From Candidatus Poribacteria bacterium (GTDB lineage Bacteria > Poribacteria > WGA-4E > PCPOR2b), in NCBI GenBank assembly GCA_965215015.1, contig OZ244042.1:1824001-1888000 (forward strand): a DNA stretch of 64,000 nucleotides, in the 5' to 3' direction. The translations under genes and the position numbers were made by a program. Below, in pieces: positions 1 to 64,000 of this stretch (the first letter of the stretch is position 1; every line of letters begins with the position of its first letter). The notes under the pieces were generated by a model. That model worked only from the letters and a program-made list of their open reading frames with translations, was not told where the DNA came from and ran no database searches.

Positions 1-40
1 AGAGAGAATATGCCCTCGAATCCCAAAATGGAATTTTCGC

Positions 41-69
41 TTGACGGAACCCACGAAATATGATAGATT
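41..69 (+). promoter_or_regulatory. Putative sigma70-type promoter upstream of the Mo-hydroxylase operon
   Basis: TTGACG(41-46)-17 nt-TAGATT(64-69) with TG two bases upstream of the -10. Confidence 0.35.
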
Positions 70-230
70 GTGCTGAGGAACCTCATCATCATTTAGTAGT
101 AACAACGGAAAATTTCTGGAGTGTCTCGTCGGTCATCGGTCATTAGCAACCGATTTTAGCTCATCTAAAAGGAAAATCCAAAGCGCGCAGAGAAACTGAG
201 TTTTTTCTTAAAAACTCGGTTTCTGTTGCA

Positions 231-743
231 CCATTTCTTAACATGAGCTCCGATTTCTATTTTTTGTAGGAGTGGCGCATTTGAGTTTTTCACAACGTCA
301 TTCAACCCACATCCCGATAGCCCATAAAAATCGTCGCTAGTAGGTAGACATACTCCTTATGCTGTCCCCCTGCTTGCGGGGGGACGAGAGGGGGGTGAGG
401 ATACCATTTCTTAACATGAGCTCCGATTTCTATTTTTTGTAGGAGTGGCGCATTTGAGTTTTTCACAACGTCATTCAACCCACATCCCGATAGCCCATAA
501 AAATCGTCGCTAATAGGTAGACATACTCCTTATGCTGTCCCCCTGCTTGCGGGGGGACGAGAGGGGGGTGAGGATACCATTTCTTAACATGAGCTCCGAT
601 TTCTATTTTTTGTAGGAGTGGCGCATTTGAGTTTTTCACAACGTCATTCAACCCACATCCCGATAGCCCATAAATCGTCGCCAGTAATAGACATACACCT
701 TATGCTGTCCCCCTGCTTGCGGGGGGACTAGAGGGGGGTTAGG
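231..743. repeat. Three near-identical 173-bp tandem repeats built from REP-like modules
   Basis: ccatttcttaacatgagctcc starts at 231, 404 and 577; each unit contains the cccctgcttgcgggggg palindrome. Confidence 0.95.
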
Positions 744-768
744 AGTGCCACTAAGATAGGAGGACGAC

Positions 769-1413
769 ATGTCAAAAGAGAAAGAACGAAGTCAGGAAAC
801 GACCATATCGCGGCGAAGTTTCCTGAAAGGCGTCGGCACCGGCGCGGTCGCCGCAAGCGTTGCACCCAATGTGCTCATTGGTGAAGAAACAGCGGCGGAA
901 GCCCAGATGGGTGAAGAGATTACCCGCGCTAAAATCAAACTCAATATCAATGCCAAAACGTACGAAACTGAGGTCGAACCGCGCACCACATTGTTGAGCG
1001 TCTTGCGAGACGGTTTCGACACCGACGGCAATCGCCTCGACCTGACCGGCGCAAAACCTATCTGCGAGCGTGGCGAGTGCGGTGGGTGTACGGTGGAGGT
1101 CGACGGAAAGGCAGTTTATGCCTGTATGATGCTCGCCCTCGACGCACAGGACAAGCAAATTATCACCGTCGAAGGGCTTGCCAACGGCGATCATTTACAC
1201 CCAGTCCAAGAGGCATTTGTCCAGCACGATGCCTTGATGTGTGGTTTCTGTACACCCGGTTTTGTCGTGGCTGCGAAATCGTTGTTAGATCAGAATCCGA
1301 GCCCGAGCCATGAGGAGATTAAGGAAGGATTGACGGGCAACATCTGTCGCTGCGGGACTTACCCCTATATCTTTGAGGCAGTCAAAACAGCTTCGCGCAA
1401 GATGGGAGGCTAG
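769..1413 (+). CDS. (2Fe-2S) subunit of a xanthine/aldehyde oxidoreductase (PaoA/YagT-like) with Tat signal
   Basis: SRRSFLKG twin-arginine motif; CERGECGGC, CGFC and CRC cysteine motifs; RBS aggagg. Confidence 0.93.
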   Translation: MSKEKERSQETTISRRSFLKGVGTGAVAASVAPNVLIGEETAAEAQMGEEITRAKIKLNINAKTYETEVEPRTTLLSVLRDGFDTDGNRLDLTGAKPICERGECGGCTVEVDGKAVYACMMLALDAQDKQIITVEGLANGDHLHPVQEAFVQHDALMCGFCTPGFVVAAKSLLDQNPSPSHEEIKEGLTGNICRCGTYPYIFEAVKTASRKMGG

Positions 1414-1416
1414 AAA

Positions 1417-3537
1417 ATGGCATCATGGGGAAAAGCAAGGGATTCGCGCCTGATTGGCAAACGCATCCCGCGTTTGTCAGGTGCTGATAAAGTGACTGGA
1501 AAGGCAAAGTACACGTTTGACATCAATCGTCCCGGGATGCTTTATGGTCATATTCTGCGGTCACCGGTGGCACATGCGACCATCACTGGTATTGACCTCA
1601 GCGAAGCAGAAGCACTGCCCGGCGTCAAAGCGGCCATCCCGCTGATTGAACCGGGGAAACGGGTTCGCTTCGAGGGGCAGGAGATTGCTGCGGTTGCGGC
1701 TACTACCCCCGACATTGCAGAGGATGCGGTTCGATTGATTCAATTCGACTATGATGAATTGGACTACGTCGTTGATGTCGAGGCGGCAAAAGAGGCAGGT
1801 GCTCCGCAAATTCGTGACGATTGGAAGGGAAATCAGAGTGAGCCGCGAGTTGACGAACGCGGAGATATCGAGGCAGGCTTCGATGAAGCGGCTGTCGAGG
1901 TTGAGACGACCTACCACGCCCCGGTGCAAACCCATGTCTGTCTGGAAACACACGGGCATGTCGCTGAGTGGGACGGAGATAACCTGACCGTTTGGGCTTC
2001 GACGCAGGCGATTTTTGGCACACGCCAAAATTTCGCTCGGCATTTTGAGCTGCCCGAAAATCAGGTGCGTGTCAGCACCGAACACATGGGCGGCGGCTTT
2101 GGCAGTAAATTTGGCCCCGGGGTGGAAGGGGTCACCGCCGCGAAGCTCGCTCGAAAAGCGGGAGCACCTGTCAAACTGATGTTGACCCGTAAGGACGAGC
2201 ACCTCGTCGCCGGCAACCGTCCATCAATGACACAGCAGGTCCGTGCCGGTGCCACCGAAGATGGTCGCTTCATCGCTTACGACATGAGCGGCTACGGCAC
2301 AGGGGGTATCGGGAGTGGCGCGGGTTTCACCGGTCCCTATGTCTATCATGTCCCGAACTACCGAACTAAAAAATCTGCTGTCGCGATCAATGCAGGCAGT
2401 GCCCGTGCCATGCGGGCGCCGGGTCATCCACAGGGGGCCTTCGCGATGGATTCACTAATGGACGAGCTTGCCGAAAAGCTGAATATGGATCCATTAGAGT
2501 TCCGCCGCATAAACAGCGATAGCGACGCACGACGAAACAGGATTCGTCAAGCGGAATATACGCTCGGTGCACAAGAGATTGGCTGGCACCGACGCAACAG
2601 AGTCCCCGGCTCCGGTACGGGCGTTACGAAACGCGGCATAGGTATCGGCTGCGGATTGTGGGGCGGCGGCGGTGGTGCAGGAACACAAGCCCGTGTGACC
2701 ATCCACGCAAGCGGTGCTGTCGAGGCGGTCACCGGCACACAAGATATCGGCACAGGTATCCGAACGGTTATCGCCATTATCGTTGCAGAAGAGCTGGGAC
2801 TGCGGCCTCAAGACATCACAGTGAAAATTGGCGACACTGAACCGGGGTTGTCCTCCCGTGGAAGTGGGGGAAGCCAGACAATTGGCTCTGTAGCACCAGT
2901 CATAAAGACCGCAGCGATGGCAGCCAAGCGTAAGCTCTTTGCACATATCGCACCCCTGGTGGAAGCGGAACCGGGGGATTTACGCGCTGCTGACGGGCGG
3001 ATTTACACCAAATCAGATCTAAGGATGAGCCTCCCGTGGAAAGAGGCGACGGGCTATCTCGGCATGGAAACCATCTCAGAAGGGGGCGAATGGGACGAAA
3101 ACCTCCGTATCGGCGATACCGCCGGTGTACAGTTTGCCGAGGTCGAAGTCGACACAGAAACGGGGATTGTCAAGGTCATCAAGGTTGTCGCCATCCAAGA
3201 CTGCGGTTTGGTGGTCAACCGCCTAACGACCGAAAGCCAGATTAACGGTGCTGTCGTTATGGGATTGGGCTATGCGCTCCTTGAAGAGCGCATTATGGAC
3301 GACCAAACCGGCAAGATGATTAACCCCAACCTTGAGGATTACAAAGTCCCGGGAACGATGGAAATCCCTGAGATTAAATCCATCGCATACGATACCGACC
3401 GGAAGATAACGGGGATCGGTGAACCCCCGACCATCCCAACGGCGGGGGCAATTGCAAACGCTGTCTACAACGCAATCGGCGTTCGCATCCGGGAACTCCC
3501 TATCACGCCTGACAAAGTCCTCAACGCCCTCGGTTAG
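1417..3537 (+). CDS. Molybdopterin-binding subunit of a xanthine/aldehyde oxidoreductase (PaoC/YagR-like)
   Basis: GGGFGSK, AMRAPGHPQG, QDIGTG and GIGEPP motifs. Confidence 0.95.
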   Translation: MASWGKARDSRLIGKRIPRLSGADKVTGKAKYTFDINRPGMLYGHILRSPVAHATITGIDLSEAEALPGVKAAIPLIEPGKRVRFEGQEIAAVAATTPDIAEDAVRLIQFDYDELDYVVDVEAAKEAGAPQIRDDWKGNQSEPRVDERGDIEAGFDEAAVEVETTYHAPVQTHVCLETHGHVAEWDGDNLTVWASTQAIFGTRQNFARHFELPENQVRVSTEHMGGGFGSKFGPGVEGVTAAKLARKAGAPVKLMLTRKDEHLVAGNRPSMTQQVRAGATEDGRFIAYDMSGYGTGGIGSGAGFTGPYVYHVPNYRTKKSAVAINAGSARAMRAPGHPQGAFAMDSLMDELAEKLNMDPLEFRRINSDSDARRNRIRQAEYTLGAQEIGWHRRNRVPGSGTGVTKRGIGIGCGLWGGGGGAGTQARVTIHASGAVEAVTGTQDIGTGIRTVIAIIVAEELGLRPQDITVKIGDTEPGLSSRGSGGSQTIGSVAPVIKTAAMAAKRKLFAHIAPLVEAEPGDLRAADGRIYTKSDLRMSLPWKEATGYLGMETISEGGEWDENLRIGDTAGVQFAEVEVDTETGIVKVIKVVAIQDCGLVVNRLTTESQINGAVVMGLGYALLEERIMDDQTGKMINPNLEDYKVPGTMEIPEIKSIAYDTDRKITGIGEPPTIPTAGAIANAVYNAIGVRIRELPITPDKVLNALG

Positions 3538-3556
3538 GAGAGGAGGAAATGAAAAG

Positions 3557-4531
3557 ATGGAAAATTTTGCTTACGTCAACGCGGCAGATATCGAGCAGGT
3601 CCCTTCGTTATTGAGCGACGATTGGAACGAAACGAAAATGATCGCGGGAGGAACGGATCTTCTCGGCGAGTTGAAGGAGTACATTGAAACGCCGAAGAAG
3701 GTAGTCAACCTCAAATCCATCCCCGGTCTGGATGAGATTCGCGCGGATGCATCGGGCTTAACCATCGGTGCACTCGTGACACTCGCTGACATTGCTGCAC
3801 ACCCAACCATTCAGGGGCATTATACCGTGCTGGCAGAGGCTGCCGCCTCCGTCGCATCGCCACAGATTCGGAATGTGGGCACGCTTGGTGGCAACCTGTG
3901 TCAGCGCCCCCGCTGCTGGTACTATCGCGATCCCGATATTATTTGTCTCAAAAAGGGCGGCGATACCTGCTACGCAGTCGATGGCTTGAACAAGTACCAC
4001 GCAATTTTTGGCGGGGGGCCCGTCTACATCGTCCATCCCTCTGATACGGCACCGGCCCTCATCGCCCTCGGTGCTACGGTGAAAATTGTCGGCCCCAACG
4101 GAGATAGGACGATGCCGCTGGAAGATTTCTTCGTCCTGCCCGAAATCAATCCGCAACGTGAAAACGTCCTCGAACCAAACGAGGTTGTTACAGAGGTGCA
4201 CCTCCCTCCATCGAAGCGGCACACGAAGAGCACTTACGTCAAAGTCCGTGAACGGGGTTCCTTTGACTTTGCGTTGGTGAGCGTTGCAGCCGTCTTCGAG
4301 ATGAACGGCGCGACCTGCAGCAGGGCAAACGTCGTCCTCGGTGGGGTTGCTCCTATCCCTTGGCGATCCAAGGAAGCCGAAGCAGCGTTGAACGGCAAAG
4401 GTATCACCGCAGCGGTAGCAAAGCAGGCTGGCGAGGCAGCGGTGGCCAATGCAGACCCAATGACTGACAACGGCTATAAGGTCCCATTAACTCGGAACAT
4501 TATCAGCCGCGCCGCAATGACCCTCGCTTAG
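3557..4531 (+). CDS. FAD-binding subunit (PaoB/YagS-like, with 4Fe-4S cysteines)
   Basis: AGGTDL, IRNVGTLGGNLCQRPRCWYYR and HPSD motifs; start moved to the ATG at 3557 after aggagg. Confidence 0.93.
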   Translation: MENFAYVNAADIEQVPSLLSDDWNETKMIAGGTDLLGELKEYIETPKKVVNLKSIPGLDEIRADASGLTIGALVTLADIAAHPTIQGHYTVLAEAAASVASPQIRNVGTLGGNLCQRPRCWYYRDPDIICLKKGGDTCYAVDGLNKYHAIFGGGPVYIVHPSDTAPALIALGATVKIVGPNGDRTMPLEDFFVLPEINPQRENVLEPNEVVTEVHLPPSKRHTKSTYVKVRERGSFDFALVSVAAVFEMNGATCSRANVVLGGVAPIPWRSKEAEAALNGKGITAAVAKQAGEAAVANADPMTDNGYKVPLTRNIISRAAMTLA

Positions 4532-4588
4532 GCATAGCCTCGTCAATCTCGAAGAATCTGTCTACATACCATACTAAGGAGAACGAAC

Positions 4589-4828
4589 ATGTTAGCGGAA
4601 AAAGGTCCCTCCCTCTTAAATAAACCGATATGTCAAAACCTATGTACCAAGGCACTCTATACCCCCGGCGGCAACCTGCAAAACCTCGTCGAGACCAATC
4701 CGTTCTCAAACTACTGGTGCAACTGCACCATGACGGTGGTTGGACCGGATGATCGATTTGTTTCCCCAGAAAACTGCAATCGGTCTCGCGTCTGCTTTAA
4801 GCAGATTGGGGGCACCCCTGTTGCATAG
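4589..4828 (+). CDS. Small Cys-rich hypothetical protein
   Basis: RBS aaggag before ATG; 6 Cys (CQNLC, YWCNC, C...C); co-oriented with the operon. Confidence 0.6.
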   Translation: MLAEKGPSLLNKPICQNLCTKALYTPGGNLQNLVETNPFSNYWCNCTMTVVGPDDRFVSPENCNRSRVCFKQIGGTPVA

Positions 4829-5024
4829 TTTGGCTTAAGGGCTCGTTCGTCGTAGTGCCCTTCATTGCCTGTGTCGGCGGGCGCCCATAAATCGTTGAGC
4901 TACTCGTAGTAGCGTTTGTAGTAGTGCAATTTATTGCACGTGGCGGCGTGAAAAAGCATTGAAAGAATAGCCCATGGCACAAAAGACACCGAGTAACTTC
5001 CCTTCAACTGCAAAGGATTCCTAA

Positions 5025-8000
5025 ATGCCCCGCATCTTCGATAACATTGACCAACGGTTGCTACCCGCGCTCTGCAAGACCCTCACAACTGCCAATCACG
5101 CCGACTTTTGCGTCGGTTATTTTAACCTGCGGGGATGGAGGGGGCTCAGCTCTTATATTGAGGAGTGGAAGGGGGGCGAAGGGGGGTGTTGCCGCCTACT
5201 GGTGGGGATGCAATTACCTCCTGAAGAAACCTTCCGAGGTGCCATGCGCCTTAATAAAGGGAAGGATGGAATTGACAATCAAAGAGCGTTGCGCTTGAAA
5301 CAAAGATTGGCGGAGGAGTTCCGCGAACAGTTGACCGTCGGTGTGCCGACCCGTAAAGATGAAAAAGGTTTGCGCCAATTGGCACAACAGATTCGCGACG
5401 ACAAGGTAAAGGTAAAGCTGTTTCTTCGACATCCGCTCCATGCAAAACTGTACCTACTTTACCGTCCGGATCCAATTGCGCCGATTGTGGGGTACCTCGG
5501 TAGTAGCAACCTAACCCTTGCCGGACTCTCACGGCAGGGCGAACTCAACATTGATGTGGTCGATTCAGACGCCTGTCAGAAGTTAGAAAATTGGTTTGAA
5601 GAACGATGGAAGGACCGGTGGTGTATTGATATCTCTAAGGAATTGGTTGAAATTATTGAGCAGAGTTGGGCACGTGAGGAACGAATTCCGCCATATCACA
5701 TCTACATCAAAATGGCGTATCATCTGTCGCAAGAAGCGCGGGCGGGATTGACGGAATTTCAGATTCCATCTGATTTTGAGAATGAACTATTTGAATTTCA
5801 AACCGCAGCGGTTAAAATCGCAGCGCGCCACCTGAATAGACGCGGCGGGGTGCTGATCGGGGATGTTGTCGGCCTCGGCAAAACGCTGATGGGAACGGCA
5901 CTCGCACGTATATTTGAAGACGACTACGATCTCGAAACGCTGATTATCTGTCCAAAGAATTTGATGAACATGTGGGAGGATTATCGGCAAAGGTATCGCC
6001 TACGTGGGAAGGTGCTTTCAAGCAGCCAGGTCATCTCTAAATTGCCGGACCTTCGACGCTATCGCCTTGTCCTGATTGATGAAAGCCATAACCTCAGAAA
6101 CCGCGAGGGAAAACGCTATAGCGCGATTCGGGAATATATCGAAAAAAATGATAGCAAGGTTATCCTCCTCTCTGCAACCCCCTACAACAAAACCTATCTC
6201 GACCTCTCTAACCAGTTGCGCCTGTTTGTTGATGAGAGTGAAGACTTGGGGATTCGACCGGAGCAATTGCTCAGGAGTCTAGGCGGTGAAGCCGCGTTTG
6301 TTAGCAAACACCAAAGCGGTCCCCGAACGCTTGCAGCGTTTGAGCATAGCGAACACATCGATGACTGGCGTGAATTGATGCGCCTCTATCTGGTGCGCCG
6401 TACGCGCAGCTTCATCATGGAGAACTACACCGAAACAGAACCCCAGACGGGCCGGAAGTTTCTCTCCTTCCCCGATGGAACGCGTTCCTACTTTCCCACA
6501 CGCATTCCCAAAACGGTGAAGTTCACAATTGATGACCAAAACTCCAATGACCCCTATGCCCAGTTGTACTCTCCGCATGTTGTGGATACCATCAGTAATC
6601 TGAAACTACCCCGATATGGACTGGCAAATTACATTGACAAGGGGCCATCGCAACAACCGACGTCCGGTGAGCAAGGACAATTGGATAACCTCTCACGGGG
6701 CGGGAAGCGGTTGATTGGCTTCAGTCGAACCAACCTTTTCAAGCGACTAGAAAGTAGCGGCCATGTGTTCCTCCAGTCTGTTGAACGGCACATTTTGCGA
6801 AACTATATTTACCTCTACGCCATCGAAAAGGACAAACCACTACCGATTGGAACGCAAGACGCTCAGATGCTTGATTCGCGCCTCTACGATGAAGACACCG
6901 ATACCCCGAATCTCATGTCCAATCCGTTTGATGATGACACTGAGGCACAAGTCGATGACACCAGTTCACAATTGGCTGCCTATACAACTGACGCGTTCAA
7001 AAGGCAAGCCGCTGAAATCTATCGTCTCTACACGACACAATACAGAAGCCGGTTTGGGTGGATTCGTCCGAATCTCTTCTGTCAATCACTTCGGGACGAC
7101 CTCGCCGCCGACGCACGCGCCTTGCTTAAAATTTTACAACAATACGGTGCATGGGATGCGGCAAAAGACGCAAAACTGAACGCCCTTGAGGACCTCTTAA
7201 CCCAAAGCCACTCGGAAGATAAGATCTTAATTTTTACGCAATTTGCCGATACAGTGCGGTATCTGAATGAGGTTCTTTCAGCGCGTGGGATTGCTCAGCT
7301 AGCAGCGGTTACGGGGGCCTCCTCAGATCCGACCGAACTGGCGCAGCGATTCAGTCCTGTCAGTAATAACAGGCAAAATACACAAAATGAGTTACGGGTT
7401 CTCATTAGCACAGACATACTGAGTGAAGGACAGAACCTACAAGATTGTGCGATTGTCGTCAACTATGACCTACCTTGGGCGATTATCCGCCTCGTTCAAC
7501 GCGCCGGGCGTGTCGACCGGATTGGTCAAAACGCTGAGAATATTTTATGCTATTCGTTTCTGCCGGCGGAAGGCGTCGAGCGCATCATCGCTTTGCGGGG
7601 GCGCGTCCGGGAACGGTTACATCAGAATGCGGAGGTTGTCGGCACGGACGAAGCGTTTTTTGAAGATGATCGCAATGAGCAGGCGATTGTTGACCTCTAC
7701 CATGAGCGGGCGGGGTTACTTGACGATGAATTAGATAACGATGTCGATCTTGCCTCTTATGCGTATCAGATTTGGAAAAATGCAATCACCCAAGATCCAC
7801 AGTTAGAAGGTACCGTCTCTCAACTGCTACCCGTCGTTTATTCAACACGACCGCACTGCCCGACGGATACGGAACCCGAGGGGGCACTCATTTATATGCG
7901 GACAGGTGAAGGAAACGATACGCTGGCATGGGTGAATCGAGACGGGGACAGTGTAACGGAATCCCAGTTTGCAATTCTTCAGGCTGCAGCGTGCGCCCCG

Positions 8001-8426
8001 GATACCCCTGCACTGCCCCCGCTTGCAGAACACCATCAACTTGTGAAACGGGGGACAGAGTTGATAATAGATGAGGAAAAGTCGGTTGGCGGAGGCCTCG
8101 GACGACCGTCGGGGGCGCGGTTCCGTACCTATGAACGTCTGAAGCAGTACGCCAACGAGGTAAAAGGAATGCTATTTGATACGCAAGACCTGGGACGAGC
8201 CATTGAAGACATCAATCGATACCCGTTGCGTCAGGAGGCGACCGACGCCCTGAATCGCCAACTGCGTAGCGGTATTTCCGATCAAGCCCTTGTGGAACTG
8301 GTAATCGCGCTGCGGAACGAAGATCGGCTCTGTATTATTCAAGAGGAGGCGCGAACACGAGAACCGCAGATTATCTGTTCATTGGGGCTTGCAGCCAGCG
8401 AAGGAGAGAACACCGATGCCAATTAA
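5025..8426 (+). CDS. Phospholipase-D-like nuclease fused to SNF2-type helicase (restriction/defence component)
   Basis: LHAKLYL...GSSNLT PLD motif; GDVVGLGKT Walker A; LIDESHN; LSATP; QRAGRVDRIG. Confidence 0.9.
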   Translation: MPRIFDNIDQRLLPALCKTLTTANHADFCVGYFNLRGWRGLSSYIEEWKGGEGGCCRLLVGMQLPPEETFRGAMRLNKGKDGIDNQRALRLKQRLAEEFREQLTVGVPTRKDEKGLRQLAQQIRDDKVKVKLFLRHPLHAKLYLLYRPDPIAPIVGYLGSSNLTLAGLSRQGELNIDVVDSDACQKLENWFEERWKDRWCIDISKELVEIIEQSWAREERIPPYHIYIKMAYHLSQEARAGLTEFQIPSDFENELFEFQTAAVKIAARHLNRRGGVLIGDVVGLGKTLMGTALARIFEDDYDLETLIICPKNLMNMWEDYRQRYRLRGKVLSSSQVISKLPDLRRYRLVLIDESHNLRNREGKRYSAIREYIEKNDSKVILLSATPYNKTYLDLSNQLRLFVDESEDLGIRPEQLLRSLGGEAAFVSKHQSGPRTLAAFEHSEHIDDWRELMRLYLVRRTRSFIMENYTETEPQTGRKFLSFPDGTRSYFPTRIPKTVKFTIDDQNSNDPYAQLYSPHVVDTISNLKLPRYGLANYIDKGPSQQPTSGEQGQLDNLSRGGKRLIGFSRTNLFKRLESSGHVFLQSVERHILRNYIYLYAIEKDKPLPIGTQDAQMLDSRLYDEDTDTPNLMSNPFDDDTEAQVDDTSSQLAAYTTDAFKRQAAEIYRLYTTQYRSRFGWIRPNLFCQSLRDDLAADARALLKILQQYGAWDAAKDAKLNALEDLLTQSHSEDKILIFTQFADTVRYLNEVLSARGIAQLAAVTGASSDPTELAQRFSPVSNNRQNTQNELRVLISTDILSEGQNLQDCAIVVNYDLPWAIIRLVQRAGRVDRIGQNAENILCYSFLPAEGVERIIALRGRVRERLHQNAEVVGTDEAFFEDDRNEQAIVDLYHERAGLLDDELDNDVDLASYAYQIWKNAITQDPQLEGTVSQLLPVVYSTRPHCPTDTEPEGALIYMRTGEGNDTLAWVNRDGDSVTESQFAILQAAACAPDTPALPPLAEHHQLVKRGTELIIDEEKSVGGGLGRPSGARFRTYERLKQYANEVKGMLFDTQDLGRAIEDINRYPLRQEATDALNRQLRSGISDQALVELVIALRNEDRLCIIQEEARTREPQIICSLGLAASEGENTDAN

Positions 8427-11400
8427 TCGCGACCAGACCTGCCAACTCCTTGGAGACTTTGAATTTGAAACGCTCCTGATTGAAGAGCTCGGTTGGGATT
8501 ACCACACACAAAGTCTCAGCATTACCATTGATGAAACCGAATACCTATTGACCGCAATTGCCGAGAAACGCGGGATGGTTGTCTTTCAATGTGCGGCAAG
8601 GACCGATGGAAATATTCCAGATTATGCGACCCGGCGTAGAATTCAACGGGAGGTCGCCAAATCTGTCCACGAACACCTCATTATTTATACTAACACTGAG
8701 AGAACCACACAGATTTGGCAATTGGCCAAACGGGAGCCGGGAAGACCGATCGCATGTCCTGAACACCGTTACGATTCTGAACAGTCCGGTGAGTCCCTAA
8801 TTCAAAAACTGAAAATGATTGCTGTTAGCTTCGACGAGGAAGAAGACATCACACTGCTGGACGTCACCGGGCGCGTTCGGGCAGCTTTTGACGTGGAACG
8901 CGTGACCAGACGATTCTATGACCGTTTCAAGACGGAACACGCCCAGTTCCTCAATTTTCTCGAAGGGCTTCCTGATCAAGAGATGGAACGCTGGTACGCT
9001 TCGGTGATGCTGAATCGCTTGATGTTCATCTACTTTATTCAGAAGAAAGACTTCCTGAACGACGATATTGAATATTTGCGGACCAAGCTGACAGAAAGCC
9101 AAGTCAACGGTAATGATCGATACTACACCGATTTTCTTTGTCCACTCTTCTTTGAGGGATTTGCAAAACCAGAATCGGAGCGGAGCAGAGAGGTACATCG
9201 CTTGCTCGGAAAAGTGCCTTACCTGAACGGCGGCATCTTCCAACGGCACCAACTTGAAGAACTTTATGGGGAAAGGATTCAAATTGCTGATGCTGCATTC
9301 GAGAAGCTTTTTAACTTCTTTGAAGGTTACCAATGGCACCTCGATGAACGTCCATTGCGGAACGATAACGAGATTAACCCCGATGTCCTCGGTTACATTT
9401 TTGAAAAATATATCAACCAGAGGCAGATGGGCGCGTACTACACCAAAGAGGACATCACGGAGTATATCAGCAAAAATACGGTGATTCCGTTCCTGTTTAA
9501 TGCCGCACGCAAGGAGTGTAAAATCGCTTTCGAGGGGGAAGCAAGTGTTTGGGGACTGCTACAAGACAACCCAGACCGTTACATCTACGATGCTGTCAAA
9601 ACAGGTGTCAAAGGAGATCTGCCGCCGGAGATTGCGGCGGGGATTGACGATGTATCCAAACGCGGACTGTGGAACACACTTGCGCCCGATGAATACGCTT
9701 TGCCGACCGAAACATGGCGAGAGACCGTCGCACGGCGGAGCCGATACGAAGCAGTTCACACCCAGCTGTCAAACAGCGAAATAGATGAGGTTAATGCACT
9801 CATTACCTATAACCTCGACATCCGTCAATTCGCACAGGACGTAATCGAAAATTGTGAAGGGCCCGAGCTACTGCGCGCCTTCTGGAAAGCCATCACTCAA
9901 GTGACCATCCTCGATCCGACCTGCGGTTCCGGCGCGTTCCTGTTTGCCGCCCTCAATATCCTTGAACCGCTCTACGAAGCGTGTCTGGATCGGATGGAAA
10001 TATTCCTTGACGACCTACAACACTCGCCCCGCTTGCGGGGGGGTAGAGATTTTCGCAAAATCCTTAAAAGCATCGATCAACACCCCAACCGCCGTTACTT
10101 CATCCTCAAATCAATTATTGTCAACAACCTTTACGGTGTAGACATTATGGAGGAAGCAATAGAGATTTGCAAGTTGCGGCTCTTCCTCAAAATGGTGGCA
10201 CAGATTGAGGACGTGCGACGGATTGAACCGCTGCCCGACATCGACTTTAATATACAAGCGGGGAATACGCTCGTCGGCTATGCGACATACGACGAAGTAG
10301 AAAAAGCGGTCACCGAAAACAGAATAGACTTCGACAACACCATGGAAAGCCTCCAAGAAAAGGCGGAGGACGTCGAGCACCTATTTGAACAGTTTCGCCT
10401 GCAACAGACAGAATTGGGCGGTGCGGTGACACCTGATGATAAACAGGCGTTACGCGATAAACTTAAAGTGTTAGAAGATGAGCTCAACCGATACCTCTCT
10501 GGAGAGTACGGCGTAGATGCGAACAAGAAAGCTGCTTACCAGAAGTGGCTCTCTTCCCACAAACCGTTTCACTGGTTCATTGAGTTTTACGGCATTCTCA
10601 AGGCCGGTGGCTTTGATGTAATTATCGGCAATCCACCGTATGTAGAATATAGCAAGGTGAAAAAGGAGTACAAGATTAGAGGGTATGAGACAGAAAACTG
10701 CGGCAACCTACACGCGTTTGTGTTTGAAAAAAGTTTACGTCTGCTTCAACGAAGTGGTTGGAAATCGATGATAATTCCACATTCAGCTTATTGTACGGAT
10801 AGGATGTCATCTCTTCAAGATTTATTTCATCGTTCTAGGCGAGTTGGGTGGGTGCAAACATACGGTATCCGTCCAACAAAATTGTTTGTGGGAGCAGAGC
10901 TAAGTTTGGCGATTTATATCGTTCAACAGGGCTCACAGGTGTCTCCCGCATTATACACCTCTCGGTATAATAGATGGCATGAACAGTTTCGCCCACATCT
11001 CTTTGATGTTATCGAACACGCAAATATTACGCAGATATCGTTTCAAAATTCAGTTCCCAAGATCTACAGTGAGATCGAACAAGACATTTGGAAGAAAATA
11101 GCCCGATTTTCAGTTTTAGGTAAGCATCTTTATAAGAGACCAGATTCCTGCACGATATATTTCCATAACTCGGGTTACTGGATTAGGGCAATGGATTTTG
11201 TGCCTTACTTCTGGAATGCACGAGGTGGAGAGCGCAGATCCCCTCAAGTCAAGCTTTTGTGCTTCGCAACAGAGTTAGATGCAGCCGTAGCCATGGCGAC
11301 TTTGAATAGTTCACTTTTTTATTGGTGGTTTGTTATTCTCTCTACTTGCCGAACCCTTAGTTTACGTGAGATTAGAAATTTCCCAATCGGCGTTGATAAA

Positions 11401-11658
11401 ATAGAAGGGGCAATAAAGCGTAGTCTTTGTGGAATTTCCGCTGACCTGATGATAGATTTAAGACGCCACGCGCAGCGCAAGGAGACCTACTATCAAGCCA
11501 CTGGACGCGTTGTCTTTGACGAATTTTCTCCGCGTCACTCCAAGCCCATCATGGACGAAATTGACCGGGTACTTGCCCAGCACTACGGCTTCATCGACGA
11601 AGAATTAGACTTCATCATCAACTACGACATCAAATACCGGATGGGGTTGGGAAAATGA
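8416..11658 (+). CDS. Large N6-adenine DNA methyltransferase (Eco57I/type IIG-like MTase with C-terminal TRD)
   Basis: ILDPTCGSGAFL (motif I) and IIGNPPY (motif IV); ATG at 8416 overlaps the helicase end. Confidence 0.92.
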   Translation: MPINRDQTCQLLGDFEFETLLIEELGWDYHTQSLSITIDETEYLLTAIAEKRGMVVFQCAARTDGNIPDYATRRRIQREVAKSVHEHLIIYTNTERTTQIWQLAKREPGRPIACPEHRYDSEQSGESLIQKLKMIAVSFDEEEDITLLDVTGRVRAAFDVERVTRRFYDRFKTEHAQFLNFLEGLPDQEMERWYASVMLNRLMFIYFIQKKDFLNDDIEYLRTKLTESQVNGNDRYYTDFLCPLFFEGFAKPESERSREVHRLLGKVPYLNGGIFQRHQLEELYGERIQIADAAFEKLFNFFEGYQWHLDERPLRNDNEINPDVLGYIFEKYINQRQMGAYYTKEDITEYISKNTVIPFLFNAARKECKIAFEGEASVWGLLQDNPDRYIYDAVKTGVKGDLPPEIAAGIDDVSKRGLWNTLAPDEYALPTETWRETVARRSRYEAVHTQLSNSEIDEVNALITYNLDIRQFAQDVIENCEGPELLRAFWKAITQVTILDPTCGSGAFLFAALNILEPLYEACLDRMEIFLDDLQHSPRLRGGRDFRKILKSIDQHPNRRYFILKSIIVNNLYGVDIMEEAIEICKLRLFLKMVAQIEDVRRIEPLPDIDFNIQAGNTLVGYATYDEVEKAVTENRIDFDNTMESLQEKAEDVEHLFEQFRLQQTELGGAVTPDDKQALRDKLKVLEDELNRYLSGEYGVDANKKAAYQKWLSSHKPFHWFIEFYGILKAGGFDVIIGNPPYVEYSKVKKEYKIRGYETENCGNLHAFVFEKSLRLLQRSGWKSMIIPHSAYCTDRMSSLQDLFHRSRRVGWVQTYGIRPTKLFVGAELSLAIYIVQQGSQVSPALYTSRYNRWHEQFRPHLFDVIEHANITQISFQNSVPKIYSEIEQDIWKKIARFSVLGKHLYKRPDSCTIYFHNSGYWIRAMDFVPYFWNARGGERRSPQVKLLCFATELDAAVAMATLNSSLFYWWFVILSTCRTLSLREIRNFPIGVDKIEGAIKRSLCGISADLMIDLRRHAQRKETYYQATGRVVFDEFSPRHSKPIMDEIDRVLAQHYGFIDEELDFIINYDIKYRMGLGK

Positions 11659-11678
11659 CCCAACCAAAGTAGCCTAAA

Positions 11679-12107
11679 ATGAAGTTAATCACAGTTTTGA
11701 GCGTAATATCTCTACTCTTTGCTGTCCCCGCGTTCAGCACCCTGACCGCAGCAGACATTGAGAAGATTCGCTCAATTGTCAAAGAGGAAGGCACCGCCTC
11801 CGAAACGCGAATGAAAGAGTACATCTCACAAGAAATTGCGAAAGTCAACATCAAAATTGAAGAGATGGACAAACGCCTGACCGGCGAAATTGAAACGTTA
11901 GGCGAACGCCTGACCGGCAAAATTGAAGAGATGGACAAACGTCTGACCGGCAAAATTGAAACGTTAGGGGAACGATTAAACCACATTTTTATGCTGGTCA
12001 TGGCTTTGGTAGCTTTCATCGCCGTGGTCATCGGGATACCACAAATCATCGTCGCCATGCAGCGAAAAGATATACGTACACAAGACGAAAAAATCGAAGC
12101 CTTGTAG
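11679..12107 (+). CDS. Small coiled-coil membrane protein with signal peptide and internal repeat
   Basis: N-terminal signal; duplicated KIEEMDKRLTG(E/K)IETLGERL; C-terminal TM helix. Confidence 0.75.
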   Translation: MKLITVLSVISLLFAVPAFSTLTAADIEKIRSIVKEEGTASETRMKEYISQEIAKVNIKIEEMDKRLTGEIETLGERLTGKIEEMDKRLTGKIETLGERLNHIFMLVMALVAFIAVVIGIPQIIVAMQRKDIRTQDEKIEAL

Positions 12108-12116
12108 TAGGTATCA

Positions 12117-12345
12117 ATTTGATTCATATCCTCCTGTTAATCCTTAAATCCTGAAAATCCTGATTCAGACTCTCCCCTTCTCCCCGCTTGCGAGGGATTT
12201 GGTTCGTAGTAGCGCAATTCATTGCGCGTGGAATGTCCAAGTCATCGGTATACCACAGATTATCGTCGCCATGCAGCGAAAAGATATTTGATTCATATGC
12301 TCCTGTTAATCCTTAAATCCTGCAAATCCTGATTCAGACTTTCCC
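12117..12345. repeat. Two copies of the atttgattcatat...aatcctgattcagac repeat flanking a duplicated gene-end fragment
   Basis: Repeat at about 12117-12170 and 12286-12340; 12241-12287 duplicates the 3' part of ORF 11679-12107. Confidence 0.85.
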
Positions 12346-12366
12346 CGAGTGCCCTAATTTATAGTG

Positions 12367-12396
12367 TTGCCCTAATTTTCAGCTTTATGTTAGAAT
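12367..12396 (+). promoter_or_regulatory. Repeat-borne sigma70-type promoter
   Basis: TTGCCC-18 nt-TAGAAT with extended TG; near-identical copy at 14608-14637. Confidence 0.55.
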
Positions 12397-12457
12397 AATT
12401 AACGTCAATCAAAATCGTGCGAGCACTAAACGAGCCAAGTGAGTTTCTAAACATGCT

Positions 12458-13249
12458 ATGAAAACGACAGTACAATCAACCATAAAATATGAGAACCCGC
12501 CCATCAATGAGATTGTTTGCGACATACTTTTCGATTCAATTGAGGGGCTACGAGCGGGACATTTCGGCATATTATGGCAGAAGTTCAGACCTGATTTTCC
12601 AGCAATTGAAGACCACATCTTAGTAGCCCCAATTCCCGGAGACGATCTGGAAACTCCTAACAAATTCCCACTGCCACGAGTTTGGTTCGTACACAAAGAC
12701 GAAAATGAGGTTGTTCAAGTCCAACAGAATCGCTTCCTGTACAATTGGCGAAAACAGCGAGCAGCAGATCAATATCCAGGTTATGAAAAAGTCATCGAAA
12801 ATTTTGAAAAATATCTGTCTGGTTTCCAAGAATTTCTGGCAGCGGAAAACTTAGGAAATATTGCTGCAAGAAAATATCAATTGGTATACATCGATCTTAT
12901 CCCTAAAGGAGAAGGTTGGGGAAATCTCGACGATTTAAAAAAAGTCTTCCCAAACCTATTATCTCTAACCAAACAAACTATACCTTTCACCGATCTAAAA
13001 AGTATCAACTGGCAAACTATCTTCAGTCTACCAAACAACTTGGGGCAATTACAGATGTCGATTCGTGATGCTCGGCGAGTCTCTGATGACCATCCGCTTC
13101 TCCAAATTGAATTTAAAGCACTTAGTAACGAACCGTACGAACCTATGCGAGAGTGGTTTGATGCTGCTCATAGCACAATCATCAACCTTTTTTCTAATCT
13201 AATAAGCAACGAAATTCAAGACAAGTTTTGGAGAAGAAAACCGTGCTAA
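12458..13249 (+). CDS. TIGR04255-family sporadically distributed protein
   Basis: N-terminal YENPPINEIVC..F, PRVWF, VQVQQNRFLYNWR and YPGYE match my recollection of the family. Confidence 0.75.
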   Translation: MKTTVQSTIKYENPPINEIVCDILFDSIEGLRAGHFGILWQKFRPDFPAIEDHILVAPIPGDDLETPNKFPLPRVWFVHKDENEVVQVQQNRFLYNWRKQRAADQYPGYEKVIENFEKYLSGFQEFLAAENLGNIAARKYQLVYIDLIPKGEGWGNLDDLKKVFPNLLSLTKQTIPFTDLKSINWQTIFSLPNNLGQLQMSIRDARRVSDDHPLLQIEFKALSNEPYEPMREWFDAAHSTIINLFSNLISNEIQDKFWRRKPC

Positions 13250-13581
13250 GTCATTACACAGACACCACATCAACAATAGTTCAACACATACAGTTCCCCT
13301 TCAACGAAGTAGAAAAACAGGAGATTCCAAAGCCCCGCGTGCAAGACACAGGAGCATCGTTTGAATTACGCTTTGAAGAAGAAGTTGAATCTGGAATAAC
13401 TCAAGAATTTGCAGATACACAACGACAACCTCGTGCCTTTCCCTCCTACAGTGAAGAAGATATTCTGAATTGGGAAGTTGCCATAGAGGTCCCTCCTCTT
13501 CGTCCATCGGGTACAATACGAGTCAAGTTAAAATATAAGGGAAAAAGTAAACCCATTCCTATTGAAAATCCTTGGGAGTAA
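13243..13581 (+). CDS. Hypothetical protein coupled to the TIGR04255 gene
   Basis: GTG start overlaps the upstream stop; AT-rich. Confidence 0.55.
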   Translation: MLSHYTDTTSTIVQHIQFPFNEVEKQEIPKPRVQDTGASFELRFEEEVESGITQEFADTQRQPRAFPSYSEEDILNWEVAIEVPPLRPSGTIRVKLKYKGKSKPIPIENPWE

Positions 13582-13759
13582 CAAGTATTAGGGCGTACTG
13601 ACACGATCGGGAAAGGTACTTCCTATATTGACTTCTTTTCTTTTAACGTCCATTGCGGGCCAAATTGGCTGGAACCTTGCCTAGCCCTACAACATCCGCG
13701 GGGGATACAAACTCTCCCTTAGTGACCTATATTTAACCATAATTTATAGTGTTGCACTA

Positions 13760-14590
13760 AATGGGGTTGGGAAATGCCTGAAGCGGTTTAACGCATCACA
13801 CAAACGGGCGCGAAATGAGAGATGCTCATAAATCCGATATCTCAACCGTGATTCAAAGACCAATGATGTCCCCTCATCAGACATATCTCGTCGTTTAGGT
13901 ATCCATTTGATTCATATGCTCCTGTTAATCCTTAAATCCTGAACGGTTTAGACTTCACAATCAACTACGCTCTCACATACCAGATGGGATTGGGAAATAC
14001 CTGAATCGTTTGAACGCATCACGCAAACTGGCGCGCGATGAGAGATGCTGATAAATCGGCTATCTCAGTCGTGATTCAAACACCAATGATGCCCCCTCCT
14101 CAGATATATCTCGTCGTTTAGTTATCCATTTGATTCATATTATCCTGTTAATCCTTAACTCCTGAAAATCCTGATTCAGACTTTCCCCTAGCGCCCTATA
14201 TTCAAAGACCCATGATGTATCCTCCTCAGACACCTCTCGTCGTTTAGGTATCCATTTGATTCATATGCTCCTGTTAATCCTTAACTCCTGAAAATCCTGA
14301 TTCAGACTTTCCCCTAGCGCCCTATATTCAAAGACCCATGATGTATCCTCCTCAGACACCTCTCGTCGTTTAGGTATCCATTTGATTCATATGCTCCTGT
14401 TAATCCTTAACTCCTGAAAATCCTGATTCAGACTTTCCCCTAGTGCCCTATATTCAAAGACCCATGATGTATCCTCCTCAGACACCTCTCGTCGTTTAGG
14501 TATCTTAGGTATCCATTTGATTCATATGCTCCTGTTAATCCTTAACTCCTGAAAATCCTGATTCAGACTTTCCCCTAGTGCCCTATATTT
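13760..14590. repeat. Composite tandem array: two diverged long units plus 126-bp near-identical units
   Basis: ttcaaagacc starts at 14201, 14327 and 14453 (period 126); longer units start at about 13760 and 13984. Confidence 0.92.
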
Positions 14591-14607
14591 AACCCTAATT
14601 TATAGTG

Positions 14608-14637
14608 TTGCACTAATTCTTAACTTTATGTTAGAAT
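14608..14637 (+). promoter_or_regulatory. Repeat-borne sigma70-type promoter (second copy)
   Basis: TTGCAC-18 nt-TAGAAT with extended TG. Confidence 0.55.
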
Positions 14638-14789
14638 AACCTAAAATTTGGACAATTTCACAGGAGCTGGCGGGGCTTAATGAAAATGACTTATGTTGAG
14701 CACTGGCCGCGGCTTTAACTGATAATCCTAATTCTTAACAAGGAGATCCGAACAATGGCTGATGTAATGGCTATATCCCTTTTCAACGC

Positions 14790-14975
14790 GTGAAGGATTG
14801 GAAAGCTGGCGATAGGATCATCGTAGACGGTAATCCTGGGAAAATCCGTGATATCGCTCAATTTAGGAATCCTTCAGGCTCCGGAGAAACAATCGCCTCT
14901 ATCGGTGTGGAGTACGACAATGAGCCGGGTGTTATTAGGCTTGTTGACTTTGATATTCACCAACTTGAACGTTAA
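14790..14975 (+). CDS. Small hypothetical protein, possibly with a frameshifted 5' end
   Basis: Protein-like ORF (WKAGDRIIVDGNPGKI); the RBS aaggag plus ATG at 14755 is out of frame with it. Confidence 0.4.
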   Translation: MKDWKAGDRIIVDGNPGKIRDIAQFRNPSGSGETIASIGVEYDNEPGVIRLVDFDIHQLER

Positions 14976-15098
14976 CAATTATCCACCGGCAGATTTGGAA
15001 ACCCGCTCCCACAAAGATCTGGCACACCTTTAGCAGAAACTACTTGCGATAACATTGTTGGGAACACCCTCCTTCACAATAATGCTTAAGGAATTGAA

Positions 15099-15974
15099 GT
15101 GGAACAACAAAACCAAGCAATATTGAAGACAGAGCTATCTGAACAGATTACCGCTTGCGCTTTTTCTAAAGCGGATTTGCAAGCTCTTTGTGAAAGATTG
15201 CAGGAGTGGGGTGATAAAGCGTTAGAAGAGGAAATAAATTATTACAAGCCACTCAATCGGACACAGGAACAATTTCGCGCAGATACAGCGTCACTACGGG
15301 AGGAATTCAAGATAAAGGTCACTGTACAGGGAATAGATGATGAAAGGATTTATGGCACAATTCCAGCGGTGTTTAACTCTCCTCGTTTCCCAGACCAGGT
15401 TAAAAGTCTTTACATAAACACTCAACAGAAGTTAAAAAAATTATACAATTGGTATCCGAGGAACTCTTTTGCATTGTCTCTAGATTTCACCAAATCTGAG
15501 CTTTTCAATCTATTACTATCACCCTTGAGATCTACTCTGAGCAATATCCGTGTCTCCGGTCTAGATGCTGCTTGGGTTAATGGGGTGTATAGTGAAGTTA
15601 CGAATTTTATCAAGAGAAAAAAAACACACCGCCGATTTCTCTATAGGCATGGTATTTATGATTGGCTCATGCCGCTTGGAGGTTTCCCGTTCGCATTTTC
15701 GATAGCATACAAGTTATCCGGGTTGATAAACAACCTATTTGATGAACACTCAGGAGTTCTGAAAAGTGCGGCGTATGTATATGTGTTCTACTTTTCATTA
15801 TTTCTGTTTAGGCTGCTTTTTGATTATGCTAGATGGATTTTTCCGATTGTAGAGTATAAGGGATCTATTGGTACTGCCCGAAAGCATAGAGCTATCTTGG
15901 GGGTTCTAGTCCTCGGGGTTTTGGGAAATTTGCTCTATGATGTGTTTAAAATTGTGACGGGTCTAATATCATGA
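15099..15974 (+). CDS. Hypothetical membrane protein (soluble N-terminus plus three C-terminal TM helices)
   Basis: 291-aa ORF, RBS aagga, AT-rich, three hydrophobic segments. Confidence 0.75.
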   Translation: MEQQNQAILKTELSEQITACAFSKADLQALCERLQEWGDKALEEEINYYKPLNRTQEQFRADTASLREEFKIKVTVQGIDDERIYGTIPAVFNSPRFPDQVKSLYINTQQKLKKLYNWYPRNSFALSLDFTKSELFNLLLSPLRSTLSNIRVSGLDAAWVNGVYSEVTNFIKRKKTHRRFLYRHGIYDWLMPLGGFPFAFSIAYKLSGLINNLFDEHSGVLKSAAYVYVFYFSLFLFRLLFDYARWIFPIVEYKGSIGTARKHRAILGVLVLGVLGNLLYDVFKIVTGLIS

Positions 15975-16093
15975 GCCCTTAGACTTTTCCTAGAAATGTA
16001 TTGAGGATATTCCGCAGTGCGATTTGGGGTTCAGTTTTTGTTAGAAGAGCCCAAGTTGCCGCCTTAAAAACGAAATAGCTTCCCTTTTTTGTG

Positions 16094-16130
16094 AATAAAG
16101 CCCGTGCGTTTTATAGTACGGGCTTTATTT
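16094..16130. terminator. Intrinsic, probably bidirectional, terminator
   Basis: aataaagcccgt...acgggctttattt inverted repeat. Confidence 0.65.
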
Positions 16131-16621
16131 GCGAAAATCCGTATGGATACCAGAAGTGCCGCAGACAGATGCGAACAACGTCACACTATAGTAAATACCC
16201 CTAGCCTCCTATATAGCTCCAGGCTCAATGAGCCATCCCCTGTCTTGCAACACACCTGGTCCCTGTAGCGCAATTCAACCCGCGTCTTTAAGGGAGTCGG
16301 CATACGCCGTATGCCGACTCCTCCCTCTTCTCCCCGCTTGCGGGGGATTTGGTTCGTAGTAGCGCGTTCATTGCGCGTGGAATGGCCAACCCCCCTAACC
16401 CCCCGCAAGCAGGGGGAGGGTACACGGAACATGCCGACTACTTAACGCTGAATATTGCGCGCCCTTTTCTAGTGTTGGCGTCGAGGGTTCAACGCCGTAA
16501 GGCGACGGTAGTGGTTGAAACTATCAAGTGTGTTGCTCCTCTGCGGCGGGGACAAATCTTCGCAAAACAGAGATATTAAGCGAGCAAAAGCCTATTGGCA
16601 GGAATACAAGGAGATGCCAAG

Positions 16622-19405
16622 ATGAGACAAATGATAAAATACCGCGATTACCTAATAGAAAGACTTGCGGATCACGAGGAAGCGGCTGCCTATCTTCAGA
16701 CATCTCAAGAAAAATACCAGAAAGACGGTGACACTGACGCATTTTTGTTAGCACTCCAAAGCATCGCCAAGGCGCAGGCAGGGAACAATGAACTCGTTTC
16801 CGAAGTCTATTTATTGAGCGGCACAGTTCATCGCTCACGAGGGGAGTATGACTCGGCGATTGAAGATTATAACACAGTGATAAAATTGACTAACACAGTA
16901 ATAGAACTGAATCCCAATAATGTTGAAACCTATATCCGCCGTGGCATAGCTTACCACTACAAAGGCGAGTATGGCTCCGCCGTTGAAGACTTTAACAAAG
17001 CAATAGAACTAGAGCCAAACATACCTCAAATCTATTTAGCGCGAGGCATAGCTTACCACTACAAAGGCGAGTATGGCTCCGCTATTGAGGACACTACTAA
17101 AGCATTAGAACTGAATCCTGATAATGCCGAGGCTTATCAGTATCGTGGTCTGGCTTATCAGAGCAAAGGTGATTATGACCGTAGTGAAGGCAATTATGAC
17201 TGCGCTATCGCAGATTTCACCAAAGTAATAGACCTGAACCCCAACGATACTAATGCGTACTGCGGTCGTGGCCACGCTTACCAGAGCAAAGGTGATTATG
17301 ACTGCGCCATCGCAGACTTCACCAAAGCAATAGACCTGAACCCCAACGATGCTAGAGCCTATTGTGGTCGCGGTTACGCTCATCACAGCAAAGGCGACTA
17401 CGGCTGCGCCATTGAAGATTGCACCAAAGCAATAGACCTGAACCCCAAGGAGGCCAATGTCTATAACCATCGCGGCGTTATCTATTATTACAACGGTGAT
17501 TATGACCGTGCCATTGAAGACTATAATAGGGCGATACAACTGAATCCCAACTCTGCTCGAGCTTATAACAATCGTGGGACTGCCTATCGTGATAAAGGCG
17601 AAATTGACCGTGCCATCGTGGACTTTAACAGGGCGATACAATTCAACTCTGATTATGCCGAGGCCTATTATAATCGTGGTGTAGCTTATAGAATAAAAGG
17701 CTTGATTGGCCGTGCCATTGAAGACTATAATAGGGCGATACAACTGAATCCCAACTCTGCTCGAGCTTATAACGATCGTGGGGCTGCCTATCGTGATAAG
17801 GGCGAAATTGACCGTGCCATCGTGGACTTTAACAAGGCGATACAATTTAACTCTGATTATGCCGAGGCCTATTATAATCGTGGTGTAGCTTACAGGGTAA
17901 AAGGCTTGATTGGCCGTGCTATCGTGGATCTTAACAGGGCGATACAACTGAATCCCAATTATGCTGATGTTTATAATCACTGGACAGCGCAGTCACACCC
18001 GAAAGCACGTAAAGAAACCAGATTAGCTGTGAATCCGCTAGAAGTAGCCACTGAAATTGATACTTTCGCAGGCGTAATCCGTTACAAAAGGAGTACCTCA
18101 CGCATGTCGAAAGAAACGGTCGAAGGCATCACAAAGATAGCTGTGAGCGGATTCAAGTCGCTCGTGAACGAGTGTGCAATCGACATCTGTCCGCTGACGA
18201 TTCTTGCCGGCGCAAATAGTTCCGGGAAATCGGGCATCATGCAGCCGCTCTTGATGCTGAAGCAGACGCTGGAGGCACCGTATGATCCGGGACCCCTGTT
18301 GATTGAGGGGCCGAACGTTCAATTTACGTTGGTAGAGCAATTTTTGTCCAAGTTAATTGGTGAAGAAAGGGCAGATCGTTTTCAGGTTCAGGTTGAGACG
18401 TGTAGTTTTGGTTCTCCTTACTCAGTAAGGACAACTTTCAGAAAAATACCAACGGGTATTGAAATTGTCGAAATGACGAAGACAGAAATCAATTACCAAC
18501 TATTCCCCCCCCAGGCCGAGGATATGACCCTGTATCCTGGGATGCCATCTGAAGAAATCAAGTCATTGGCAGATCAACACTGGGGTCTCAAGGATTTTGA
18601 TACTGTTAAGTCTTCACGATGTTTTTTGCTCTGTGAATCTCAAGATGGTCGTACGTCCTCGAGTGTTACCTTTGAACTTGAGTCCGATATTTTCAACATC
18701 ATTCACCTCCCCGGATTACGAGGCAATCCAGAGCGTACCTACAAACTGACCAGTACCGGTCCATGGTATCCCGGCACCTTTGAACATTACGTTGCGAGTA
18801 TCATCCACGAGTGGCAGGAGACAAGGGATGAACGTCTAGAGACGTTAGCCAATGCCCTCTATACGCTTGGACTGACAGCACAGGTCGGCACTGAGAAAAT
18901 CGGGGATACCCGCATCGAACTTCAAGTCGGGCGCCTCCCTCTCCCCTCCGCTAGCGGGAGAGGCATGGACATGGTTAACATCACCGATGTGGGATTGGGG
19001 GTGTCCCAAGTCTTACCTGTCTTAGTCGCCCTGATTGTCGCGAAGCCGGGGCAGTTGGTCTACCTTGAACAGCCGGAGCTGCACCTCCACCCTCGCGCCC
19101 AAGTCGCGTTGGCGCAAGAGCTGGCAGCTGCGGCGAGACGTGGCGTCCGTGTCGTCGCGGAAACGCACAGTTCGCTGCTGCTCCTAGCGGTCCAAACGCT
19201 TGTCGCCGAAGGAGAACTCTCACCGGAGTTGGTGAAGCTGCATTGGTTCACACGCCGTGAAGATGGTGCCACCAAAATCGACACCGCTGATTTGGATGAG
19301 GCGGGTGCTTACGGAGATTGGCCCGAAGACTTTGATGATGTCGATTTGAAGGCGCAGAGCCGCTACATAAAGGCAGCCCAATTGCGTTTAGCTGAAAGAG
19401 CATAA
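16622..19405 (+). CDS. Fusion protein: antitoxin-like N-terminus + TPR array + ABC-type ATPase (AAA_15/DUF3696-like)
   Basis: Y..YLIERL.D.EEAAAYL...FLLALQ N-terminus; about 11 TPRs; GANSSGKS, GLGVSQVLP, LEQPELHLHP and ETHS motifs. Confidence 0.85.
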   Translation: MRQMIKYRDYLIERLADHEEAAAYLQTSQEKYQKDGDTDAFLLALQSIAKAQAGNNELVSEVYLLSGTVHRSRGEYDSAIEDYNTVIKLTNTVIELNPNNVETYIRRGIAYHYKGEYGSAVEDFNKAIELEPNIPQIYLARGIAYHYKGEYGSAIEDTTKALELNPDNAEAYQYRGLAYQSKGDYDRSEGNYDCAIADFTKVIDLNPNDTNAYCGRGHAYQSKGDYDCAIADFTKAIDLNPNDARAYCGRGYAHHSKGDYGCAIEDCTKAIDLNPKEANVYNHRGVIYYYNGDYDRAIEDYNRAIQLNPNSARAYNNRGTAYRDKGEIDRAIVDFNRAIQFNSDYAEAYYNRGVAYRIKGLIGRAIEDYNRAIQLNPNSARAYNDRGAAYRDKGEIDRAIVDFNKAIQFNSDYAEAYYNRGVAYRVKGLIGRAIVDLNRAIQLNPNYADVYNHWTAQSHPKARKETRLAVNPLEVATEIDTFAGVIRYKRSTSRMSKETVEGITKIAVSGFKSLVNECAIDICPLTILAGANSSGKSGIMQPLLMLKQTLEAPYDPGPLLIEGPNVQFTLVEQFLSKLIGEERADRFQVQVETCSFGSPYSVRTTFRKIPTGIEIVEMTKTEINYQLFPPQAEDMTLYPGMPSEEIKSLADQHWGLKDFDTVKSSRCFLLCESQDGRTSSSVTFELESDIFNIIHLPGLRGNPERTYKLTSTGPWYPGTFEHYVASIIHEWQETRDERLETLANALYTLGLTAQVGTEKIGDTRIELQVGRLPLPSASGRGMDMVNITDVGLGVSQVLPVLVALIVAKPGQLVYLEQPELHLHPRAQVALAQELAAAARRGVRVVAETHSSLLLLAVQTLVAEGELSPELVKLHWFTRREDGATKIDTADLDEAGAYGDWPEDFDDVDLKAQSRYIKAAQLRLAERA

Positions 19406-19406
19406 T

Positions 19407-19952
19407 ATGCGGTCAAGGGATTCCAAGCGGCTCGTTGTGGATGCCTCGGTTGCACGGGCTGCCGGTGGTGTAGATGCAACGGCTCCAGTATCAATCAACT
19501 GCACCAAATTTCTCGAAACCTTTCGGGACAATTGTTCACTTCACGTGGTAATGACACCAGAGCTTTCCGAGGAATGGGAGAAGCATCAATCGAAATTTGC
19601 AACCACATGGCTGGGATCGATGATTGCTAGGAAAAGATTCGATTATGTCAAACCTCCCATGAACCAAGCGTTGCGCGCCAAAATTGAAGCAACAGCAGCC
19701 TACGAAAATCAGATTGAAAAGATGCGGAAAGATTTTCACCTCCTTGAAGGGGCACTGGAAACCGATCAGATTATCATTTCGCTTGATGAAACCATCCGGC
19801 GGATTTTCGCCCGTGCTACCCAACGGGTTGGTGAAATCCGGGATATTGTTTGGGTGAATCCTGACCGTACAGAGGAAAAACCGCTCGTTTGGCTCCAAAA
19901 CGGTGCCCCGCCGGAAGATCATCGTAAACTCCGCGCCTGGGGGCCTGTTTAG
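19407..19952 (+). CDS. PIN-like domain protein
   Basis: LVVDASV start plus conserved acidic KDFHLLE and IISLDE motifs; starts 1 nt after the ATPase stop. Confidence 0.6.
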   Translation: MRSRDSKRLVVDASVARAAGGVDATAPVSINCTKFLETFRDNCSLHVVMTPELSEEWEKHQSKFATTWLGSMIARKRFDYVKPPMNQALRAKIEATAAYENQIEKMRKDFHLLEGALETDQIIISLDETIRRIFARATQRVGEIRDIVWVNPDRTEEKPLVWLQNGAPPEDHRKLRAWGPV

Positions 19953-20037
19953 CTCGGCGCAGCATTGGGCTGCCGCTGCGAATGCCTATGCCCAAGGGGC
20001 GGACGCTTTCGGAATAGGGGCCGCCCCTTGGCCATCC

Positions 20038-20358
20038 AACGGTTGGCTCTGGCCGCCCGACGAGTACCAGACCTTGCCCCTACTGGAGCATCCTGACAAC
20101 TCCCTGCAAGGGGTGTGAATCTGTCCTTCCCCCTGCTTGCGGGGGGACCGAGGGGGGTTCTTAACTAACTAAACGGTTGGCTCTGGCCGCCCAACGAGTA
20201 CCAGACCTTGCCCCTACTGGAGCACCCTGACACCCGCCCCGCAAGGGGTGTGAATCTGTCCTTCCCCTTGCTTGCGGGGGACGATTGCTAGGGTTACCAG
20301 TAAGTATACAGTGCCACATATGTCCTTCCCCCTGCTTGCGGGGGGACCGAGGGGAGTT
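20038..20358. repeat. 134-bp tandem duplication plus REP-like palindromes
   Basis: aacggttggctctggccgccc at 20038 and 20172; three ccc(c/t)tgcttgcggggg copies. Confidence 0.85.
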
Positions 20359-20372
20359 CTTAAATAGCACTA

Positions 20373-21155
20373 ATGGATCAAATTCACGACGCTGTGCGTC
20401 AACAATTTAGTCAACATGCCAAATATTATGCCCGGAGCAAGGTGCACTCGGAAGGAGAAACCCTAGGTGTGCTTGTCGATTTCGCAGAGCCGAGCGGGAC
20501 CGAAAAAGTCCTTGACATCGCCACTGGAACAGGTTTCACTGCCTTTGCTTTCGCGCCAAAGGTAGCGAGCGTCATCGCGACCGATTTGACCCCCGCGATG
20601 CTAGATCAAGCAAAAGCACTAGCCAATGAACGTGGACTACAAAACATAGATTTCCAAATTGCCCCGGCGGAAGCTACCCCCTTTGAAGCAGAATCTTTTG
20701 ATGTGGTTACCTGTCGGATTGCGCCGCACCATTTCCAAGATGTACCGCAATTTTTGTCAGAAACCTATCGGGTATTGCGTCCGGGGGGATTATTCTGCAT
20801 GGTAGATTCCGTCTGTCCGGAGTCGGAGCGACTCATCAAATGGCAAAACCGCGTAGAAAAACTACGAGACCATTCCCATGTATGGGGCTATCCCCCTTCG
20901 CAGTGGCGAGAGATGATTGAGCAGGCCGGATTCAGCGTTGAGAGAGAAGTACATACGCACAACGCCCTTCAACCTTTTTCATGGTGGGCTGACCGCCCTG
21001 GCAATTCACCAGAGCGAGTTCAACAGATTCGCGCCGCCTTTGATGAACTGAGGCCAGAGGAAGAACCGATCTTCGCCATTCACCGGGAGGCGGGGGAATT
21101 GTACTTCGCGTGGCCCATGTACTGCGTCAAAGCACGAAAACCAGCTTCATCATGA
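20373..21155 (+). CDS. Class I SAM-dependent methyltransferase (UbiE-like)
   Basis: VLDIATGTG, FDVVTCRIAPHHF, RVLRPGG. Confidence 0.9.
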   Translation: MDQIHDAVRQQFSQHAKYYARSKVHSEGETLGVLVDFAEPSGTEKVLDIATGTGFTAFAFAPKVASVIATDLTPAMLDQAKALANERGLQNIDFQIAPAEATPFEAESFDVVTCRIAPHHFQDVPQFLSETYRVLRPGGLFCMVDSVCPESERLIKWQNRVEKLRDHSHVWGYPPSQWREMIEQAGFSVEREVHTHNALQPFSWWADRPGNSPERVQQIRAAFDELRPEEEPIFAIHREAGELYFAWPMYCVKARKPASS

Positions 21156-21291
21156 AGCTTATATGACTGCACAGGTTGCATTAGAATAGCAGCTTTTCCA
21201 TAAGCCCCGTCGGTTAGGCTTCCTCGTCCGATTCCCCAATGAACAGATGGTTTTCACGTTTCACGCCCTTAGCGTTTTGCACTTTCGAGCC

Positions 21292-22125
21292 CTAACTGTT
21301 TGGGGTAAGCTTGTTCGGTTCTCTCGGTATAAGCTCTAGCGGTTGAACAATCTGCCGACGCTCAGGGGTCAAGCGTTCCAACAGCTCCGGTGAAGGTTGA
21401 TAACCGTATCGGAAATTTCCCCAAGAGGGCCCATAGCGATAGACGATAGTGCGGCGAATACCGGGGTTTACCCGTTTCGCCGAACCGTGTGCTGCCCCAT
21501 CTACGAAAAGCAGTGCGTCGCCGGCCTTAATGTGGATTTCAACAGCCCCTTCGATCCCTTCGACTGTCGCATCCTGTGCCATTCTGTGTTTATCATAGTG
21601 CGGGTGTCTGAAGTTGGATTTGTGACTGCCGGGGATAATCATTGTGCCGCCATCGCCAGGTCCAAAGTCCGTCAGCGCAATGAGGATATCAATCTGTCCG
21701 CACATGAAGCGACCGTTGTGATACCGGAATTGGTTTCGATGGATGGGGGGGTATCCCCCGGAGTGCAGTCCAATAGCTTCCCCGGGACCGCGAAAGGTGG
21801 CGAAGTTCTCATCTATAAACAGTGGACCGTGGTGGTAATCAAAACTGCCTTCCCCTCCAACAAAGTGTTTCACCTTGTCAATCCATGAAGGGTGATCGAT
21901 TAGCCTCTCGAAAGGTTCGCCTGCCTCATAAATCTGCTGTAAATTAAAACCATCAGTCGTACCATACCGGTGGGCGTGAACATAACCGTACCATTCACCC
22001 GCTTTCAATGGCGGTATTGCATTGAGGCACTCGTTGAGTTCTGCCACCTCTTCGGGAGCTAAGGCATTGGGCAAAACGATGTAGCCGCGTAAATCAAACA
22101 GGTAGATTTCGAGATCGGAAACCAT
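21292..22125 (-). CDS. Phytanoyl-CoA dioxygenase (PhyH) family protein
   Basis: FDLRGYIVL, GGTMIIPGSHK, KAGDALLF...HGS. Confidence 0.88.
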   Translation of the reverse strand: MVSDLEIYLFDLRGYIVLPNALAPEEVAELNECLNAIPPLKAGEWYGYVHAHRYGTTDGFNLQQIYEAGEPFERLIDHPSWIDKVKHFVGGEGSFDYHHGPLFIDENFATFRGPGEAIGLHSGGYPPIHRNQFRYHNGRFMCGQIDILIALTDFGPGDGGTMIIPGSHKSNFRHPHYDKHRMAQDATVEGIEGAVEIHIKAGDALLFVDGAAHGSAKRVNPGIRRTIVYRYGPSWGNFRYGYQPSPELLERLTPERRQIVQPLELIPREPNKLTPNS

Positions 22126-22194
22126 AAATCCTCCTCCAATTGCATAGATTTCGGTCGTAGCATCTGTTAATTCGTCTTATCTAAGATCCAGGAA

Positions 22195-23325
22195 TTATCG
22201 GTCCTGCACAGACCCATCAAACCCAATCGGTGTATCTAGCACCTTATCCTGAACAGGGTAGCTCAAAGCTGCTTCGTTCAACTCAATTCCCAACCCGGGT
22301 CCCTCCGGCACCGTCAAATAGCCCGCCTTCAGTTCCAACGGTTTGACAAGCAAATCGCTCTTCGGCGGCTCTGACTCGCCGGTATATTCCTGAAGTGCGA
22401 AATTGGGAATCGATGCATCCAATTGCACACACGCTGCCGTGCTCACCGGACTGAGGGGGTTGTGTGGAATGACCTTAACGTGATGTGCCTCCGCCATCCC
22501 CGCTACCTTCTTACACCCTGAAAGTCCACCACAAAGGCATAGGTCAGGACGGATGTAGGAGGTCGCCTTGGCCTCAAGAAGCTGCTGAAACTCGAAGATA
22601 CTTGCGAATCGTTCACCGGTCGCGATGGGCAGATTGCACTGTTCCTGTACGTCACCCATAATCGCCGGGCTGTCGGGCAACATCGGGTCTTCGTAGAAGT
22701 AAGGATTGAACTGTTCCAACCGCCGCCCCAACCAGATTGACTCCGCAGGATTCATCTGCCGGTGAATTTCGACGCAGATATCGACCGAATTGCCGACAGC
22801 ATCGCGTACCGCTCCCACACGGCGCACTGCCTCATCTGCCCATTCTGAGTACGATTTATGGAGGTGAAAGTCCTGGGGGAATGGCGAGAAACGGAGCGCA
22901 GTAAAGCCTTGGCCTGCCTTTTTCACGGCATCCGCCGCTAGGTCATCTAAGGTTACGCCGCCCACGTGCATGTAGCAACGGACGCGATGGCGCGTCATAC
23001 CTCCCATCAGGTCATAGATTGGCACACCAAGGCGTTTCCCTTTGATGTCCCACAGTGCGATGTCAATGGCTGAAAGCGCGCCTTGAATGACTGACCCCAT
23101 AAAGTGCGATGAGCGGTACAGCCACTGGTAGTGGTGTTCGATGAGCGATGGATCTTTGCCGATCAGATACGGCGACATAACTTCTAACATCGTCTTCGTT
23201 GGTCGCTGCCAACCGTGAACACCGCCCTCCCCAATCCCGACTGTACCGTCTTCGCAGTGAATTTTTATCAGAAGCCAGCGATCCCAGAGAACAGTTTCTA
23301 CACGTTCAATCTTTGTTTTCTGCAT
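22195..23325 (-). CDS. Galactonate dehydratase-like enolase-superfamily enzyme
   Basis: SAIDIALWDIKGK, EIH, YEDP, ATGER, PHNP. Confidence 0.88.
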   Translation of the reverse strand: MQKTKIERVETVLWDRWLLIKIHCEDGTVGIGEGGVHGWQRPTKTMLEVMSPYLIGKDPSLIEHHYQWLYRSSHFMGSVIQGALSAIDIALWDIKGKRLGVPIYDLMGGMTRHRVRCYMHVGGVTLDDLAADAVKKAGQGFTALRFSPFPQDFHLHKSYSEWADEAVRRVGAVRDAVGNSVDICVEIHRQMNPAESIWLGRRLEQFNPYFYEDPMLPDSPAIMGDVQEQCNLPIATGERFASIFEFQQLLEAKATSYIRPDLCLCGGLSGCKKVAGMAEAHHVKVIPHNPLSPVSTAACVQLDASIPNFALQEYTGESEPPKSDLLVKPLELKAGYLTVPEGPGLGIELNEAALSYPVQDKVLDTPIGFDGSVQDR

Positions 23326-23384
23326 TATATTATTTCTCCTATCAGTATGCGAGCAGCACCGCAGATCTTCCTTTACTAAATTAG

Positions 23385-23705
23385 GACTTACGCCCTTGAG
23401 TTTGTATTAGCGCGTTCATTGCGCGTCTTTAAGGTAGTAAGCATACGCCGTATGCTGTCCCCTCCTCCCCCCGTAAGGAGGGGCAAGGACAACTTCCCCA
23501 CCGCTTCGGGGGGGGTAGGGGGTGAGCCATGATTGCCCAATAAGAGTTACGCGCTTGAGTTTGTATTAGCGCGTTCATTGCGCGTCTTTAATGGAGTAAG
23601 CATACGCCGTATGCCGTCCCCCCTCTCCCCCGTAAGCCGGGGCAAGGACAACTTCCCCACCGCTTGCGGGGGAGGGTTAGGGGGGTGAGCTATGGTTGCC
23701 CAAAA
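23385..23705. repeat. Two tandem 160-bp REP-mosaic repeats
   Basis: ttacgc.cttgagtttgtattagcgcgttcattgcgcg at 23387 and 23547. Confidence 0.88.
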
Positions 23706-23717
23706 ACCCCGTAAATG

Positions 23718-24515
23718 TCAGGAAAGCTCAAGGACCTGCCCGTCATACGCCAAATAGACATTTTCGGGTAGGTCAATCTCCTGTTCCGCGCATTGATCCG
23801 GGAAGTACCGATGGTCGAGGCGGTGCATAATATGTGTAAAGTAGGCCTCCTTCGGCTGCAGGGCATCAACAACTTCTAGTGCCTCTCCGACTGAGAAATG
23901 GGTTGGATGACGTGGATTGAAACTGAGCGCATCAATGATTAGTAAATCGATACCTTGCAATAACGCCCTAGAAGAATCGGGCAGCCGTTTCACATCAGGC
24001 ACATAGCCGAAGTTATCGATTCGGTAGCCGTAGGTTTGTACAGCGGCGTGTTCAACCGGAATTGGAGTGAGCTCAAACCCATATAACTGAAATGGCTCTT
24101 CGACGATGTTTGGTAGCAGGTGTCCCACACCCCCGCCCTGAAAGGTTGATTTGCTAAACATATAATCAAAATTGCGCTGCAGAATGCGGATGGTCTCCGC
24201 CGGACCGTAGATGGGCATATCCATTTGTTGTTTACGGCACGGCATGACGATGTCATTTGTCCCGCTTACGTGGTCCGCGTGACAATGGGTAAAGACAACA
24301 GCGTCAATCCAATCGATTTCGTTTCGGTCAATCTGGTCTATGAAATTGGGACCGAGATCGAATTGCAAATGCTTATCATCCTTTTCGATGTGAATTGATG
24401 GACGCGTCCGGTAATTTTTGGACCCAAACTTTCGGGCATCCTGACAGGTTTCACAGTCGCACTTATATTCGGGAACGCCTGTCGAAGTGCCTGAACCGAG
24501 AACAGTAATTTTCAT
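23718..24515 (-). CDS. MBL-fold metallo-hydrolase (PhnP family)
   Basis: LGSGTSTGVP..C.C..C, THCHADH, HPTHF, AYDG. Confidence 0.9.
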   Translation of the reverse strand: MKITVLGSGTSTGVPEYKCDCETCQDARKFGSKNYRTRPSIHIEKDDKHLQFDLGPNFIDQIDRNEIDWIDAVVFTHCHADHVSGTNDIVMPCRKQQMDMPIYGPAETIRILQRNFDYMFSKSTFQGGGVGHLLPNIVEEPFQLYGFELTPIPVEHAAVQTYGYRIDNFGYVPDVKRLPDSSRALLQGIDLLIIDALSFNPRHPTHFSVGEALEVVDALQPKEAYFTHIMHRLDHRYFPDQCAEQEIDLPENVYLAYDGQVLELS

Positions 24516-24816
24516 AGATTCTCCCCATGTCCTGTTAAGAATAGCTGCCAAAATCCCTCCGGATCATAACACGCCCTATAATATATCAGGCATAGAAATA
24601 ATGCAACATCAAAATCGACCGCGATAGGGGCGTTTGGTTCGCCTGTAGGAGGGATTTCCGAATCCCGACTCAGACAAGGAGAAAATTGAAAACTAAATAA
24701 CCCTAAACAGCGAAATCGAAACTTGCCAATATGCCCAATCTATGATAGAATTTTCCAAATCATACGAATTTCCTGATAATTGAGGGACGATTGAGGTCCC
24801 ACAAGGGATAAAATCG

Positions 24817-25812
24817 ATGCAGCGTATTCTGTTAGACACCGACACCGGCGTGGACGACGCCTTGGCAATCATCCTCGCGCTCAATTCGCCAGAGTTGAAG
24901 GTGGAAGCGATCACTTCCGTCAGCGGCAATGTCCATGTCGATCTCTGCACGTGCAATTTGCTGATGACGCTGGAGGCGATGGAGGCCCGTGAATACCCAA
25001 TTTGTGCCAAGGGGGAGTCACAACCGCTGGTTAAACCGCTGGTGAGGGCAGCGCATGTGCACGGCTCGGATGGCCTCGGAAATTTGACAAGGCTATTGAC
25101 ACCCGATGGCTCGCGCCGCTACCCAGACCCCCAACCGCGGATTGCAGCGATGTCCGCGGTTGACCTCATCATAGACCTGGCCGGGCAGTACCCGGATGAA
25201 CTCGTTCTCGTTCCAGTTGGACCGCTGACAAACATCGCTAAAGCCGTGATTAAGCATCCAGCGCGGATGCGGCGGATTCGGGAGATTGTGTTGATGGGAG
25301 GGGCCTTTGAAACCTACGGAAACGTCACAACAACTGCCGAATTCAACATCTTCGCCGACCCGCACGCAGCGCAACTTGTTCTCGATTTTGGTGTGCCGGT
25401 CACAATGGTGCCGCTTGATATAACACACCAAGTCATTCTGATGGGAAAACGCTTGGACGCTGAAATCGGTGAACGGGACGATAGATTCTCGCAGTTTCTC
25501 CGAGATGTTACACGCGTTACTATGGGGTATCATCAGTCCCACGAAGGGTTTTATGGAACCTACATCCACGATGCTCTACCCATTGGGCTACTCACCCACC
25601 TTGAATTGTTTGAGACTGTGGAGGCTTTCGTACAGGTAGAAACCTCAAGTGATTTGACCCAGGGAATGACTGTCGCCGATCTACGACCCGAAAAACCACA
25701 CCCAAAACCCAACGCTCGTGTCTGCGTGGGGGTGAACGCTGAAACCTTCCTGCAACACTTCTTTGACCGTATACTACATAGAAGTTACGCAGTTAAAGTG
25801 TCAGGCCATTGA
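24817..25812 (+). CDS. Inosine-uridine nucleoside hydrolase
   Basis: DTDTGVDD, VHGSDGLG, GPLTNIA, AEFNIFADPHAA, HD. Confidence 0.93.
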   Translation: MQRILLDTDTGVDDALAIILALNSPELKVEAITSVSGNVHVDLCTCNLLMTLEAMEAREYPICAKGESQPLVKPLVRAAHVHGSDGLGNLTRLLTPDGSRRYPDPQPRIAAMSAVDLIIDLAGQYPDELVLVPVGPLTNIAKAVIKHPARMRRIREIVLMGGAFETYGNVTTTAEFNIFADPHAAQLVLDFGVPVTMVPLDITHQVILMGKRLDAEIGERDDRFSQFLRDVTRVTMGYHQSHEGFYGTYIHDALPIGLLTHLELFETVEAFVQVETSSDLTQGMTVADLRPEKPHPKPNARVCVGVNAETFLQHFFDRILHRSYAVKVSGH

Positions 25813-26021
25813 TCCAGATAAGCTCTGAGGTGAAAACGCAATGTAATTGCTTGTGATTATTTGTAATGTAATTGACAACCTACCACAAAACGCTTAATTC
25901 TAAAATGGAAACCATTTGCCGATTTTCGTGTGTAAAATGGGTACTTTTCATTTTCGCATGGAAAACGTAACTTTGCTAATGAACCAATTATTTTTACCTT
26001 TCACGCTAAGGCTATTACACT

Positions 26022-26396
26022 ATGGAATGGGTACTAAATCTTTTTTCCGAATATCTTGAAAACGATTTCAAGAAGCGCCGCGGCGTCCCTAAGCCTACGA
26101 TTAATCAACTATGGGACGTATTCAAGGTGCTTTTTCCCACAACTACCGCGCGGCTGTTAGTGCAAGAACCTGTGGGCAATACGGTGAGATTCAAGCTGCT
26201 TGCCTTCTATCACGCCGACGAGATGGGACCGTTAATCGATGATCCGATGGGCTACATCAAGAACAATTTCGGTGGTGGGAAGTTCAAAATCAACTTCTAT
26301 CAGGGGATGCAGTTTATCGCAACAATAAACTTCAAGCCGGAGGGGGCCGAAATCTGGCGGGATCTGCCAGAGTTAGAGGAATCAACGATACAATGA
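26022..26396 (+). CDS. Hypothetical protein
   Basis: 124-aa ORF whose end overlaps the next start (ATGA). Confidence 0.7.
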   Translation: MEWVLNLFSEYLENDFKKRRGVPKPTINQLWDVFKVLFPTTTARLLVQEPVGNTVRFKLLAFYHADEMGPLIDDPMGYIKNNFGGGKFKINFYQGMQFIATINFKPEGAEIWRDLPELEESTIQ

Positions 26397-26824
26397 ATTC
26401 TCAGCCAAGACCTACAGAATGCCCAAGTTGTCATAGCAAAAACGTGCAGGCGGTCGGTAAAGATGGATGGTTTTGCCTCGACTGCGATTGGGATAATTTG
26501 CCCGTTGTCAACGGAGAGATGGACGCACTGATTTCCACCCTGCGGCACGGCGAGAGGGAGGCGCGGCGAGAGGCGGCGCAAGCCTTAATCAATATCGGTG
26601 ATTTTGAACGCCATCTTGCCACGAGTGATGACCTGACCCCTCTGCTCGAAGCCCTAGACGATACGGATGACGATGTCCGCTATTTTGCGACCGTTGCGCT
26701 AGGGCAACTTGGGGATAGGCGGGCCCTTCCGAAACTAAAACAGGTCGCACAAGAGGACACCGCGACGCTGGCGCGAGAGGGGGCTAAGACTGCAATCGAA
26801 CGACTTGAAATGGTGAGCGGATAA
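26393..26824 (+). CDS. Zn-ribbon + HEAT-repeat protein
   Basis: CPSC...CLDC followed by HEAT_PBS-like repeats (VRYFATVALGQLGD). Confidence 0.8.
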   Translation: MNSQPRPTECPSCHSKNVQAVGKDGWFCLDCDWDNLPVVNGEMDALISTLRHGEREARREAAQALINIGDFERHLATSDDLTPLLEALDDTDDDVRYFATVALGQLGDRRALPKLKQVAQEDTATLAREGAKTAIERLEMVSG

Positions 26825-27240
26825 TGATTACCTTCTCCGATCTACCCACAGTGAACGCTACACTGAATACAATCAGTGCTGTTCTTTTGACTGTCGGGCT
26901 CTTGATGATTCGGCGGCGCAGAATTGTCGCCCACAGAAACTGTATGATTGCGGCGTTTGTGGTATCGGGACTCTTCCTCACCTCCTACCTAATCTATCAT
27001 TACCACGCCGGATCAACCCCATTTGAAGGGAGTGGGTGGATTCGTTCCGTCTACTTTGCTGTCCTTATCCCTCATATTATCCTGGCCTCTTTGATCCTCC
27101 CGCTTGCCTTAATAACACTCTATTTCGCTTTGCGGAAACGATTTACCAAGCACCGGCGCATTGCCCGTTGGACGCTGCCGATATGGTTGTATGTCTCCGT
27201 AACCGGGATCATCGTTTATTGGATGCTCTACCATCTTTGA
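26824..27240 (+). CDS. DUF420 membrane protein (YozB/CtaM-like)
   Basis: LPTVNATLN, H..CM, FLTSYLIYH, HRRIARWTLPIWLYVSVTG. Confidence 0.9.
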   Translation: MITFSDLPTVNATLNTISAVLLTVGLLMIRRRRIVAHRNCMIAAFVVSGLFLTSYLIYHYHAGSTPFEGSGWIRSVYFAVLIPHIILASLILPLALITLYFALRKRFTKHRRIARWTLPIWLYVSVTGIIVYWMLYHL

Positions 27241-27439
27241 AGATCACACAATTCGGTTTGAAATTGGGGAAGATCATGTAGTATACTGTGAATCGAATCT
27301 ACCAGAAAATCAAAAGAAATAATAAGGAGGGTTCATGTTAAGAAATCGTGCAACAGCCTCCGAGTTTTTAAGAAAAAACTCAGCATTCTCTTCTGGCTTT
27401 GCACTTTCTTTTTATATGAACCATAAAGAAAATAAATCC

Positions 27440-28225
27440 ATGCGTTCTCAAAATGCTGCTAGCACCCGACCTCGTCAGGATTCACGGCGACCTGAGAGGG
27501 CCGTTCAACCGATCGATGCCCCAGAAATTCGTGAAATCGGTGCCCCGGTCGATGGGGAACCCCAATACAGTACACGCCGACTATTTTTGCAGCTTCAAGT
27601 TTTCACGGGATGTTCTCAGCCAAATGAGCTAATCGAACCGCTAAAAGCGAGCTGTTTAGAAGTTGTCCTCTATCACGATCTGAACGATCCGAAGGGTATC
27701 GGTTTGCTTTTTATGACAGAGGATGCGGATGTGCTCGTGGCAGAGACGAGAAGAATTCTCACGAAAGCCCCATTCGACGCCCTTCACCCCAAGCCTGAGT
27801 TTACCATGATCGGTAGAACCTATGCCTCTGGACGGGAGCCGGACCTAGAGGATTGGCTGCTCGTTAAACCCCGTCGCAATACACTGGCCCCTGAACTTTC
27901 ATGGGCAATCTGGTATCCACTCCGTCGGAAACCGGAGTTCTACCGCCTTCCTAAACCGGAGCAGGGAAAAATCTTGATGGAACATGCCATGATTGGTAGA
28001 ACATACGTGCAGGCAGGATACGCGCATGACATTCGACTGGCGTGTTTCGGCCTGGACGCACATGATAACGACTTTGTGATTGGATTGATGGGCACAACTC
28101 TTCACCCTTTGTCACACCTTGTGGGTGAGATGAGAAAATCGCAACAGACGGCTCAATATCTCGAATCGCTGGGTCCATTTTTTGTCGGCAAAGTCCGCTG
28201 GCAGAGTCCTTGTGATATCGTCTGA
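27440..28225 (+). CDS. Chlorite dismutase/coproheme decarboxylase family heme protein
   Basis: WYPLRRKPEFYRL...MEHAMIG, FGLD..DFVIG, GPFFVG. Confidence 0.8.
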   Translation: MRSQNAASTRPRQDSRRPERAVQPIDAPEIREIGAPVDGEPQYSTRRLFLQLQVFTGCSQPNELIEPLKASCLEVVLYHDLNDPKGIGLLFMTEDADVLVAETRRILTKAPFDALHPKPEFTMIGRTYASGREPDLEDWLLVKPRRNTLAPELSWAIWYPLRRKPEFYRLPKPEQGKILMEHAMIGRTYVQAGYAHDIRLACFGLDAHDNDFVIGLMGTTLHPLSHLVGEMRKSQQTAQYLESLGPFFVGKVRWQSPCDIV

Positions 28226-28232
28226 GGGAAAG

Positions 28233-28958
28233 ATGAAAAACATCGCTGTAATCGTTATCAAAGAATTATATACCTACTTTGTCTCACCCATTGCTTACTT
28301 CGTCTTCTTTATTTTTACAGCGGTTTCCGGGTTCCTATTCTATGTGATTCTGGGGAGTTTCGCCGCGTATCAGTACTCGACCACTGATGTAATACAGACC
28401 CTGTTTAACAATATTAGTGTCACCCTCCTCTTTTTCACCCCGGCCTTGACGATGAAACTGTTCGCCGAAGAAAAGAAAACAGGTACAATCGAACTGCTGA
28501 TGACCTCCCCCCTCAAAGATACCGAAGTTGTCCTTGGGAAATTCTTGGCGAGTTGGATTATGTTGTTCGTGATGCTGCTTTTAACCTTGATTTTTCCGTT
28601 GATAACGACCCGATTCGGCAATCTAGACATTGGACCAATTATTAGTGGATATCTAGGGCTGCTACTGCTCGGATCGACCTTCCTCTCGCTTGGCGTAATG
28701 ATATCTTCGATGACGAAAAATCAAATCGTTGCCGCCTTGACTAGCTTCGGCCTGCTGCTCTCTCTCTGGATTATCGGTTTCTTGTCGAGTCGCGGTGGAC
28801 AGATGGGGGAATTCTTGGGCTATCTGTCTCTCACCGAACACTTTAGCGATTTTTCACGGGGAACTGTCTCTCTCAAGCACGCGGTTTACTATCTCAGTTT
28901 CACAATCGTCTGTCTCTTCTTTACAGTTAAATCGTTTGAATCATCAAAGTGGAGGTAA
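28233..28958 (+). CDS. ABC-2 permease, GldF-like
   Basis: KELYTYFVSPIAY, AEEKKTGTIELLMTSP, VVLGKFLA. Confidence 0.9.
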   Translation: MKNIAVIVIKELYTYFVSPIAYFVFFIFTAVSGFLFYVILGSFAAYQYSTTDVIQTLFNNISVTLLFFTPALTMKLFAEEKKTGTIELLMTSPLKDTEVVLGKFLASWIMLFVMLLLTLIFPLITTRFGNLDIGPIISGYLGLLLLGSTFLSLGVMISSMTKNQIVAALTSFGLLLSLWIIGFLSSRGGQMGEFLGYLSLTEHFSDFSRGTVSLKHAVYYLSFTIVCLFFTVKSFESSKWR

Positions 28959-28963
28959 TTTCA

Positions 28964-30628
28964 ATGCACGAAACGCCGCGCTCTGAAAATGTAAAATTGC
29001 GATCAGGCGATAAATGGGCACCGCTGCTCGGTTTTCTTACGCTCATCCTTCTGTTTGCAACACTGTCGAGTGTGCTGCTGCGTCAACGTCTTGCTGTATG
29101 GATCTTCCTCGTGCTTGGAATCGCGTCTTTGGCCGCTTTTGTGATTCTGAAACGCCGAGCAGTATCCCGCCTCTTTGTCAGCCGTCAAGTTCGCTATGGT
29201 ACAAATGTTGGCATCGCCGTTTTGCTCATGACCGGGATTGCGATCATTGTCAACGTTATCGTCGTGCAAAGGTTCGATACATCCGCAGACTGGACAAGCG
29301 ATAAGGTATACAGCCTGTCGGATCAGACGAAGAAAATTCTACACGGACTCGATCAGCAGGTTCAGGTGATTGCCTTCTTCAGTCTCAATCCCACTAATGA
29401 TCAATTGGCGCGCGATCGTCAACGTGCACAGGATTTATTGGAAATGTATCAACGCGAGACTGACAAACTCACAGTCGAATTTGTAGACCCCTATGCGGGG
29501 AAGATGAAGAGTGAGGAATATGAGATTCAATTTGATGGAACAACAGTGTTCGAGAACGGTGGAGTGCGGGAGCGTGTCACAACTGTTGATGAACAGAAGT
29601 TTACCAGCGCGATTTTGAAAGTGGTTCGTGATGAGTTAGTGAAAATCTATTTCTTGACGGGGCACGAGGAACAGGCAATTGATGATTTTGATCAGAACCG
29701 GGGCTACAGCCAAACCAAAGACGAATTAGAAAAGCAGAATTACAGAGTTGAGACATTATCTCTGGCAACGCAGCCGGAAATCCCCGCCGATTGTGCGGCA
29801 CTCATCATCCCCGGCCCCAAAGGACCACTGATGGCACACGAAGTCAACTCCATTTCAAAATACTTGGATAAAAACGGCAAGTTGTTACTGATGCTCGATC
29901 CCTTGGTGAACTCAGCAGAAGAGCCGAATCAGGGACTGGTTGACTTGATGGACAGATGGGGCGTTACGATTGGTAATGATCTCGTTTTGGATCGCATTCG
30001 CCCCGCGTTCTTCCTATTCGGGGGCAGCCAGCCGCAAGCACCAACACTCGATGACTTTGAGTTCCATCAGATTACACAGGATGTGTTGCGGCCGGTGACG
30101 TTTCAGCTCGCCCGGTCCGTCACTCCGAAGACACAGGCAGGAAGCGACCTCAATATCAAATCGCTCGTAAAGACCACCGATGAAATTGGCGGTAGTTGGG
30201 GCGAGACAAAACGGAAAGCTGATGGTACTTTTGAAATAGATCTTTCATATACGGAAGGCGAGGATACACCGCCACCAGTGTCTCTGGCTGTTGCTGTGCA
30301 GCGTGAAAGCAGTGAATCACTGATAGGCGACGACTCCTCCGCTGATATGCCGAAAAAAAACAAAACACGAATTGTCGTGGTAGGGGACTCCGATTTTGCG
30401 AACAACCTCTTCTTTCATGGCACCGGCGGCGGTAATTTCTTCCTAAACGCAGTGAACTGGTTAACGCTTGAAGAGGACCTGATTGCCATCCGTCCGGTGG
30501 ACCCAAGTGAACGAAGCCTTCGCATGATGACGCCGCGCGAAGTCGCATTCGTGCAGATGACAGCAATCTTTCTGATCCCGTTAATCATCTTTCTAATCGG
30601 CGTGGGGGTCTGGTGGCGACGGCGGTAA
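28964..30628 (+). CDS. GldG-like ABC auxiliary component
   Basis: D.T..K.YSLS.QT, IYFLTGHEE, VVVGDSDF, N.VNWL, C-terminal TM WWRRR. Confidence 0.88.
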   Translation: MHETPRSENVKLRSGDKWAPLLGFLTLILLFATLSSVLLRQRLAVWIFLVLGIASLAAFVILKRRAVSRLFVSRQVRYGTNVGIAVLLMTGIAIIVNVIVVQRFDTSADWTSDKVYSLSDQTKKILHGLDQQVQVIAFFSLNPTNDQLARDRQRAQDLLEMYQRETDKLTVEFVDPYAGKMKSEEYEIQFDGTTVFENGGVRERVTTVDEQKFTSAILKVVRDELVKIYFLTGHEEQAIDDFDQNRGYSQTKDELEKQNYRVETLSLATQPEIPADCAALIIPGPKGPLMAHEVNSISKYLDKNGKLLLMLDPLVNSAEEPNQGLVDLMDRWGVTIGNDLVLDRIRPAFFLFGGSQPQAPTLDDFEFHQITQDVLRPVTFQLARSVTPKTQAGSDLNIKSLVKTTDEIGGSWGETKRKADGTFEIDLSYTEGEDTPPPVSLAVAVQRESSESLIGDDSSADMPKKNKTRIVVVGDSDFANNLFFHGTGGGNFFLNAVNWLTLEEDLIAIRPVDPSERSLRMMTPREVAFVQMTAIFLIPLIIFLIGVGVWWRRR

Positions 30629-30647
30629 CTATTCTCATCATGGCACA

Positions 30648-31052
30648 TCACCTCTCTTTTCCCAAGCATTCTTGATAATGCTGTGGATAAATCTGGATGC
30701 CCGCCTTAATCAGGGGAGCGAGTGCCATAAGCTTCGAGAGTGAACCTGTGGGCACAATCTGCCGCTTGGTGATTGCGCCCATGACGTTAATTTCTCCCAA
30801 CCAGAAGTGATGGGCAATATCTCCGGTCATGGCAAGTTCAACGTCCGCCTTTTCGTCACATTCACCATAGTGGATGGCACCCTCACTATTATGCGAGACA
30901 AGCGTAATGGAAGCCTCAGGTTGTGTATAGTTGAACCTCACTGTTAGTTCTAATGATGCCAGCTCGCCTTGCACTTGTGTCTGAGATTTCATCCGCTCAA
31001 ACAGCCCACCGATGCAGGCGTAAAGTTCATCCGCAGTCTCGAAAACCGGCAT
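30648..31052 (-). CDS. SCP-2 sterol-carrier-like protein
   Basis: ADVELAMTGDIAHHFWLGEINVMGAI...G. Confidence 0.75.
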   Translation of the reverse strand: MPVFETADELYACIGGLFERMKSQTQVQGELASLELTVRFNYTQPEASITLVSHNSEGAIHYGECDEKADVELAMTGDIAHHFWLGEINVMGAITKRQIVPTGSLSKLMALAPLIKAGIQIYPQHYQECLGKER

Positions 31053-31132
31053 AACTAAAAATCCTTCCCTGACGCGCAAAAAATAATTCAAAAATGTGCA
31101 CTTAGCCTAATAGCCTTTGGTGCTAGTTAGTT

Positions 31133-31365
31133 GAGGGGTACTCATAAGTATTGTCTGAATCGCGGATTCAGCAGATTGCGCGGATACAGATATTGATCGC
31201 AGGCAGTAGATGGGGCAAGATGCCCCACCTATGGAGTTGGGGATATTTTGTCCCCATTATGGGTGCGAGTTTAATAGAAGTTCGGTGTTAGCCAAGCCAT
31301 ATACCATAACAGTTGTGGGGGTTACGGCACGAAGAATCGTTCCTACTCCTTTATGAGTACCCCTC
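31133..31365. mobile_element. MITE (233 bp) with perfect 15-bp TIRs and 4-bp TSD
   Basis: gaggggtactcataa ... ttatgagtacccctc, flanked by AGTT at 31129-31132 and 31366-31369. Confidence 0.85.
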
Positions 31366-31454
31366 AGTTGGTTTGGATTGCCCCCTTTTCAAATCGCCAA
31401 TTGGCTAATCTTTTGAGTTATCCGCCCTCCACTCCACGCTTTACGCTTCACGCG

Positions 31455-32714
31455 CTAGCTCCAAAGCCTATCGTGCGATTGTTCTTTATCCCACTCTGTT
31501 GTCGGTGCGAAATACTCCGGATCATCGGGGTGCATATGCTCTTTGATGGCATCCGGATTGAGCTCGATGCCCAGGCCCGGTGCCTCTGGCACTTCCGTAT
31601 ACCCATCTTGGATAATTGGATTGGGAAGCCCGGTTACCAACTCATTCCACCACGGATTATCAACAGAATGGTTTTCCAAAACAAGGAAGTTCTCCGTCGC
31701 TGCGGCGCAATGAATGCTTGCCATCGCACATACCGGCGTGCCCGCCATGTGTAGTGCCATGGCAATGCCATGTTCTTGAGCGAAATCACCAATCTTCTTG
31801 GTCTCTAAAATCCCGCCCGATGTCGCGATATCCGGATGACAGATAGAAATGGCTTTCGCTTCAAATAGTTTTATAAACTCTTCTTTGCAGTAGATATCTT
31901 CACCCGTGCAGATTGGTGTCGCACACGCGTTGGACAGTCGGACGTACTGATCGGTAAATTGCCACGGGACCATATCTTCCAGCCACGCCAGGTTGTACTT
32001 CTCCAAAGCCCTGCCGAGACGGATACAGTCCTCAATTCCAATATGGCCAAAGTGGTCGGTCGCAAGCGGGATGTCGTAGCCGATAATTTCCCGCACAGTC
32101 CCGACATACTCACATAAAAGCGCAATCCCTTTGTCTGTCAGACGGATGCCGGTGAAGGGATGCATCAGGTTGTTCGTATCGAGATGGCCTGACGGTGCAC
32201 AGAGAGTTCCCGGAATATCTCTAATGAGTCCAATACCAACGTCCATCTTCAAGAAGGTAAACCCGTTATCCATCCGTTCTTTGAGTTTCTGCCCCATCTT
32301 TTCGGGGTCTTTAAGCGACGGTGTGTCGGCGTAGCAACGGATCTTGTCGCGGAATTTACCCCCCGCGAGTTGGTAACAGGGGACACCGTAAGCTTTACCG
32401 GCGAGATCCATCAATGCCATCTCAATGCCGCATACTCCGCCTCCTTGGCGGGCATGGCCCCCAAACTGCTTAATCTGGCGAAAGATTTTATCCACGTTAC
32501 AAGGGTTTTCTCCCAATATCCGACTTTTGAGTAGCAGTGCGTATGTTTTGCTCGCTCCGTCGCGGACTTCGCCGAGTCCATAGAGCCCCTGATTCGTGTC
32601 CAGTTTGAGGATGGGCCCCCCGGTTCTCGTACTAGCGAGGCGCATGTCGGTAATTTTCAGTTGAGATGGACGAGAATTTGTGTTCACATTTGACGAAATG
32701 TCTGTAGATGCCAT
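31455..32714 (-). CDS. Mandelate racemase/muconate lactonizing enzyme family protein
   Basis: GIEMALMDLAGK, FLKMD, WLED, CTGED, APGLGIEL. Confidence 0.9.
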   Translation of the reverse strand: MASTDISSNVNTNSRPSQLKITDMRLASTRTGGPILKLDTNQGLYGLGEVRDGASKTYALLLKSRILGENPCNVDKIFRQIKQFGGHARQGGGVCGIEMALMDLAGKAYGVPCYQLAGGKFRDKIRCYADTPSLKDPEKMGQKLKERMDNGFTFLKMDVGIGLIRDIPGTLCAPSGHLDTNNLMHPFTGIRLTDKGIALLCEYVGTVREIIGYDIPLATDHFGHIGIEDCIRLGRALEKYNLAWLEDMVPWQFTDQYVRLSNACATPICTGEDIYCKEEFIKLFEAKAISICHPDIATSGGILETKKIGDFAQEHGIAMALHMAGTPVCAMASIHCAAATENFLVLENHSVDNPWWNELVTGLPNPIIQDGYTEVPEAPGLGIELNPDAIKEHMHPDDPEYFAPTTEWDKEQSHDRLWS

Positions 32715-33389
32715 TAAATCTCCCTAAAATAGATATGGTAAATAATAAGAGGATAAGTCGTTACTAGCTTCTAATAAAACGCAAAGATGTAGGGGGACTA
32801 AGCCGCAAAAAAAGAACTTATGCCTCCCCCTGCTTGCGGGGGGACTGAGGGGGTAAGGGAGGACAGGGTTGGGGTTCTTACTGATTCCTTTAGACCTAGA
32901 ATTGCTCTATCTTGTCTGTTAGCCGCTGTTAGATTTCACCTAACAGGCAGCCTAACAATCTTGCTTATATCCCAAGTATAAATGCTTGGGCCACGGGCTA
33001 AACTCCTATCGGTAAAGAAACCCTACCTCTGCTCACTCCAAAGTATCTGAGAGGTGCTCATCATTATTGTCTGAACCAGGATTCTCAGGATTAGATGATT
33101 CATATTCACATCTAAACGCCGAGATAGGTCTGAGGAAGGGGCCTCCTTCTCACCAATTTGGCAAACTGTTACCATCGGGCAATCCGACGTCAACAGAACT
33201 CGATATTCATATCTCGACACAATACCCGGTGCGTTGTCCCCCCCTTAGTCCCTCCCGCAAGCAGGGAGAGACAGGTTCATTGAGCCTGTTTCCCCTCCGC
33301 TTACGGGTTGCGTCCCTACTTGCGCCCCCTTCCCTCCACTTGCAGGTTACGTCCCCCCTTCCCCCCGCTTGCGGGGGGACCGAGGGGGG

Positions 33390-34118
33390 TCAGACTGCCA
33401 GAATATTGAGCGCAGCATCCAGTGCTGCCAAATGAGCCGCTGTCCGTTGATCCAGGGGCCAACTTGTTGGCGTCTCACAAATCATGACATGCTCTGCGTG
33501 AGAGTCGAAGAGATAAGGGGCCAACCCTGCATCCCCCCAAGCGGGATCTACCCGAAAAACACCGTCAGCGATTGGCAGGTCACTTTCCCCTACCTCTCCA
33601 TCAATCCGACCAATCTTTTCGATTTGACGAGTTATTTCGGGACCAATCCATCGCTCATTGCATTGGGCTTCGTAGAGGTATACACCCGCCGCTTCCCAAT
33701 CTTCATGGAAGTCGATGCAAAAATCAAAACGCCTTTCTTTGATCGCTTCCTTTACAATGTCTATCTCAACGATGCCGGTCTCTCCAAATAGGCGATTCAG
33801 GTCTAAGCCTTGCTTGTTGTCCCTCGTGTTGTGGACGTAACCGTAAGGATTGATACACGGTAGAATCAGGAACTTGAAACGCTGCAACAGACGGGTGTTA
33901 TCACGCTCCAAGAAACGCAACACCGACGCCGGCCCGGCAGGCTCGTCCCCGTGAATTCCTCCAGTGATCAGGATGGTTTTGTGCACACCCTGACCCGCCT
34001 CCAGTAAGACGCGATGGATGGGATAGTCGTCCGCAACGCCTACGGTTTCGATTTGCATATAGGACGAGTTTAGGGATGCCAACCGTTCGGTGAAACAGGT
34101 ATAATCTCGGCGGACCAC
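33390..34118 (-). CDS. M14-family metallocarboxypeptidase/succinylglutamate desuccinylase-like protein
   Basis: GIHGDEPAG, NPYG, DLNR, IDFHED, ETP; start set at the GTG at 34118 after gggagg. Confidence 0.85.
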   Translation of the reverse strand: MVRRDYTCFTERLASLNSSYMQIETVGVADDYPIHRVLLEAGQGVHKTILITGGIHGDEPAGPASVLRFLERDNTRLLQRFKFLILPCINPYGYVHNTRDNKQGLDLNRLFGETGIVEIDIVKEAIKERRFDFCIDFHEDWEAAGVYLYEAQCNERWIGPEITRQIEKIGRIDGEVGESDLPIADGVFRVDPAWGDAGLAPYLFDSHAEHVMICETPTSWPLDQRTAAHLAALDAALNILAV

Positions 34119-34134
34119 CTTCTGTGTCCCTCCC

Positions 34135-34944
34135 TTAAAGCTTTTGGGTTTTAACCCATTCTGCAAAGTCCGCGTTAATCTCGTCCGACCATGCCCCATC
34201 AATTTCACCGGGGGTATACTTCCCCTCCTGCAAGCGTTGATGCCCAAAGCGGTCACGCAGGCGGATATCCTCGGAGCGTTCAACGACCTCCTGCGCTAGA
34301 TGCGGTGGAACGAAAATGACACCCTCGCGTCTCCCGAGCACAATATCCCCCGGCAGGACGGTTGTTTCACCGATGCGGACCGGAATATTGATTCCCGTCA
34401 AGGTTACATCGGCGATGGCGGTGGGGTCAACCCCGCGCACAAAGGTTGCAAAGTCCGGGAGTCTATAAATGCCGTCGAGGTCACGGATGCCTCCGTCAAT
34501 TACCATACCAGTTCTGCTGCGTGCAAAAATCGCATTGCCGAGGTTGTCGCCCGCGAAAGTGCCGTTCTTCACCTTGCCAAATAAGTCAACAACGATGGCA
34601 TCATTTTCGAGGAGCGTATCAATCACCCACGAGTTTTGCCCACCGATACGTTTATCTTTCTCTCCCTGTTCCGCGACGACGCTTTGAAAGTCTGGACGCA
34701 GCGGAACAAACATGCACGTCACCGCCCTTCCAACCAAAACGCGGTCTGGATGCAGGTTCATCCAATCCCCGTCAAACTGAAAACGGTACCCCTGTCCTTG
34801 AAGTACGCCCCACGCCTCCTCGATTGTTACCTTTTTCATCCGTTCAACGATGTCGTCCGGCACGCGAGGCCTCCCGTCAGGGAAACGCTCGCCTTCCCAT
34901 TCTCTCGTAATTTCGAGTATACTTTCTTTGTTAATAAGTTGCAC
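34135..34944 (-). CDS. RraA/HMG-aldolase family protein
   Basis: LVGRAVT, GTFAGD, VIDGGIRD, VLPGDIV. Confidence 0.85.
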   Translation of the reverse strand: MQLINKESILEITREWEGERFPDGRPRVPDDIVERMKKVTIEEAWGVLQGQGYRFQFDGDWMNLHPDRVLVGRAVTCMFVPLRPDFQSVVAEQGEKDKRIGGQNSWVIDTLLENDAIVVDLFGKVKNGTFAGDNLGNAIFARSRTGMVIDGGIRDLDGIYRLPDFATFVRGVDPTAIADVTLTGINIPVRIGETTVLPGDIVLGRREGVIFVPPHLAQEVVERSEDIRLRDRFGHQRLQEGKYTPGEIDGAWSDEINADFAEWVKTQKL

Positions 34945-35171
34945 AGTTATTAATTCCTTCCATGTTGAATGAATCCATCTACCTACCCCTTGGGCTTGTG
35001 GGTTAGACTTTCCAACCCGACTTACACGGATTGACAACGACGGACTAGGAAGCCCACCCTACTAGAATTAGGTAGCAACTTGTGTTATTTTATAGGAGTT
35101 ACGCCCTTGAGTTTGTCGTAACGCCATTCAACCCGCGTCACAACGGGTAATTAATCACCCTACTACGTACC

Positions 35172-35362
35172 TGAGGGGTGTTCATAATAATTATCTGAAT
35201 CGCAGATGCAGCAGATTGCACGGATACAGATAGGGTTCTCAGGCGAGAGATGAGGTGAGATGTCTCGCCGCCGGTGTTTGGAATTTAATGGCAGTTGGGT
35301 GTTAGCCCAGCGATATGTGATAACGTTGTGTGGTTTACGGCACGCGAATCGTGCTGACTCCT
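35172..35362. mobile_element. Degenerate second copy of the 31.1-kb MITE (right TIR lost)
   Basis: gaggggtgttcataa...tctgaatcgcagatgcagcagattgcacggatacaga...gttagcc...tacggcacg aligns with 31133-31350. Confidence 0.65.
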
Positions 35363-35525
35363 TTTTTCAGTTTGTAGTAGCGCAATTCATTGCGCGTCTT
35401 TTAAGGGAGTAGGCATACACCGTATACCCTCCTTCCCTCCGCTTGCGGGGGGCTAGGGGGGTCTTAAGTACCTCACTTTTTGTACAGCACCGATGTACGA
35501 CGGATCTGATGAACCTGTTTCCTGC

Positions 35526-36383
35526 CTACGCCAGACCCGCTTGTGCCCATACCTTATCCAGCGATTCAGCAGCAGCTTTTGCGGCATCTTGCGGCCCCAT
35601 TGCGTTGATCCGCGCGCTGAACGGTTCAACCGTTACGGGCCCATCGTAGCCAATATCGTTAAGAATTTGCATCAATTCGGCGAGTGGGATTACCCCCGTC
35701 TCCGCGGGGAGGCAGCGCACATTGTCAATCTGGTCGTCCGGATCGATTCCCGCAGGGGCATCGTTGATGTGGACGTACACCACGTCTGCTTTGGCAAGTT
35801 TTCTGACATCGTCGAGTGTGGAACGGCAAGTATACCAATGCCACATATCGAACAGTAGTCCGACGTTGCCCGTGCCGATTGCAGCGGCAAGTCCGAGCAC
35901 GGCATCCATCGTATAGGTGAACAGATGTTGGGCTGGTTTACGGCTCGTTGCCGGGCCGATAAACTCAAAACCGAGCGAGTGCCCATAATCCTTCAAGATC
36001 TCTGCAACGGGACGCAGCCGTTTAATGTGAAAATCCCAGTTTTCTTGGAATGAACGGTCATTTGAACTCGGTGATACAACGGTTGTCGTGCGATGGCAGC
36101 CGAGATCTGCAGCAAGTTTTGCTAGGTCGGGCAGCCGCGATAGGCTTTCGTCGTATTCTGCGTCGCTCCCACGATAGTTGACCGGCATCCCCCAACCGCC
36201 CATCTTCAAGCTTGCCTCCGCCCAGAGGTTCTTGACATAATCAACGGAGTGTTCATTTGCCAGCGTATTTGCTTCGCTGATGTTAAGGTCAAGCCCTTCA
36301 AAACCCGATGATTTTGCCAATGCTAACCCTTCTTCAATATTCGCCTGAATGCCAATAGCACCCGGGCTCAGATTTTTGAACAT
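35526..36383 (-). CDS. Sugar phosphate isomerase/epimerase (xylose isomerase-like TIM barrel)
   Basis: GFEF, LLFDMWHW, VHINDA, GYDGPVTVEPF. Confidence 0.88.
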   Translation of the reverse strand: MFKNLSPGAIGIQANIEEGLALAKSSGFEGLDLNISEANTLANEHSVDYVKNLWAEASLKMGGWGMPVNYRGSDAEYDESLSRLPDLAKLAADLGCHRTTTVVSPSSNDRSFQENWDFHIKRLRPVAEILKDYGHSLGFEFIGPATSRKPAQHLFTYTMDAVLGLAAAIGTGNVGLLFDMWHWYTCRSTLDDVRKLAKADVVYVHINDAPAGIDPDDQIDNVRCLPAETGVIPLAELMQILNDIGYDGPVTVEPFSARINAMGPQDAAKAAAESLDKVWAQAGLA

Positions 36384-36423
36384 ATTATGCCTCCGTATAC
36401 AGTTTGGTGTACCACCCACTTCT

Positions 36424-36753
36424 CTAAAAAACAGTCATTTCGACATCTGTAATCAAAATCTCTTTTTGGCGGGACAATCCTTTTAACTCCTCCTTCAATT
36501 CCCTGAAGAATTGTGAGTTGCGTGCAGCTACATCAAAGTCAATAACCGTATAAATAATCACATGGTCGTGATAAATTTCACCATGCTCTCGTCAAGAACC
36601 CCGCAACGGGAAGCCGCGCAGGGTGTGCGTTACGCCGCCAAATCTATCAAACAGCCGCTGATGAACATGGTCGTATTTTTCTTTTTCAATCCACGCTCCA
36701 TCGTTATATTGTAGAGGCTAGTAAATCTCGTACTAAATTGCGGCCTGACTCAT
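36424..36753 (-). pseudogene. Nonsense-interrupted gene (YEIY*PLQYNDG...FDRFGGVT...G.*...IY.D type)
   Basis: Manual translation gives a continuous 109-codon protein-like frame with 3 internal stops (TAG, TAG, TGA). Confidence 0.7.
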
Positions 36754-36928
36754 CAAGCACCTCAAAAGGTAGCTGTTTGTCCTGCAATAATTCGATTTGA
36801 TGCCTCGAAACGATATAAACGTGAGCTTTAGAAATCCGCGTTGTTCCGCCTTCCTGAATCAATAATCGCCACGCTCTTCCCCAATCTGATTCGGGAAGTT
36901 TTATCACTGCCATTTTGTTGATCTCCAT
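36704..36928 (-). CDS. Small hypothetical protein upstream of the pseudogene
   Basis: 74-aa ORF whose end overlaps the pseudogene start. Confidence 0.55.
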   Translation of the reverse strand: MEINKMAVIKLPESDWGRAWRLLIQEGGTTRISKAHVYIVSRHQIELLQDKQLPFEVLDESGRNLVRDLLASTI

Positions 36929-37019
36929 TCCGTCCTAGCTAAACGAGTCCAAGTTTCGTTGCCCCAATGCCTGGATCGAGATTTACACACTTTCCCCAAG
37001 GAGCGCATATTTACCGTTC

Positions 37020-38153
37020 CTATTTATCCACGCGATACTTCTCCAACGCATCTAGATCCAATTCACAACCTAAGCCGGGCGATTGTGGCACAGGTGTGTA
37101 ACCCTTCTCGAAAGTGAACCCTTCCGTAATCAGATCATCAACACGGGTCCAACTACCAACGAAATCGCTGGCGAGAACGCAATTTGGCGCGATGGCGGCA
37201 GCGTGAAGATAAGACCGCTCCATAATCCCGAGATCGTTCCCAGATCCGTGCCAGACGGGGATGCCCGCTGCCTGTGCAATCGCAGCAGCCTTGGCAAAGT
37301 TGACCATCGAACCGCCGAGGTTGAGATAATCTACCGCGTCAGCGCGAATCGCTTTAATCACATCCGATGCGCCGCCCAAGTGAAGTGCCAACGGAAATGG
37401 CAACTCTCCACGCATGTATCGATATTGGGCTAGCACATCGTCCCGTAAGCCCTTCTTCGGGATGGGGTCTTCAAACACTTCAACGTTCTCAAGTTCCTTT
37501 ATCTGATCGGCAAGCTCAAGGGTTTGTTCAACCGTATAAAAACGCTCATTCGGATCAACCGTCATTTTGAAGTCCGACCCGCCAACTTCCCAGACCGCTC
37601 GTATCCGTTCCGCCATTGGCTCTTGAATCCGGCATTTCGTTTTCAGTCCAGTAAATCCTCTCTCAATGGCTATCTTTGTACTGCGCCCCGTATGCTCCGG
37701 TGTCTGATGCCCAATCCAAAAATCCGCACGCACTTTGTCCCGACAGGCACCGCCCAACAATGTATGAGCAGGTACATCTAACCGTTTGCCGACGAGGTCG
37801 AATACCGCCATTTCAAACGCCTCGTATCCGGTGGGATAGGGCCCCACGTCAATTTCCCAATCTTCTGGTGATTCGGGATTCGGCTTGAGCGGCTCCGTAC
37901 GAAAAACGTTCTGCAAACACATCTTCATCACGTCCCTGCCCTTCAACTGTTCCGCCGCTTGAGCCACCGCTTGTGTGGATTGGCCCCTCCCTGTTTCACC
38001 AATTCCGGTGATACCTTCATCGGTATGCATCCGAATAATCTGCTTAGGCACTCTTGCCCAATCGGGATAACCACCGTATTCCTCGCTATGTACTGCTTCG
38101 GGGAATACCGGAACGACAACCGTCCAAACATCGATCTGTGTGATTTTCATCAT
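37020..38153 (-). CDS. Mandelate racemase/muconate cycloisomerase family protein
   Basis: FEMAVFDLVGK, LKTK, VDPN, FEDP, SPGLGCEL. Confidence 0.88.
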   Translation of the reverse strand: MMKITQIDVWTVVVPVFPEAVHSEEYGGYPDWARVPKQIIRMHTDEGITGIGETGRGQSTQAVAQAAEQLKGRDVMKMCLQNVFRTEPLKPNPESPEDWEIDVGPYPTGYEAFEMAVFDLVGKRLDVPAHTLLGGACRDKVRADFWIGHQTPEHTGRSTKIAIERGFTGLKTKCRIQEPMAERIRAVWEVGGSDFKMTVDPNERFYTVEQTLELADQIKELENVEVFEDPIPKKGLRDDVLAQYRYMRGELPFPLALHLGGASDVIKAIRADAVDYLNLGGSMVNFAKAAAIAQAAGIPVWHGSGNDLGIMERSYLHAAAIAPNCVLASDFVGSWTRVDDLITEGFTFEKGYTPVPQSPGLGCELDLDALEKYRVDK

Positions 38154-38667
38154 AGTTCCCTTTCTATTGTGCTATCACTGAGTCCAAAGAATATCCCCAA
38201 CTTCTCTCTTCCTTGTACTGCTGAAGAGCTGAGTGACCAGCGATGGTGCGTTACTCTCTGGTTCATGTTAAGAAACCGTGCAGCAGAAACCGTAGGGATA
38301 CCCCTTGTGGTTACCCTGACAAAAACTCGGTTTCTCTTAGCATTTTGCACATGCTTTGTGTATGAGTCCCGGAGTCGGACTTCTTATTCCAGCTGCACCA
38401 ATGAACTAAAACGAGAGAACCGTCTTCCCGTTTTCCCCTTCTTCAGAGAAGGGGGCGTTTCTGCGTCTCTCTCGATAAAACCGTGAATCTACGATACGGT
38501 AAGCATTCCCTTAGGAGGGCAACCGAAACGGAACTTGCGCCCCCCTCCCCCTGCTTGCGGGGGGACCGAGGGGGGTGGAAAAATCCTTATCTACTCATTG
38601 CGAAAAATAATTGTTTTCACGCCTCACGCTCTTTACGTTATTTTCTCCTCACGTGAGTTTCCCATGT

Positions 38668-39723
38668 CTACCAATTCTGCCGCCCGACATAAAGGCCCCG
38701 ATCCTCCAACGGCAGCGAGACCTTCGCGCCGCCATGGCGTTGTGATTCGATAAAGCCGAGAATCATCTCCTGACTGCGGCAGGCGATTTGAATATTGCCT
38801 GCCGTTTCGCGGCCTTCCTCAATCGCGGCAACAATGTCGTTGATCGCTCCGACAGTTCCACTTGTGCGCGGGGGCTCAGGAAAGGGCACCTCTTCGAGGA
38901 TGTTCCACTGATCCTGTATTTTGCGCCATTGACACGCCACACTGTCATTGAAGGTGCGGAGCTTGCCCTTTGAACCGCTGACCTCAAACTCAAAGCCGCT
39001 ACTCGCCAGCAGATAACCGCGGACATCGTTCTTAAAGGTCACATATCCCATGGGAATCCCCGGATCGGCGTCCACACGATTCCCGACAAAGGCCGCTAAA
39101 TCAAGGTTCACGTCGCCCTGCACATACTCGATTTCAGAGTCGCTTGCCAAGTAGAGCAGCATGTCAGAGGTATGGGTGTGTCCCCACTGCGCTGCGCCGA
39201 CGCCGACATGCCCAATCACAGCTTGAATCTCACCTAACTCCCCCTGATCTATCAGTTCCCGCATTTTCTGAAAGAGCGGCATATAGCGACGTTGCGTACC
39301 GTAATTGAATTTGACACCGTGCTTTTCACACGCTGCCAGCATTGCGTCTGCCTCTTCCATTGAGCAGCAGAGCGGCTTCTCGCAGTAGATGCCCTTGACC
39401 CCATTTTCCGCCGCAAAAATCGTGATTTCAGCGTGCGTCGCCGGACGGGTGGCGATACTCACAATATCCGGATTTTCGTTCCGAATCATCTCGCGATAGT
39501 CGGTGTAGCCTTCAGGGACATTGTACCGCTCTTGAATTGCTTTCACCTTTTCCGGGAGGACATCCGAGACAGCAATCAAATCTGTGTGTTCTGAAGCTGT
39601 ATGCCCAGCGGCGTGCGAGTAGGGAATCCATCGAAAACTTTGGGGATGATCTCGCACTTCGTCATCGATCGTCGCCCCCATCCGACCGCAGCCGATGAGG
39701 CAGGCACTGTATCGTTTCGCCAT
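38668..39723 (-). CDS. Gfo/Idh/MocA family oxidoreductase
   Basis: IGCGRMG, DIVSIAT, CEKP. Confidence 0.9.
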   Translation of the reverse strand: MAKRYSACLIGCGRMGATIDDEVRDHPQSFRWIPYSHAAGHTASEHTDLIAVSDVLPEKVKAIQERYNVPEGYTDYREMIRNENPDIVSIATRPATHAEITIFAAENGVKGIYCEKPLCCSMEEADAMLAACEKHGVKFNYGTQRRYMPLFQKMRELIDQGELGEIQAVIGHVGVGAAQWGHTHTSDMLLYLASDSEIEYVQGDVNLDLAAFVGNRVDADPGIPMGYVTFKNDVRGYLLASSGFEFEVSGSKGKLRTFNDSVACQWRKIQDQWNILEEVPFPEPPRTSGTVGAINDIVAAIEEGRETAGNIQIACRSQEMILGFIESQRHGGAKVSLPLEDRGLYVGRQNW

Positions 39724-39795
39724 GTTTGGGCTCCTTGATCAATCCTAAATATTTCTATGGAACAGTCGAGCGCATTTCCATTTGATTAGCACCCT

Positions 39796-39873
39796 ATTCT
39801 ATTACGCACATAGTATTGATGTCAAGTAGAAATCTGCAAATGCACTTGATGTTTTGGCGCGTTCTGATATAAT
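39796..39873. promoter_or_regulatory. Divergent sigma70 promoters
   Basis: Minus strand: TTGACA(39825-20)-18-TAGAAT. Plus strand: TTGATG(39846)-16-TATAAT with extended TG. Confidence 0.55.
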
Positions 39874-39979
39874 GTATATCAAGTTGGCTCATGTTAAGAA
39901 ATGGTGAAACAGCAATCGATTGAGTATATTGGTACATTAGTTTTCATGTTTTTATCGTTTTATCAGAATCTTCCGATCT

Positions 39980-40273
39980 AATCCCCCATCTTTTCAGGTG
40001 GGCATACAGATTCGCAACGAGTAAGACCTGTTCGGCTTGTGGTTTTGTGAATGAAGCGTTGAATCTACGTGACAGGACATGGCAGTGTCCAATTTGCCAT
40101 ACATAGTTAGATAGAGACCGCAACGCCACGGTTAATATCTATCGGGTGGGGCGTCAACCCTTGCCGGAGAAGGGGTAAGCCCATCTGCCGATGGCTCCCC
40201 TCGTTGATTGCACAATTCCACTCCTAAAGGGACAGTGAAGAATCCAAACCCTTTAGGGTTGGGAGTACGTCAA
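39980..40273 (+). mobile_element. tnpB: Miniature IS200/IS605 derivative carrying a tnpB C-terminal remnant
   Basis: Translates as ATSKTCSACGFVNEALNLRDRTWQCPICHT*LDRDRNATVNI; ends in gaatccaaaccctttagggttgggagtacgTCAA; left hairpin cccatcttttcaggtggg. Confidence 0.8.
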
Positions 40274-40300
40274 ATCTACGCTCAGAAGGCGGACCTTTCA

Positions 40301-41419
40301 ATGCAAACATCTATTAAACCGAATCGGCCACGCGCCCGTGAAATTGGCATCCAAATTGGCAATCTACCGCCCGGTGAACTCAACGGAATGACCGATGTTC
40401 CCGGCGTCAAAGTGGGGCATGTTACACGCATAGCAGGAGAAGGCCCCCTTTCCCCCGGCAACGGTCCAATCCGCACAGGCGTGACAGCCATCTTGCCACA
40501 CGATGGCAATATTTTTCGTGAAAAAGTGACAGCAACGGCGCATATCATCAACGCCTTCGGCAAATCAATCGGCTTGCCGCAACTGCTTGAACTGGGAAAT
40601 ATCGAGACCCCAATCCTCCTAACGGGTACACTCAACGTCTGGACTGCTGCCGACGCACTTGTCGATTATGTCTCAGCGCAAAACCCGGGCGTCTATTCAT
40701 TTAATCCAATCGTCGGCGAATGCAACGACAGTTTTCTCAACGATATCCTAGGGCGCCATGTCCAACGGGAGCATGTCTTTGAAGCGTTGGAAACTGCCTC
40801 TCACACGAATATCGAGGAAGGTGTTATTGGTGCCGGCGTAGGTATGAGCGGTTTTGGTTGGAAGGCTGGAATCGGAACCGCTTCACGTGTAGTTCAAATG
40901 GAAGGGACCGCATATACGGTCGGCGTTTTGGTCCTGACCAATACCGGAGGTGCCTCCGATTTGAGGATAGATGGCTTTCCGATTGGACAGTACCTAACGC
41001 CGGAGGAAATCTCGGAAGAGCGACCTGGGTCAATTATGATCATCGTTGCGACGGATGCACCGCTTTCTCATCGACAACTCACTCGCGTTGCCAGACGGGC
41101 GACGTTTGGGCTCGCACGAACCGGGGCGATCGCATCGCACGGCAGCGGTGATTTCGTCCTCGCCTTTTCGACAGCCAAACGCATCGGGACATCCCCGCTT
41201 GAAGGTGGGGGTTCGCCTTCAACCTTTCATGACGAGAGCGCATTAACCGTTCTCTTTCGCGCCGCCATTGAAGCGACCGAAGAATCAATCATTAACTCGC
41301 TGCTCAAAGCGCACACGGTTGTCGGCCGGGACGATAACGTTAGACATGGCATCCCGATCCATCGCATCATCGAAATCTTAGGGATCCATCCACCCGAAAC
41401 ACCGCCTTGGCACGAATAA
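40301..41419 (+). CDS. DmpA/P1-family (S58) aminopeptidase
   Basis: TDVPGVKVGH, GECND, GAGVGM, GSIMIIVATDAPL, HGSGD. Confidence 0.92.
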   Translation: MQTSIKPNRPRAREIGIQIGNLPPGELNGMTDVPGVKVGHVTRIAGEGPLSPGNGPIRTGVTAILPHDGNIFREKVTATAHIINAFGKSIGLPQLLELGNIETPILLTGTLNVWTAADALVDYVSAQNPGVYSFNPIVGECNDSFLNDILGRHVQREHVFEALETASHTNIEEGVIGAGVGMSGFGWKAGIGTASRVVQMEGTAYTVGVLVLTNTGGASDLRIDGFPIGQYLTPEEISEERPGSIMIIVATDAPLSHRQLTRVARRATFGLARTGAIASHGSGDFVLAFSTAKRIGTSPLEGGGSPSTFHDESALTVLFRAAIEATEESIINSLLKAHTVVGRDDNVRHGIPIHRIIEILGIHPPETPPWHE

Positions 41420-41450
41420 TACTATGGACATGCTTTGAGATTGGTGTAAA

Positions 41451-41591
41451 CTTGAGTGGGACTGCGAAGGAAGGGCTTCACTGTCTAGGAGAGTCGGCCC
41501 CCGAAGCCGCCCGGCAATTTGAGCGTGAGCACCAAGAACCCCTTAAAAGGACTGAGCCCGAAACAGTTTAGAAGGTAAATCACTGTCTCAA
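41451..41591 (+). ncRNA. Candidate stand-alone structured ncRNA (rod-like, possibly 6S-like)
   Basis: TG-TAAACT -10-like element upstream; nested complementarity ttgag/ctcaa, gactg/cagtt, gggcttca/tgagccc; strong terminator downstream. Confidence 0.4.
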
Positions 41592-41593
41592 GC

Positions 41594-41644
41594 AAAAAAA
41601 GCGGGCTCCCAGCCATTTACACACGGTCGGGAGACCGCTTTTTT
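41594..41644 (+). terminator. Intrinsic terminator
   Basis: aaaaaaagcgggctccc...gggagaccgctttttt hairpin with T-tract. Confidence 0.75.
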
Positions 41645-41869
41645 ATTCTCACATTTAGGGCTCTACTCCTAAAAATAGATTGCCAGGGGTTAGCTAAACC
41701 CGCATTCTTGCTTGCTCACCTGCATATTTGTATATCGCTAAACTGCCAATTTTCTACGTGACATCGGTGTCGGTTTCTGCTAAAATAGATCAAATTCTTA
41801 TCCAGCCGAACCTCCGAAAGCCAAGATAGCATCTTAGGCACTAGGGACAAAATACAAATAGGAGCGAAT

Positions 41870-43387
41870 ATGGAACAATCCAACACAAATATCAGTGATT
41901 CTTCAGGGGAGAAAGTTGATGGGGGGTGTCTGCCCGATTGGGAAGTCGCAGATCTACCCAAGCCGCCACCCTACCGTTTCAGTCGCGCGTTTCGGGCTGT
42001 TTTAGGTCCTGGAATTATTGCGCTAGGCGGATCAATCGGCAGCGGCGAATGGCTATTGGGTCCGGCGATCACTGCACAGTACGGTGGACGACTCCTTTGG
42101 ATAGCGACAATTGCCATCCTGCTCCAATCCTTCATCAATACGGAGGCAATTCGCTACACGATTTATACCGGAGAACCGATGTTTAGCGGTTATATGCGCT
42201 GCAAACCGGGTTCACGGTTCTGGGCATTTTTTTATTCCGGTATAGATTTCTTCGGAATTTGGCCCGGATGGGCAGCGACCGCCGCCACAGCTATTGCCGC
42301 GGCATGGTTGGGATATATGCCGGGGGAAGCCGACCAAGGTACAGTGCGACTCTTTGCATACTCGGCTTTCTTCTTATGTCTGGGAATTGTTCTCTTTGGC
42401 AAGAAAATATACAACGCTCTTGAAAAAGTCCAATTGGTTATGGTCATCTGGATTATCGGCTATCTTCTCCTGATCGATCTGTTTATGGTGCCCCCCAAGA
42501 TCTGGTGGACTGTAATCAAAGGATTCTTTAGCTTTGGCGCGTTGCCGTCAGCGGAGAGCGGTAATATCGATTGGCTCTTACTCGGTGCGTTTGCTGCCTA
42601 TGCGGGAAGCGGGGGACTGGGCAACGTGGGTATCAGCAATTACGTCCGGGACAAAGGGTGGGGTATGAGCAGCCTTGTCGGCGCAATCCCCTCTCTGATT
42701 GGTGGACAACAGGTAACGCTGACACACATCGGCAAAGTTTTTCGGATAACCCCTGAAAATTTGGAACGCTTCCGCGAATGGTGGAAATATAACCACTTCG
42801 AGCAGTATTACATCTGGGTCATCGGTTGTTTCTTTGGTCTGGCACTGCCCGCCATGTTGACAATTGCCTTTGTTCCTGCAGGACAAGAGATTGACCAATG
42901 GTCAGCGGCAGCATTTCAAGCAGAGGGACTGGCCGAAAAAGGTGGACAAATCTTCTGGTATCTCACGCTGCTCTGTGGATTTTGGGTGCTTTTTTCAACC
43001 CAGTTGGGCGGTGTGGACGGAGTCCCACGTCGCTACACAGACATTATTTGGACCGGATTTTCAAGTGCGCGAAAACTGGAAGAACACAGCGCGAAATGGA
43101 TTTACTATCCAATCCTTGTCATCTACATCCTCTGGGGCATAATTGCGCTCTATCTGGCAAAGCCGTTTTTTATGATCTTGGTTTCCGCAACAATCGGCGG
43201 GTACTTGCTTGTAATCACTGCGCTGCACACCCTTTACGTCAATCGAAAGTTCCTACCGAGAGAGATTCAACCCCCGATTTGGCGGCAGATTGGACTCGTC
43301 GCGTGTGCGGGATTCTACTCAATTTTTGGAACCCTAACGGTCATTCAAACTGTAATTCCTAAATTGGTTTCGCTTATATCAGGATAG
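41870..43387 (+). CDS. Nramp-related (YcsG-like) multi-pass transporter
   Basis: LGPGII....IGSGEWLLGP, YTIYTGE, about 11 TM helices. Confidence 0.8.
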   Translation: MEQSNTNISDSSGEKVDGGCLPDWEVADLPKPPPYRFSRAFRAVLGPGIIALGGSIGSGEWLLGPAITAQYGGRLLWIATIAILLQSFINTEAIRYTIYTGEPMFSGYMRCKPGSRFWAFFYSGIDFFGIWPGWAATAATAIAAAWLGYMPGEADQGTVRLFAYSAFFLCLGIVLFGKKIYNALEKVQLVMVIWIIGYLLLIDLFMVPPKIWWTVIKGFFSFGALPSAESGNIDWLLLGAFAAYAGSGGLGNVGISNYVRDKGWGMSSLVGAIPSLIGGQQVTLTHIGKVFRITPENLERFREWWKYNHFEQYYIWVIGCFFGLALPAMLTIAFVPAGQEIDQWSAAAFQAEGLAEKGGQIFWYLTLLCGFWVLFSTQLGGVDGVPRRYTDIIWTGFSSARKLEEHSAKWIYYPILVIYILWGIIALYLAKPFFMILVSATIGGYLLVITALHTLYVNRKFLPREIQPPIWRQIGLVACAGFYSIFGTLTVIQTVIPKLVSLISG

Positions 43388-43398
43388 GAGAAAACGAA

Positions 43399-44169
43399 TT
43401 GAATCTACAACTTAAAGATAAAGTTGTTATCGTCACCGGTGCCAGTCGAGGCATTGGAAAAGCAATCACGCTCGGTTTTGCAGCGGAAGGCGCGAAGTTA
43501 AGTATCTGCGGCAGAACTCCGGACACGCTCGAAGCAGCTGCCAACGAGGTTAAAGCACTTGGAGCGGAGGTATTTGCCAAGACTGCCGATGTCACAAAAG
43601 GCGGGGATACCGAGGCATTTGTACAAGAGACGTTAGGGCGATATGGGCGGGTTGATGTGCTGATTAATAACGTCGGAGGCAGCAAGTGGACGCCGACCCC
43701 TGAGATTTCCGATGAGGAATGGCACGAAATCATCGACCTGAACCTCATTTCCGCCGCCCGCATGAGTCGAGGTGTTATCCCAACAATGCAAGCACAAGGG
43801 AGCGGGGTCATCATCACCATCTCATCAATTTACGGACGGGAGGGCGGCGGACATATCACCTATAATGCAGCGAAAGCGGCAGAAATTAGCATGTCGAAGT
43901 CCCTCGCAGGTGAACTTGCCAAAGATAACATCCGCGTCAACAGTGTTGCCCCCGGTTCGATTCTATTCCCCGGCGGCGGCTGGGAGCGGCGACAGAAGGC
44001 GGACCCGGAAGGAATCGCTGCATTCGTTGAAAGCGATATGCCGTTGGGGCGGTTTGGAAAGCCTGAAGAGGTCGCGGACGTTGTGGTGTTCCTCGCCTCT
44101 GAACGCGCGAGCCTCGTTACTGGGGCGTGTATCAATGTAGATGGTTGTCAGTCAAAGTCAAATATTTAA
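43399..44169 (+). CDS. Short-chain dehydrogenase/reductase
   Basis: TGASRGIG, NNVG, YNAAK. Confidence 0.93.
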   Translation: MNLQLKDKVVIVTGASRGIGKAITLGFAAEGAKLSICGRTPDTLEAAANEVKALGAEVFAKTADVTKGGDTEAFVQETLGRYGRVDVLINNVGGSKWTPTPEISDEEWHEIIDLNLISAARMSRGVIPTMQAQGSGVIITISSIYGREGGGHITYNAAKAAEISMSKSLAGELAKDNIRVNSVAPGSILFPGGGWERRQKADPEGIAAFVESDMPLGRFGKPEEVADVVVFLASERASLVTGACINVDGCQSKSNI

Positions 44170-44241
44170 GATTAAGTCCAGTGAACATCTGCTTGCCGAC
44201 GTTCCTACGATTAACCTCCGTGGGCCCGTGGCACGCAGCGT

Positions 44242-44583
44242 TCATGCCGTTGGAATCGCGTCGTATAACAGCGCATTGAACCCGACGAAAAATGTATCTC
44301 CGAACTGTAGCGTGGGTGCTCGTAGGTTGCCGCTTCGCCCCATAATCGCTTTGAGGATGGCATCTTGTGAATCGATATTTGGAGCAAAGACATCGACTTT
44401 TTTGCCCTTAGCGACGTAAATGGATTGAGCACTTTGGATACGTTCCCACACCTCAGTTGAGTTTAACTTCTCCTTACGGGCGTCCGTTCGACTGTCTACC
44501 TGAATGTTGTTTGCGTCAAGAAACTCTTGCGCTTTTCGACAAGAGGTTCAGCTGTTCCTAAAAAACATCCAATTTACTGTCAT
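44242..44583 (-). CDS. ArsC/Spx-like thioredoxin-fold selenoprotein (UxxC)
   Basis: RBS aggagg then MTVNWMFFRNS-TGA-TSCRKAQEFL...GRSGNLRAPTL...VGFN; TGA at 44548-44550 sits at the first Cys of CxxC. Confidence 0.85.
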
Positions 44584-44861
44584 CAACTTCCTCCTTTTTT
44601 ATGTTAGAATTATAGGAGTTACGCACTTGAGTTTGTCCTAACACAATTCAACCCGCGTCGCTTGCGTTCTTGCCCACCCACAAGCAGGGGAAAGGTACGC
44701 GGAGCGTGCCCACTACTTTAGGATGAACTGTCGCCCCGATTCATCGGGCATTCGGAACGGTGTCCAGCGGCGATAAATCGCCGAACTACAAGGTTTGACC
44801 TTCAACTATCTAAATCCTAATCTTTGTGTGAGTCAGCAAAAAGGTTCACACACTGCTACCT

Positions 44862-46070
44862 CTAGCTGTTTGATGTGTAGCAGACTTTTCCGCCAACAAC
44901 TGTCAATAGATTCTCAGAAGAGCCATCAAGAATCTGTTCAATAGCAGGACGACCATCGTTTGGAACTTGGACCGCGATGATATCCGCCTGCCAGCCTTTC
45001 TCCAACTGTCCGACCTGCGCTAGACCAAGGGCCGTTGCACCGTTACAGGTCACCATGTCGAACAACATTTCAGGGCGGATACTCGGTTGAGTACGCGCGA
45101 GGAATTTCAACTCATCGAATAGACTTAGGGACCAATTGCTCGCAAGACTATCAGTCCCGATAGCGACATTGATTCCCCTTTCAACCAGTTGCAGGACGGG
45201 GTGGTCGGTATGATAGAAGTAATGGTGGCTCCGCGGGCAGAACACCACAGACGCCCCACTCTCAGCGAGCAGCTCCACATCTACGTTGGTTAGGTAGTTG
45301 CAGTGGACTAAGAGTGAACTCTTTCGCAAAATACCCAACGTTTGCATATACTGTACCGGTGTTATTTGCGGAGGGTGCCACCCGGTTGTTGAAATACCAA
45401 ACGCTTCTAAGTAGTCTAAAAATGCGCCCGTGCTACTGGAGAGAAACTCAAACTCCTCCTCAGTTTCCGCTATATGCGTGCAAATCGACAAGTCGGAGGT
45501 AAGACATTGACGATAAATATTAGCCGAAGTAGAATAGGGAGCATGGGGCGACAACGCAGGTGTCAACAGCGAATCTGGAACAGGGGGAGAAGCTAAATAC
45601 GCCGCAAGTCGAGTGAGTCCCATAGCCGCGCGTTCGCCCGAAAAACCGAGGACCTCGAAGAAAACCACCTTCCGAATCGGAGTATTCCGCAGAATCTGCA
45701 TCGATTCCCCGGTTCCGTCGATATCCCCTACTGTTGTCGCACCCCCAGCTAGACTTTGCTGCACCCCTTCGCGGACAGATGGGGCTATTGTTAAGGGGGT
45801 CCGCTTCCCAACAATTTGGAATATCCAATCCGTAAATTTTGGGGTTCGCTCAATGGAATCGGAACTACTTGTCAGGTCAAGGTGCGTATGGGCATTCACT
45901 AAGCCGGGTATAAGCACCGCTTCGCTAAAGTCGTGTGTCGGAGATGCACCACTGTTCCGAATCGTTGGATAAAGTCCGACATCGATAATCTGTGAACCTT
46001 GAATGGCTATCGCACCATTCTCAATAATCGTGCGACTATTTGGCATTACATACTTTGCGCGTAAAATCAT
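44862..46070 (-). CDS. Metal-dependent amidohydrolase (SsnA/aminodeoxyfutalosine deaminase-like)
   Basis: PGLVNAHTHL, SPHAPYS, HIAET, VHC, CPRS, GTDSLASN. Confidence 0.88.
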   Translation of the reverse strand: MILRAKYVMPNSRTIIENGAIAIQGSQIIDVGLYPTIRNSGASPTHDFSEAVLIPGLVNAHTHLDLTSSSDSIERTPKFTDWIFQIVGKRTPLTIAPSVREGVQQSLAGGATTVGDIDGTGESMQILRNTPIRKVVFFEVLGFSGERAAMGLTRLAAYLASPPVPDSLLTPALSPHAPYSTSANIYRQCLTSDLSICTHIAETEEEFEFLSSSTGAFLDYLEAFGISTTGWHPPQITPVQYMQTLGILRKSSLLVHCNYLTNVDVELLAESGASVVFCPRSHHYFYHTDHPVLQLVERGINVAIGTDSLASNWSLSLFDELKFLARTQPSIRPEMLFDMVTCNGATALGLAQVGQLEKGWQADIIAVQVPNDGRPAIEQILDGSSENLLTVVGGKVCYTSNS

Positions 46071-46179
46071 ACGGAACTCTAAAACTAATCCTTCAAATGA
46101 CTTGGATACTTTCTCTACGAGCGGAAATTTAAGCCGCTTGACAACTTACAACTCTTTTGCCAACAAATAAGGAAATTCC

Positions 46180-47766
46180 ATGAATTCCAAGATCGCCGGA
46201 CATGCAACCTCACAAGCGACACAAGCCTTCGCAAATCGGATGAGCTCACACCACCCCTCCTTTGAGGCGAATGCGTATCGCCGGCTCACCGGCACAGATT
46301 TGATAACGTCCAAAATCGGCTACGGCACCTACCGCGTGCATGAACAGAACGAGGCGCACACTGAAACGCTCGAAAAAGCGATCCAAGCGGGGTGTAATCT
46401 GATTGACACATCCAGCAATTACACCGATGGCGGCAGCGAAACCTTAATCGGTAACGGCCTGCAGAAGATGATTTCTGACAGCGAGATTAAGCGAGAAGAA
46501 ATCATCATTGTCTCCAAAGTCGGCTACATGCAGGGGCAAAATCTCGATCAAGCACAACAACGAGAAACAGCAGGTAATCCGTGGAGAGAGGTCGTCAAAT
46601 ATATGGAGGGCTGCTGGCACTGCATCCATCCTGATTTTCTAATAGATCAGTGGACGCGTAGCACAGATCGACTGGGATTGGAAACCATCGATGTTTACCT
46701 GCTACACAACCCGGAATATTTCCTGTCCGACGCCAAAAACCGATCCGCTCAATCTAGCTGGAACGCAATTCGAGATACTTTCTATGACCGAATCTACCGC
46801 GCCTTTGTGCAGATGGAACGGTTCGTGGCCGATGGACAGATTCGCTACTACGGTATTTCGTCAAATACCTTCCCTTCTCCACAAACCGACTTCGAGCATG
46901 TTTCCCTCAATCGCGTTTATGAAGCGGCTGCCAAAGCGGCAGAGACTGTGTATGGAGATCACGCGGTAAACCACTTCAAGGTGATTCAACTTCCGTACAA
47001 TCTGCTTGAATCCGAGGCATTGACAGAAGCGAATAACGAAATTGACGGGAAACGCATCGCTGTCATTGAAGCTGCGAAGGCACTGGGGCTTGGCGTTCTC
47101 GTGAATCGCCCCCTGAACGCTTTCAAGGACAATCAGATGACCCGCTTGGCACAATATGAACACCGTCCCAATGCCGATTATCCTCAGATAATGTCAATAG
47201 CAGAAGGCACATTAATCCAAATCGAAACTAGACTGGGAGATACACTGAAAAGTTGGGGGATTTTCGATTCGGTACAAAATCAGGTGAATGTCCACCTCTT
47301 TTATGATGTTGCCCAACAACTCGGCGGATTTATGTCGCGTATCCAGGATCGCAATCACTGGGAACAGATTTTACAGCAGCACCTGATTCCACAGATTAAT
47401 GCCTACCTGCGACAGACCGGAATCGCTTGCCTGAATCAACACCAAGGGGAGTGGGAAGGCTTACTCGCTCAATATGTAAGGGCACTCAACACGCTGTTCG
47501 TAACCATAACGGAAATATTTAATCGTGTGGATGCGGAGAAGGTTGAACCAATCTCTCAGGCTTTGAACCTATATCTCACCGAGGATCAGGGGGCGTTAAG
47601 TCTCTCTCAACGGGCGTTGAACTTCGTGACTTCATCACCGGGGGTGTCCGTTGTCCTGAACGGGATGAAACGCGAAGAATATGTCGAGGACGCAATGCAG
47701 ATTATGGAAATGCCTGATTTTCCACAGCCACTTGCGCTCGTCGAAAGCATAGCGCGTGAAACATAA
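46180..47766 (+). CDS. Aldo/keto reductase family protein with helical insertion
   Basis: IGYGTYR, IDTSSNY, SKVG, YLLHNP, IQLPYNL. Confidence 0.85.
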   Translation: MNSKIAGHATSQATQAFANRMSSHHPSFEANAYRRLTGTDLITSKIGYGTYRVHEQNEAHTETLEKAIQAGCNLIDTSSNYTDGGSETLIGNGLQKMISDSEIKREEIIIVSKVGYMQGQNLDQAQQRETAGNPWREVVKYMEGCWHCIHPDFLIDQWTRSTDRLGLETIDVYLLHNPEYFLSDAKNRSAQSSWNAIRDTFYDRIYRAFVQMERFVADGQIRYYGISSNTFPSPQTDFEHVSLNRVYEAAAKAAETVYGDHAVNHFKVIQLPYNLLESEALTEANNEIDGKRIAVIEAAKALGLGVLVNRPLNAFKDNQMTRLAQYEHRPNADYPQIMSIAEGTLIQIETRLGDTLKSWGIFDSVQNQVNVHLFYDVAQQLGGFMSRIQDRNHWEQILQQHLIPQINAYLRQTGIACLNQHQGEWEGLLAQYVRALNTLFVTITEIFNRVDAEKVEPISQALNLYLTEDQGALSLSQRALNFVTSSPGVSVVLNGMKREEYVEDAMQIMEMPDFPQPLALVESIARET

Positions 47767-48067
47767 GCATTTTCACATCTCACGCACGTATTAACTAGTG
47801 TAGACATATCCGATCCACACCATCGTAGGGCGGTTATCTTGTCTGACCCGTAGCCCTAGCGCGGGGACATAGTACTAGGCATACTCCGTATGTCTACTAC
47901 CTTCAGATCGAAATCACTGTCGGAGTATCCCCCCTATTGCGTCCGCGAGCCGCACAGGATAATCTGGCGTATCGGTTAATTCGTTTCTGCGAGAATCTGG
48001 GCCTTCAAGAGCAGTGCAACTCGACGTGCTTGTTCGGTAGTCATAATCTTCTCCCAAACAGGCGGAT

Positions 48068-48856
48068 TTACTGAAGAGCGTAAGTCCTATTTGGTTTAAG
48101 TGCCCCTACCTTAATGCTCGCAACCTCAGTCTTTCCGATTTTCGCGTAAGGAGACTTGCTGAATACCTGAATTTCTTCCAATCCTGCCCGACGAATCGAG
48201 TCCAAATATTGGGCTTCAGGTAGTGCCCCAGAAATACAATTCGCCCAATTGCTAATCGTTGATCTCAACCACTTAGGCAAGTGGTCCGCAACGATATCCG
48301 ACACTAATAACTGCCCGCCCGGCTTGAGGACGCGATACGCTTCCCGAAAAACCGAATCTTTGTCCGGCGCAAGATTAATCACACAGTTAGAGATGATCCA
48401 ATCAACGCTTCCATTTTCAACCGGCATTGATTCAATTTCACCTAATCGGAACTCAACATTTTTTACAGCCACCTCCTCTGCATTCTTTCTGGCTTTCTCG
48501 ATCATTTCCGGCGTCATGTCAATGCCTATTGCTCTTCCGCTTTGGCCGACGAGTGATGCCGCAAGTAGCACATCAATGCCTGCCCCTGACCCAAGGTCGA
48601 GCACGACGTCGCCCTCACAAATGTCAGCATACATCAGTGGATTCCCACAGCCGAAGGAATTTTCAACAGCATCAGCAGGGATACTAGAAAGCTGTGCGTC
48701 GGTATATTGGTTCTGATTGGCGAACGTCCCTTTGAGAGAGGCTTCAATATCGCCGCAGCAGTTAGAAGATGAACAACAAGATTCACCACTTTTTACCAAA
48801 CCTGCGTAATGTTCACGGACGGCCGCTCTCAGCTGCTCTGCATTGTGGACTGTCAT
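48068..48856 (-). CDS. arsM: Arsenite methyltransferase
   Basis: N-terminal CC..CC, FGCGNP, LDLGSGAGID, ISNCVINL, W..CISGAL. Confidence 0.9.
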   Translation of the reverse strand: MTVHNAEQLRAAVREHYAGLVKSGESCCSSSNCCGDIEASLKGTFANQNQYTDAQLSSIPADAVENSFGCGNPLMYADICEGDVVLDLGSGAGIDVLLAASLVGQSGRAIGIDMTPEMIEKARKNAEEVAVKNVEFRLGEIESMPVENGSVDWIISNCVINLAPDKDSVFREAYRVLKPGGQLLVSDIVADHLPKWLRSTISNWANCISGALPEAQYLDSIRRAGLEEIQVFSKSPYAKIGKTEVASIKVGALKPNRTYALQ

Positions 48857-48904
48857 CTCATGCCTCTTTCTATTAAATTAGTGAATATCTCACGTTCATA
48901 GTAA

Positions 48905-49687
48905 TCATTGAGGTGAATCCACGCAAAAATCTAGCAGGTCAATCAGTAGGGAACGCATCTCACTCCGTTGAACAATCCTATCAATCAACCCGTGTTCCAA
49001 CAAAAACTCTGCCTTCTGGAAATTCTCAGGGAGCTGTTGTTTAATACTTGCAGTAGCGAGGGGCCCAGCGAAACCAATCCGGGCCCCCGGTTCCGCGAGA
49101 ATTACATGCGCCAACGAGGCATAGCTCGCAGTTGATCCACCAAAGGTTGGGTCCGCCATCACGGAGATGTAAGGTAATCCCGCCTCTGCGTGCTTAACAC
49201 AGACCGCTGAAGTTTTCGCCATCTGCATCAGCGATAGCGTACCTTCTTGCATTCGCATTCCACCGCTCCGGGAGACAATGATCAAGGGCAATCTGTTTTG
49301 CGTGGCGTGTTCAATATTGCGAGTGACTTTTTCTCCGACGACCGCCCCCATCGTACCGCCTCTGACTCCAAAATCGCTAATCGTAATTGCGACAGGCTGA
49401 CCGCCGATTTTCGCTTCGCCGGTAAGGATCTCCGACCTGAGACCCGTTTTTGCGTAATCCCGGGCGAGTTGTTCTTCGTAGTCTGGGAAATCTAAAGGGT
49501 TAATCGAATACAGACCAGCGTCATGTTCATCAAAACTGCCTCTATCAACTAGAAGGGCGAGCCGCTCATAGGCGGTCATAGGATGGTGATAGCCGCATTC
49601 TGGACAAACCCTATGTGCATTTAAAAATGTCTCCTCAGAAATCTTCGCACTGCAACTTTGACAGATTATTGCCGCTGAAGTCGCCAT
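48905..49687 (-). CDS. accD: Acetyl-CoA carboxylase carboxyltransferase beta subunit
   Basis: CQSC...CPECGYH zinc finger, GGTMG, SGGMRMQEG, PTFGG, IGFAG; start may instead be 49702. Confidence 0.93.
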   Translation of the reverse strand: MATSAAIICQSCSAKISEETFLNAHRVCPECGYHHPMTAYERLALLVDRGSFDEHDAGLYSINPLDFPDYEEQLARDYAKTGLRSEILTGEAKIGGQPVAITISDFGVRGGTMGAVVGEKVTRNIEHATQNRLPLIIVSRSGGMRMQEGTLSLMQMAKTSAVCVKHAEAGLPYISVMADPTFGGSTASYASLAHVILAEPGARIGFAGPLATASIKQQLPENFQKAEFLLEHGLIDRIVQRSEMRSLLIDLLDFCVDSPQ

Positions 49688-50223
49688 GTCTGTACGCTCC
49701 ATCTTTGTGTAGGAAATGGTTTTATGGAGTTGCTGATTTATGTGCACATGATACCTTTGGAGGTAACGTTTGTCAAGCCCAAATACAGAATTCGATTTAT
49801 GTGAACTGCAGCTGCTATCGCATCGTATCCTACTCGAAATAGAACAAAATTCATCCTTGAAGAACACAGCCATTTGTGATATTATTTTACGGTTTTGTTT
49901 TGAAATACGAGAGGAACCGGATTTCGTTGTTGCAGAATTACAACAATCGGGTATCAAAAATAACTCAACTGAACCAGAATAACAGTGTCTGAAGTTTTTT
50001 GAATTCCCTTTCATGAGCACCCCTCACGCTTATTTTATAGGTATGCTTTACGCTTTCTATTATTGACTGATTTTCTCCCTTCTAAAGCTGGCACAAAGTT
50101 TGCCATGGAATCTTGATGTAAATGTTTGTTAATTTCAGCAAACCTCATAATCAGTTCTCCCAAAACGCCTCCTGTCGGGTTGAGCAACTTTGAGAACGAT
50201 TGATAATTGGAAGGAGAAAGCTC

Positions 50224-51046
50224 ATGTTTACGCAAATATACCGACCCATCACCGCATTTCTTGTTGTAATAACACTGTTTGGCTTGATTTTAGGTTGTGA
50301 TTCTAATGATGATAATCCAGTTCACGTGGATACCGAACCGCCAGCAATACCACGGGGCGTGAGGAGCATCACCGACGACAATCGGGTGATAGTTGAATGG
50401 TTCCCGAATGGTGAAATCGATCTCGCCGGGTATAAAATCTGGCGCGACGACAATGGGGACGAAGAATTTGAACTAATTGCGGAGGTTTCATCAGATACCT
50501 CTTCCGAGGTCGATAGGTTTAGCTTTGTGGATGAACATGTCATCAATGGGCTTACCTACTCTTATGCTGTTTCTGCCATTGACTACGATAGCAATGAGAG
50601 CGAATTAAGTCCAGAGCAGGTCTTGGATACGCCCCGTCCATCGGGAAATAACATTACCCTGAATGACTTTAACCTGATTCCCAATCGAAGCGGGTTTGAC
50701 TTCTCGCAGCCAGCTAGGGGGGGCCATTACTTGGAATTTACCGGCTACCGATGTCTATTTTGGGTTTGATACGGAGGTCAATGTCCCGTACCTCTATTCA
50801 GATAACTTGACAGAAATGCAGGACATGGGTTACCATGAATACTTTGACGAAGTAGATGTTTCACCCGTGCGAGGCTTCACAACTGAATTTGTTGAGCTTA
50901 TTGCGGGCCATGTGTATACTTTATTAACGCCCGACGGGAACTTTGCTAAGATTCATGTCATTGTTGTTTCCGAGATCGCAATCACTTTTGATTGGGCATA
51001 CCAACTGGATCCGGATAACCCACAGCTCGCACCTCGCCATCCGTGA
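50224..51046 (+). pseudogene. Fibronectin-III-like lipoprotein split by a frameshift at a G7 tract
   Basis: Lipobox ILGC, DTEPPAIP, DLAGYKIWR; coding continues in another frame after GGGGGGG at 50717-50723. Confidence 0.7.
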
Positions 51047-51082
51047 AACCAACCAGCTAAGTAGATAAGGAATCTAATAAAA

Positions 51083-51290
51083 GTCAGCTCCCTTGCCCTG
51101 AAGAACAGGGATTGTTGCCCATCCCGGGACTTACAAGGTTTTCTGTCTCGGCTCGTAACTTTACACGCCCGCCACCGACGACTACAGCAGCTGTTTAGAA
51201 GCAGCCACGGCGTGGCGGTAACATCACCGTTTCGGCTGCCGAGCGAAACCTCAGACAAACAACGCCTTCCAACTACCACGTTGGGAGGAG
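51083..51290 (-). mobile_element. Degenerate IS200/IS605 right-end/reRNA-like remnant
   Basis: Minus strand ends caatccctgttcttcagggcaagggagctGAC, resembling IS605 right-end hairpins; no ORF. Confidence 0.4.
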
Positions 51291-51489
51291 AGCGAAAAAC
51301 GAGCGTTTTTCCTAAGTCATCGAGCGACGAGAGAATTATATCCTATCAACACCTTTTAATCAACAAAAAGGAGGCACAGTAGAGACCCCACAGAGACCTG
51401 ATACTGTTGCACAACATGCCATGCTGATTGAGCCAGGACTATAGCATAACACGCATGGTATTTACGGGGGCTCCGCTGCGAAGATTCTG

Positions 51490-52152
51490 ATGAAAAAGTA
51501 CCTTGTTGCGCTTGTCGCCTTTCTCGCCTTCACAACAGGTTGGAATATTGGATCGGCAGAATCGACTGCCGATGATACAACTATGATTCAATCAGGGACA
51601 CCAGGACGAGCGAATACCAAAGATTCGCCGACCTCCCCGACCTTGACAGGAAACGTCCTCCCCCACGACCCGAATCGCCAACCAGATTCACCAGATTATC
51701 CTCTCTTCCGGCCACACGCGCCAAAGTACTATCCACAGAAAACCGCTCGGACAGCGATACTTCTGTCAGCGACGTTGCCCGGTTTAGGACAAACCTATTC
51801 CGGTCGTCCTGTGAGAGGGTTGGCTTTTCTCGCTGCTGGGATTGGATTGATAGCGGTGGGGGGATTCAATTTGGACCGTGCGGTCAATTACAATGACCTC
51901 TCAAATCGCTTTAACACGGGATTTTACGACCCGCATGGCGACAGCTTTCTAACAGCGGATCAAGGGCGTGTCAAGGCACGAACTCATGTCCAATTTGGAG
52001 TGCTCTTTCTGACGAGTGGGATTGGTATCTATCTCTGGAACATTTTTGATGCAGCCAAAACAGTCAACCAATATAATGAACGAAGATTTCCCGTGCAGGT
52101 GCAACAAAATGTCCATGGAGATACCTATCTAACAGTCAACCGCCGCTTTTAG
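51490..52152 (+). CDS. Exported/membrane protein (DUF5683/TM2-like)
   Basis: Signal peptide; LLSATLPGLGQTY; WNIFDA. Confidence 0.75.
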   Translation: MKKYLVALVAFLAFTTGWNIGSAESTADDTTMIQSGTPGRANTKDSPTSPTLTGNVLPHDPNRQPDSPDYPLFRPHAPKYYPQKTARTAILLSATLPGLGQTYSGRPVRGLAFLAAGIGLIAVGGFNLDRAVNYNDLSNRFNTGFYDPHGDSFLTADQGRVKARTHVQFGVLFLTSGIGIYLWNIFDAAKTVNQYNERRFPVQVQQNVHGDTYLTVNRRF

Positions 52153-52261
52153 CGGGGGTATAAAAGTAGGCAGGTGATAATCCTCGGAGAAGAATCTACC
52201 TGATGATCCGTGATTTTTTTGATGGTAAAACCATCCATCTGTCGCGCATCTCAAACCTCAA

Positions 52262-53056
52262 ATGAACCTTCCGAAGGTTTCATTGAGCAAGGAAGTCTGT
52301 ATTGTGCGAGTTATCCAAATTCTGTTTGTTAGTTGTTTCATCTTTCTGACCTTCTCGCTAGCAATTTCGGCAACCTGCTCGTTGCTTGACACCAAAAATC
52401 TCGATCAGGACCCTATTCAGATTGGCGAGGTACTGACCTACAGCGTCAAGATTAAGGGATTGCCTGCCGGGAGACAGGTGACAAAGGTCGTTGAAAAAAC
52501 GATGCTGGCAAATCAGCCGGTCTATCATTTCAGCTCGGAAAGGCAGACCGGGAGCCTTCTTGGAAAACTTTACCATTTCTACGATCAGACAGAAAGCTAC
52601 GTCACAACCGATCAGCTATACCCACTGAAATATGTTAGAAATTTAGAAGATCAGAAATATCGAGCGCGTGTTGAAATTGAGTTTGACCACGGCGGAGAGA
52701 CCGCGCAATATACCAAAAACCTGAGTAACAAGGCTCTGGACATCCCAATCGGCACACAGGATGATCTGTCAATGGTTTACTTCCTGCGTTCAAAGAAGTT
52801 GCAGGTCGGCCACACCTACAGATTTCCAGTGATAGTCAAGGATAAATGCGAACATGTTACCCTTGAAATCTACCGTCGTGAAATAATAAAAACCAAAGCA
52901 TTGGGACGCGTGGAAACATTGGTACTACGCACCTCGCATGGCTATCTGATGTGGCTCACAAACGATGAACGCCGTATTCCCGTCAGAATTGAAGCCGAGA
53001 CACCCCGTATCGGCAAACTAGTCGGTGTATTGGAGAAAATTGATTTTCTGGATTAG
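52262..53056 (+). CDS. DUF3108 domain protein
   Basis: GEVLTYSV, QDDLSMVYFLRS, WLTNDERRIPVRI. Confidence 0.8.
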   Translation: MNLPKVSLSKEVCIVRVIQILFVSCFIFLTFSLAISATCSLLDTKNLDQDPIQIGEVLTYSVKIKGLPAGRQVTKVVEKTMLANQPVYHFSSERQTGSLLGKLYHFYDQTESYVTTDQLYPLKYVRNLEDQKYRARVEIEFDHGGETAQYTKNLSNKALDIPIGTQDDLSMVYFLRSKKLQVGHTYRFPVIVKDKCEHVTLEIYRREIIKTKALGRVETLVLRTSHGYLMWLTNDERRIPVRIEAETPRIGKLVGVLEKIDFLD

Positions 53057-53065
53057 AGAAGGAAC

Positions 53066-56000
53066 GTGATAGATCTTCTGCGGCAGTCAAACGCCTATCA
53101 ATCGCTTGTTAAAACCCTGACCGCTCAGTTTTCAGGGGTGGAGTGTGCCCCGATCTCGTCAAATCAACAAATAGATCGCCCAAGACCTTGGTTGCGCGGC
53201 CTGCATGAGGCATCTACCGCTTATCTGCTCAGCGCATTGGCAGCCGATTTTCCCGACAAATCCTTTCTTGTCGTCCTCCCCACCCAGCACGAAGCTGAGA
53301 AAATCATCCAAGACTTACCTGCCTATCATTTTGATGGGGGCAATCTCTTTCCGCAATGGCAGAATTTCCTTTACGACGGTATTTCTCCAACAAAAAATGT
53401 CGTTGCAGAACGACTCATCTGTTTGTACCAATTGTTGAAAGGAGATCGTGCATTCATTGTCACATCGATTCATGCTTTGATGCATAAAATTCTGCCCCAA
53501 TCCCTTGTAGAATCCGCTTTCATGACCCTCCGCATCGGTGATGAAATCGCCCCCGACAAGGTGGTCGAGCAACTGCTACGCAACGGTTATCAACGCGTAG
53601 ACCTCGTAGAGGTTAAGGGAGAGTTAGCCCGTCGCGGGGACATTTTGGATCTTTATCCGTTGACCACTGATGCACCCATCCGAATTGAGTTTTTTGGCGA
53701 CGAGATAGATGCTATTCGAGCGTTCAATCCTGCTTCACAGCGTTCTGTTTCCGACGAAGGTGATGATGAACAAGGAGCAATTACGCTGTGTCCGGTTCGA
53801 GAAATTATCCTGTCCCCTAAAACCCTTGATCACTGGAAAACCCGAGCAGAGATACTGATTCAAAACAACGAATCCCCCAAGTACCGAAACGCGATTAACG
53901 AAATCACACACCGTCTCGAAACAGAAACAAATCCAGAAGGACTGGAAGCCTTGCTGCCAATGTTATATGAAGATACCAGCATCCTCACGGATTATCTAAC
54001 CCCACAGACCGTCGTTCTTCTGATTGAGCCAAATTGGATGGCGCGTGAGGGAAGAAAGCTCATCGAAGATACGAAAGATCTTTATGAACGAAAACTAGCA
54101 TTTGATCAGTTTATGGTGTCACCGGATGAGACATTTGTGTCGTTTGAATCAGTAATCTCTGCCTTGCAGACGTATCCTCTCGTTCGAACGTCGTTGACCC
54201 CGCCCGGACTCAACACGGAGGAACAGGTTGAAGAAATTGCTTTCGGTATGCGGCCGCTCGGTCTGCCGCGGAGTAACTATCGGATGGTTATGGATCAGAT
54301 TAAAGGATGGACCGATGAAGGCTATTTCGTCAATTTCCTCTGTGATAATCCAAAGAGCGCAGACCGGCTACATAACATCTTGGCAGATCGAAACTTACCC
54401 GCAACCCAGACGACGGTGAACATCGGCAGCATCAGTGAAGGATTTATCAGTGAAACTCTCAAGTTTATTACCTTGTCCGAAGATGAGTTGTTTGGGCGTG
54501 AGCATCGCCGACACCGAAAGACCGCCTTCAAGGAAGGCACCCCTATCCTGAGTTTAATTGATCTCAAGGAAAAGGATTATGTGGTGCATGTCTCTCACGG
54601 AATCGGTCGCTACGTAGGGATTCGGCGCCTTGATATTGATGGCAAGCCACAGGACTTTCTCGTAATAGATTATGCAGACGGGGGTAGACTATATGTCCCG
54701 ACCTATCAAATCGATCTCGTCCAGAAGTATATTGGCGGGCAAGAAGACGGAAAGTTACGGCTGGATAAACTCGGTGGAACGTCATGGGAACGGGTCAAAG
54801 CTAAAGTAAAAGCCTCCATAGAGCAGATGGCGACGGAATTACTGGAACTGTATGCAATCCGTGAATCCCGTGAGGGCTATGCTTTTCCAGTAGATACTCC
54901 TTGGCAGAAGGATTTTGAGGTGCTGTTTCCTTATCAGGAAACCCCGGATCAGCAGAAGGCGATTGAGGAGGTCAAGCAGGATATGGAATGCCTTCAGCCC
55001 ATGGATCGGTTGATTTGCGGGGACGTTGGATACGGAAAAACAGAGGTGGCACTTCGTGCGGCGTTCAAGTCAGTAATGGCAGGAAAACAGGTCGCCCTCC
55101 TGGCACCAACCACAATTCTCACGCTACAACACTTTAATACGTTCCAGCAGCGGTTTGACCCTTTTCCCGTTCAGGTCGAAATGCTGAATCGCTTCCGAAC
55201 CGATAAGGAAGCGAAGAGGGTGGTCGAGGGATTGGCAAATGGTACGGTTGATATCGTTATCGGCACCCACGCCTTGCTTTCAAACAACATTAAGTTCCGC
55301 GAACTCGGTTTGCTTGTGGTTGACGAGGAACATCGTTTCGGGGTGAAGCACAAAGAAAAAATTAAACAGATGAAGCAGACGGTTGATGTATTAACCTTGA
55401 CAGCGACACCGATTCCGCGTACACTCCATATGTCTCTCGTCGGCATCCGCGACTTCAGTGTAATCAATACACCCCCGGAAAATCGTCTGCCAATCGAAAC
55501 TTATGTCATGGAGTATAATCCCGATGTGGTTCGAGATGCAATTTTGCGCGAGATGGAACGCGGAGGACAGATCTTCTTTGTTCACAACCGTGTCCAAAGT
55601 ATAGCGAGCATCGCCGCTGCAATCCAAGATCTCGTGCCACTCGCTCGGGTCTGCATGGCACATGGGCAAATGCCTGAACGCCAACTAGAAAAGGTGATGA
55701 TGGAGTTCATCAACCACAAATACGACGTTCTGGTTTGTACCATGATCATCGAGTCCGGGGTGGATATCCCAACCGTCAACACAATTCTGATTAATCGGGC
55801 AGATGCGTTTGGGTTAGCCCAACTTTACCAGTTACGCGGGCGAGTCGGGCGCGATCAGTATCAGGCTTACGGCTACCTTTTCTACCCACCCGGTCGGGCA
55901 ATTACGGAAGGTGCTCAAAAACGGCTGCGGGTCATCGAAGAGTTCACTGACCTCGGCTCTGGGTTCAAGATTGCCCTCCGTGACCTTGAGATTCGGGGCA

Positions 56001-56554
56001 CCGGCAACATTCTTGGTTCCGAGCAGCACGGTCATATCACCGCTGTCGGTTACGACATGTACTGCAAACTCCTTGAGGAAGCGGTACAAAAACTCAAGGG
56101 CGAGGAGGTCGAAGAAAGGGTTGAAACACGGATTAACCTCCCTATTGAAGCCTACCTACCCGATGAATACGTCCCTGACAGCCGGCAAAAGGTGGCACTT
56201 TACAAAAAAATTGCTGCCCTAGAAACAGAAGTAGATCGAAAAGAACTTGAAGAGGAAATCGTTGACCGATACGGAAAAATCCCTGAGCCGGTTGAGATGC
56301 TCCTCGAAATTGCCGACTTGAAACAACTCAGTCAACAGCTAGGGGTTGATAGAATCGTCGCAGGCTTGGAAAGCATCAAAATCACATTTGATGAAGCAAA
56401 AACAAGCGTCGATCCTCGTAAGTTGATTCGACTTATCGAACAGGATCGGCGCGTCTCGCTTACACCCCCTGCACGTATGGCGGTCCGTATGACAGGCTTG
56501 GAGGGAAAAACACTCTTGCTTGCACTCAAGCGTATCCTTGGGAAATTAATGTGA
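53066..56554 (+). CDS. mfd: Transcription-repair coupling factor
   Basis: RGDILD, VVHVSHGIGRY, CGDVGYGKTEVA, DEEHRFGV, QLRGRVGR, DLEIRGTG. Confidence 0.98.
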   Translation: MIDLLRQSNAYQSLVKTLTAQFSGVECAPISSNQQIDRPRPWLRGLHEASTAYLLSALAADFPDKSFLVVLPTQHEAEKIIQDLPAYHFDGGNLFPQWQNFLYDGISPTKNVVAERLICLYQLLKGDRAFIVTSIHALMHKILPQSLVESAFMTLRIGDEIAPDKVVEQLLRNGYQRVDLVEVKGELARRGDILDLYPLTTDAPIRIEFFGDEIDAIRAFNPASQRSVSDEGDDEQGAITLCPVREIILSPKTLDHWKTRAEILIQNNESPKYRNAINEITHRLETETNPEGLEALLPMLYEDTSILTDYLTPQTVVLLIEPNWMAREGRKLIEDTKDLYERKLAFDQFMVSPDETFVSFESVISALQTYPLVRTSLTPPGLNTEEQVEEIAFGMRPLGLPRSNYRMVMDQIKGWTDEGYFVNFLCDNPKSADRLHNILADRNLPATQTTVNIGSISEGFISETLKFITLSEDELFGREHRRHRKTAFKEGTPILSLIDLKEKDYVVHVSHGIGRYVGIRRLDIDGKPQDFLVIDYADGGRLYVPTYQIDLVQKYIGGQEDGKLRLDKLGGTSWERVKAKVKASIEQMATELLELYAIRESREGYAFPVDTPWQKDFEVLFPYQETPDQQKAIEEVKQDMECLQPMDRLICGDVGYGKTEVALRAAFKSVMAGKQVALLAPTTILTLQHFNTFQQRFDPFPVQVEMLNRFRTDKEAKRVVEGLANGTVDIVIGTHALLSNNIKFRELGLLVVDEEHRFGVKHKEKIKQMKQTVDVLTLTATPIPRTLHMSLVGIRDFSVINTPPENRLPIETYVMEYNPDVVRDAILREMERGGQIFFVHNRVQSIASIAAAIQDLVPLARVCMAHGQMPERQLEKVMMEFINHKYDVLVCTMIIESGVDIPTVNTILINRADAFGLAQLYQLRGRVGRDQYQAYGYLFYPPGRAITEGAQKRLRVIEEFTDLGSGFKIALRDLEIRGTGNILGSEQHGHITAVGYDMYCKLLEEAVQKLKGEEVEERVETRINLPIEAYLPDEYVPDSRQKVALYKKIAALETEVDRKELEEEIVDRYGKIPEPVEMLLEIADLKQLSQQLGVDRIVAGLESIKITFDEAKTSVDPRKLIRLIEQDRRVSLTPPARMAVRMTGLEGKTLLLALKRILGKLM

Positions 56555-56689
56555 GGTGTGAGTAAAGCCTGATGCGTATTACATAACACTGTTTGTGGGC
56601 ATACATATCTTGTTAACAATATGGGTGTACCACCAACCGCGAAGGCAATGTCTTCGCATTCCATACCAATCAAAAAGGAGCAATACACA

Positions 56690-57652
56690 ATGAAAAAAAT
56701 ATTGATAATTTTCGTCGTTATTATGGCGATCGGTTTAAGCAGCTGGCAGATTGTTCAATCGCAAGACGTTGTTGGGCCAATGGATGAACATCAGATTATT
56801 GTGGCTCAATACGAATGGAACGGCACTCATGAGATTTCGCTTGCAACACTTAATGCGGAAATTGCAGCACTGCCGGCACATAAACAGAAAGGCTACCAGT
56901 CCAAAGCTGGTAAGCTCATATTTCTGGAGGACTTCATCAACCAAAAACTAATGTTCCTCGCAGCTGCTGAGAAAGGGTTCGATAAAAATGAGGAGCTCTT
57001 AAAAAAAGGCGATGACTATAAGGATCAGTTAATGGTCGAACGCTTGACCGAAATTGAAGTCGATGAGAAAATTGTCATCACCGAGGACGCGCTTCGGCAG
57101 TATTATGAGGAAAATAAAGATACGTATGTAGATAAGGAAAAAGTGCGGGCAACTTGCATCACTGTATTCGATAAAGAGCTCGCACAAGCAACGCTAAAGG
57201 AGATTCAAGCCGGCAAAGACATCCTTGATGCGGCGAAAGAACTTGGGGAAAAAAAGGTACTGACTGGACCAGGCTCAAATCCGGGTGATCCGGGTGACAC
57301 CGGCTTCTTTACGCGAGATATTTCTGCACGTGCACAGGCGTTTGTTGACGCGGCCTTTGCTATGGAAGTCGGCGAAATGACCGAGGAGGTTTTTGAGCAG
57401 GAGGTTGAGGATGCTACCTATTATATGATCTTCCGAAAGGAAGAACATCAACCAGAACGCCAGCAGACCTTTGAAGAGGTCAAGCCTCGACTTGAGTATC
57501 CCCTAAAACGTGAGATGAAGCGGACTCGCATCCTAAAATGGTTAGAAGAGCTTACTGCACAAGCTGAACTCAAAACGTATCCAGAACTGCTTCCTCCGCC
57601 CGTGGTACCCGAAGAGGAAGAAGATCCAGAAAATGAAGAATCTGAGCAGTAA
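56690..57652 (+). CDS. PrsA/SurA-like parvulin peptidyl-prolyl isomerase
   Basis: Signal peptide, SurA-N-like helices, GDTGFF, FVDAAFAMEVGE. Confidence 0.82.
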   Translation: MKKILIIFVVIMAIGLSSWQIVQSQDVVGPMDEHQIIVAQYEWNGTHEISLATLNAEIAALPAHKQKGYQSKAGKLIFLEDFINQKLMFLAAAEKGFDKNEELLKKGDDYKDQLMVERLTEIEVDEKIVITEDALRQYYEENKDTYVDKEKVRATCITVFDKELAQATLKEIQAGKDILDAAKELGEKKVLTGPGSNPGDPGDTGFFTRDISARAQAFVDAAFAMEVGEMTEEVFEQEVEDATYYMIFRKEEHQPERQQTFEEVKPRLEYPLKREMKRTRILKWLEELTAQAELKTYPELLPPPVVPEEEEDPENEESEQ

Positions 57653-57756
57653 GAGAATACAAAATTGGATAGATCTATCGTGTTCAGAAATTGGTTGACA
57701 AATGGGTGGCGAAGTCGAATAAGTGTATATCACGCAAAATTTAAGGAGGTATAACT

Positions 57757-58749
57757 GTGAAACTATTGGGAATTATTGGTTTTATCTTAATCGGTGTTGT
57801 TGCTGTTAGTATTTCTTTGAACGGGTGTGGCGGAAAAGCCGGAGCTGAAGGCACTGTGATTGCTGAATTTGAATGGAATGGAAAACACTACGTCACGCTC
57901 GAAGAGATGCTACAGGAGATAAGCGAACTTCCTACGTATAAACAACAACAGTACCAAGAAGTAGAAGGCGGGTTTGAGGAATATATGAACCTGATGGCGG
58001 AGAGCCGACTCATACTTTGCCTGGCCAAAGACCGAAAGCTGGATGAGGATGCCGGGGTTCGGAAAAAGGTGCAAGATTATTACCATGAGTTACTCGTTGA
58101 CAGAATTACGGAAATTGAAGTCGATCAGAAACTTAAACTGACCGAGGAAGATTACCGTATTTATTATGAAGAAAATAAAAGTGATTATGTGGTGCCGGAA
58201 CAGGTGCGACTCACCTGTATAACCCTTACAAATGAGGAACGATCGAAGGCGGTCTTTGAACGAATCAAGGGGGGCGAAGACATTGTTGCCATTGCAAAGG
58301 AGCTACAAGGAAACAACGAGTTAGTCGGACCGGGAGCAAATAACGAACTCCCCGGCGACACCGGATTGTTCGATAACAAGGTATATTCTCGACGCGCAAA
58401 GGCGTTTAGCGATGCGGCGTTTGCACTGGAAGTGGGTCAAATGAACGAGGAGATTCTCCATATCGAACTTGATGGCGAGAACTATTACCTAATCTTTCGT
58501 AAGGAGGAGGTCCAGCCGGAACGTCAACAAACACTTGAAGAAAACAGTGTACGACGCAATGTGGAAAGACAAGTAGAGCATCAGAAGCGTGAAGAACTTA
58601 TGACCGATTGGCTGATCCGACTCCATGAACAAGCGGAGGTCAAAACCTTTGCAGAGCGAATCCCCGACACGCCAGAGCCAGAGGAGGAAGTAGAAAGTGA
58701 ATCGTCCGATGAGGGTGAGGCCTCCGCTGAACCTGAAGCCGAACCTTAG
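57757..58749 (+). CDS. PrsA-like parvulin lipoprotein (paralog of the upstream gene)
   Basis: Lipobox LNGC; EWNG, EIEVD, GDTG and YY.IFRKEE shared with 56690-57652. Confidence 0.82.
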   Translation: MKLLGIIGFILIGVVAVSISLNGCGGKAGAEGTVIAEFEWNGKHYVTLEEMLQEISELPTYKQQQYQEVEGGFEEYMNLMAESRLILCLAKDRKLDEDAGVRKKVQDYYHELLVDRITEIEVDQKLKLTEEDYRIYYEENKSDYVVPEQVRLTCITLTNEERSKAVFERIKGGEDIVAIAKELQGNNELVGPGANNELPGDTGLFDNKVYSRRAKAFSDAAFALEVGQMNEEILHIELDGENYYLIFRKEEVQPERQQTLEENSVRRNVERQVEHQKREELMTDWLIRLHEQAEVKTFAERIPDTPEPEEEVESESSDEGEASAEPEAEP

Positions 58750-58752
58750 AAA

Positions 58753-58965
58753 TTAACGTACTCCCAAACCTAAAGGATTGGGAGTCTAGGATTGTTAGTG
58801 TGCCGCTAACAAGTGTCCCATTGCTATAGGAGTGGAATTAGGGTATCAACGACTCTTGCGAGCCAAAACCCGTTTGACGGTGTCTCCTCCAATGGACAAA
58901 TTCTTAAAAAAAACGCTAAAGCGCATGGGTGTATCCCCAAGATAAATCTTGGGATTTTACATAAA
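58753..58965 (-). mobile_element. Non-coding IS200/IS605 miniature element (left-end hairpin + reRNA/right end)
   Basis: Minus strand cgttgat...aattccactccta...gggaca...caatcctttaggtttgggagtacgTTAA matches 40202-40273; hairpin cccaagataaatcttggg near the other end. Confidence 0.75.
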
Positions 58966-59010
58966 GGATTTTTGATAAAACTTTGAATTAGGAAGGAGGC
59001 ATACTCCTAA

Positions 59011-60300
59011 ATGAAAATGTTTCGTTTCTGTACCCTGATTCTATTGACTGTCTATTTTGGAATCAATCCTGCCGCTGCACGAAGATTCGATCAGATTATC
59101 GCTTATGTCAACAATGACGTAATCACCAAATGGGAGCTCGACAGCGTCGTGAGTCAAAAAGCGATGGAGCTCCAGCAAGTTTATCGGTTCAGTGAACGTG
59201 AAGCGATGCAAAAGGCAGAGCAAGAACGAGCTGTGCTCCTCGATCAATTAATTCGCCAGATGCTTCTCGTCGAAGCAGCGTTAACGCTAAAAATCGAGAT
59301 CACAGAGGCTGAAGTGGAGCAATATCTGCAAAACTTCAAAGACCAGTACAAGATCGAGACCGAAGCGGAGCTTGCTCAAGCGTTAAAGAAAGAAGGATAT
59401 ACCCTGATGTCTTTCCGTGAACAAGCTAAACGCAATCTGATGGCAGAACGACTCGTAATGCAACGTATCCTTCCTAGACTCCAAATCCGGGACTCGGATG
59501 TGCAGAAGTTCTTTGAAGAAAACCGCTCGCAATTGCCAACTAAAATAGACAGAGTCCATCTTCGGCACATCTTTGTTGCTTTCAAGCCGAGCGAGACAGA
59601 TCGCAAGCTAGCCCTTGACAAAATCGACACCATTCTTCAGGAATTAAAGGCTGGGAAGGATTTTGAGAGACTCGCGCAACGCTATGCTAGCGATGAAGGA
59701 AGAAAGGCAGGGATTGGACTATTAAACGAACTACCGACTGCGGAGATGGACAACCTCTCCCCTACCTTCCGTGATACACTTGCGGCACTCAATGCCGGTG
59801 AGACCAGCGAGCCAGTTGAAGGTAATGATGGGTTTTATCTTTTTAAAGTTGAGCGTAAAGATGATCAGACCATCGCTTTTCGTCATTTGGTTGTCAGTCT
59901 GAAGCCGAGTGAGGAGGCGATGGAAGCTGCTTATGAACGCACTGATAGTCTCCTCCGACAGCTAAACCAAGGTGAAGACTTCAACATGCTCGCCCGACAA
60001 TACTCCGACGATTCACAGACGAAAGCCAACGGTGGTGATCTCGGGGTCCGTTCACTCAGTGAGCTAAATCCCGACACTCGGGAAATTATCGAAGGGCTTT
60101 CTATCGGAGCGCATAGTGCGCCGGTCAAAACAACGTATGGCACGCATATTTTCAAAATCGATAGCCGTACTGCCCCCGAATTGGGCGATGCTGAAAAAGA
60201 CCAGGTCCGAATAATGCTGCGTCAGCAAAAATTTCAAGAGGAATGGCAACTTTACACGGATCTACTCAAGGAAAATTCCTTCATAAAAATTAGGGAATAA
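59011..60300 (+). CDS. surA: SurA-like chaperone with two parvulin domains
   Basis: DQIIAYVNNDVIT, VHLRHIFV, FERLAQRY, FNMLARQYSDD...GGDLG, YGTHIFKI. Confidence 0.85.
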   Translation: MKMFRFCTLILLTVYFGINPAAARRFDQIIAYVNNDVITKWELDSVVSQKAMELQQVYRFSEREAMQKAEQERAVLLDQLIRQMLLVEAALTLKIEITEAEVEQYLQNFKDQYKIETEAELAQALKKEGYTLMSFREQAKRNLMAERLVMQRILPRLQIRDSDVQKFFEENRSQLPTKIDRVHLRHIFVAFKPSETDRKLALDKIDTILQELKAGKDFERLAQRYASDEGRKAGIGLLNELPTAEMDNLSPTFRDTLAALNAGETSEPVEGNDGFYLFKVERKDDQTIAFRHLVVSLKPSEEAMEAAYERTDSLLRQLNQGEDFNMLARQYSDDSQTKANGGDLGVRSLSELNPDTREIIEGLSIGAHSAPVKTTYGTHIFKIDSRTAPELGDAEKDQVRIMLRQQKFQEEWQLYTDLLKENSFIKIRE

Positions 60301-60346
60301 GTCGTTACTGGCCTTTAATAAAACGCAGGAACGCCAGGGGGCTAAG

Positions 60347-60544
60347 ACGCCTGGACGCTCAGAAAATCGAGACAATAAGAAAACGAGCAAACCGGCTTCC
60401 CTGCGTCAGGGAAGGGGGGCTTCATCCCGAATGATTTCAACACCGGCCTGTGAAGCTTTGTCTAACAGGCGTTGTAAAGTCGATCGGAAAGCAGAAAAAA
60501 ATCTTTATTCACTTTTTTTGCTTTGTGTCCTAGCGTCCAAGCGT
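60347..60544. repeat. Possible MITE with 13-bp imperfect inverted ends
   Basis: acgcctggacgct ... agcgtccaagcgt (12/13 match). Confidence 0.35.
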
Positions 60545-60757
60545 TAAATTCAGACGCGTGAACCGGCGCAGAAGACTGAAGATCTTCGTGAATCTATGAT
60601 GCGGTAAGCATTCCCTGTGGAGGGCAACCGAATCAGAACTGGCACCCCCGCTTGCGGGGGACTGAGGGGGTAGGTCTTGTGCCTGCTCAAAGCGGACAAC
60701 CACAAAGGTTGCTGCTCTTGAATAGTTGGTTTCACAGCGTAACAGAGGAAAGGTAGG

Positions 60758-63700
60758 ATGGAAAGGAGGGAAGAACAGAAACGACAAAATATAGCGAGAA
60801 AAGGAGGGAAATCAACTTTCCAGTTTTCCACCCCTCTTTCTCCCCAATTGCTTAATCGTTTTTTAAGATGCACGTTTTACCTTCTACGTTTTACGTCCCG
60901 TGTATCACTTTTTATACTTCACATCCTATCACTCGCGATTCTCACGTTCAGCCTAATTTCGCCCACGGGTGAATTGGCCGCCCAAACTGACCCGCCACCT
61001 GCTACCGATGAAGAGGTTTCCGGCATACAGACTGAGACGCCATCAGAAACCTCTCTAGCGACAGAGCCATCTGATCCCGAAGCCCCCGTTGATGAGGAAT
61101 CGTCCGCAATAGCCCCTGAAGAAACATCAGAAACCCCGACAGTCCCAGACGCATCTTCACCTGAAGAACCCGCCCAAACCAGTCGAAAACTCGATCCGGA
61201 GAACATGTCACCCGAACCGGGGGACCTGCTTGCAAAGGGCGATGATCTGACTTTTCACAATAACCTTATCCAAATCCACGGCAATGGACTGATCAAATAC
61301 GACGAAGTTGTGCTCTATGCTGACCATATCTGGGCAGACTTTGAGGAAAATATGATGCGGGCATCGGGAAACGTGCATCTCCTCGTCGGGAACGAAGAAA
61401 CTTTCGCAAACGAACTCCTTTACAACATAAAAACAAAAAAAGGAATTATTCGCGAAGGGTTCACTTTCAGTGATCCATGGTACTACCGCGGTACTGACAT
61501 CTTCAAAGTCGAAGATGATGAATCCTACATCCGTGGTGGAACTTTGACAACATGCTCTCTCAAACACCCCCACTTCTACTTCAGCGCATCTCAGATTATC
61601 GTCAAGATAAACAAAGAGTTGATTGCCAAGAATATCGTTCTGAGGATCGGGGGGGTGCCGCTCTTCTATTTTCCTGCCTACCGCCGTGATCTTCGCAAGG
61701 AAGACAAGGTCGCCAAAATCATCGTCAAAGTTGGAACTGATAGCTATCAGGGGGTATTCCTTAGCGTAATCTTGCCACTGGCGCGTCGCCAGCGATATGA
61801 CGGTGCCCTGCTGTTCGATCACTCGAGCCGTCGAGGAAGTGGAGGGGGTTTTGAAGGGAAATACCGTGTAAACGATGTCCGATTCCAAGAGATTCTCGTG
61901 CCTTTGCATCCCGATGCAACACCGAGCGAGCGAGCGAAACTAGAAGAGAAAGCGCAGGAATTATCAGACCGGCTGGAGGGCGAGTATGACCGGTATCAGC
62001 TGCGCCAACTCTTTCTGGAATATAAAATCTCTGAAGAAGACATCGCCGCTGCTCTCGAAAAGGCGGAGAACATCCAGGCCCAACTACAAGAGGCAGACGC
62101 AGATTTCGCAAAGATTGCACAAGATAAATCAACCGATCAGGAGACGCGCTATCAGGGGGGTGACATGGGGTTTTTGGTGCGAGGGGAACGGGATGAAGAA
62201 GACAAACTGCGGCTAGATCCAATCCTCGAAGAGGCTATCTTTCAACTCGAACCGGGGGAAATTACACCGATTCTCAGGACAGAAGCTGGATTCCATATTT
62301 TAAAGGTCGATCGTGCGCTTGATGTATATGGTCAACGAGAACTCCAGATTAGCCGAATTGATGTAGCAATCGAACCAAGCCAAGAGACCCGCGACACAAT
62401 TCAGATGACCGCAAAAGAAATCCAGGAACGCGCAGATGCAGGAGAGGTACTCGAACAATTAGTTGGACAATATGAGGGAGTTGAAGTTTCTGAAGCTAAT
62501 GAAGGCGCAGGGTTTCTGTTGAATGAAATGGATCGGCGTTGGAAGCACCCCGTAAGCCGACTAGAGACCCCTGGAGAAATAACTTGGCCCATATACACCG
62601 ACCGAGGTGTCTATATCCTTCAGTTAATCGAAAAGGAACCGACCCCGACCTTTGAAGAAATTGCACGTCAATTTGAAGCGGAATGGGAAGCGATTGAAAA
62701 GGAATTGGGGCAAACTGCAACAACAGAAAACGATGAAAGTGAACAACAGGAAGAAGGGATAGAGGGACAGGATAGTCACGAGATAAACACGGATGGGGCG
62801 GGAAGCGAAGAGAAGGCTGATAGAGGGACACCAGAAGATAACCCACAAGGTGCTTTGAAGCCCGATAAAATCGGGGACGATGAGACAACGGATCTGCCGG
62901 AAGAAGATACGGAACCGGAGAAGGTGCAGGTCTACCAGCAATACGATTATCGAGGACGGTGGGAGACGCTGCCCCAAATCTTCTCACAATCACAGCGACT
63001 CTATGCCGGAGATCACAGCTCAATGATCAAGACAGGTACTGGATATCGTCTGATTAAAGTCGATAAAAGGCGTACTTATAGGGGCGACCTCTACTTTTAT
63101 ACCAATGATGAGTTTTCTTTTAATCGCCAAAAGCCATTCAAAACGGGGCGGCGATGGAATCTCCGGTGGGGGCACCGGCACGCTTTCTACACACCGTGGG
63201 ACAGCCGGGCCAGGGGACGACGGCCTGTGAGTTTTGTAGGACGGGTGGCGTGGCGAGCAAAGGATTTTGAAGAGGAGGGATTTGGAATCAGTGAATCTAC
63301 TATCAATTCTTTTGGTATGTTCACATGGGGAACCGCCTTTCATTCGCTGAATTATCAAGATAGAGACGAAGACGGAAACTTAAAATTTTCGCACAAGACA
63401 ATTGGGGAATTCTTGGGACGGCTACAGGTTAATCATACCTTAAACCTTACGGGTGAAGGGACAACAACCTTGCAAAAGCTACCCGCACTCAATCTTTCGC
63501 TTAGACGCATGCGCTTAGATCGGTTGCCTGTTTTCAAAACTATTAATTCAGGGCTAACCGAAGTTGCCGATCGGTTATACACCGAGCTCCCAATCCTTTC
63601 GATGTTTGCCTTTCCGACGCTTGAGAACATCAGTTTTGATCTGGAGACGAACTTCGGTAATTTTTTCCGTGAACGGTTTCGAGACGAAGAAAATGTCTAT

Positions 63701-64000
63701 TTGCAAACAATGGATCTCGGGTTTGATCTTCGTAAGCAATCAGTACTCCAAATAATCCCGAATCGCGAGTTGCGACTCGACGCGGATTTCGACACCAACC
63801 TCATTTGGCATGACAAAGATCGGGAAGGAAATCAGAATATTTTCCGAGGTATATACAGCACCCGGCTCTCTGCCAGCAATCTGCTGTTTCGGATCTATGA
63901 CATCAGCTTCATTCCAGGGGCGCGGCGGATGCGCCATCAAATCAACTCAAGGGTATCATTTGATTACGCACCACCTGTCGACAGAGAAGATGCTCCCCAA
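60758..64000 (+). CDS. lptD: LptD-like LPS-assembly protein with inserted parvulin domains (3'-partial)
   Basis: Frame +2 is open to the window end by manual translation: LYADHI, ASGNV, TTCSLKHPH, GVPLFYFP, then PPIase motifs and aromatic beta-strands; start is 60758 or the TTG at 60848. Confidence 0.8.
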   Translation, partial: MERREEQKRQNIARKGGKSTFQFSTPLSPQLLNRFLRCTFYLLRFTSRVSLFILHILSLAILTFSLISPTGELAAQTDPPPATDEEVSGIQTETPSETSLATEPSDPEAPVDEESSAIAPEETSETPTVPDASSPEEPAQTSRKLDPENMSPEPGDLLAKGDDLTFHNNLIQIHGNGLIKYDEVVLYADHIWADFEENMMRASGNVHLLVGNEETFANELLYNIKTKKGIIREGFTFSDPWYYRGTDIFKVEDDESYIRGGTLTTCSLKHPHFYFSASQIIVKINKELIAKNIVLRIGGVPLFYFPAYRRDLRKEDKVAKIIVKVGTDSYQGVFLSVILPLARRQRYDGALLFDHSSRRGSGGGFEGKYRVNDVRFQEILVPLHPDATPSERAKLEEKAQELSDRLEGEYDRYQLRQLFLEYKISEEDIAAALEKAENIQAQLQEADADFAKIAQDKSTDQETRYQGGDMGFLVRGERDEEDKLRLDPILEEAIFQLEPGEITPILRTEAGFHILKVDRALDVYGQRELQISRIDVAIEPSQETRDTIQMTAKEIQERADAGEVLEQLVGQYEGVEVSEANEGAGFLLNEMDRRWKHPVSRLETPGEITWPIYTDRGVYILQLIEKEPTPTFEEIARQFEAEWEAIEKELGQTATTENDESEQQEEGIEGQDSHEINTDGAGSEEKADRGTPEDNPQGALKPDKIGDDETTDLPEEDTEPEKVQVYQQYDYRGRWETLPQIFSQSQRLYAGDHSSMIKTGTGYRLIKVDKRRTYRGDLYFYTNDEFSFNRQKPFKTGRRWNLRWGHRHAFYTPWDSRARGRRPVSFVGRVAWRAKDFEEEGFGISESTINSFGMFTWGTAFHSLNYQDRDEDGNLKFSHKTIGEFLGRLQVNHTLNLTGEGTTTLQKLPALNLSLRRMRLDRLPVFKTINSGLTEVADRLYTELPILSMFAFPTLENISFDLETNFGNFFRERFRDEENVYLQTMDLGFDLRKQSVLQIIPNRELRLDADFDTNLIWHDKDREGNQNIFRGIYSTRLSASNLLFRIYDISFIPGARRMRHQINSRVSFDYAPPVDREDAPQ

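Follow-up and report, generated by a model that had tools for sequence, protein, structure and literature searches.

The gene that closes the 64,000-nucleotide stretch of Candidatus Poribacteria DNA analysed here (the window) encodes, as judged from profile alignment and structural models, an LptD homologue whose predicted outer-membrane barrel carries a large module of nested parvulin domains, most probably in a periplasmic turn. We found no published description of nested parvulins inside an LptD barrel turn. The module is probably a non-catalytic unit, either binding and holdase-like or bracing, and not a full SurA. For the whole of our explanation, which blends the architecture, the membrane side and the mechanism set out below, we estimate a probability of roughly 0.55.

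The reading frame is real and its LptD motifs are where the first-pass annotation had placed them. It starts with the ATG at 60758, just 3' of a purine-rich ribosome-binding stretch, and stays open up to the window end, giving 1081 residues in the ORF call; the public protein P0001 (1327 aa) is 100% identical along this entire fragment. The motifs TTC and GVPLFYFP correspond to residues 264-266 and 299-306. Residues 1-76, with a mean identity to the reference of 0.27, are by their sequence probably a long signal peptide, the hydrophobic stretch of which stops near Ala75-Gln76 (both A75 and Q76 at least 90% conserved). The linker that follows shows an identity of 0.28 and 33% gaps, and the jellyroll behind it has 12 strands in the AlphaFold model of an 86%-identical orthologue. 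The features are collected in the table.

Table. Features of the LptD-like gene and the genes upstream of it (residues are those of the LptD-like protein)
Feature	Residues	Position (nt)	Strand	dN/dS	Basis or remark
PPIase, 343 aa, Rotamase_2		56621..57652	+		Pfam E 1.1e-14; in 75/80 loci
PPIase, 330 aa, Rotamase_2		57757..58749	+		Pfam E 4.9e-12; in 76/80 loci
SurA homologue, 429 aa, directly upstream of LptD-like gene		59011..60300	+		SurA_N, SurA_N_3, two Rotamase
LptD-like gene with nested parvulin insert	1-1081	60758..64000	+		codons 1-1081 of 1327; runs past window end
N-terminal pre-sequence	1-76	60758..60985	+	0.33-0.82 (residues 1-150)	basic stretch, then hydrophobic stretch (sequence)
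Acidic Pro/Ser/Thr-rich linker	77-150	60986..61207	+	as above	composition; weakly conserved
OstA/LptA-type periplasmic beta-jellyroll	157-311	61226..61690	+	0.04-0.08	model, NCBIfam, hhalign
Barrel strands beta1-beta4	~317-372	61706..61873	+		homology; only beta4 modelled confidently
Pa, N-terminal piece (strand 1, helix 1)	373-411	61874..61990	+	0.05-0.10	model 2, hhalign
Inner parvulin Pb, complete	412-523	61991..62326	+	0.09-0.15	Pfam Rotamase, model 2
Inner parvulin Pc, complete	526-626	62333..62635	+	0.12-0.20	Pfam Rotamase, hhalign
Pa resumes, long helix	627-653	62636..62716	+		model 2 H267-287
Acidic disordered loop within Pa (67 residues)	654-720	62717..62917	+	0.19-0.66	pLDDT <50, both models
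Pa, C-terminal piece (strand, helix, two strands)	721-767	62918..63058	+	0.24-0.59	model 2, hhalign
Barrel from beta5 on	768-1081	63059..64000	+	0.09-0.14	hhalign, Foldseek; remaining barrel outside window
38-residue helical segment in beta10-beta11 turn	920-957	63515..63628	+		model 1, alignment

The insert comprises about 395 residues and enters the barrel at one clean point. Its plan is that of a parvulin, Pa, into which two complete parvulins in tandem, Pb and Pc, are set behind strand 1 and helix 1. Each inner domain by itself matches Pfam Rotamase (gathering score 21.7), Pb with 72.6 bits (E 5.3e-20) and Pc with 26.8 bits (E 1.1e-5), and hhalign relates Pb to Pc with a probability of 98%. 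The outer domain is less overt. Its C-terminal piece hit no Pfam family (0), yet it aligns by hhalign with columns 35-102 of the parvulin profile, counted in Pb columns (probability 97.4%, E 1.6e-11), while the N-terminal piece aligns with columns 2-35 or 3-34 at probabilities of 28% and 73%; the long helix at which Pa resumes falls, in the alignment, on a parvulin's second helix region. In model 2, both the N-terminal piece (E2-17, H24-41) and the C-terminal piece (E361-367, H374-382, E392-394, E397-413) have pLDDT >90. Strand 1 of Pa is the continuation of barrel strand beta4, and the last strand of its C-terminal piece runs on into beta5. The secondary-structure elements follow one another as strand-helix-[two domains]-helix-loop-strand-helix-strand-strand in two AlphaFold models, and in more distant relatives, which lack the acidic loop, Pa has a canonical parvulin sequence. 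On these profiles and models, the two pieces together are one predicted parvulin. The same nesting had been proposed at first pass, with a complete parvulin 2 at 61994-62310 and parvulin 3 at 62342-62626 inside a split parvulin 1; the Rotamase matches of the inner two, the agreement of profile comparison, distant relatives and both models on the split, and the resumption of the outer domain, whose strand motif begins at residue 762 (nt 63041), all bear it out. We are nearly certain of the architecture, an LptD homologue with parvulins nested in this way.

The acidic loop stands where canonical parvulins have the Ser...Gly-Gly-Asp-x-Gly loop. Across 65 sequences it measures 30-143 residues (median 69) with a median Asp+Glu content of 36%; in the distant clade only 2 residues occupy its position. 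Purifying selection on the Pa N-terminal piece, Pb and Pc (dN/dS 0.05-0.20) is as strong as on the barrel, and the Pa C-terminal piece evolves faster.

By fold, the insert best matches a two-parvulin PPIase (8hm4_B, E 9e-12), PpiD and SurA; PpiD 8zht and PrsA chains are among its fold matches. The inner pair Pb-Pc is collinear with P1-P2 of SurA: profile positions 396-604 fall on residues 168-370 of 1m5y_A, and residues 175-383 of the window's own SurA align with the insert at E 3e-13. Like SurA, the insert is predicted to be periplasmic. Unlike SurA, it lacks the N- and C-terminal core, and its tandem pair sits inside a third parvulin and is covalently joined to an outer-membrane barrel. Searches of the LptD-like protein for SurA_N, SurA_N_2 and SurA_N_3 gave no match, and the C-terminal part of the SurA core is absent too. 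The earlier label "SurA-type" is therefore apt for Pb-Pc and does not extend to the rest of the insert. E. coli LptD is strongly SurA-dependent and a prime SurA client according to the accessible part of PMC3747590, in agreement with the background given at first pass. The same text locates the chaperone activity of E. coli SurA in the N/C core and describes its parvulins as largely dispensable. Since the insert has no such core, homology does not imply a chaperone, and the first-pass view of an outer-membrane translocon with "its own embedded chaperone module" claims more than the data allow: the SurA core is missing, and no domain has both active-site histidines.

As first noted, three PPIase genes precede the LptD-like gene, two with Rotamase_2 and the third with SurA_N and two Rotamase domains. 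The third matches NCBIfam SurA over its whole length (E 5.9e-36, under the curated cut-off), and a surA homologue is the immediate upstream neighbour in 79 of the 80 loci. With free SurA and the two PPIases kept adjacent, the embedded module can be no simple replacement for them.

How might such a protein work? The gene product would form the outer-membrane end of the lipopolysaccharide transport bridge in Poribacteria, with the roughly 395-residue module in place of the beta4-beta5 periplasmic turn. On the periplasmic side, beta4 would run on as the first strand of Pa and beta5 as its last. Pa is in turn broken between helices 1 and 2 by the SurA-like tandem of Pb and Pc; in the window's clade, its active-site loop has been exchanged for the acidic disordered loop. 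The resulting module may be a permanently tethered, non-catalytic peptide-binding unit resembling SurA P1, adjoining the jellyroll and the lateral-gate lobe (beta1-beta4). Made early, ahead of the remaining 22 strands, it could hold or guide the still unfolded C-terminal portion of so large a barrel, perhaps along with partner proteins, during assembly at BAM, and so take over in cis some of the work that E. coli LptD owes to free SurA. We regard this holdase-in-cis mechanism as tentative, with odds somewhat short of even.

A competing idea, in our view somewhat unlikely, is that the module handles no unfolded protein and is instead a structural brace or regulator on beta4-beta5 that tunes jellyroll orientation or gate opening. 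The two flanking barrel strands that extend into the Pa sheet would make a rigid stalk, and the site is next to beta1-beta4, which in E. coli form the lobe that shifts together with the gate and to which LptM binds, according to the available portion of bioRxiv 10.1101/2025.04.10.648201. The histidine pairs are degenerate, and the window's clade cannot form the disulfide between jellyroll and barrel, C266 being without its C725 partner in 65 of 65 sequences. However, of three distant-clade sequences (P0123, P0124, P0125) one has a cysteine at the C725 position and all have the insert, which therefore cannot have originated as a substitute for the disulfide. Moreover, two flexibly inserted, strongly conserved SurA-like parvulins exceed what a brace needs, and the contact between module and jellyroll is only putative.

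The holdase-in-cis mechanism can also be taken further, to a self-chaperoning outer-membrane protein. The module would then be a built-in holdase and BAM-targeting device with which the 26-strand barrel assembles without free SurA, staying on afterwards as a fixed periplasmic docking arm at the LPS translocon. We consider this bolder version unlikely. Were it true, the arm could physically link the arrival of new outer-membrane proteins with the LPS insertion site, the protein would be the first natural example in which a client barrel is covalently fused to domains from its chaperone's family, and the long-puzzling parvulin domains of SurA would gain a clear role.

The flanks of the insert belong to one LptD homologue, as was proposed from the sequence at first pass and as both profile alignment of the two sides and Foldseek indicate. 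Against a profile of 46 insert-less relatives, the pre-insert profile aligns with columns 33-252 (hhalign probability 100%, E 5.6e-47) and the post-insert profile with columns 254-691 (99.8%, E 9.4e-28). The insert-less profile in turn matches solved LptD structures over full-length chains (E 3.7e-53 to 3.3e-41). From a set of 29 proteins, 22 insert-less relatives were scanned: 15 cleared the gathering score for one or more LptD-family models (PF04453, PF19838, PF03968), five were sub-threshold for the LptD family or had only OstA_2 or LptC, and two matched nothing. A precomputed PF19838 match is present on five of the 120 relatives of the fused protein listed. Foldseek with the full model returned the LptD chain 4q35_A first (E 4.9e-16), and ranks down to 27 are LptD chains (E 4.9e-16 to 2.7e-8); TM-scores stay low, at 0.2-0.4, which a multi-domain model of pTM 0.52 would lead one to expect. 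By sequence profile and model, then, the gene is a Poribacterial LptD homologue with a jellyroll and a large predicted barrel.

Candidate phyla other than Poribacteria have insert-less LptD-family proteins, among them P0149, which is named LptD of Candidatus Edwardsbacteria. They share 27-34% identity over the jellyroll and first strands and have the same motifs on either side of the insertion point, but in place of the Poribacterial module they have only 5-8 loop residues. Solved LptDs from Enterobacteria, Pseudomonas and Neisseria (4q35, 5iv9, 9i9z, 7omm) likewise consist of an N-terminal jellyroll followed by a very large barrel; they are the best fold matches, are collinear by profile through the insert-less intermediates, and have the C173-equivalent cysteine that the Poribacterial protein keeps as C266 (65 of 65 sequences). 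In the window's clade C266 is the sole cysteine outside the pre-sequence, the other, C38, lying within residues 1-76. The Poribacterial protein differs from the solved LptDs in its parvulin module between beta4 and beta5, in the helical segment between beta10 and beta11 (H790-805 and H811-814 in model 1), and in a conserved C-terminal tail of about 40 residues ending in Phe. It also lacks the cysteine partner of the interdomain disulfide, with Asp, Asn or Gly occupying the E. coli C725 position in all 65 sequences, and the beta1 proline, with no proline at the position of E. coli P231; the invariant P340 lies two residues off the position aligned with E. coli P246 (beta2). Finally, it falls short of the curated LptD cut-offs: NCBIfam LptD matches residues 160-377 on model positions 63-282 with E 1.8e-6 and 26.5 bits against a cut-off of 944, Pfam LptD_2 reaches 9.1-16.6 bits against 22.5 and OstA_2 14.7-18.1 against 21.2, and PF04453 gave no match. 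In the other ORFs of the window we saw no lpt gene.

This divergence leaves room for an LptD-derived paralogue that does not transport LPS, its barrel and jellyroll reused for a different outer-membrane task with the parvulins as the working part. The barrel lies under every curated cut-off, and its post-insert profile, searched directly against solved structures, retrieved no LptD; the stem branch to the fused clade is long (1.21), the protein has neither the beta1 proline nor the C-terminal cysteine, and "LptD" is never among the public names of these proteins. We nevertheless find a paralogue improbable. Real LptDs can be aligned with jellyroll and barrel over their full length, across one gap-free junction, and the jellyroll is the most constrained portion of the protein. 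We usually recovered one copy per genome record (80 loci kept of 148; one MAG yielded two, L036 and L038), in a fixed neighbourhood. No other Poribacterial LptD appears among the named matches, a weak point since most matches are nameless.

Whether the module could be enzymatic turns on two histidines. The putative catalytic positions in Pa, Pb and Pc were placed by motif alignment with the window's SurA, and their residues were tallied over 66 sequences from the window's clade. Pa carries Glu (65) at the first and Arg (63) at the second, Pb Gln (59) or Glu (7) and then His (66), and Pc Arg (66) and then Tyr (58) or His (8), so the conserved pair is complete in none of the three domains. The pair corresponds to His59 and His157 of Pin1 in the accessible text of PMC6557836. 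From these residues the module is probably non-catalytic and not a prolyl isomerase. That at least one embedded parvulin is nonetheless an active prolyl isomerase, working on periplasmic substrates at the translocon, seems to us very improbable. Pb is the natural candidate, given its high Rotamase score, strong constraint, second histidine in 66 of 66 sequences and an Asp or His right after the conserved Ser. Against this stand the incomplete histidine pairs and the loss of the Pa loop to the acidic insertion, the catalytic positions themselves being putative and taken in part from PMC6557836; in SurA, moreover, P2 alone is active and that activity is dispensable, according to the accessible part of PMC3747590.

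The membrane side follows from alignment and strand parity, not from geometry. Strands beta1-beta4 align with insert-less LptDs and through them with E. coli residues 226-280, which puts the insertion point at E. coli LptD residues 280-285. P231 lies in beta1 and P246 in beta2 (PMC6164715 and bioRxiv 10.1101/2025.04.10.648201, both in their accessible parts), and there is room for two further strands between beta2 and residue 280. An insert in the beta4-beta5 turn would be periplasmic, since even-to-odd connections are periplasmic turns. The second line starts from the other end of the barrel. The beta24-beta25 turn carrying C724/C725 is named periplasmic in the accessible part of bioRxiv 10.1101/2025.04.10.648201, and the model has exactly 20 strand segments from the insert to the two-residue turn aligned with C724/C725, so that the post-insert strand should begin on the periplasmic side. 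From the post-insert strand to the one aligned with beta26 there are 22 segments. Beta4 is modelled confidently, and beta1-beta3 are placed by alignment only, residues 315-360 having pLDDT <50. As these two independent lines agree, we consider the periplasmic beta4-beta5 placement, which the first-pass annotation had singled out for checking, highly probable. An insert in an extracellular loop, displayed on the cell surface, is hardly credible: an alternative strand register would put it after beta3, and the first three strands are poorly modelled, but the E. coli numbering has four strands preceding the insert and the 20-strand count independently gives the periplasm.

The fusion is widespread among Poribacteria. 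We found 148 genomic relatives among species-representative genomes and kept 80 loci, 77 of them from named Poribacteria; all 64 complete ORFs have the insert, and the order mfd, PPIase, PPIase, surA, lptD is common to 75 of the 80 loci. The 394 protein matches at E <=0.001 include 120 listed ones, which all have Rotamase domains and span 1020-1370 aa. In the tree, all 17 sampled fused proteins fall on one side of a single branch and the 29 insert-less proteins on the other (SH-aLRT 100). An assembly chimera or pseudogene, a concern raised at first pass, is refuted by these relatives, by the recurrence of the architecture in many chromosome-level assemblies with every complete ORF intact, by purifying selection and by a composition unbroken across the junctions.

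The distant clade carries a fourth parvulin at the beta10-beta11 site, according to hhalign of that clade's segment. Nested parvulins have precedents: in PrsA and PpiD, both envelope folding factors, the parvulin lies within a host domain. The Poribacterial protein shares this logic, except that the host of its inner pair is itself a parvulin, whose own host is a transmembrane barrel. LptD and SurA-type domains also occur on one polypeptide in P0292, from a Methylococcales MAG. There, LptD (PF04453, residues 441-824) and SurA (SurA_N and two Rotamase domains), both complete, are fused tail to head with no insertion into the barrel, in a single record (one cluster, one member, one contig).

Nature has placed inside the barrel of an LptD a SurA-like parvulin pair that is itself held in a third parvulin. 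The nesting is three levels deep (barrel, parvulin, parvulin pair), and the protein would be a rare instance of a folded multi-domain module within a periplasmic turn of a transmembrane β-barrel. The gene is a single open frame of 1081 codons, with a purine-rich ribosome-binding stretch before its ATG, and continues past the window end. A protein search returned P0001, a public protein of 1327 aa that is 100% identical across the whole 1081-aa fragment and provides the remaining 246 residues; residue numbers here are those of P0001. GC across the region is 0.47-0.51, with no break. A Pfam scan of the protein returns a pair of Rotamase (parvulin) stretches (98.6 bits combined) and, below threshold, OstA_2 and LptD_2, while NCBIfam LptD models match residues 160-377 at E 1.8e-6, far under their cut-offs.

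Coordinates of features in the window and in P0001, with dN/dS of the window versus ten close loci by protein region, and residues at the two parvulin histidine positions (first; second) in 66 sequences of the window's clade
Feature	Window position	Residues	dN/dS	Histidine positions
Large adjacent gene pair	5025-11655			
TPR and ATPase protein	16595-19402			
First small PPIase	56621-57652 (+)			
Second small PPIase	57757-58749 (+)			
SurA homologue	59011-60300 (+)			
Gap, surA to LptD-like gene	60301-60757			
G+C-rich inverted repeat	near 60646-60662			
LptD-like gene	60758-64000 (+)			
N-terminal linker			0.33-0.82	
Acidic pre-jellyroll linker	60986-61207			
Jellyroll			0.04-0.08	
OstA_2 match		168-234		
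Cys266	61553-61555	266		
Barrel			0.09-0.14	
Pa, outer split parvulin				Glu (65/66); Arg (63/66)
Pa N-piece		373-411	0.05-0.10	
Pb, inner parvulin		412-523	0.09-0.15	Gln (59) or Glu (7); His (66)
Pc, inner parvulin		526-626	0.12-0.20	Arg (66); Tyr (58) or His (8)
Acidic loop of Pa	62717-62917		0.19-0.66	
Pa C-piece		721-767	0.24-0.59	
LptD_2 match		770-1076		
Helical segment at β10-β11	63515-63628	920-957		
Turn aligned with C724/C725		1251-1252		
C-terminal tail		~1285-1327		

None of the curated LptD cut-offs of Pfam or NCBIfam is reached by this protein. Against solved structures, the single pre-insert sequence matched only 7omm_A (E 0.15), the pre-insert profile reached E 0.0083, the post-insert barrel profile gave four chance-level matches, none of them an LptD, and the whole-protein profile had only parvulin proteins among the best 60 of 63. 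Since direct searches gave weak or no LptD matches, the link to solved LptDs needed intermediates, namely LptD-family proteins with a short loop at the insertion site (insert-less relatives). An exhaustive search of cluster representatives yielded 6979 proteins at E <= 0.001 (21 at E <= 1e-30), including remoter fused relatives at 35-46% identity (P0123-P0128, members of what we call the distant clade) and a large number of 630-790-aa proteins whose match is confined to residues ~160-375, at 26-34% identity. When 22 insert-less proteins were scanned with Pfam, 15 passed the gathering threshold for one or more LptD-family models (PF04453, PF19838, PF03968), 5 matched LptD-family models only below that threshold or matched only OstA_2 or LptC, and 2 had no Pfam match. 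With a profile of 46 shorter insert-less proteins, full-length LptDs of solved structure were found at E values between 3.7e-53 and 3.3e-41. In profile-profile comparison, the pre-insert part of the Poribacterial family corresponds to insert-less columns 33-252 (probability 100%, E 5.6e-47) and the post-insert part to columns 254-691 (99.8%, E 9.4e-28); therefore, ~395 residues stand in place of one profile column. The multiple alignment shows a 5-8-residue loop at this site in the insert-less proteins. Judged from these profiles, the two flanks form one LptD, in agreement with the first-pass annotation.

An AlphaFold2 model (model 1) was obtained for the residues equivalent to 135-1327 of an orthologue, 86% identical, encoded at locus L018 (mean pLDDT 71.8, pTM 0.52). 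In Foldseek, LptD chains rank first among its matches (4q35_A, E 4.9e-16); the TM-scores are low, at 0.2-0.4, which is to be expected when several domains are loosely packed. Residues 315-360, strands β1-β3 by homology, have pLDDT below 50. A language-model atlas, taken as a lead only, names the protein's own clusters 'PpiC domain-containing protein' and has LptD families as next-nearest (score 0.82).

Within the insert, Pb and Pc each pass the Pfam Rotamase model when scanned alone (72.6 and 26.8 bits, respectively, versus a gathering score of 21.7). Pfam on the Pa pieces of the window protein alone gave nothing relevant, and Pa is backed instead by a structural model, distant-clade sequences and profile alignment. 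In model 2, built with AlphaFold2 from residues 366-790 of the window protein itself (mean pLDDT 80.9, >90 outside one loop), a long strand (367-382) followed by a helix (389-406) leads into Pb and Pc, after which come a helix (632-652), a disordered stretch (654-720), a strand, a helix, a strand and a long strand (762-778). Distant-clade proteins have 3-4 Pfam Rotamase stretches each; their acidic stretch is just 2 residues, and the sequence after Pc is the ordinary C-terminal two-thirds of a parvulin. In local hhalign comparisons, the Pa C-piece matches Pb columns 35-102 (probability 97.4%, E 1.6e-11) and also Pc (96.4%), and the N-piece, weak alone, matches Pb columns 2-35 (28%, E 6e-4) and Pc columns 3-34 (73%, E 3e-5). 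Thus, by sequence and model, the two pieces are predicted to be complementary parts of one parvulin domain, and the three nested parvulins described in the first-pass annotation hold up. In both models, the neighbouring barrel strands run without a break into the first and last strands of Pa. By fold, the insert model is closest to the two-parvulin PPIase 8hm4_B (E 9e-12), PpiD and SurA. Pb-Pc is collinear with P1-P2 of SurA: the profile aligns to residues 168-370 of 1m5y_A, and the insert aligns to residues 175-383 of the window's own SurA (25% identity, E 3e-13).

In the LptD barrel, even-to-odd strand connections are periplasmic. Two independent arguments, the alignment to E. coli LptD and the strand count in model 1, bear on the side at which the insert lies. 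With the insert-less profile aligned to E. coli chain 9i9z_A in native numbering (prolines at 231 and 246), the insertion point falls opposite residues 280-285. P231 is in β1 and P246 in β2 (PMC6164715, figure 5 legend; strand passages of bioRxiv 10.1101/2025.04.10.648201), and residues 256-268 and 269-279, split by a Gly-Asn turn, fit β3 and β4; with two more strands before 280, the insertion site is therefore the β4-β5 connection. As to the second argument, β24-β25, with C724/C725, is termed a periplasmic turn in the same passages (bioRxiv 10.1101/2025.04.10.648201), and a two-residue turn of the model aligns with these cysteines. From the insert to that turn, the strand segments of model 1 number exactly 20 (most of them at pLDDT 75-93), so the first post-insert strand begins in the periplasm; beyond the turn, two more strands reach the strand aligned with β26. 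Both arguments agree that the parvulin module is periplasmic, as predicted from alignment and model, and the insertion maps to a periplasmic turn. Placement in an extracellular loop after β3, as a different strand register would have it, is rejected on the four strands before the insert together with the strand count. The β26-aligned strand is followed by a conserved tail of ~40 residues that ends in Ser-Tyr-Phe, is missing from insert-less relatives and, in model 1, forms two short strands of low confidence.

LptD, an outer-membrane protein, is essential and notorious for folding slowly. It is the most SurA-dependent client in E. coli, according to the SurA passages of PMC3747590, which place chaperone activity in the SurA core and not in the parvulins, describe P2 as the only catalytically active one and P1 as binding peptides and modulating the core, and treat the role of the parvulins as still unsettled. 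The embedded chaperone module proposed in the first-pass annotation therefore claims more than the sequence shows: the insert holds a tandem like SurA P1-P2, but Pfam finds no SurA core in it. We placed the active-site histidine pair, as named in the parvulin passage of PMC6557836, by motif alignment with P2 of the window's own SurA. No domain keeps both histidines. In Pa, the Ser...Gly-Gly-Asp-x-Gly loop has also given way to an acidic, disordered insertion, 30-143 residues long (median 69; 36% Asp+Glu). Because the histidine pairs are incomplete and the Pa loop is lost, catalysis by the embedded parvulins is unlikely. The reading we tentatively favor, at a probability of about 0.4, is that the module may be a tethered, non-catalytic, peptide-binding unit that would assist the very large barrel, and possibly its partners, during assembly.

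The module also adjoins β1-β4 and the jellyroll hinge, and in E. coli the β1-β4 lobe moves together with the lateral gate and is bound by LptM (lobe passages of bioRxiv 10.1101/2025.04.10.648201). The main rival explanation, in which the module structurally braces or regulates the jellyroll and gate, seems doubtful. Some colour is lent to it by the loss of an interdomain disulfide: Cys266 is kept in 65/65 sequences of the window's clade, whereas its partner position (residue 1252, past the window), a cysteine in E. coli LptD (C725) and conserved as such in insert-less relatives, is Asp, Asn or Gly in 65/65, and therefore the usual jellyroll-barrel disulfide cannot form in this clade. However, one of three distant-clade sequences (P0123, P0124, P0125) keeps the C725-position cysteine, and all three have the insert. 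Every Poribacterial relative examined has kept the arrangement, under purifying selection.

A word-indexed protein search gave 394 matches at E <= 0.001, and all 120 matches listed have Rotamase domains, at 1020-1370 aa and 49-100% identity. In a species-representative genome collection, 148 stretches encode a relative; 80 of these loci were kept (77 titled Poribacteria, 3 'uncultured bacterium'), many of them chromosome-level assemblies of 4.7-6.8 Mb. A complete ORF of >1150 aa is present in 64 of the 68 loci where a motif search located the frame, and all 64 have the insert, with 386-516 aa between fixed anchors. In the window, the three upstream ORFs, downstream of mfd, are PPIases, two with Rotamase_2 and the third a SurA homologue (SurA_N plus two Rotamase). 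The order mfd, PPIase, PPIase, surA, lptD-like on one strand recurs in 75/80 loci and surA lies upstream in 79/80; the exceptions are mostly cut by contig ends, and L014 is without the two small PPIases. The fusion is thus present in relatives, and an assembly chimera or pseudogene is ruled out by the many chromosome-level relatives, the intact ORFs with the insert and dN/dS. One MAG (contigs JAAXHL010000015 and JAAXHL010000141) gives two different fused-gene loci, L036 and L038, at 50-51% identity to the query; either the bin contains two strains or the gene is present twice.

The gap between surA and the LptD-like gene is 457 nt and holds the inverted repeat; Rfam gave 0 matches in 60250-60800. 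A scan of 56400-61100 found 10 promoter-like sites versus 5.9 +/- 2.6 expected and 2 terminator-like sites versus 5.6 expected, counts that are uninformative. The second small PPIase has a hydrophobic start followed by Leu-Asn-Gly-Cys, which, in translation, resembles a lipoprotein signal. Low-complexity acidic sequence turns up repeatedly across this envelope gene cluster: in the pre-jellyroll linker, the Pa loop and the C-terminal tails of both small PPIases.

We built a quick maximum-likelihood tree from 46 hand-chosen rows (17 fused, 29 insert-less) and 696 columns filled in at least 60% of rows, a filter that dropped the insert's own columns. In this unrooted tree, all 17 fused proteins lie on one side of one branch (SH-aLRT 100, length 1.21); six insert-less rows have long branches, and the nearest insert-less protein is P0149, named LptD of Candidatus Edwardsbacteria. 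One gain or loss would explain the distribution of the insert on such a tree. The distant clade comprises 25 proteins at E 0.0, including the query P0125 and the shorter P0126 and P0128; where named, they are from Poribacteria or 'bacterium', with one partial record labelled Gottesmanbacteria. Outside these two clades, no nested fusion was seen among the matches, most of which are without an organism name. A full-text literature search on LptD, Poribacteria, parvulin, rotamase and LPS, which covered journals outside subscription and took some papers by title or abstract start, found no such protein described. Both building blocks are well known, but not their nested, covalent union in a periplasmic barrel turn. 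Among the matches named, public names never give the LptD identity: Candidatus Poribacteria matches listed are 'hypothetical protein', 'peptidylprolyl isomerase' or 'parvulin-like peptidyl-prolyl isomerase'. On such names, an automated survey would list LptD as missing from Poribacteria.

Distant-clade proteins have a fourth parvulin at a second site, the β10-β11 turn (P0125 residues 769-917), periplasmic by strand parity; the window protein has no more than a helical segment of 38 residues at this turn. The fourth parvulin seems to be circularly permuted: parvulin columns 24-107 are matched by segment 8-93 (hhalign, 99%), and segment 100-146 matches Pb columns 1-66 (85%) or 99-137 matches Pc columns 1-39 (95%). 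A different arrangement occurs in P0292 (Methylococcales MAG, 1352 aa), in which a complete LptD (PF04453, 441-824) is followed directly by a complete SurA (SurA_N 948-1065 and two Rotamase domains); with only one record, this may be either a genuine fusion or a read-through.

Elsewhere in the window, one of two large adjacent genes has PLD-nuclease-like, SNF2 and helicase domains and the other Eco57I/MmeI-type methyltransferase domains, probably a restriction-modification or related defence pair. Another gene encodes a protein of 936 aa that has numerous TPR repeats and, at its C-terminus, an AAA_21/AAA_15 ATPase region.
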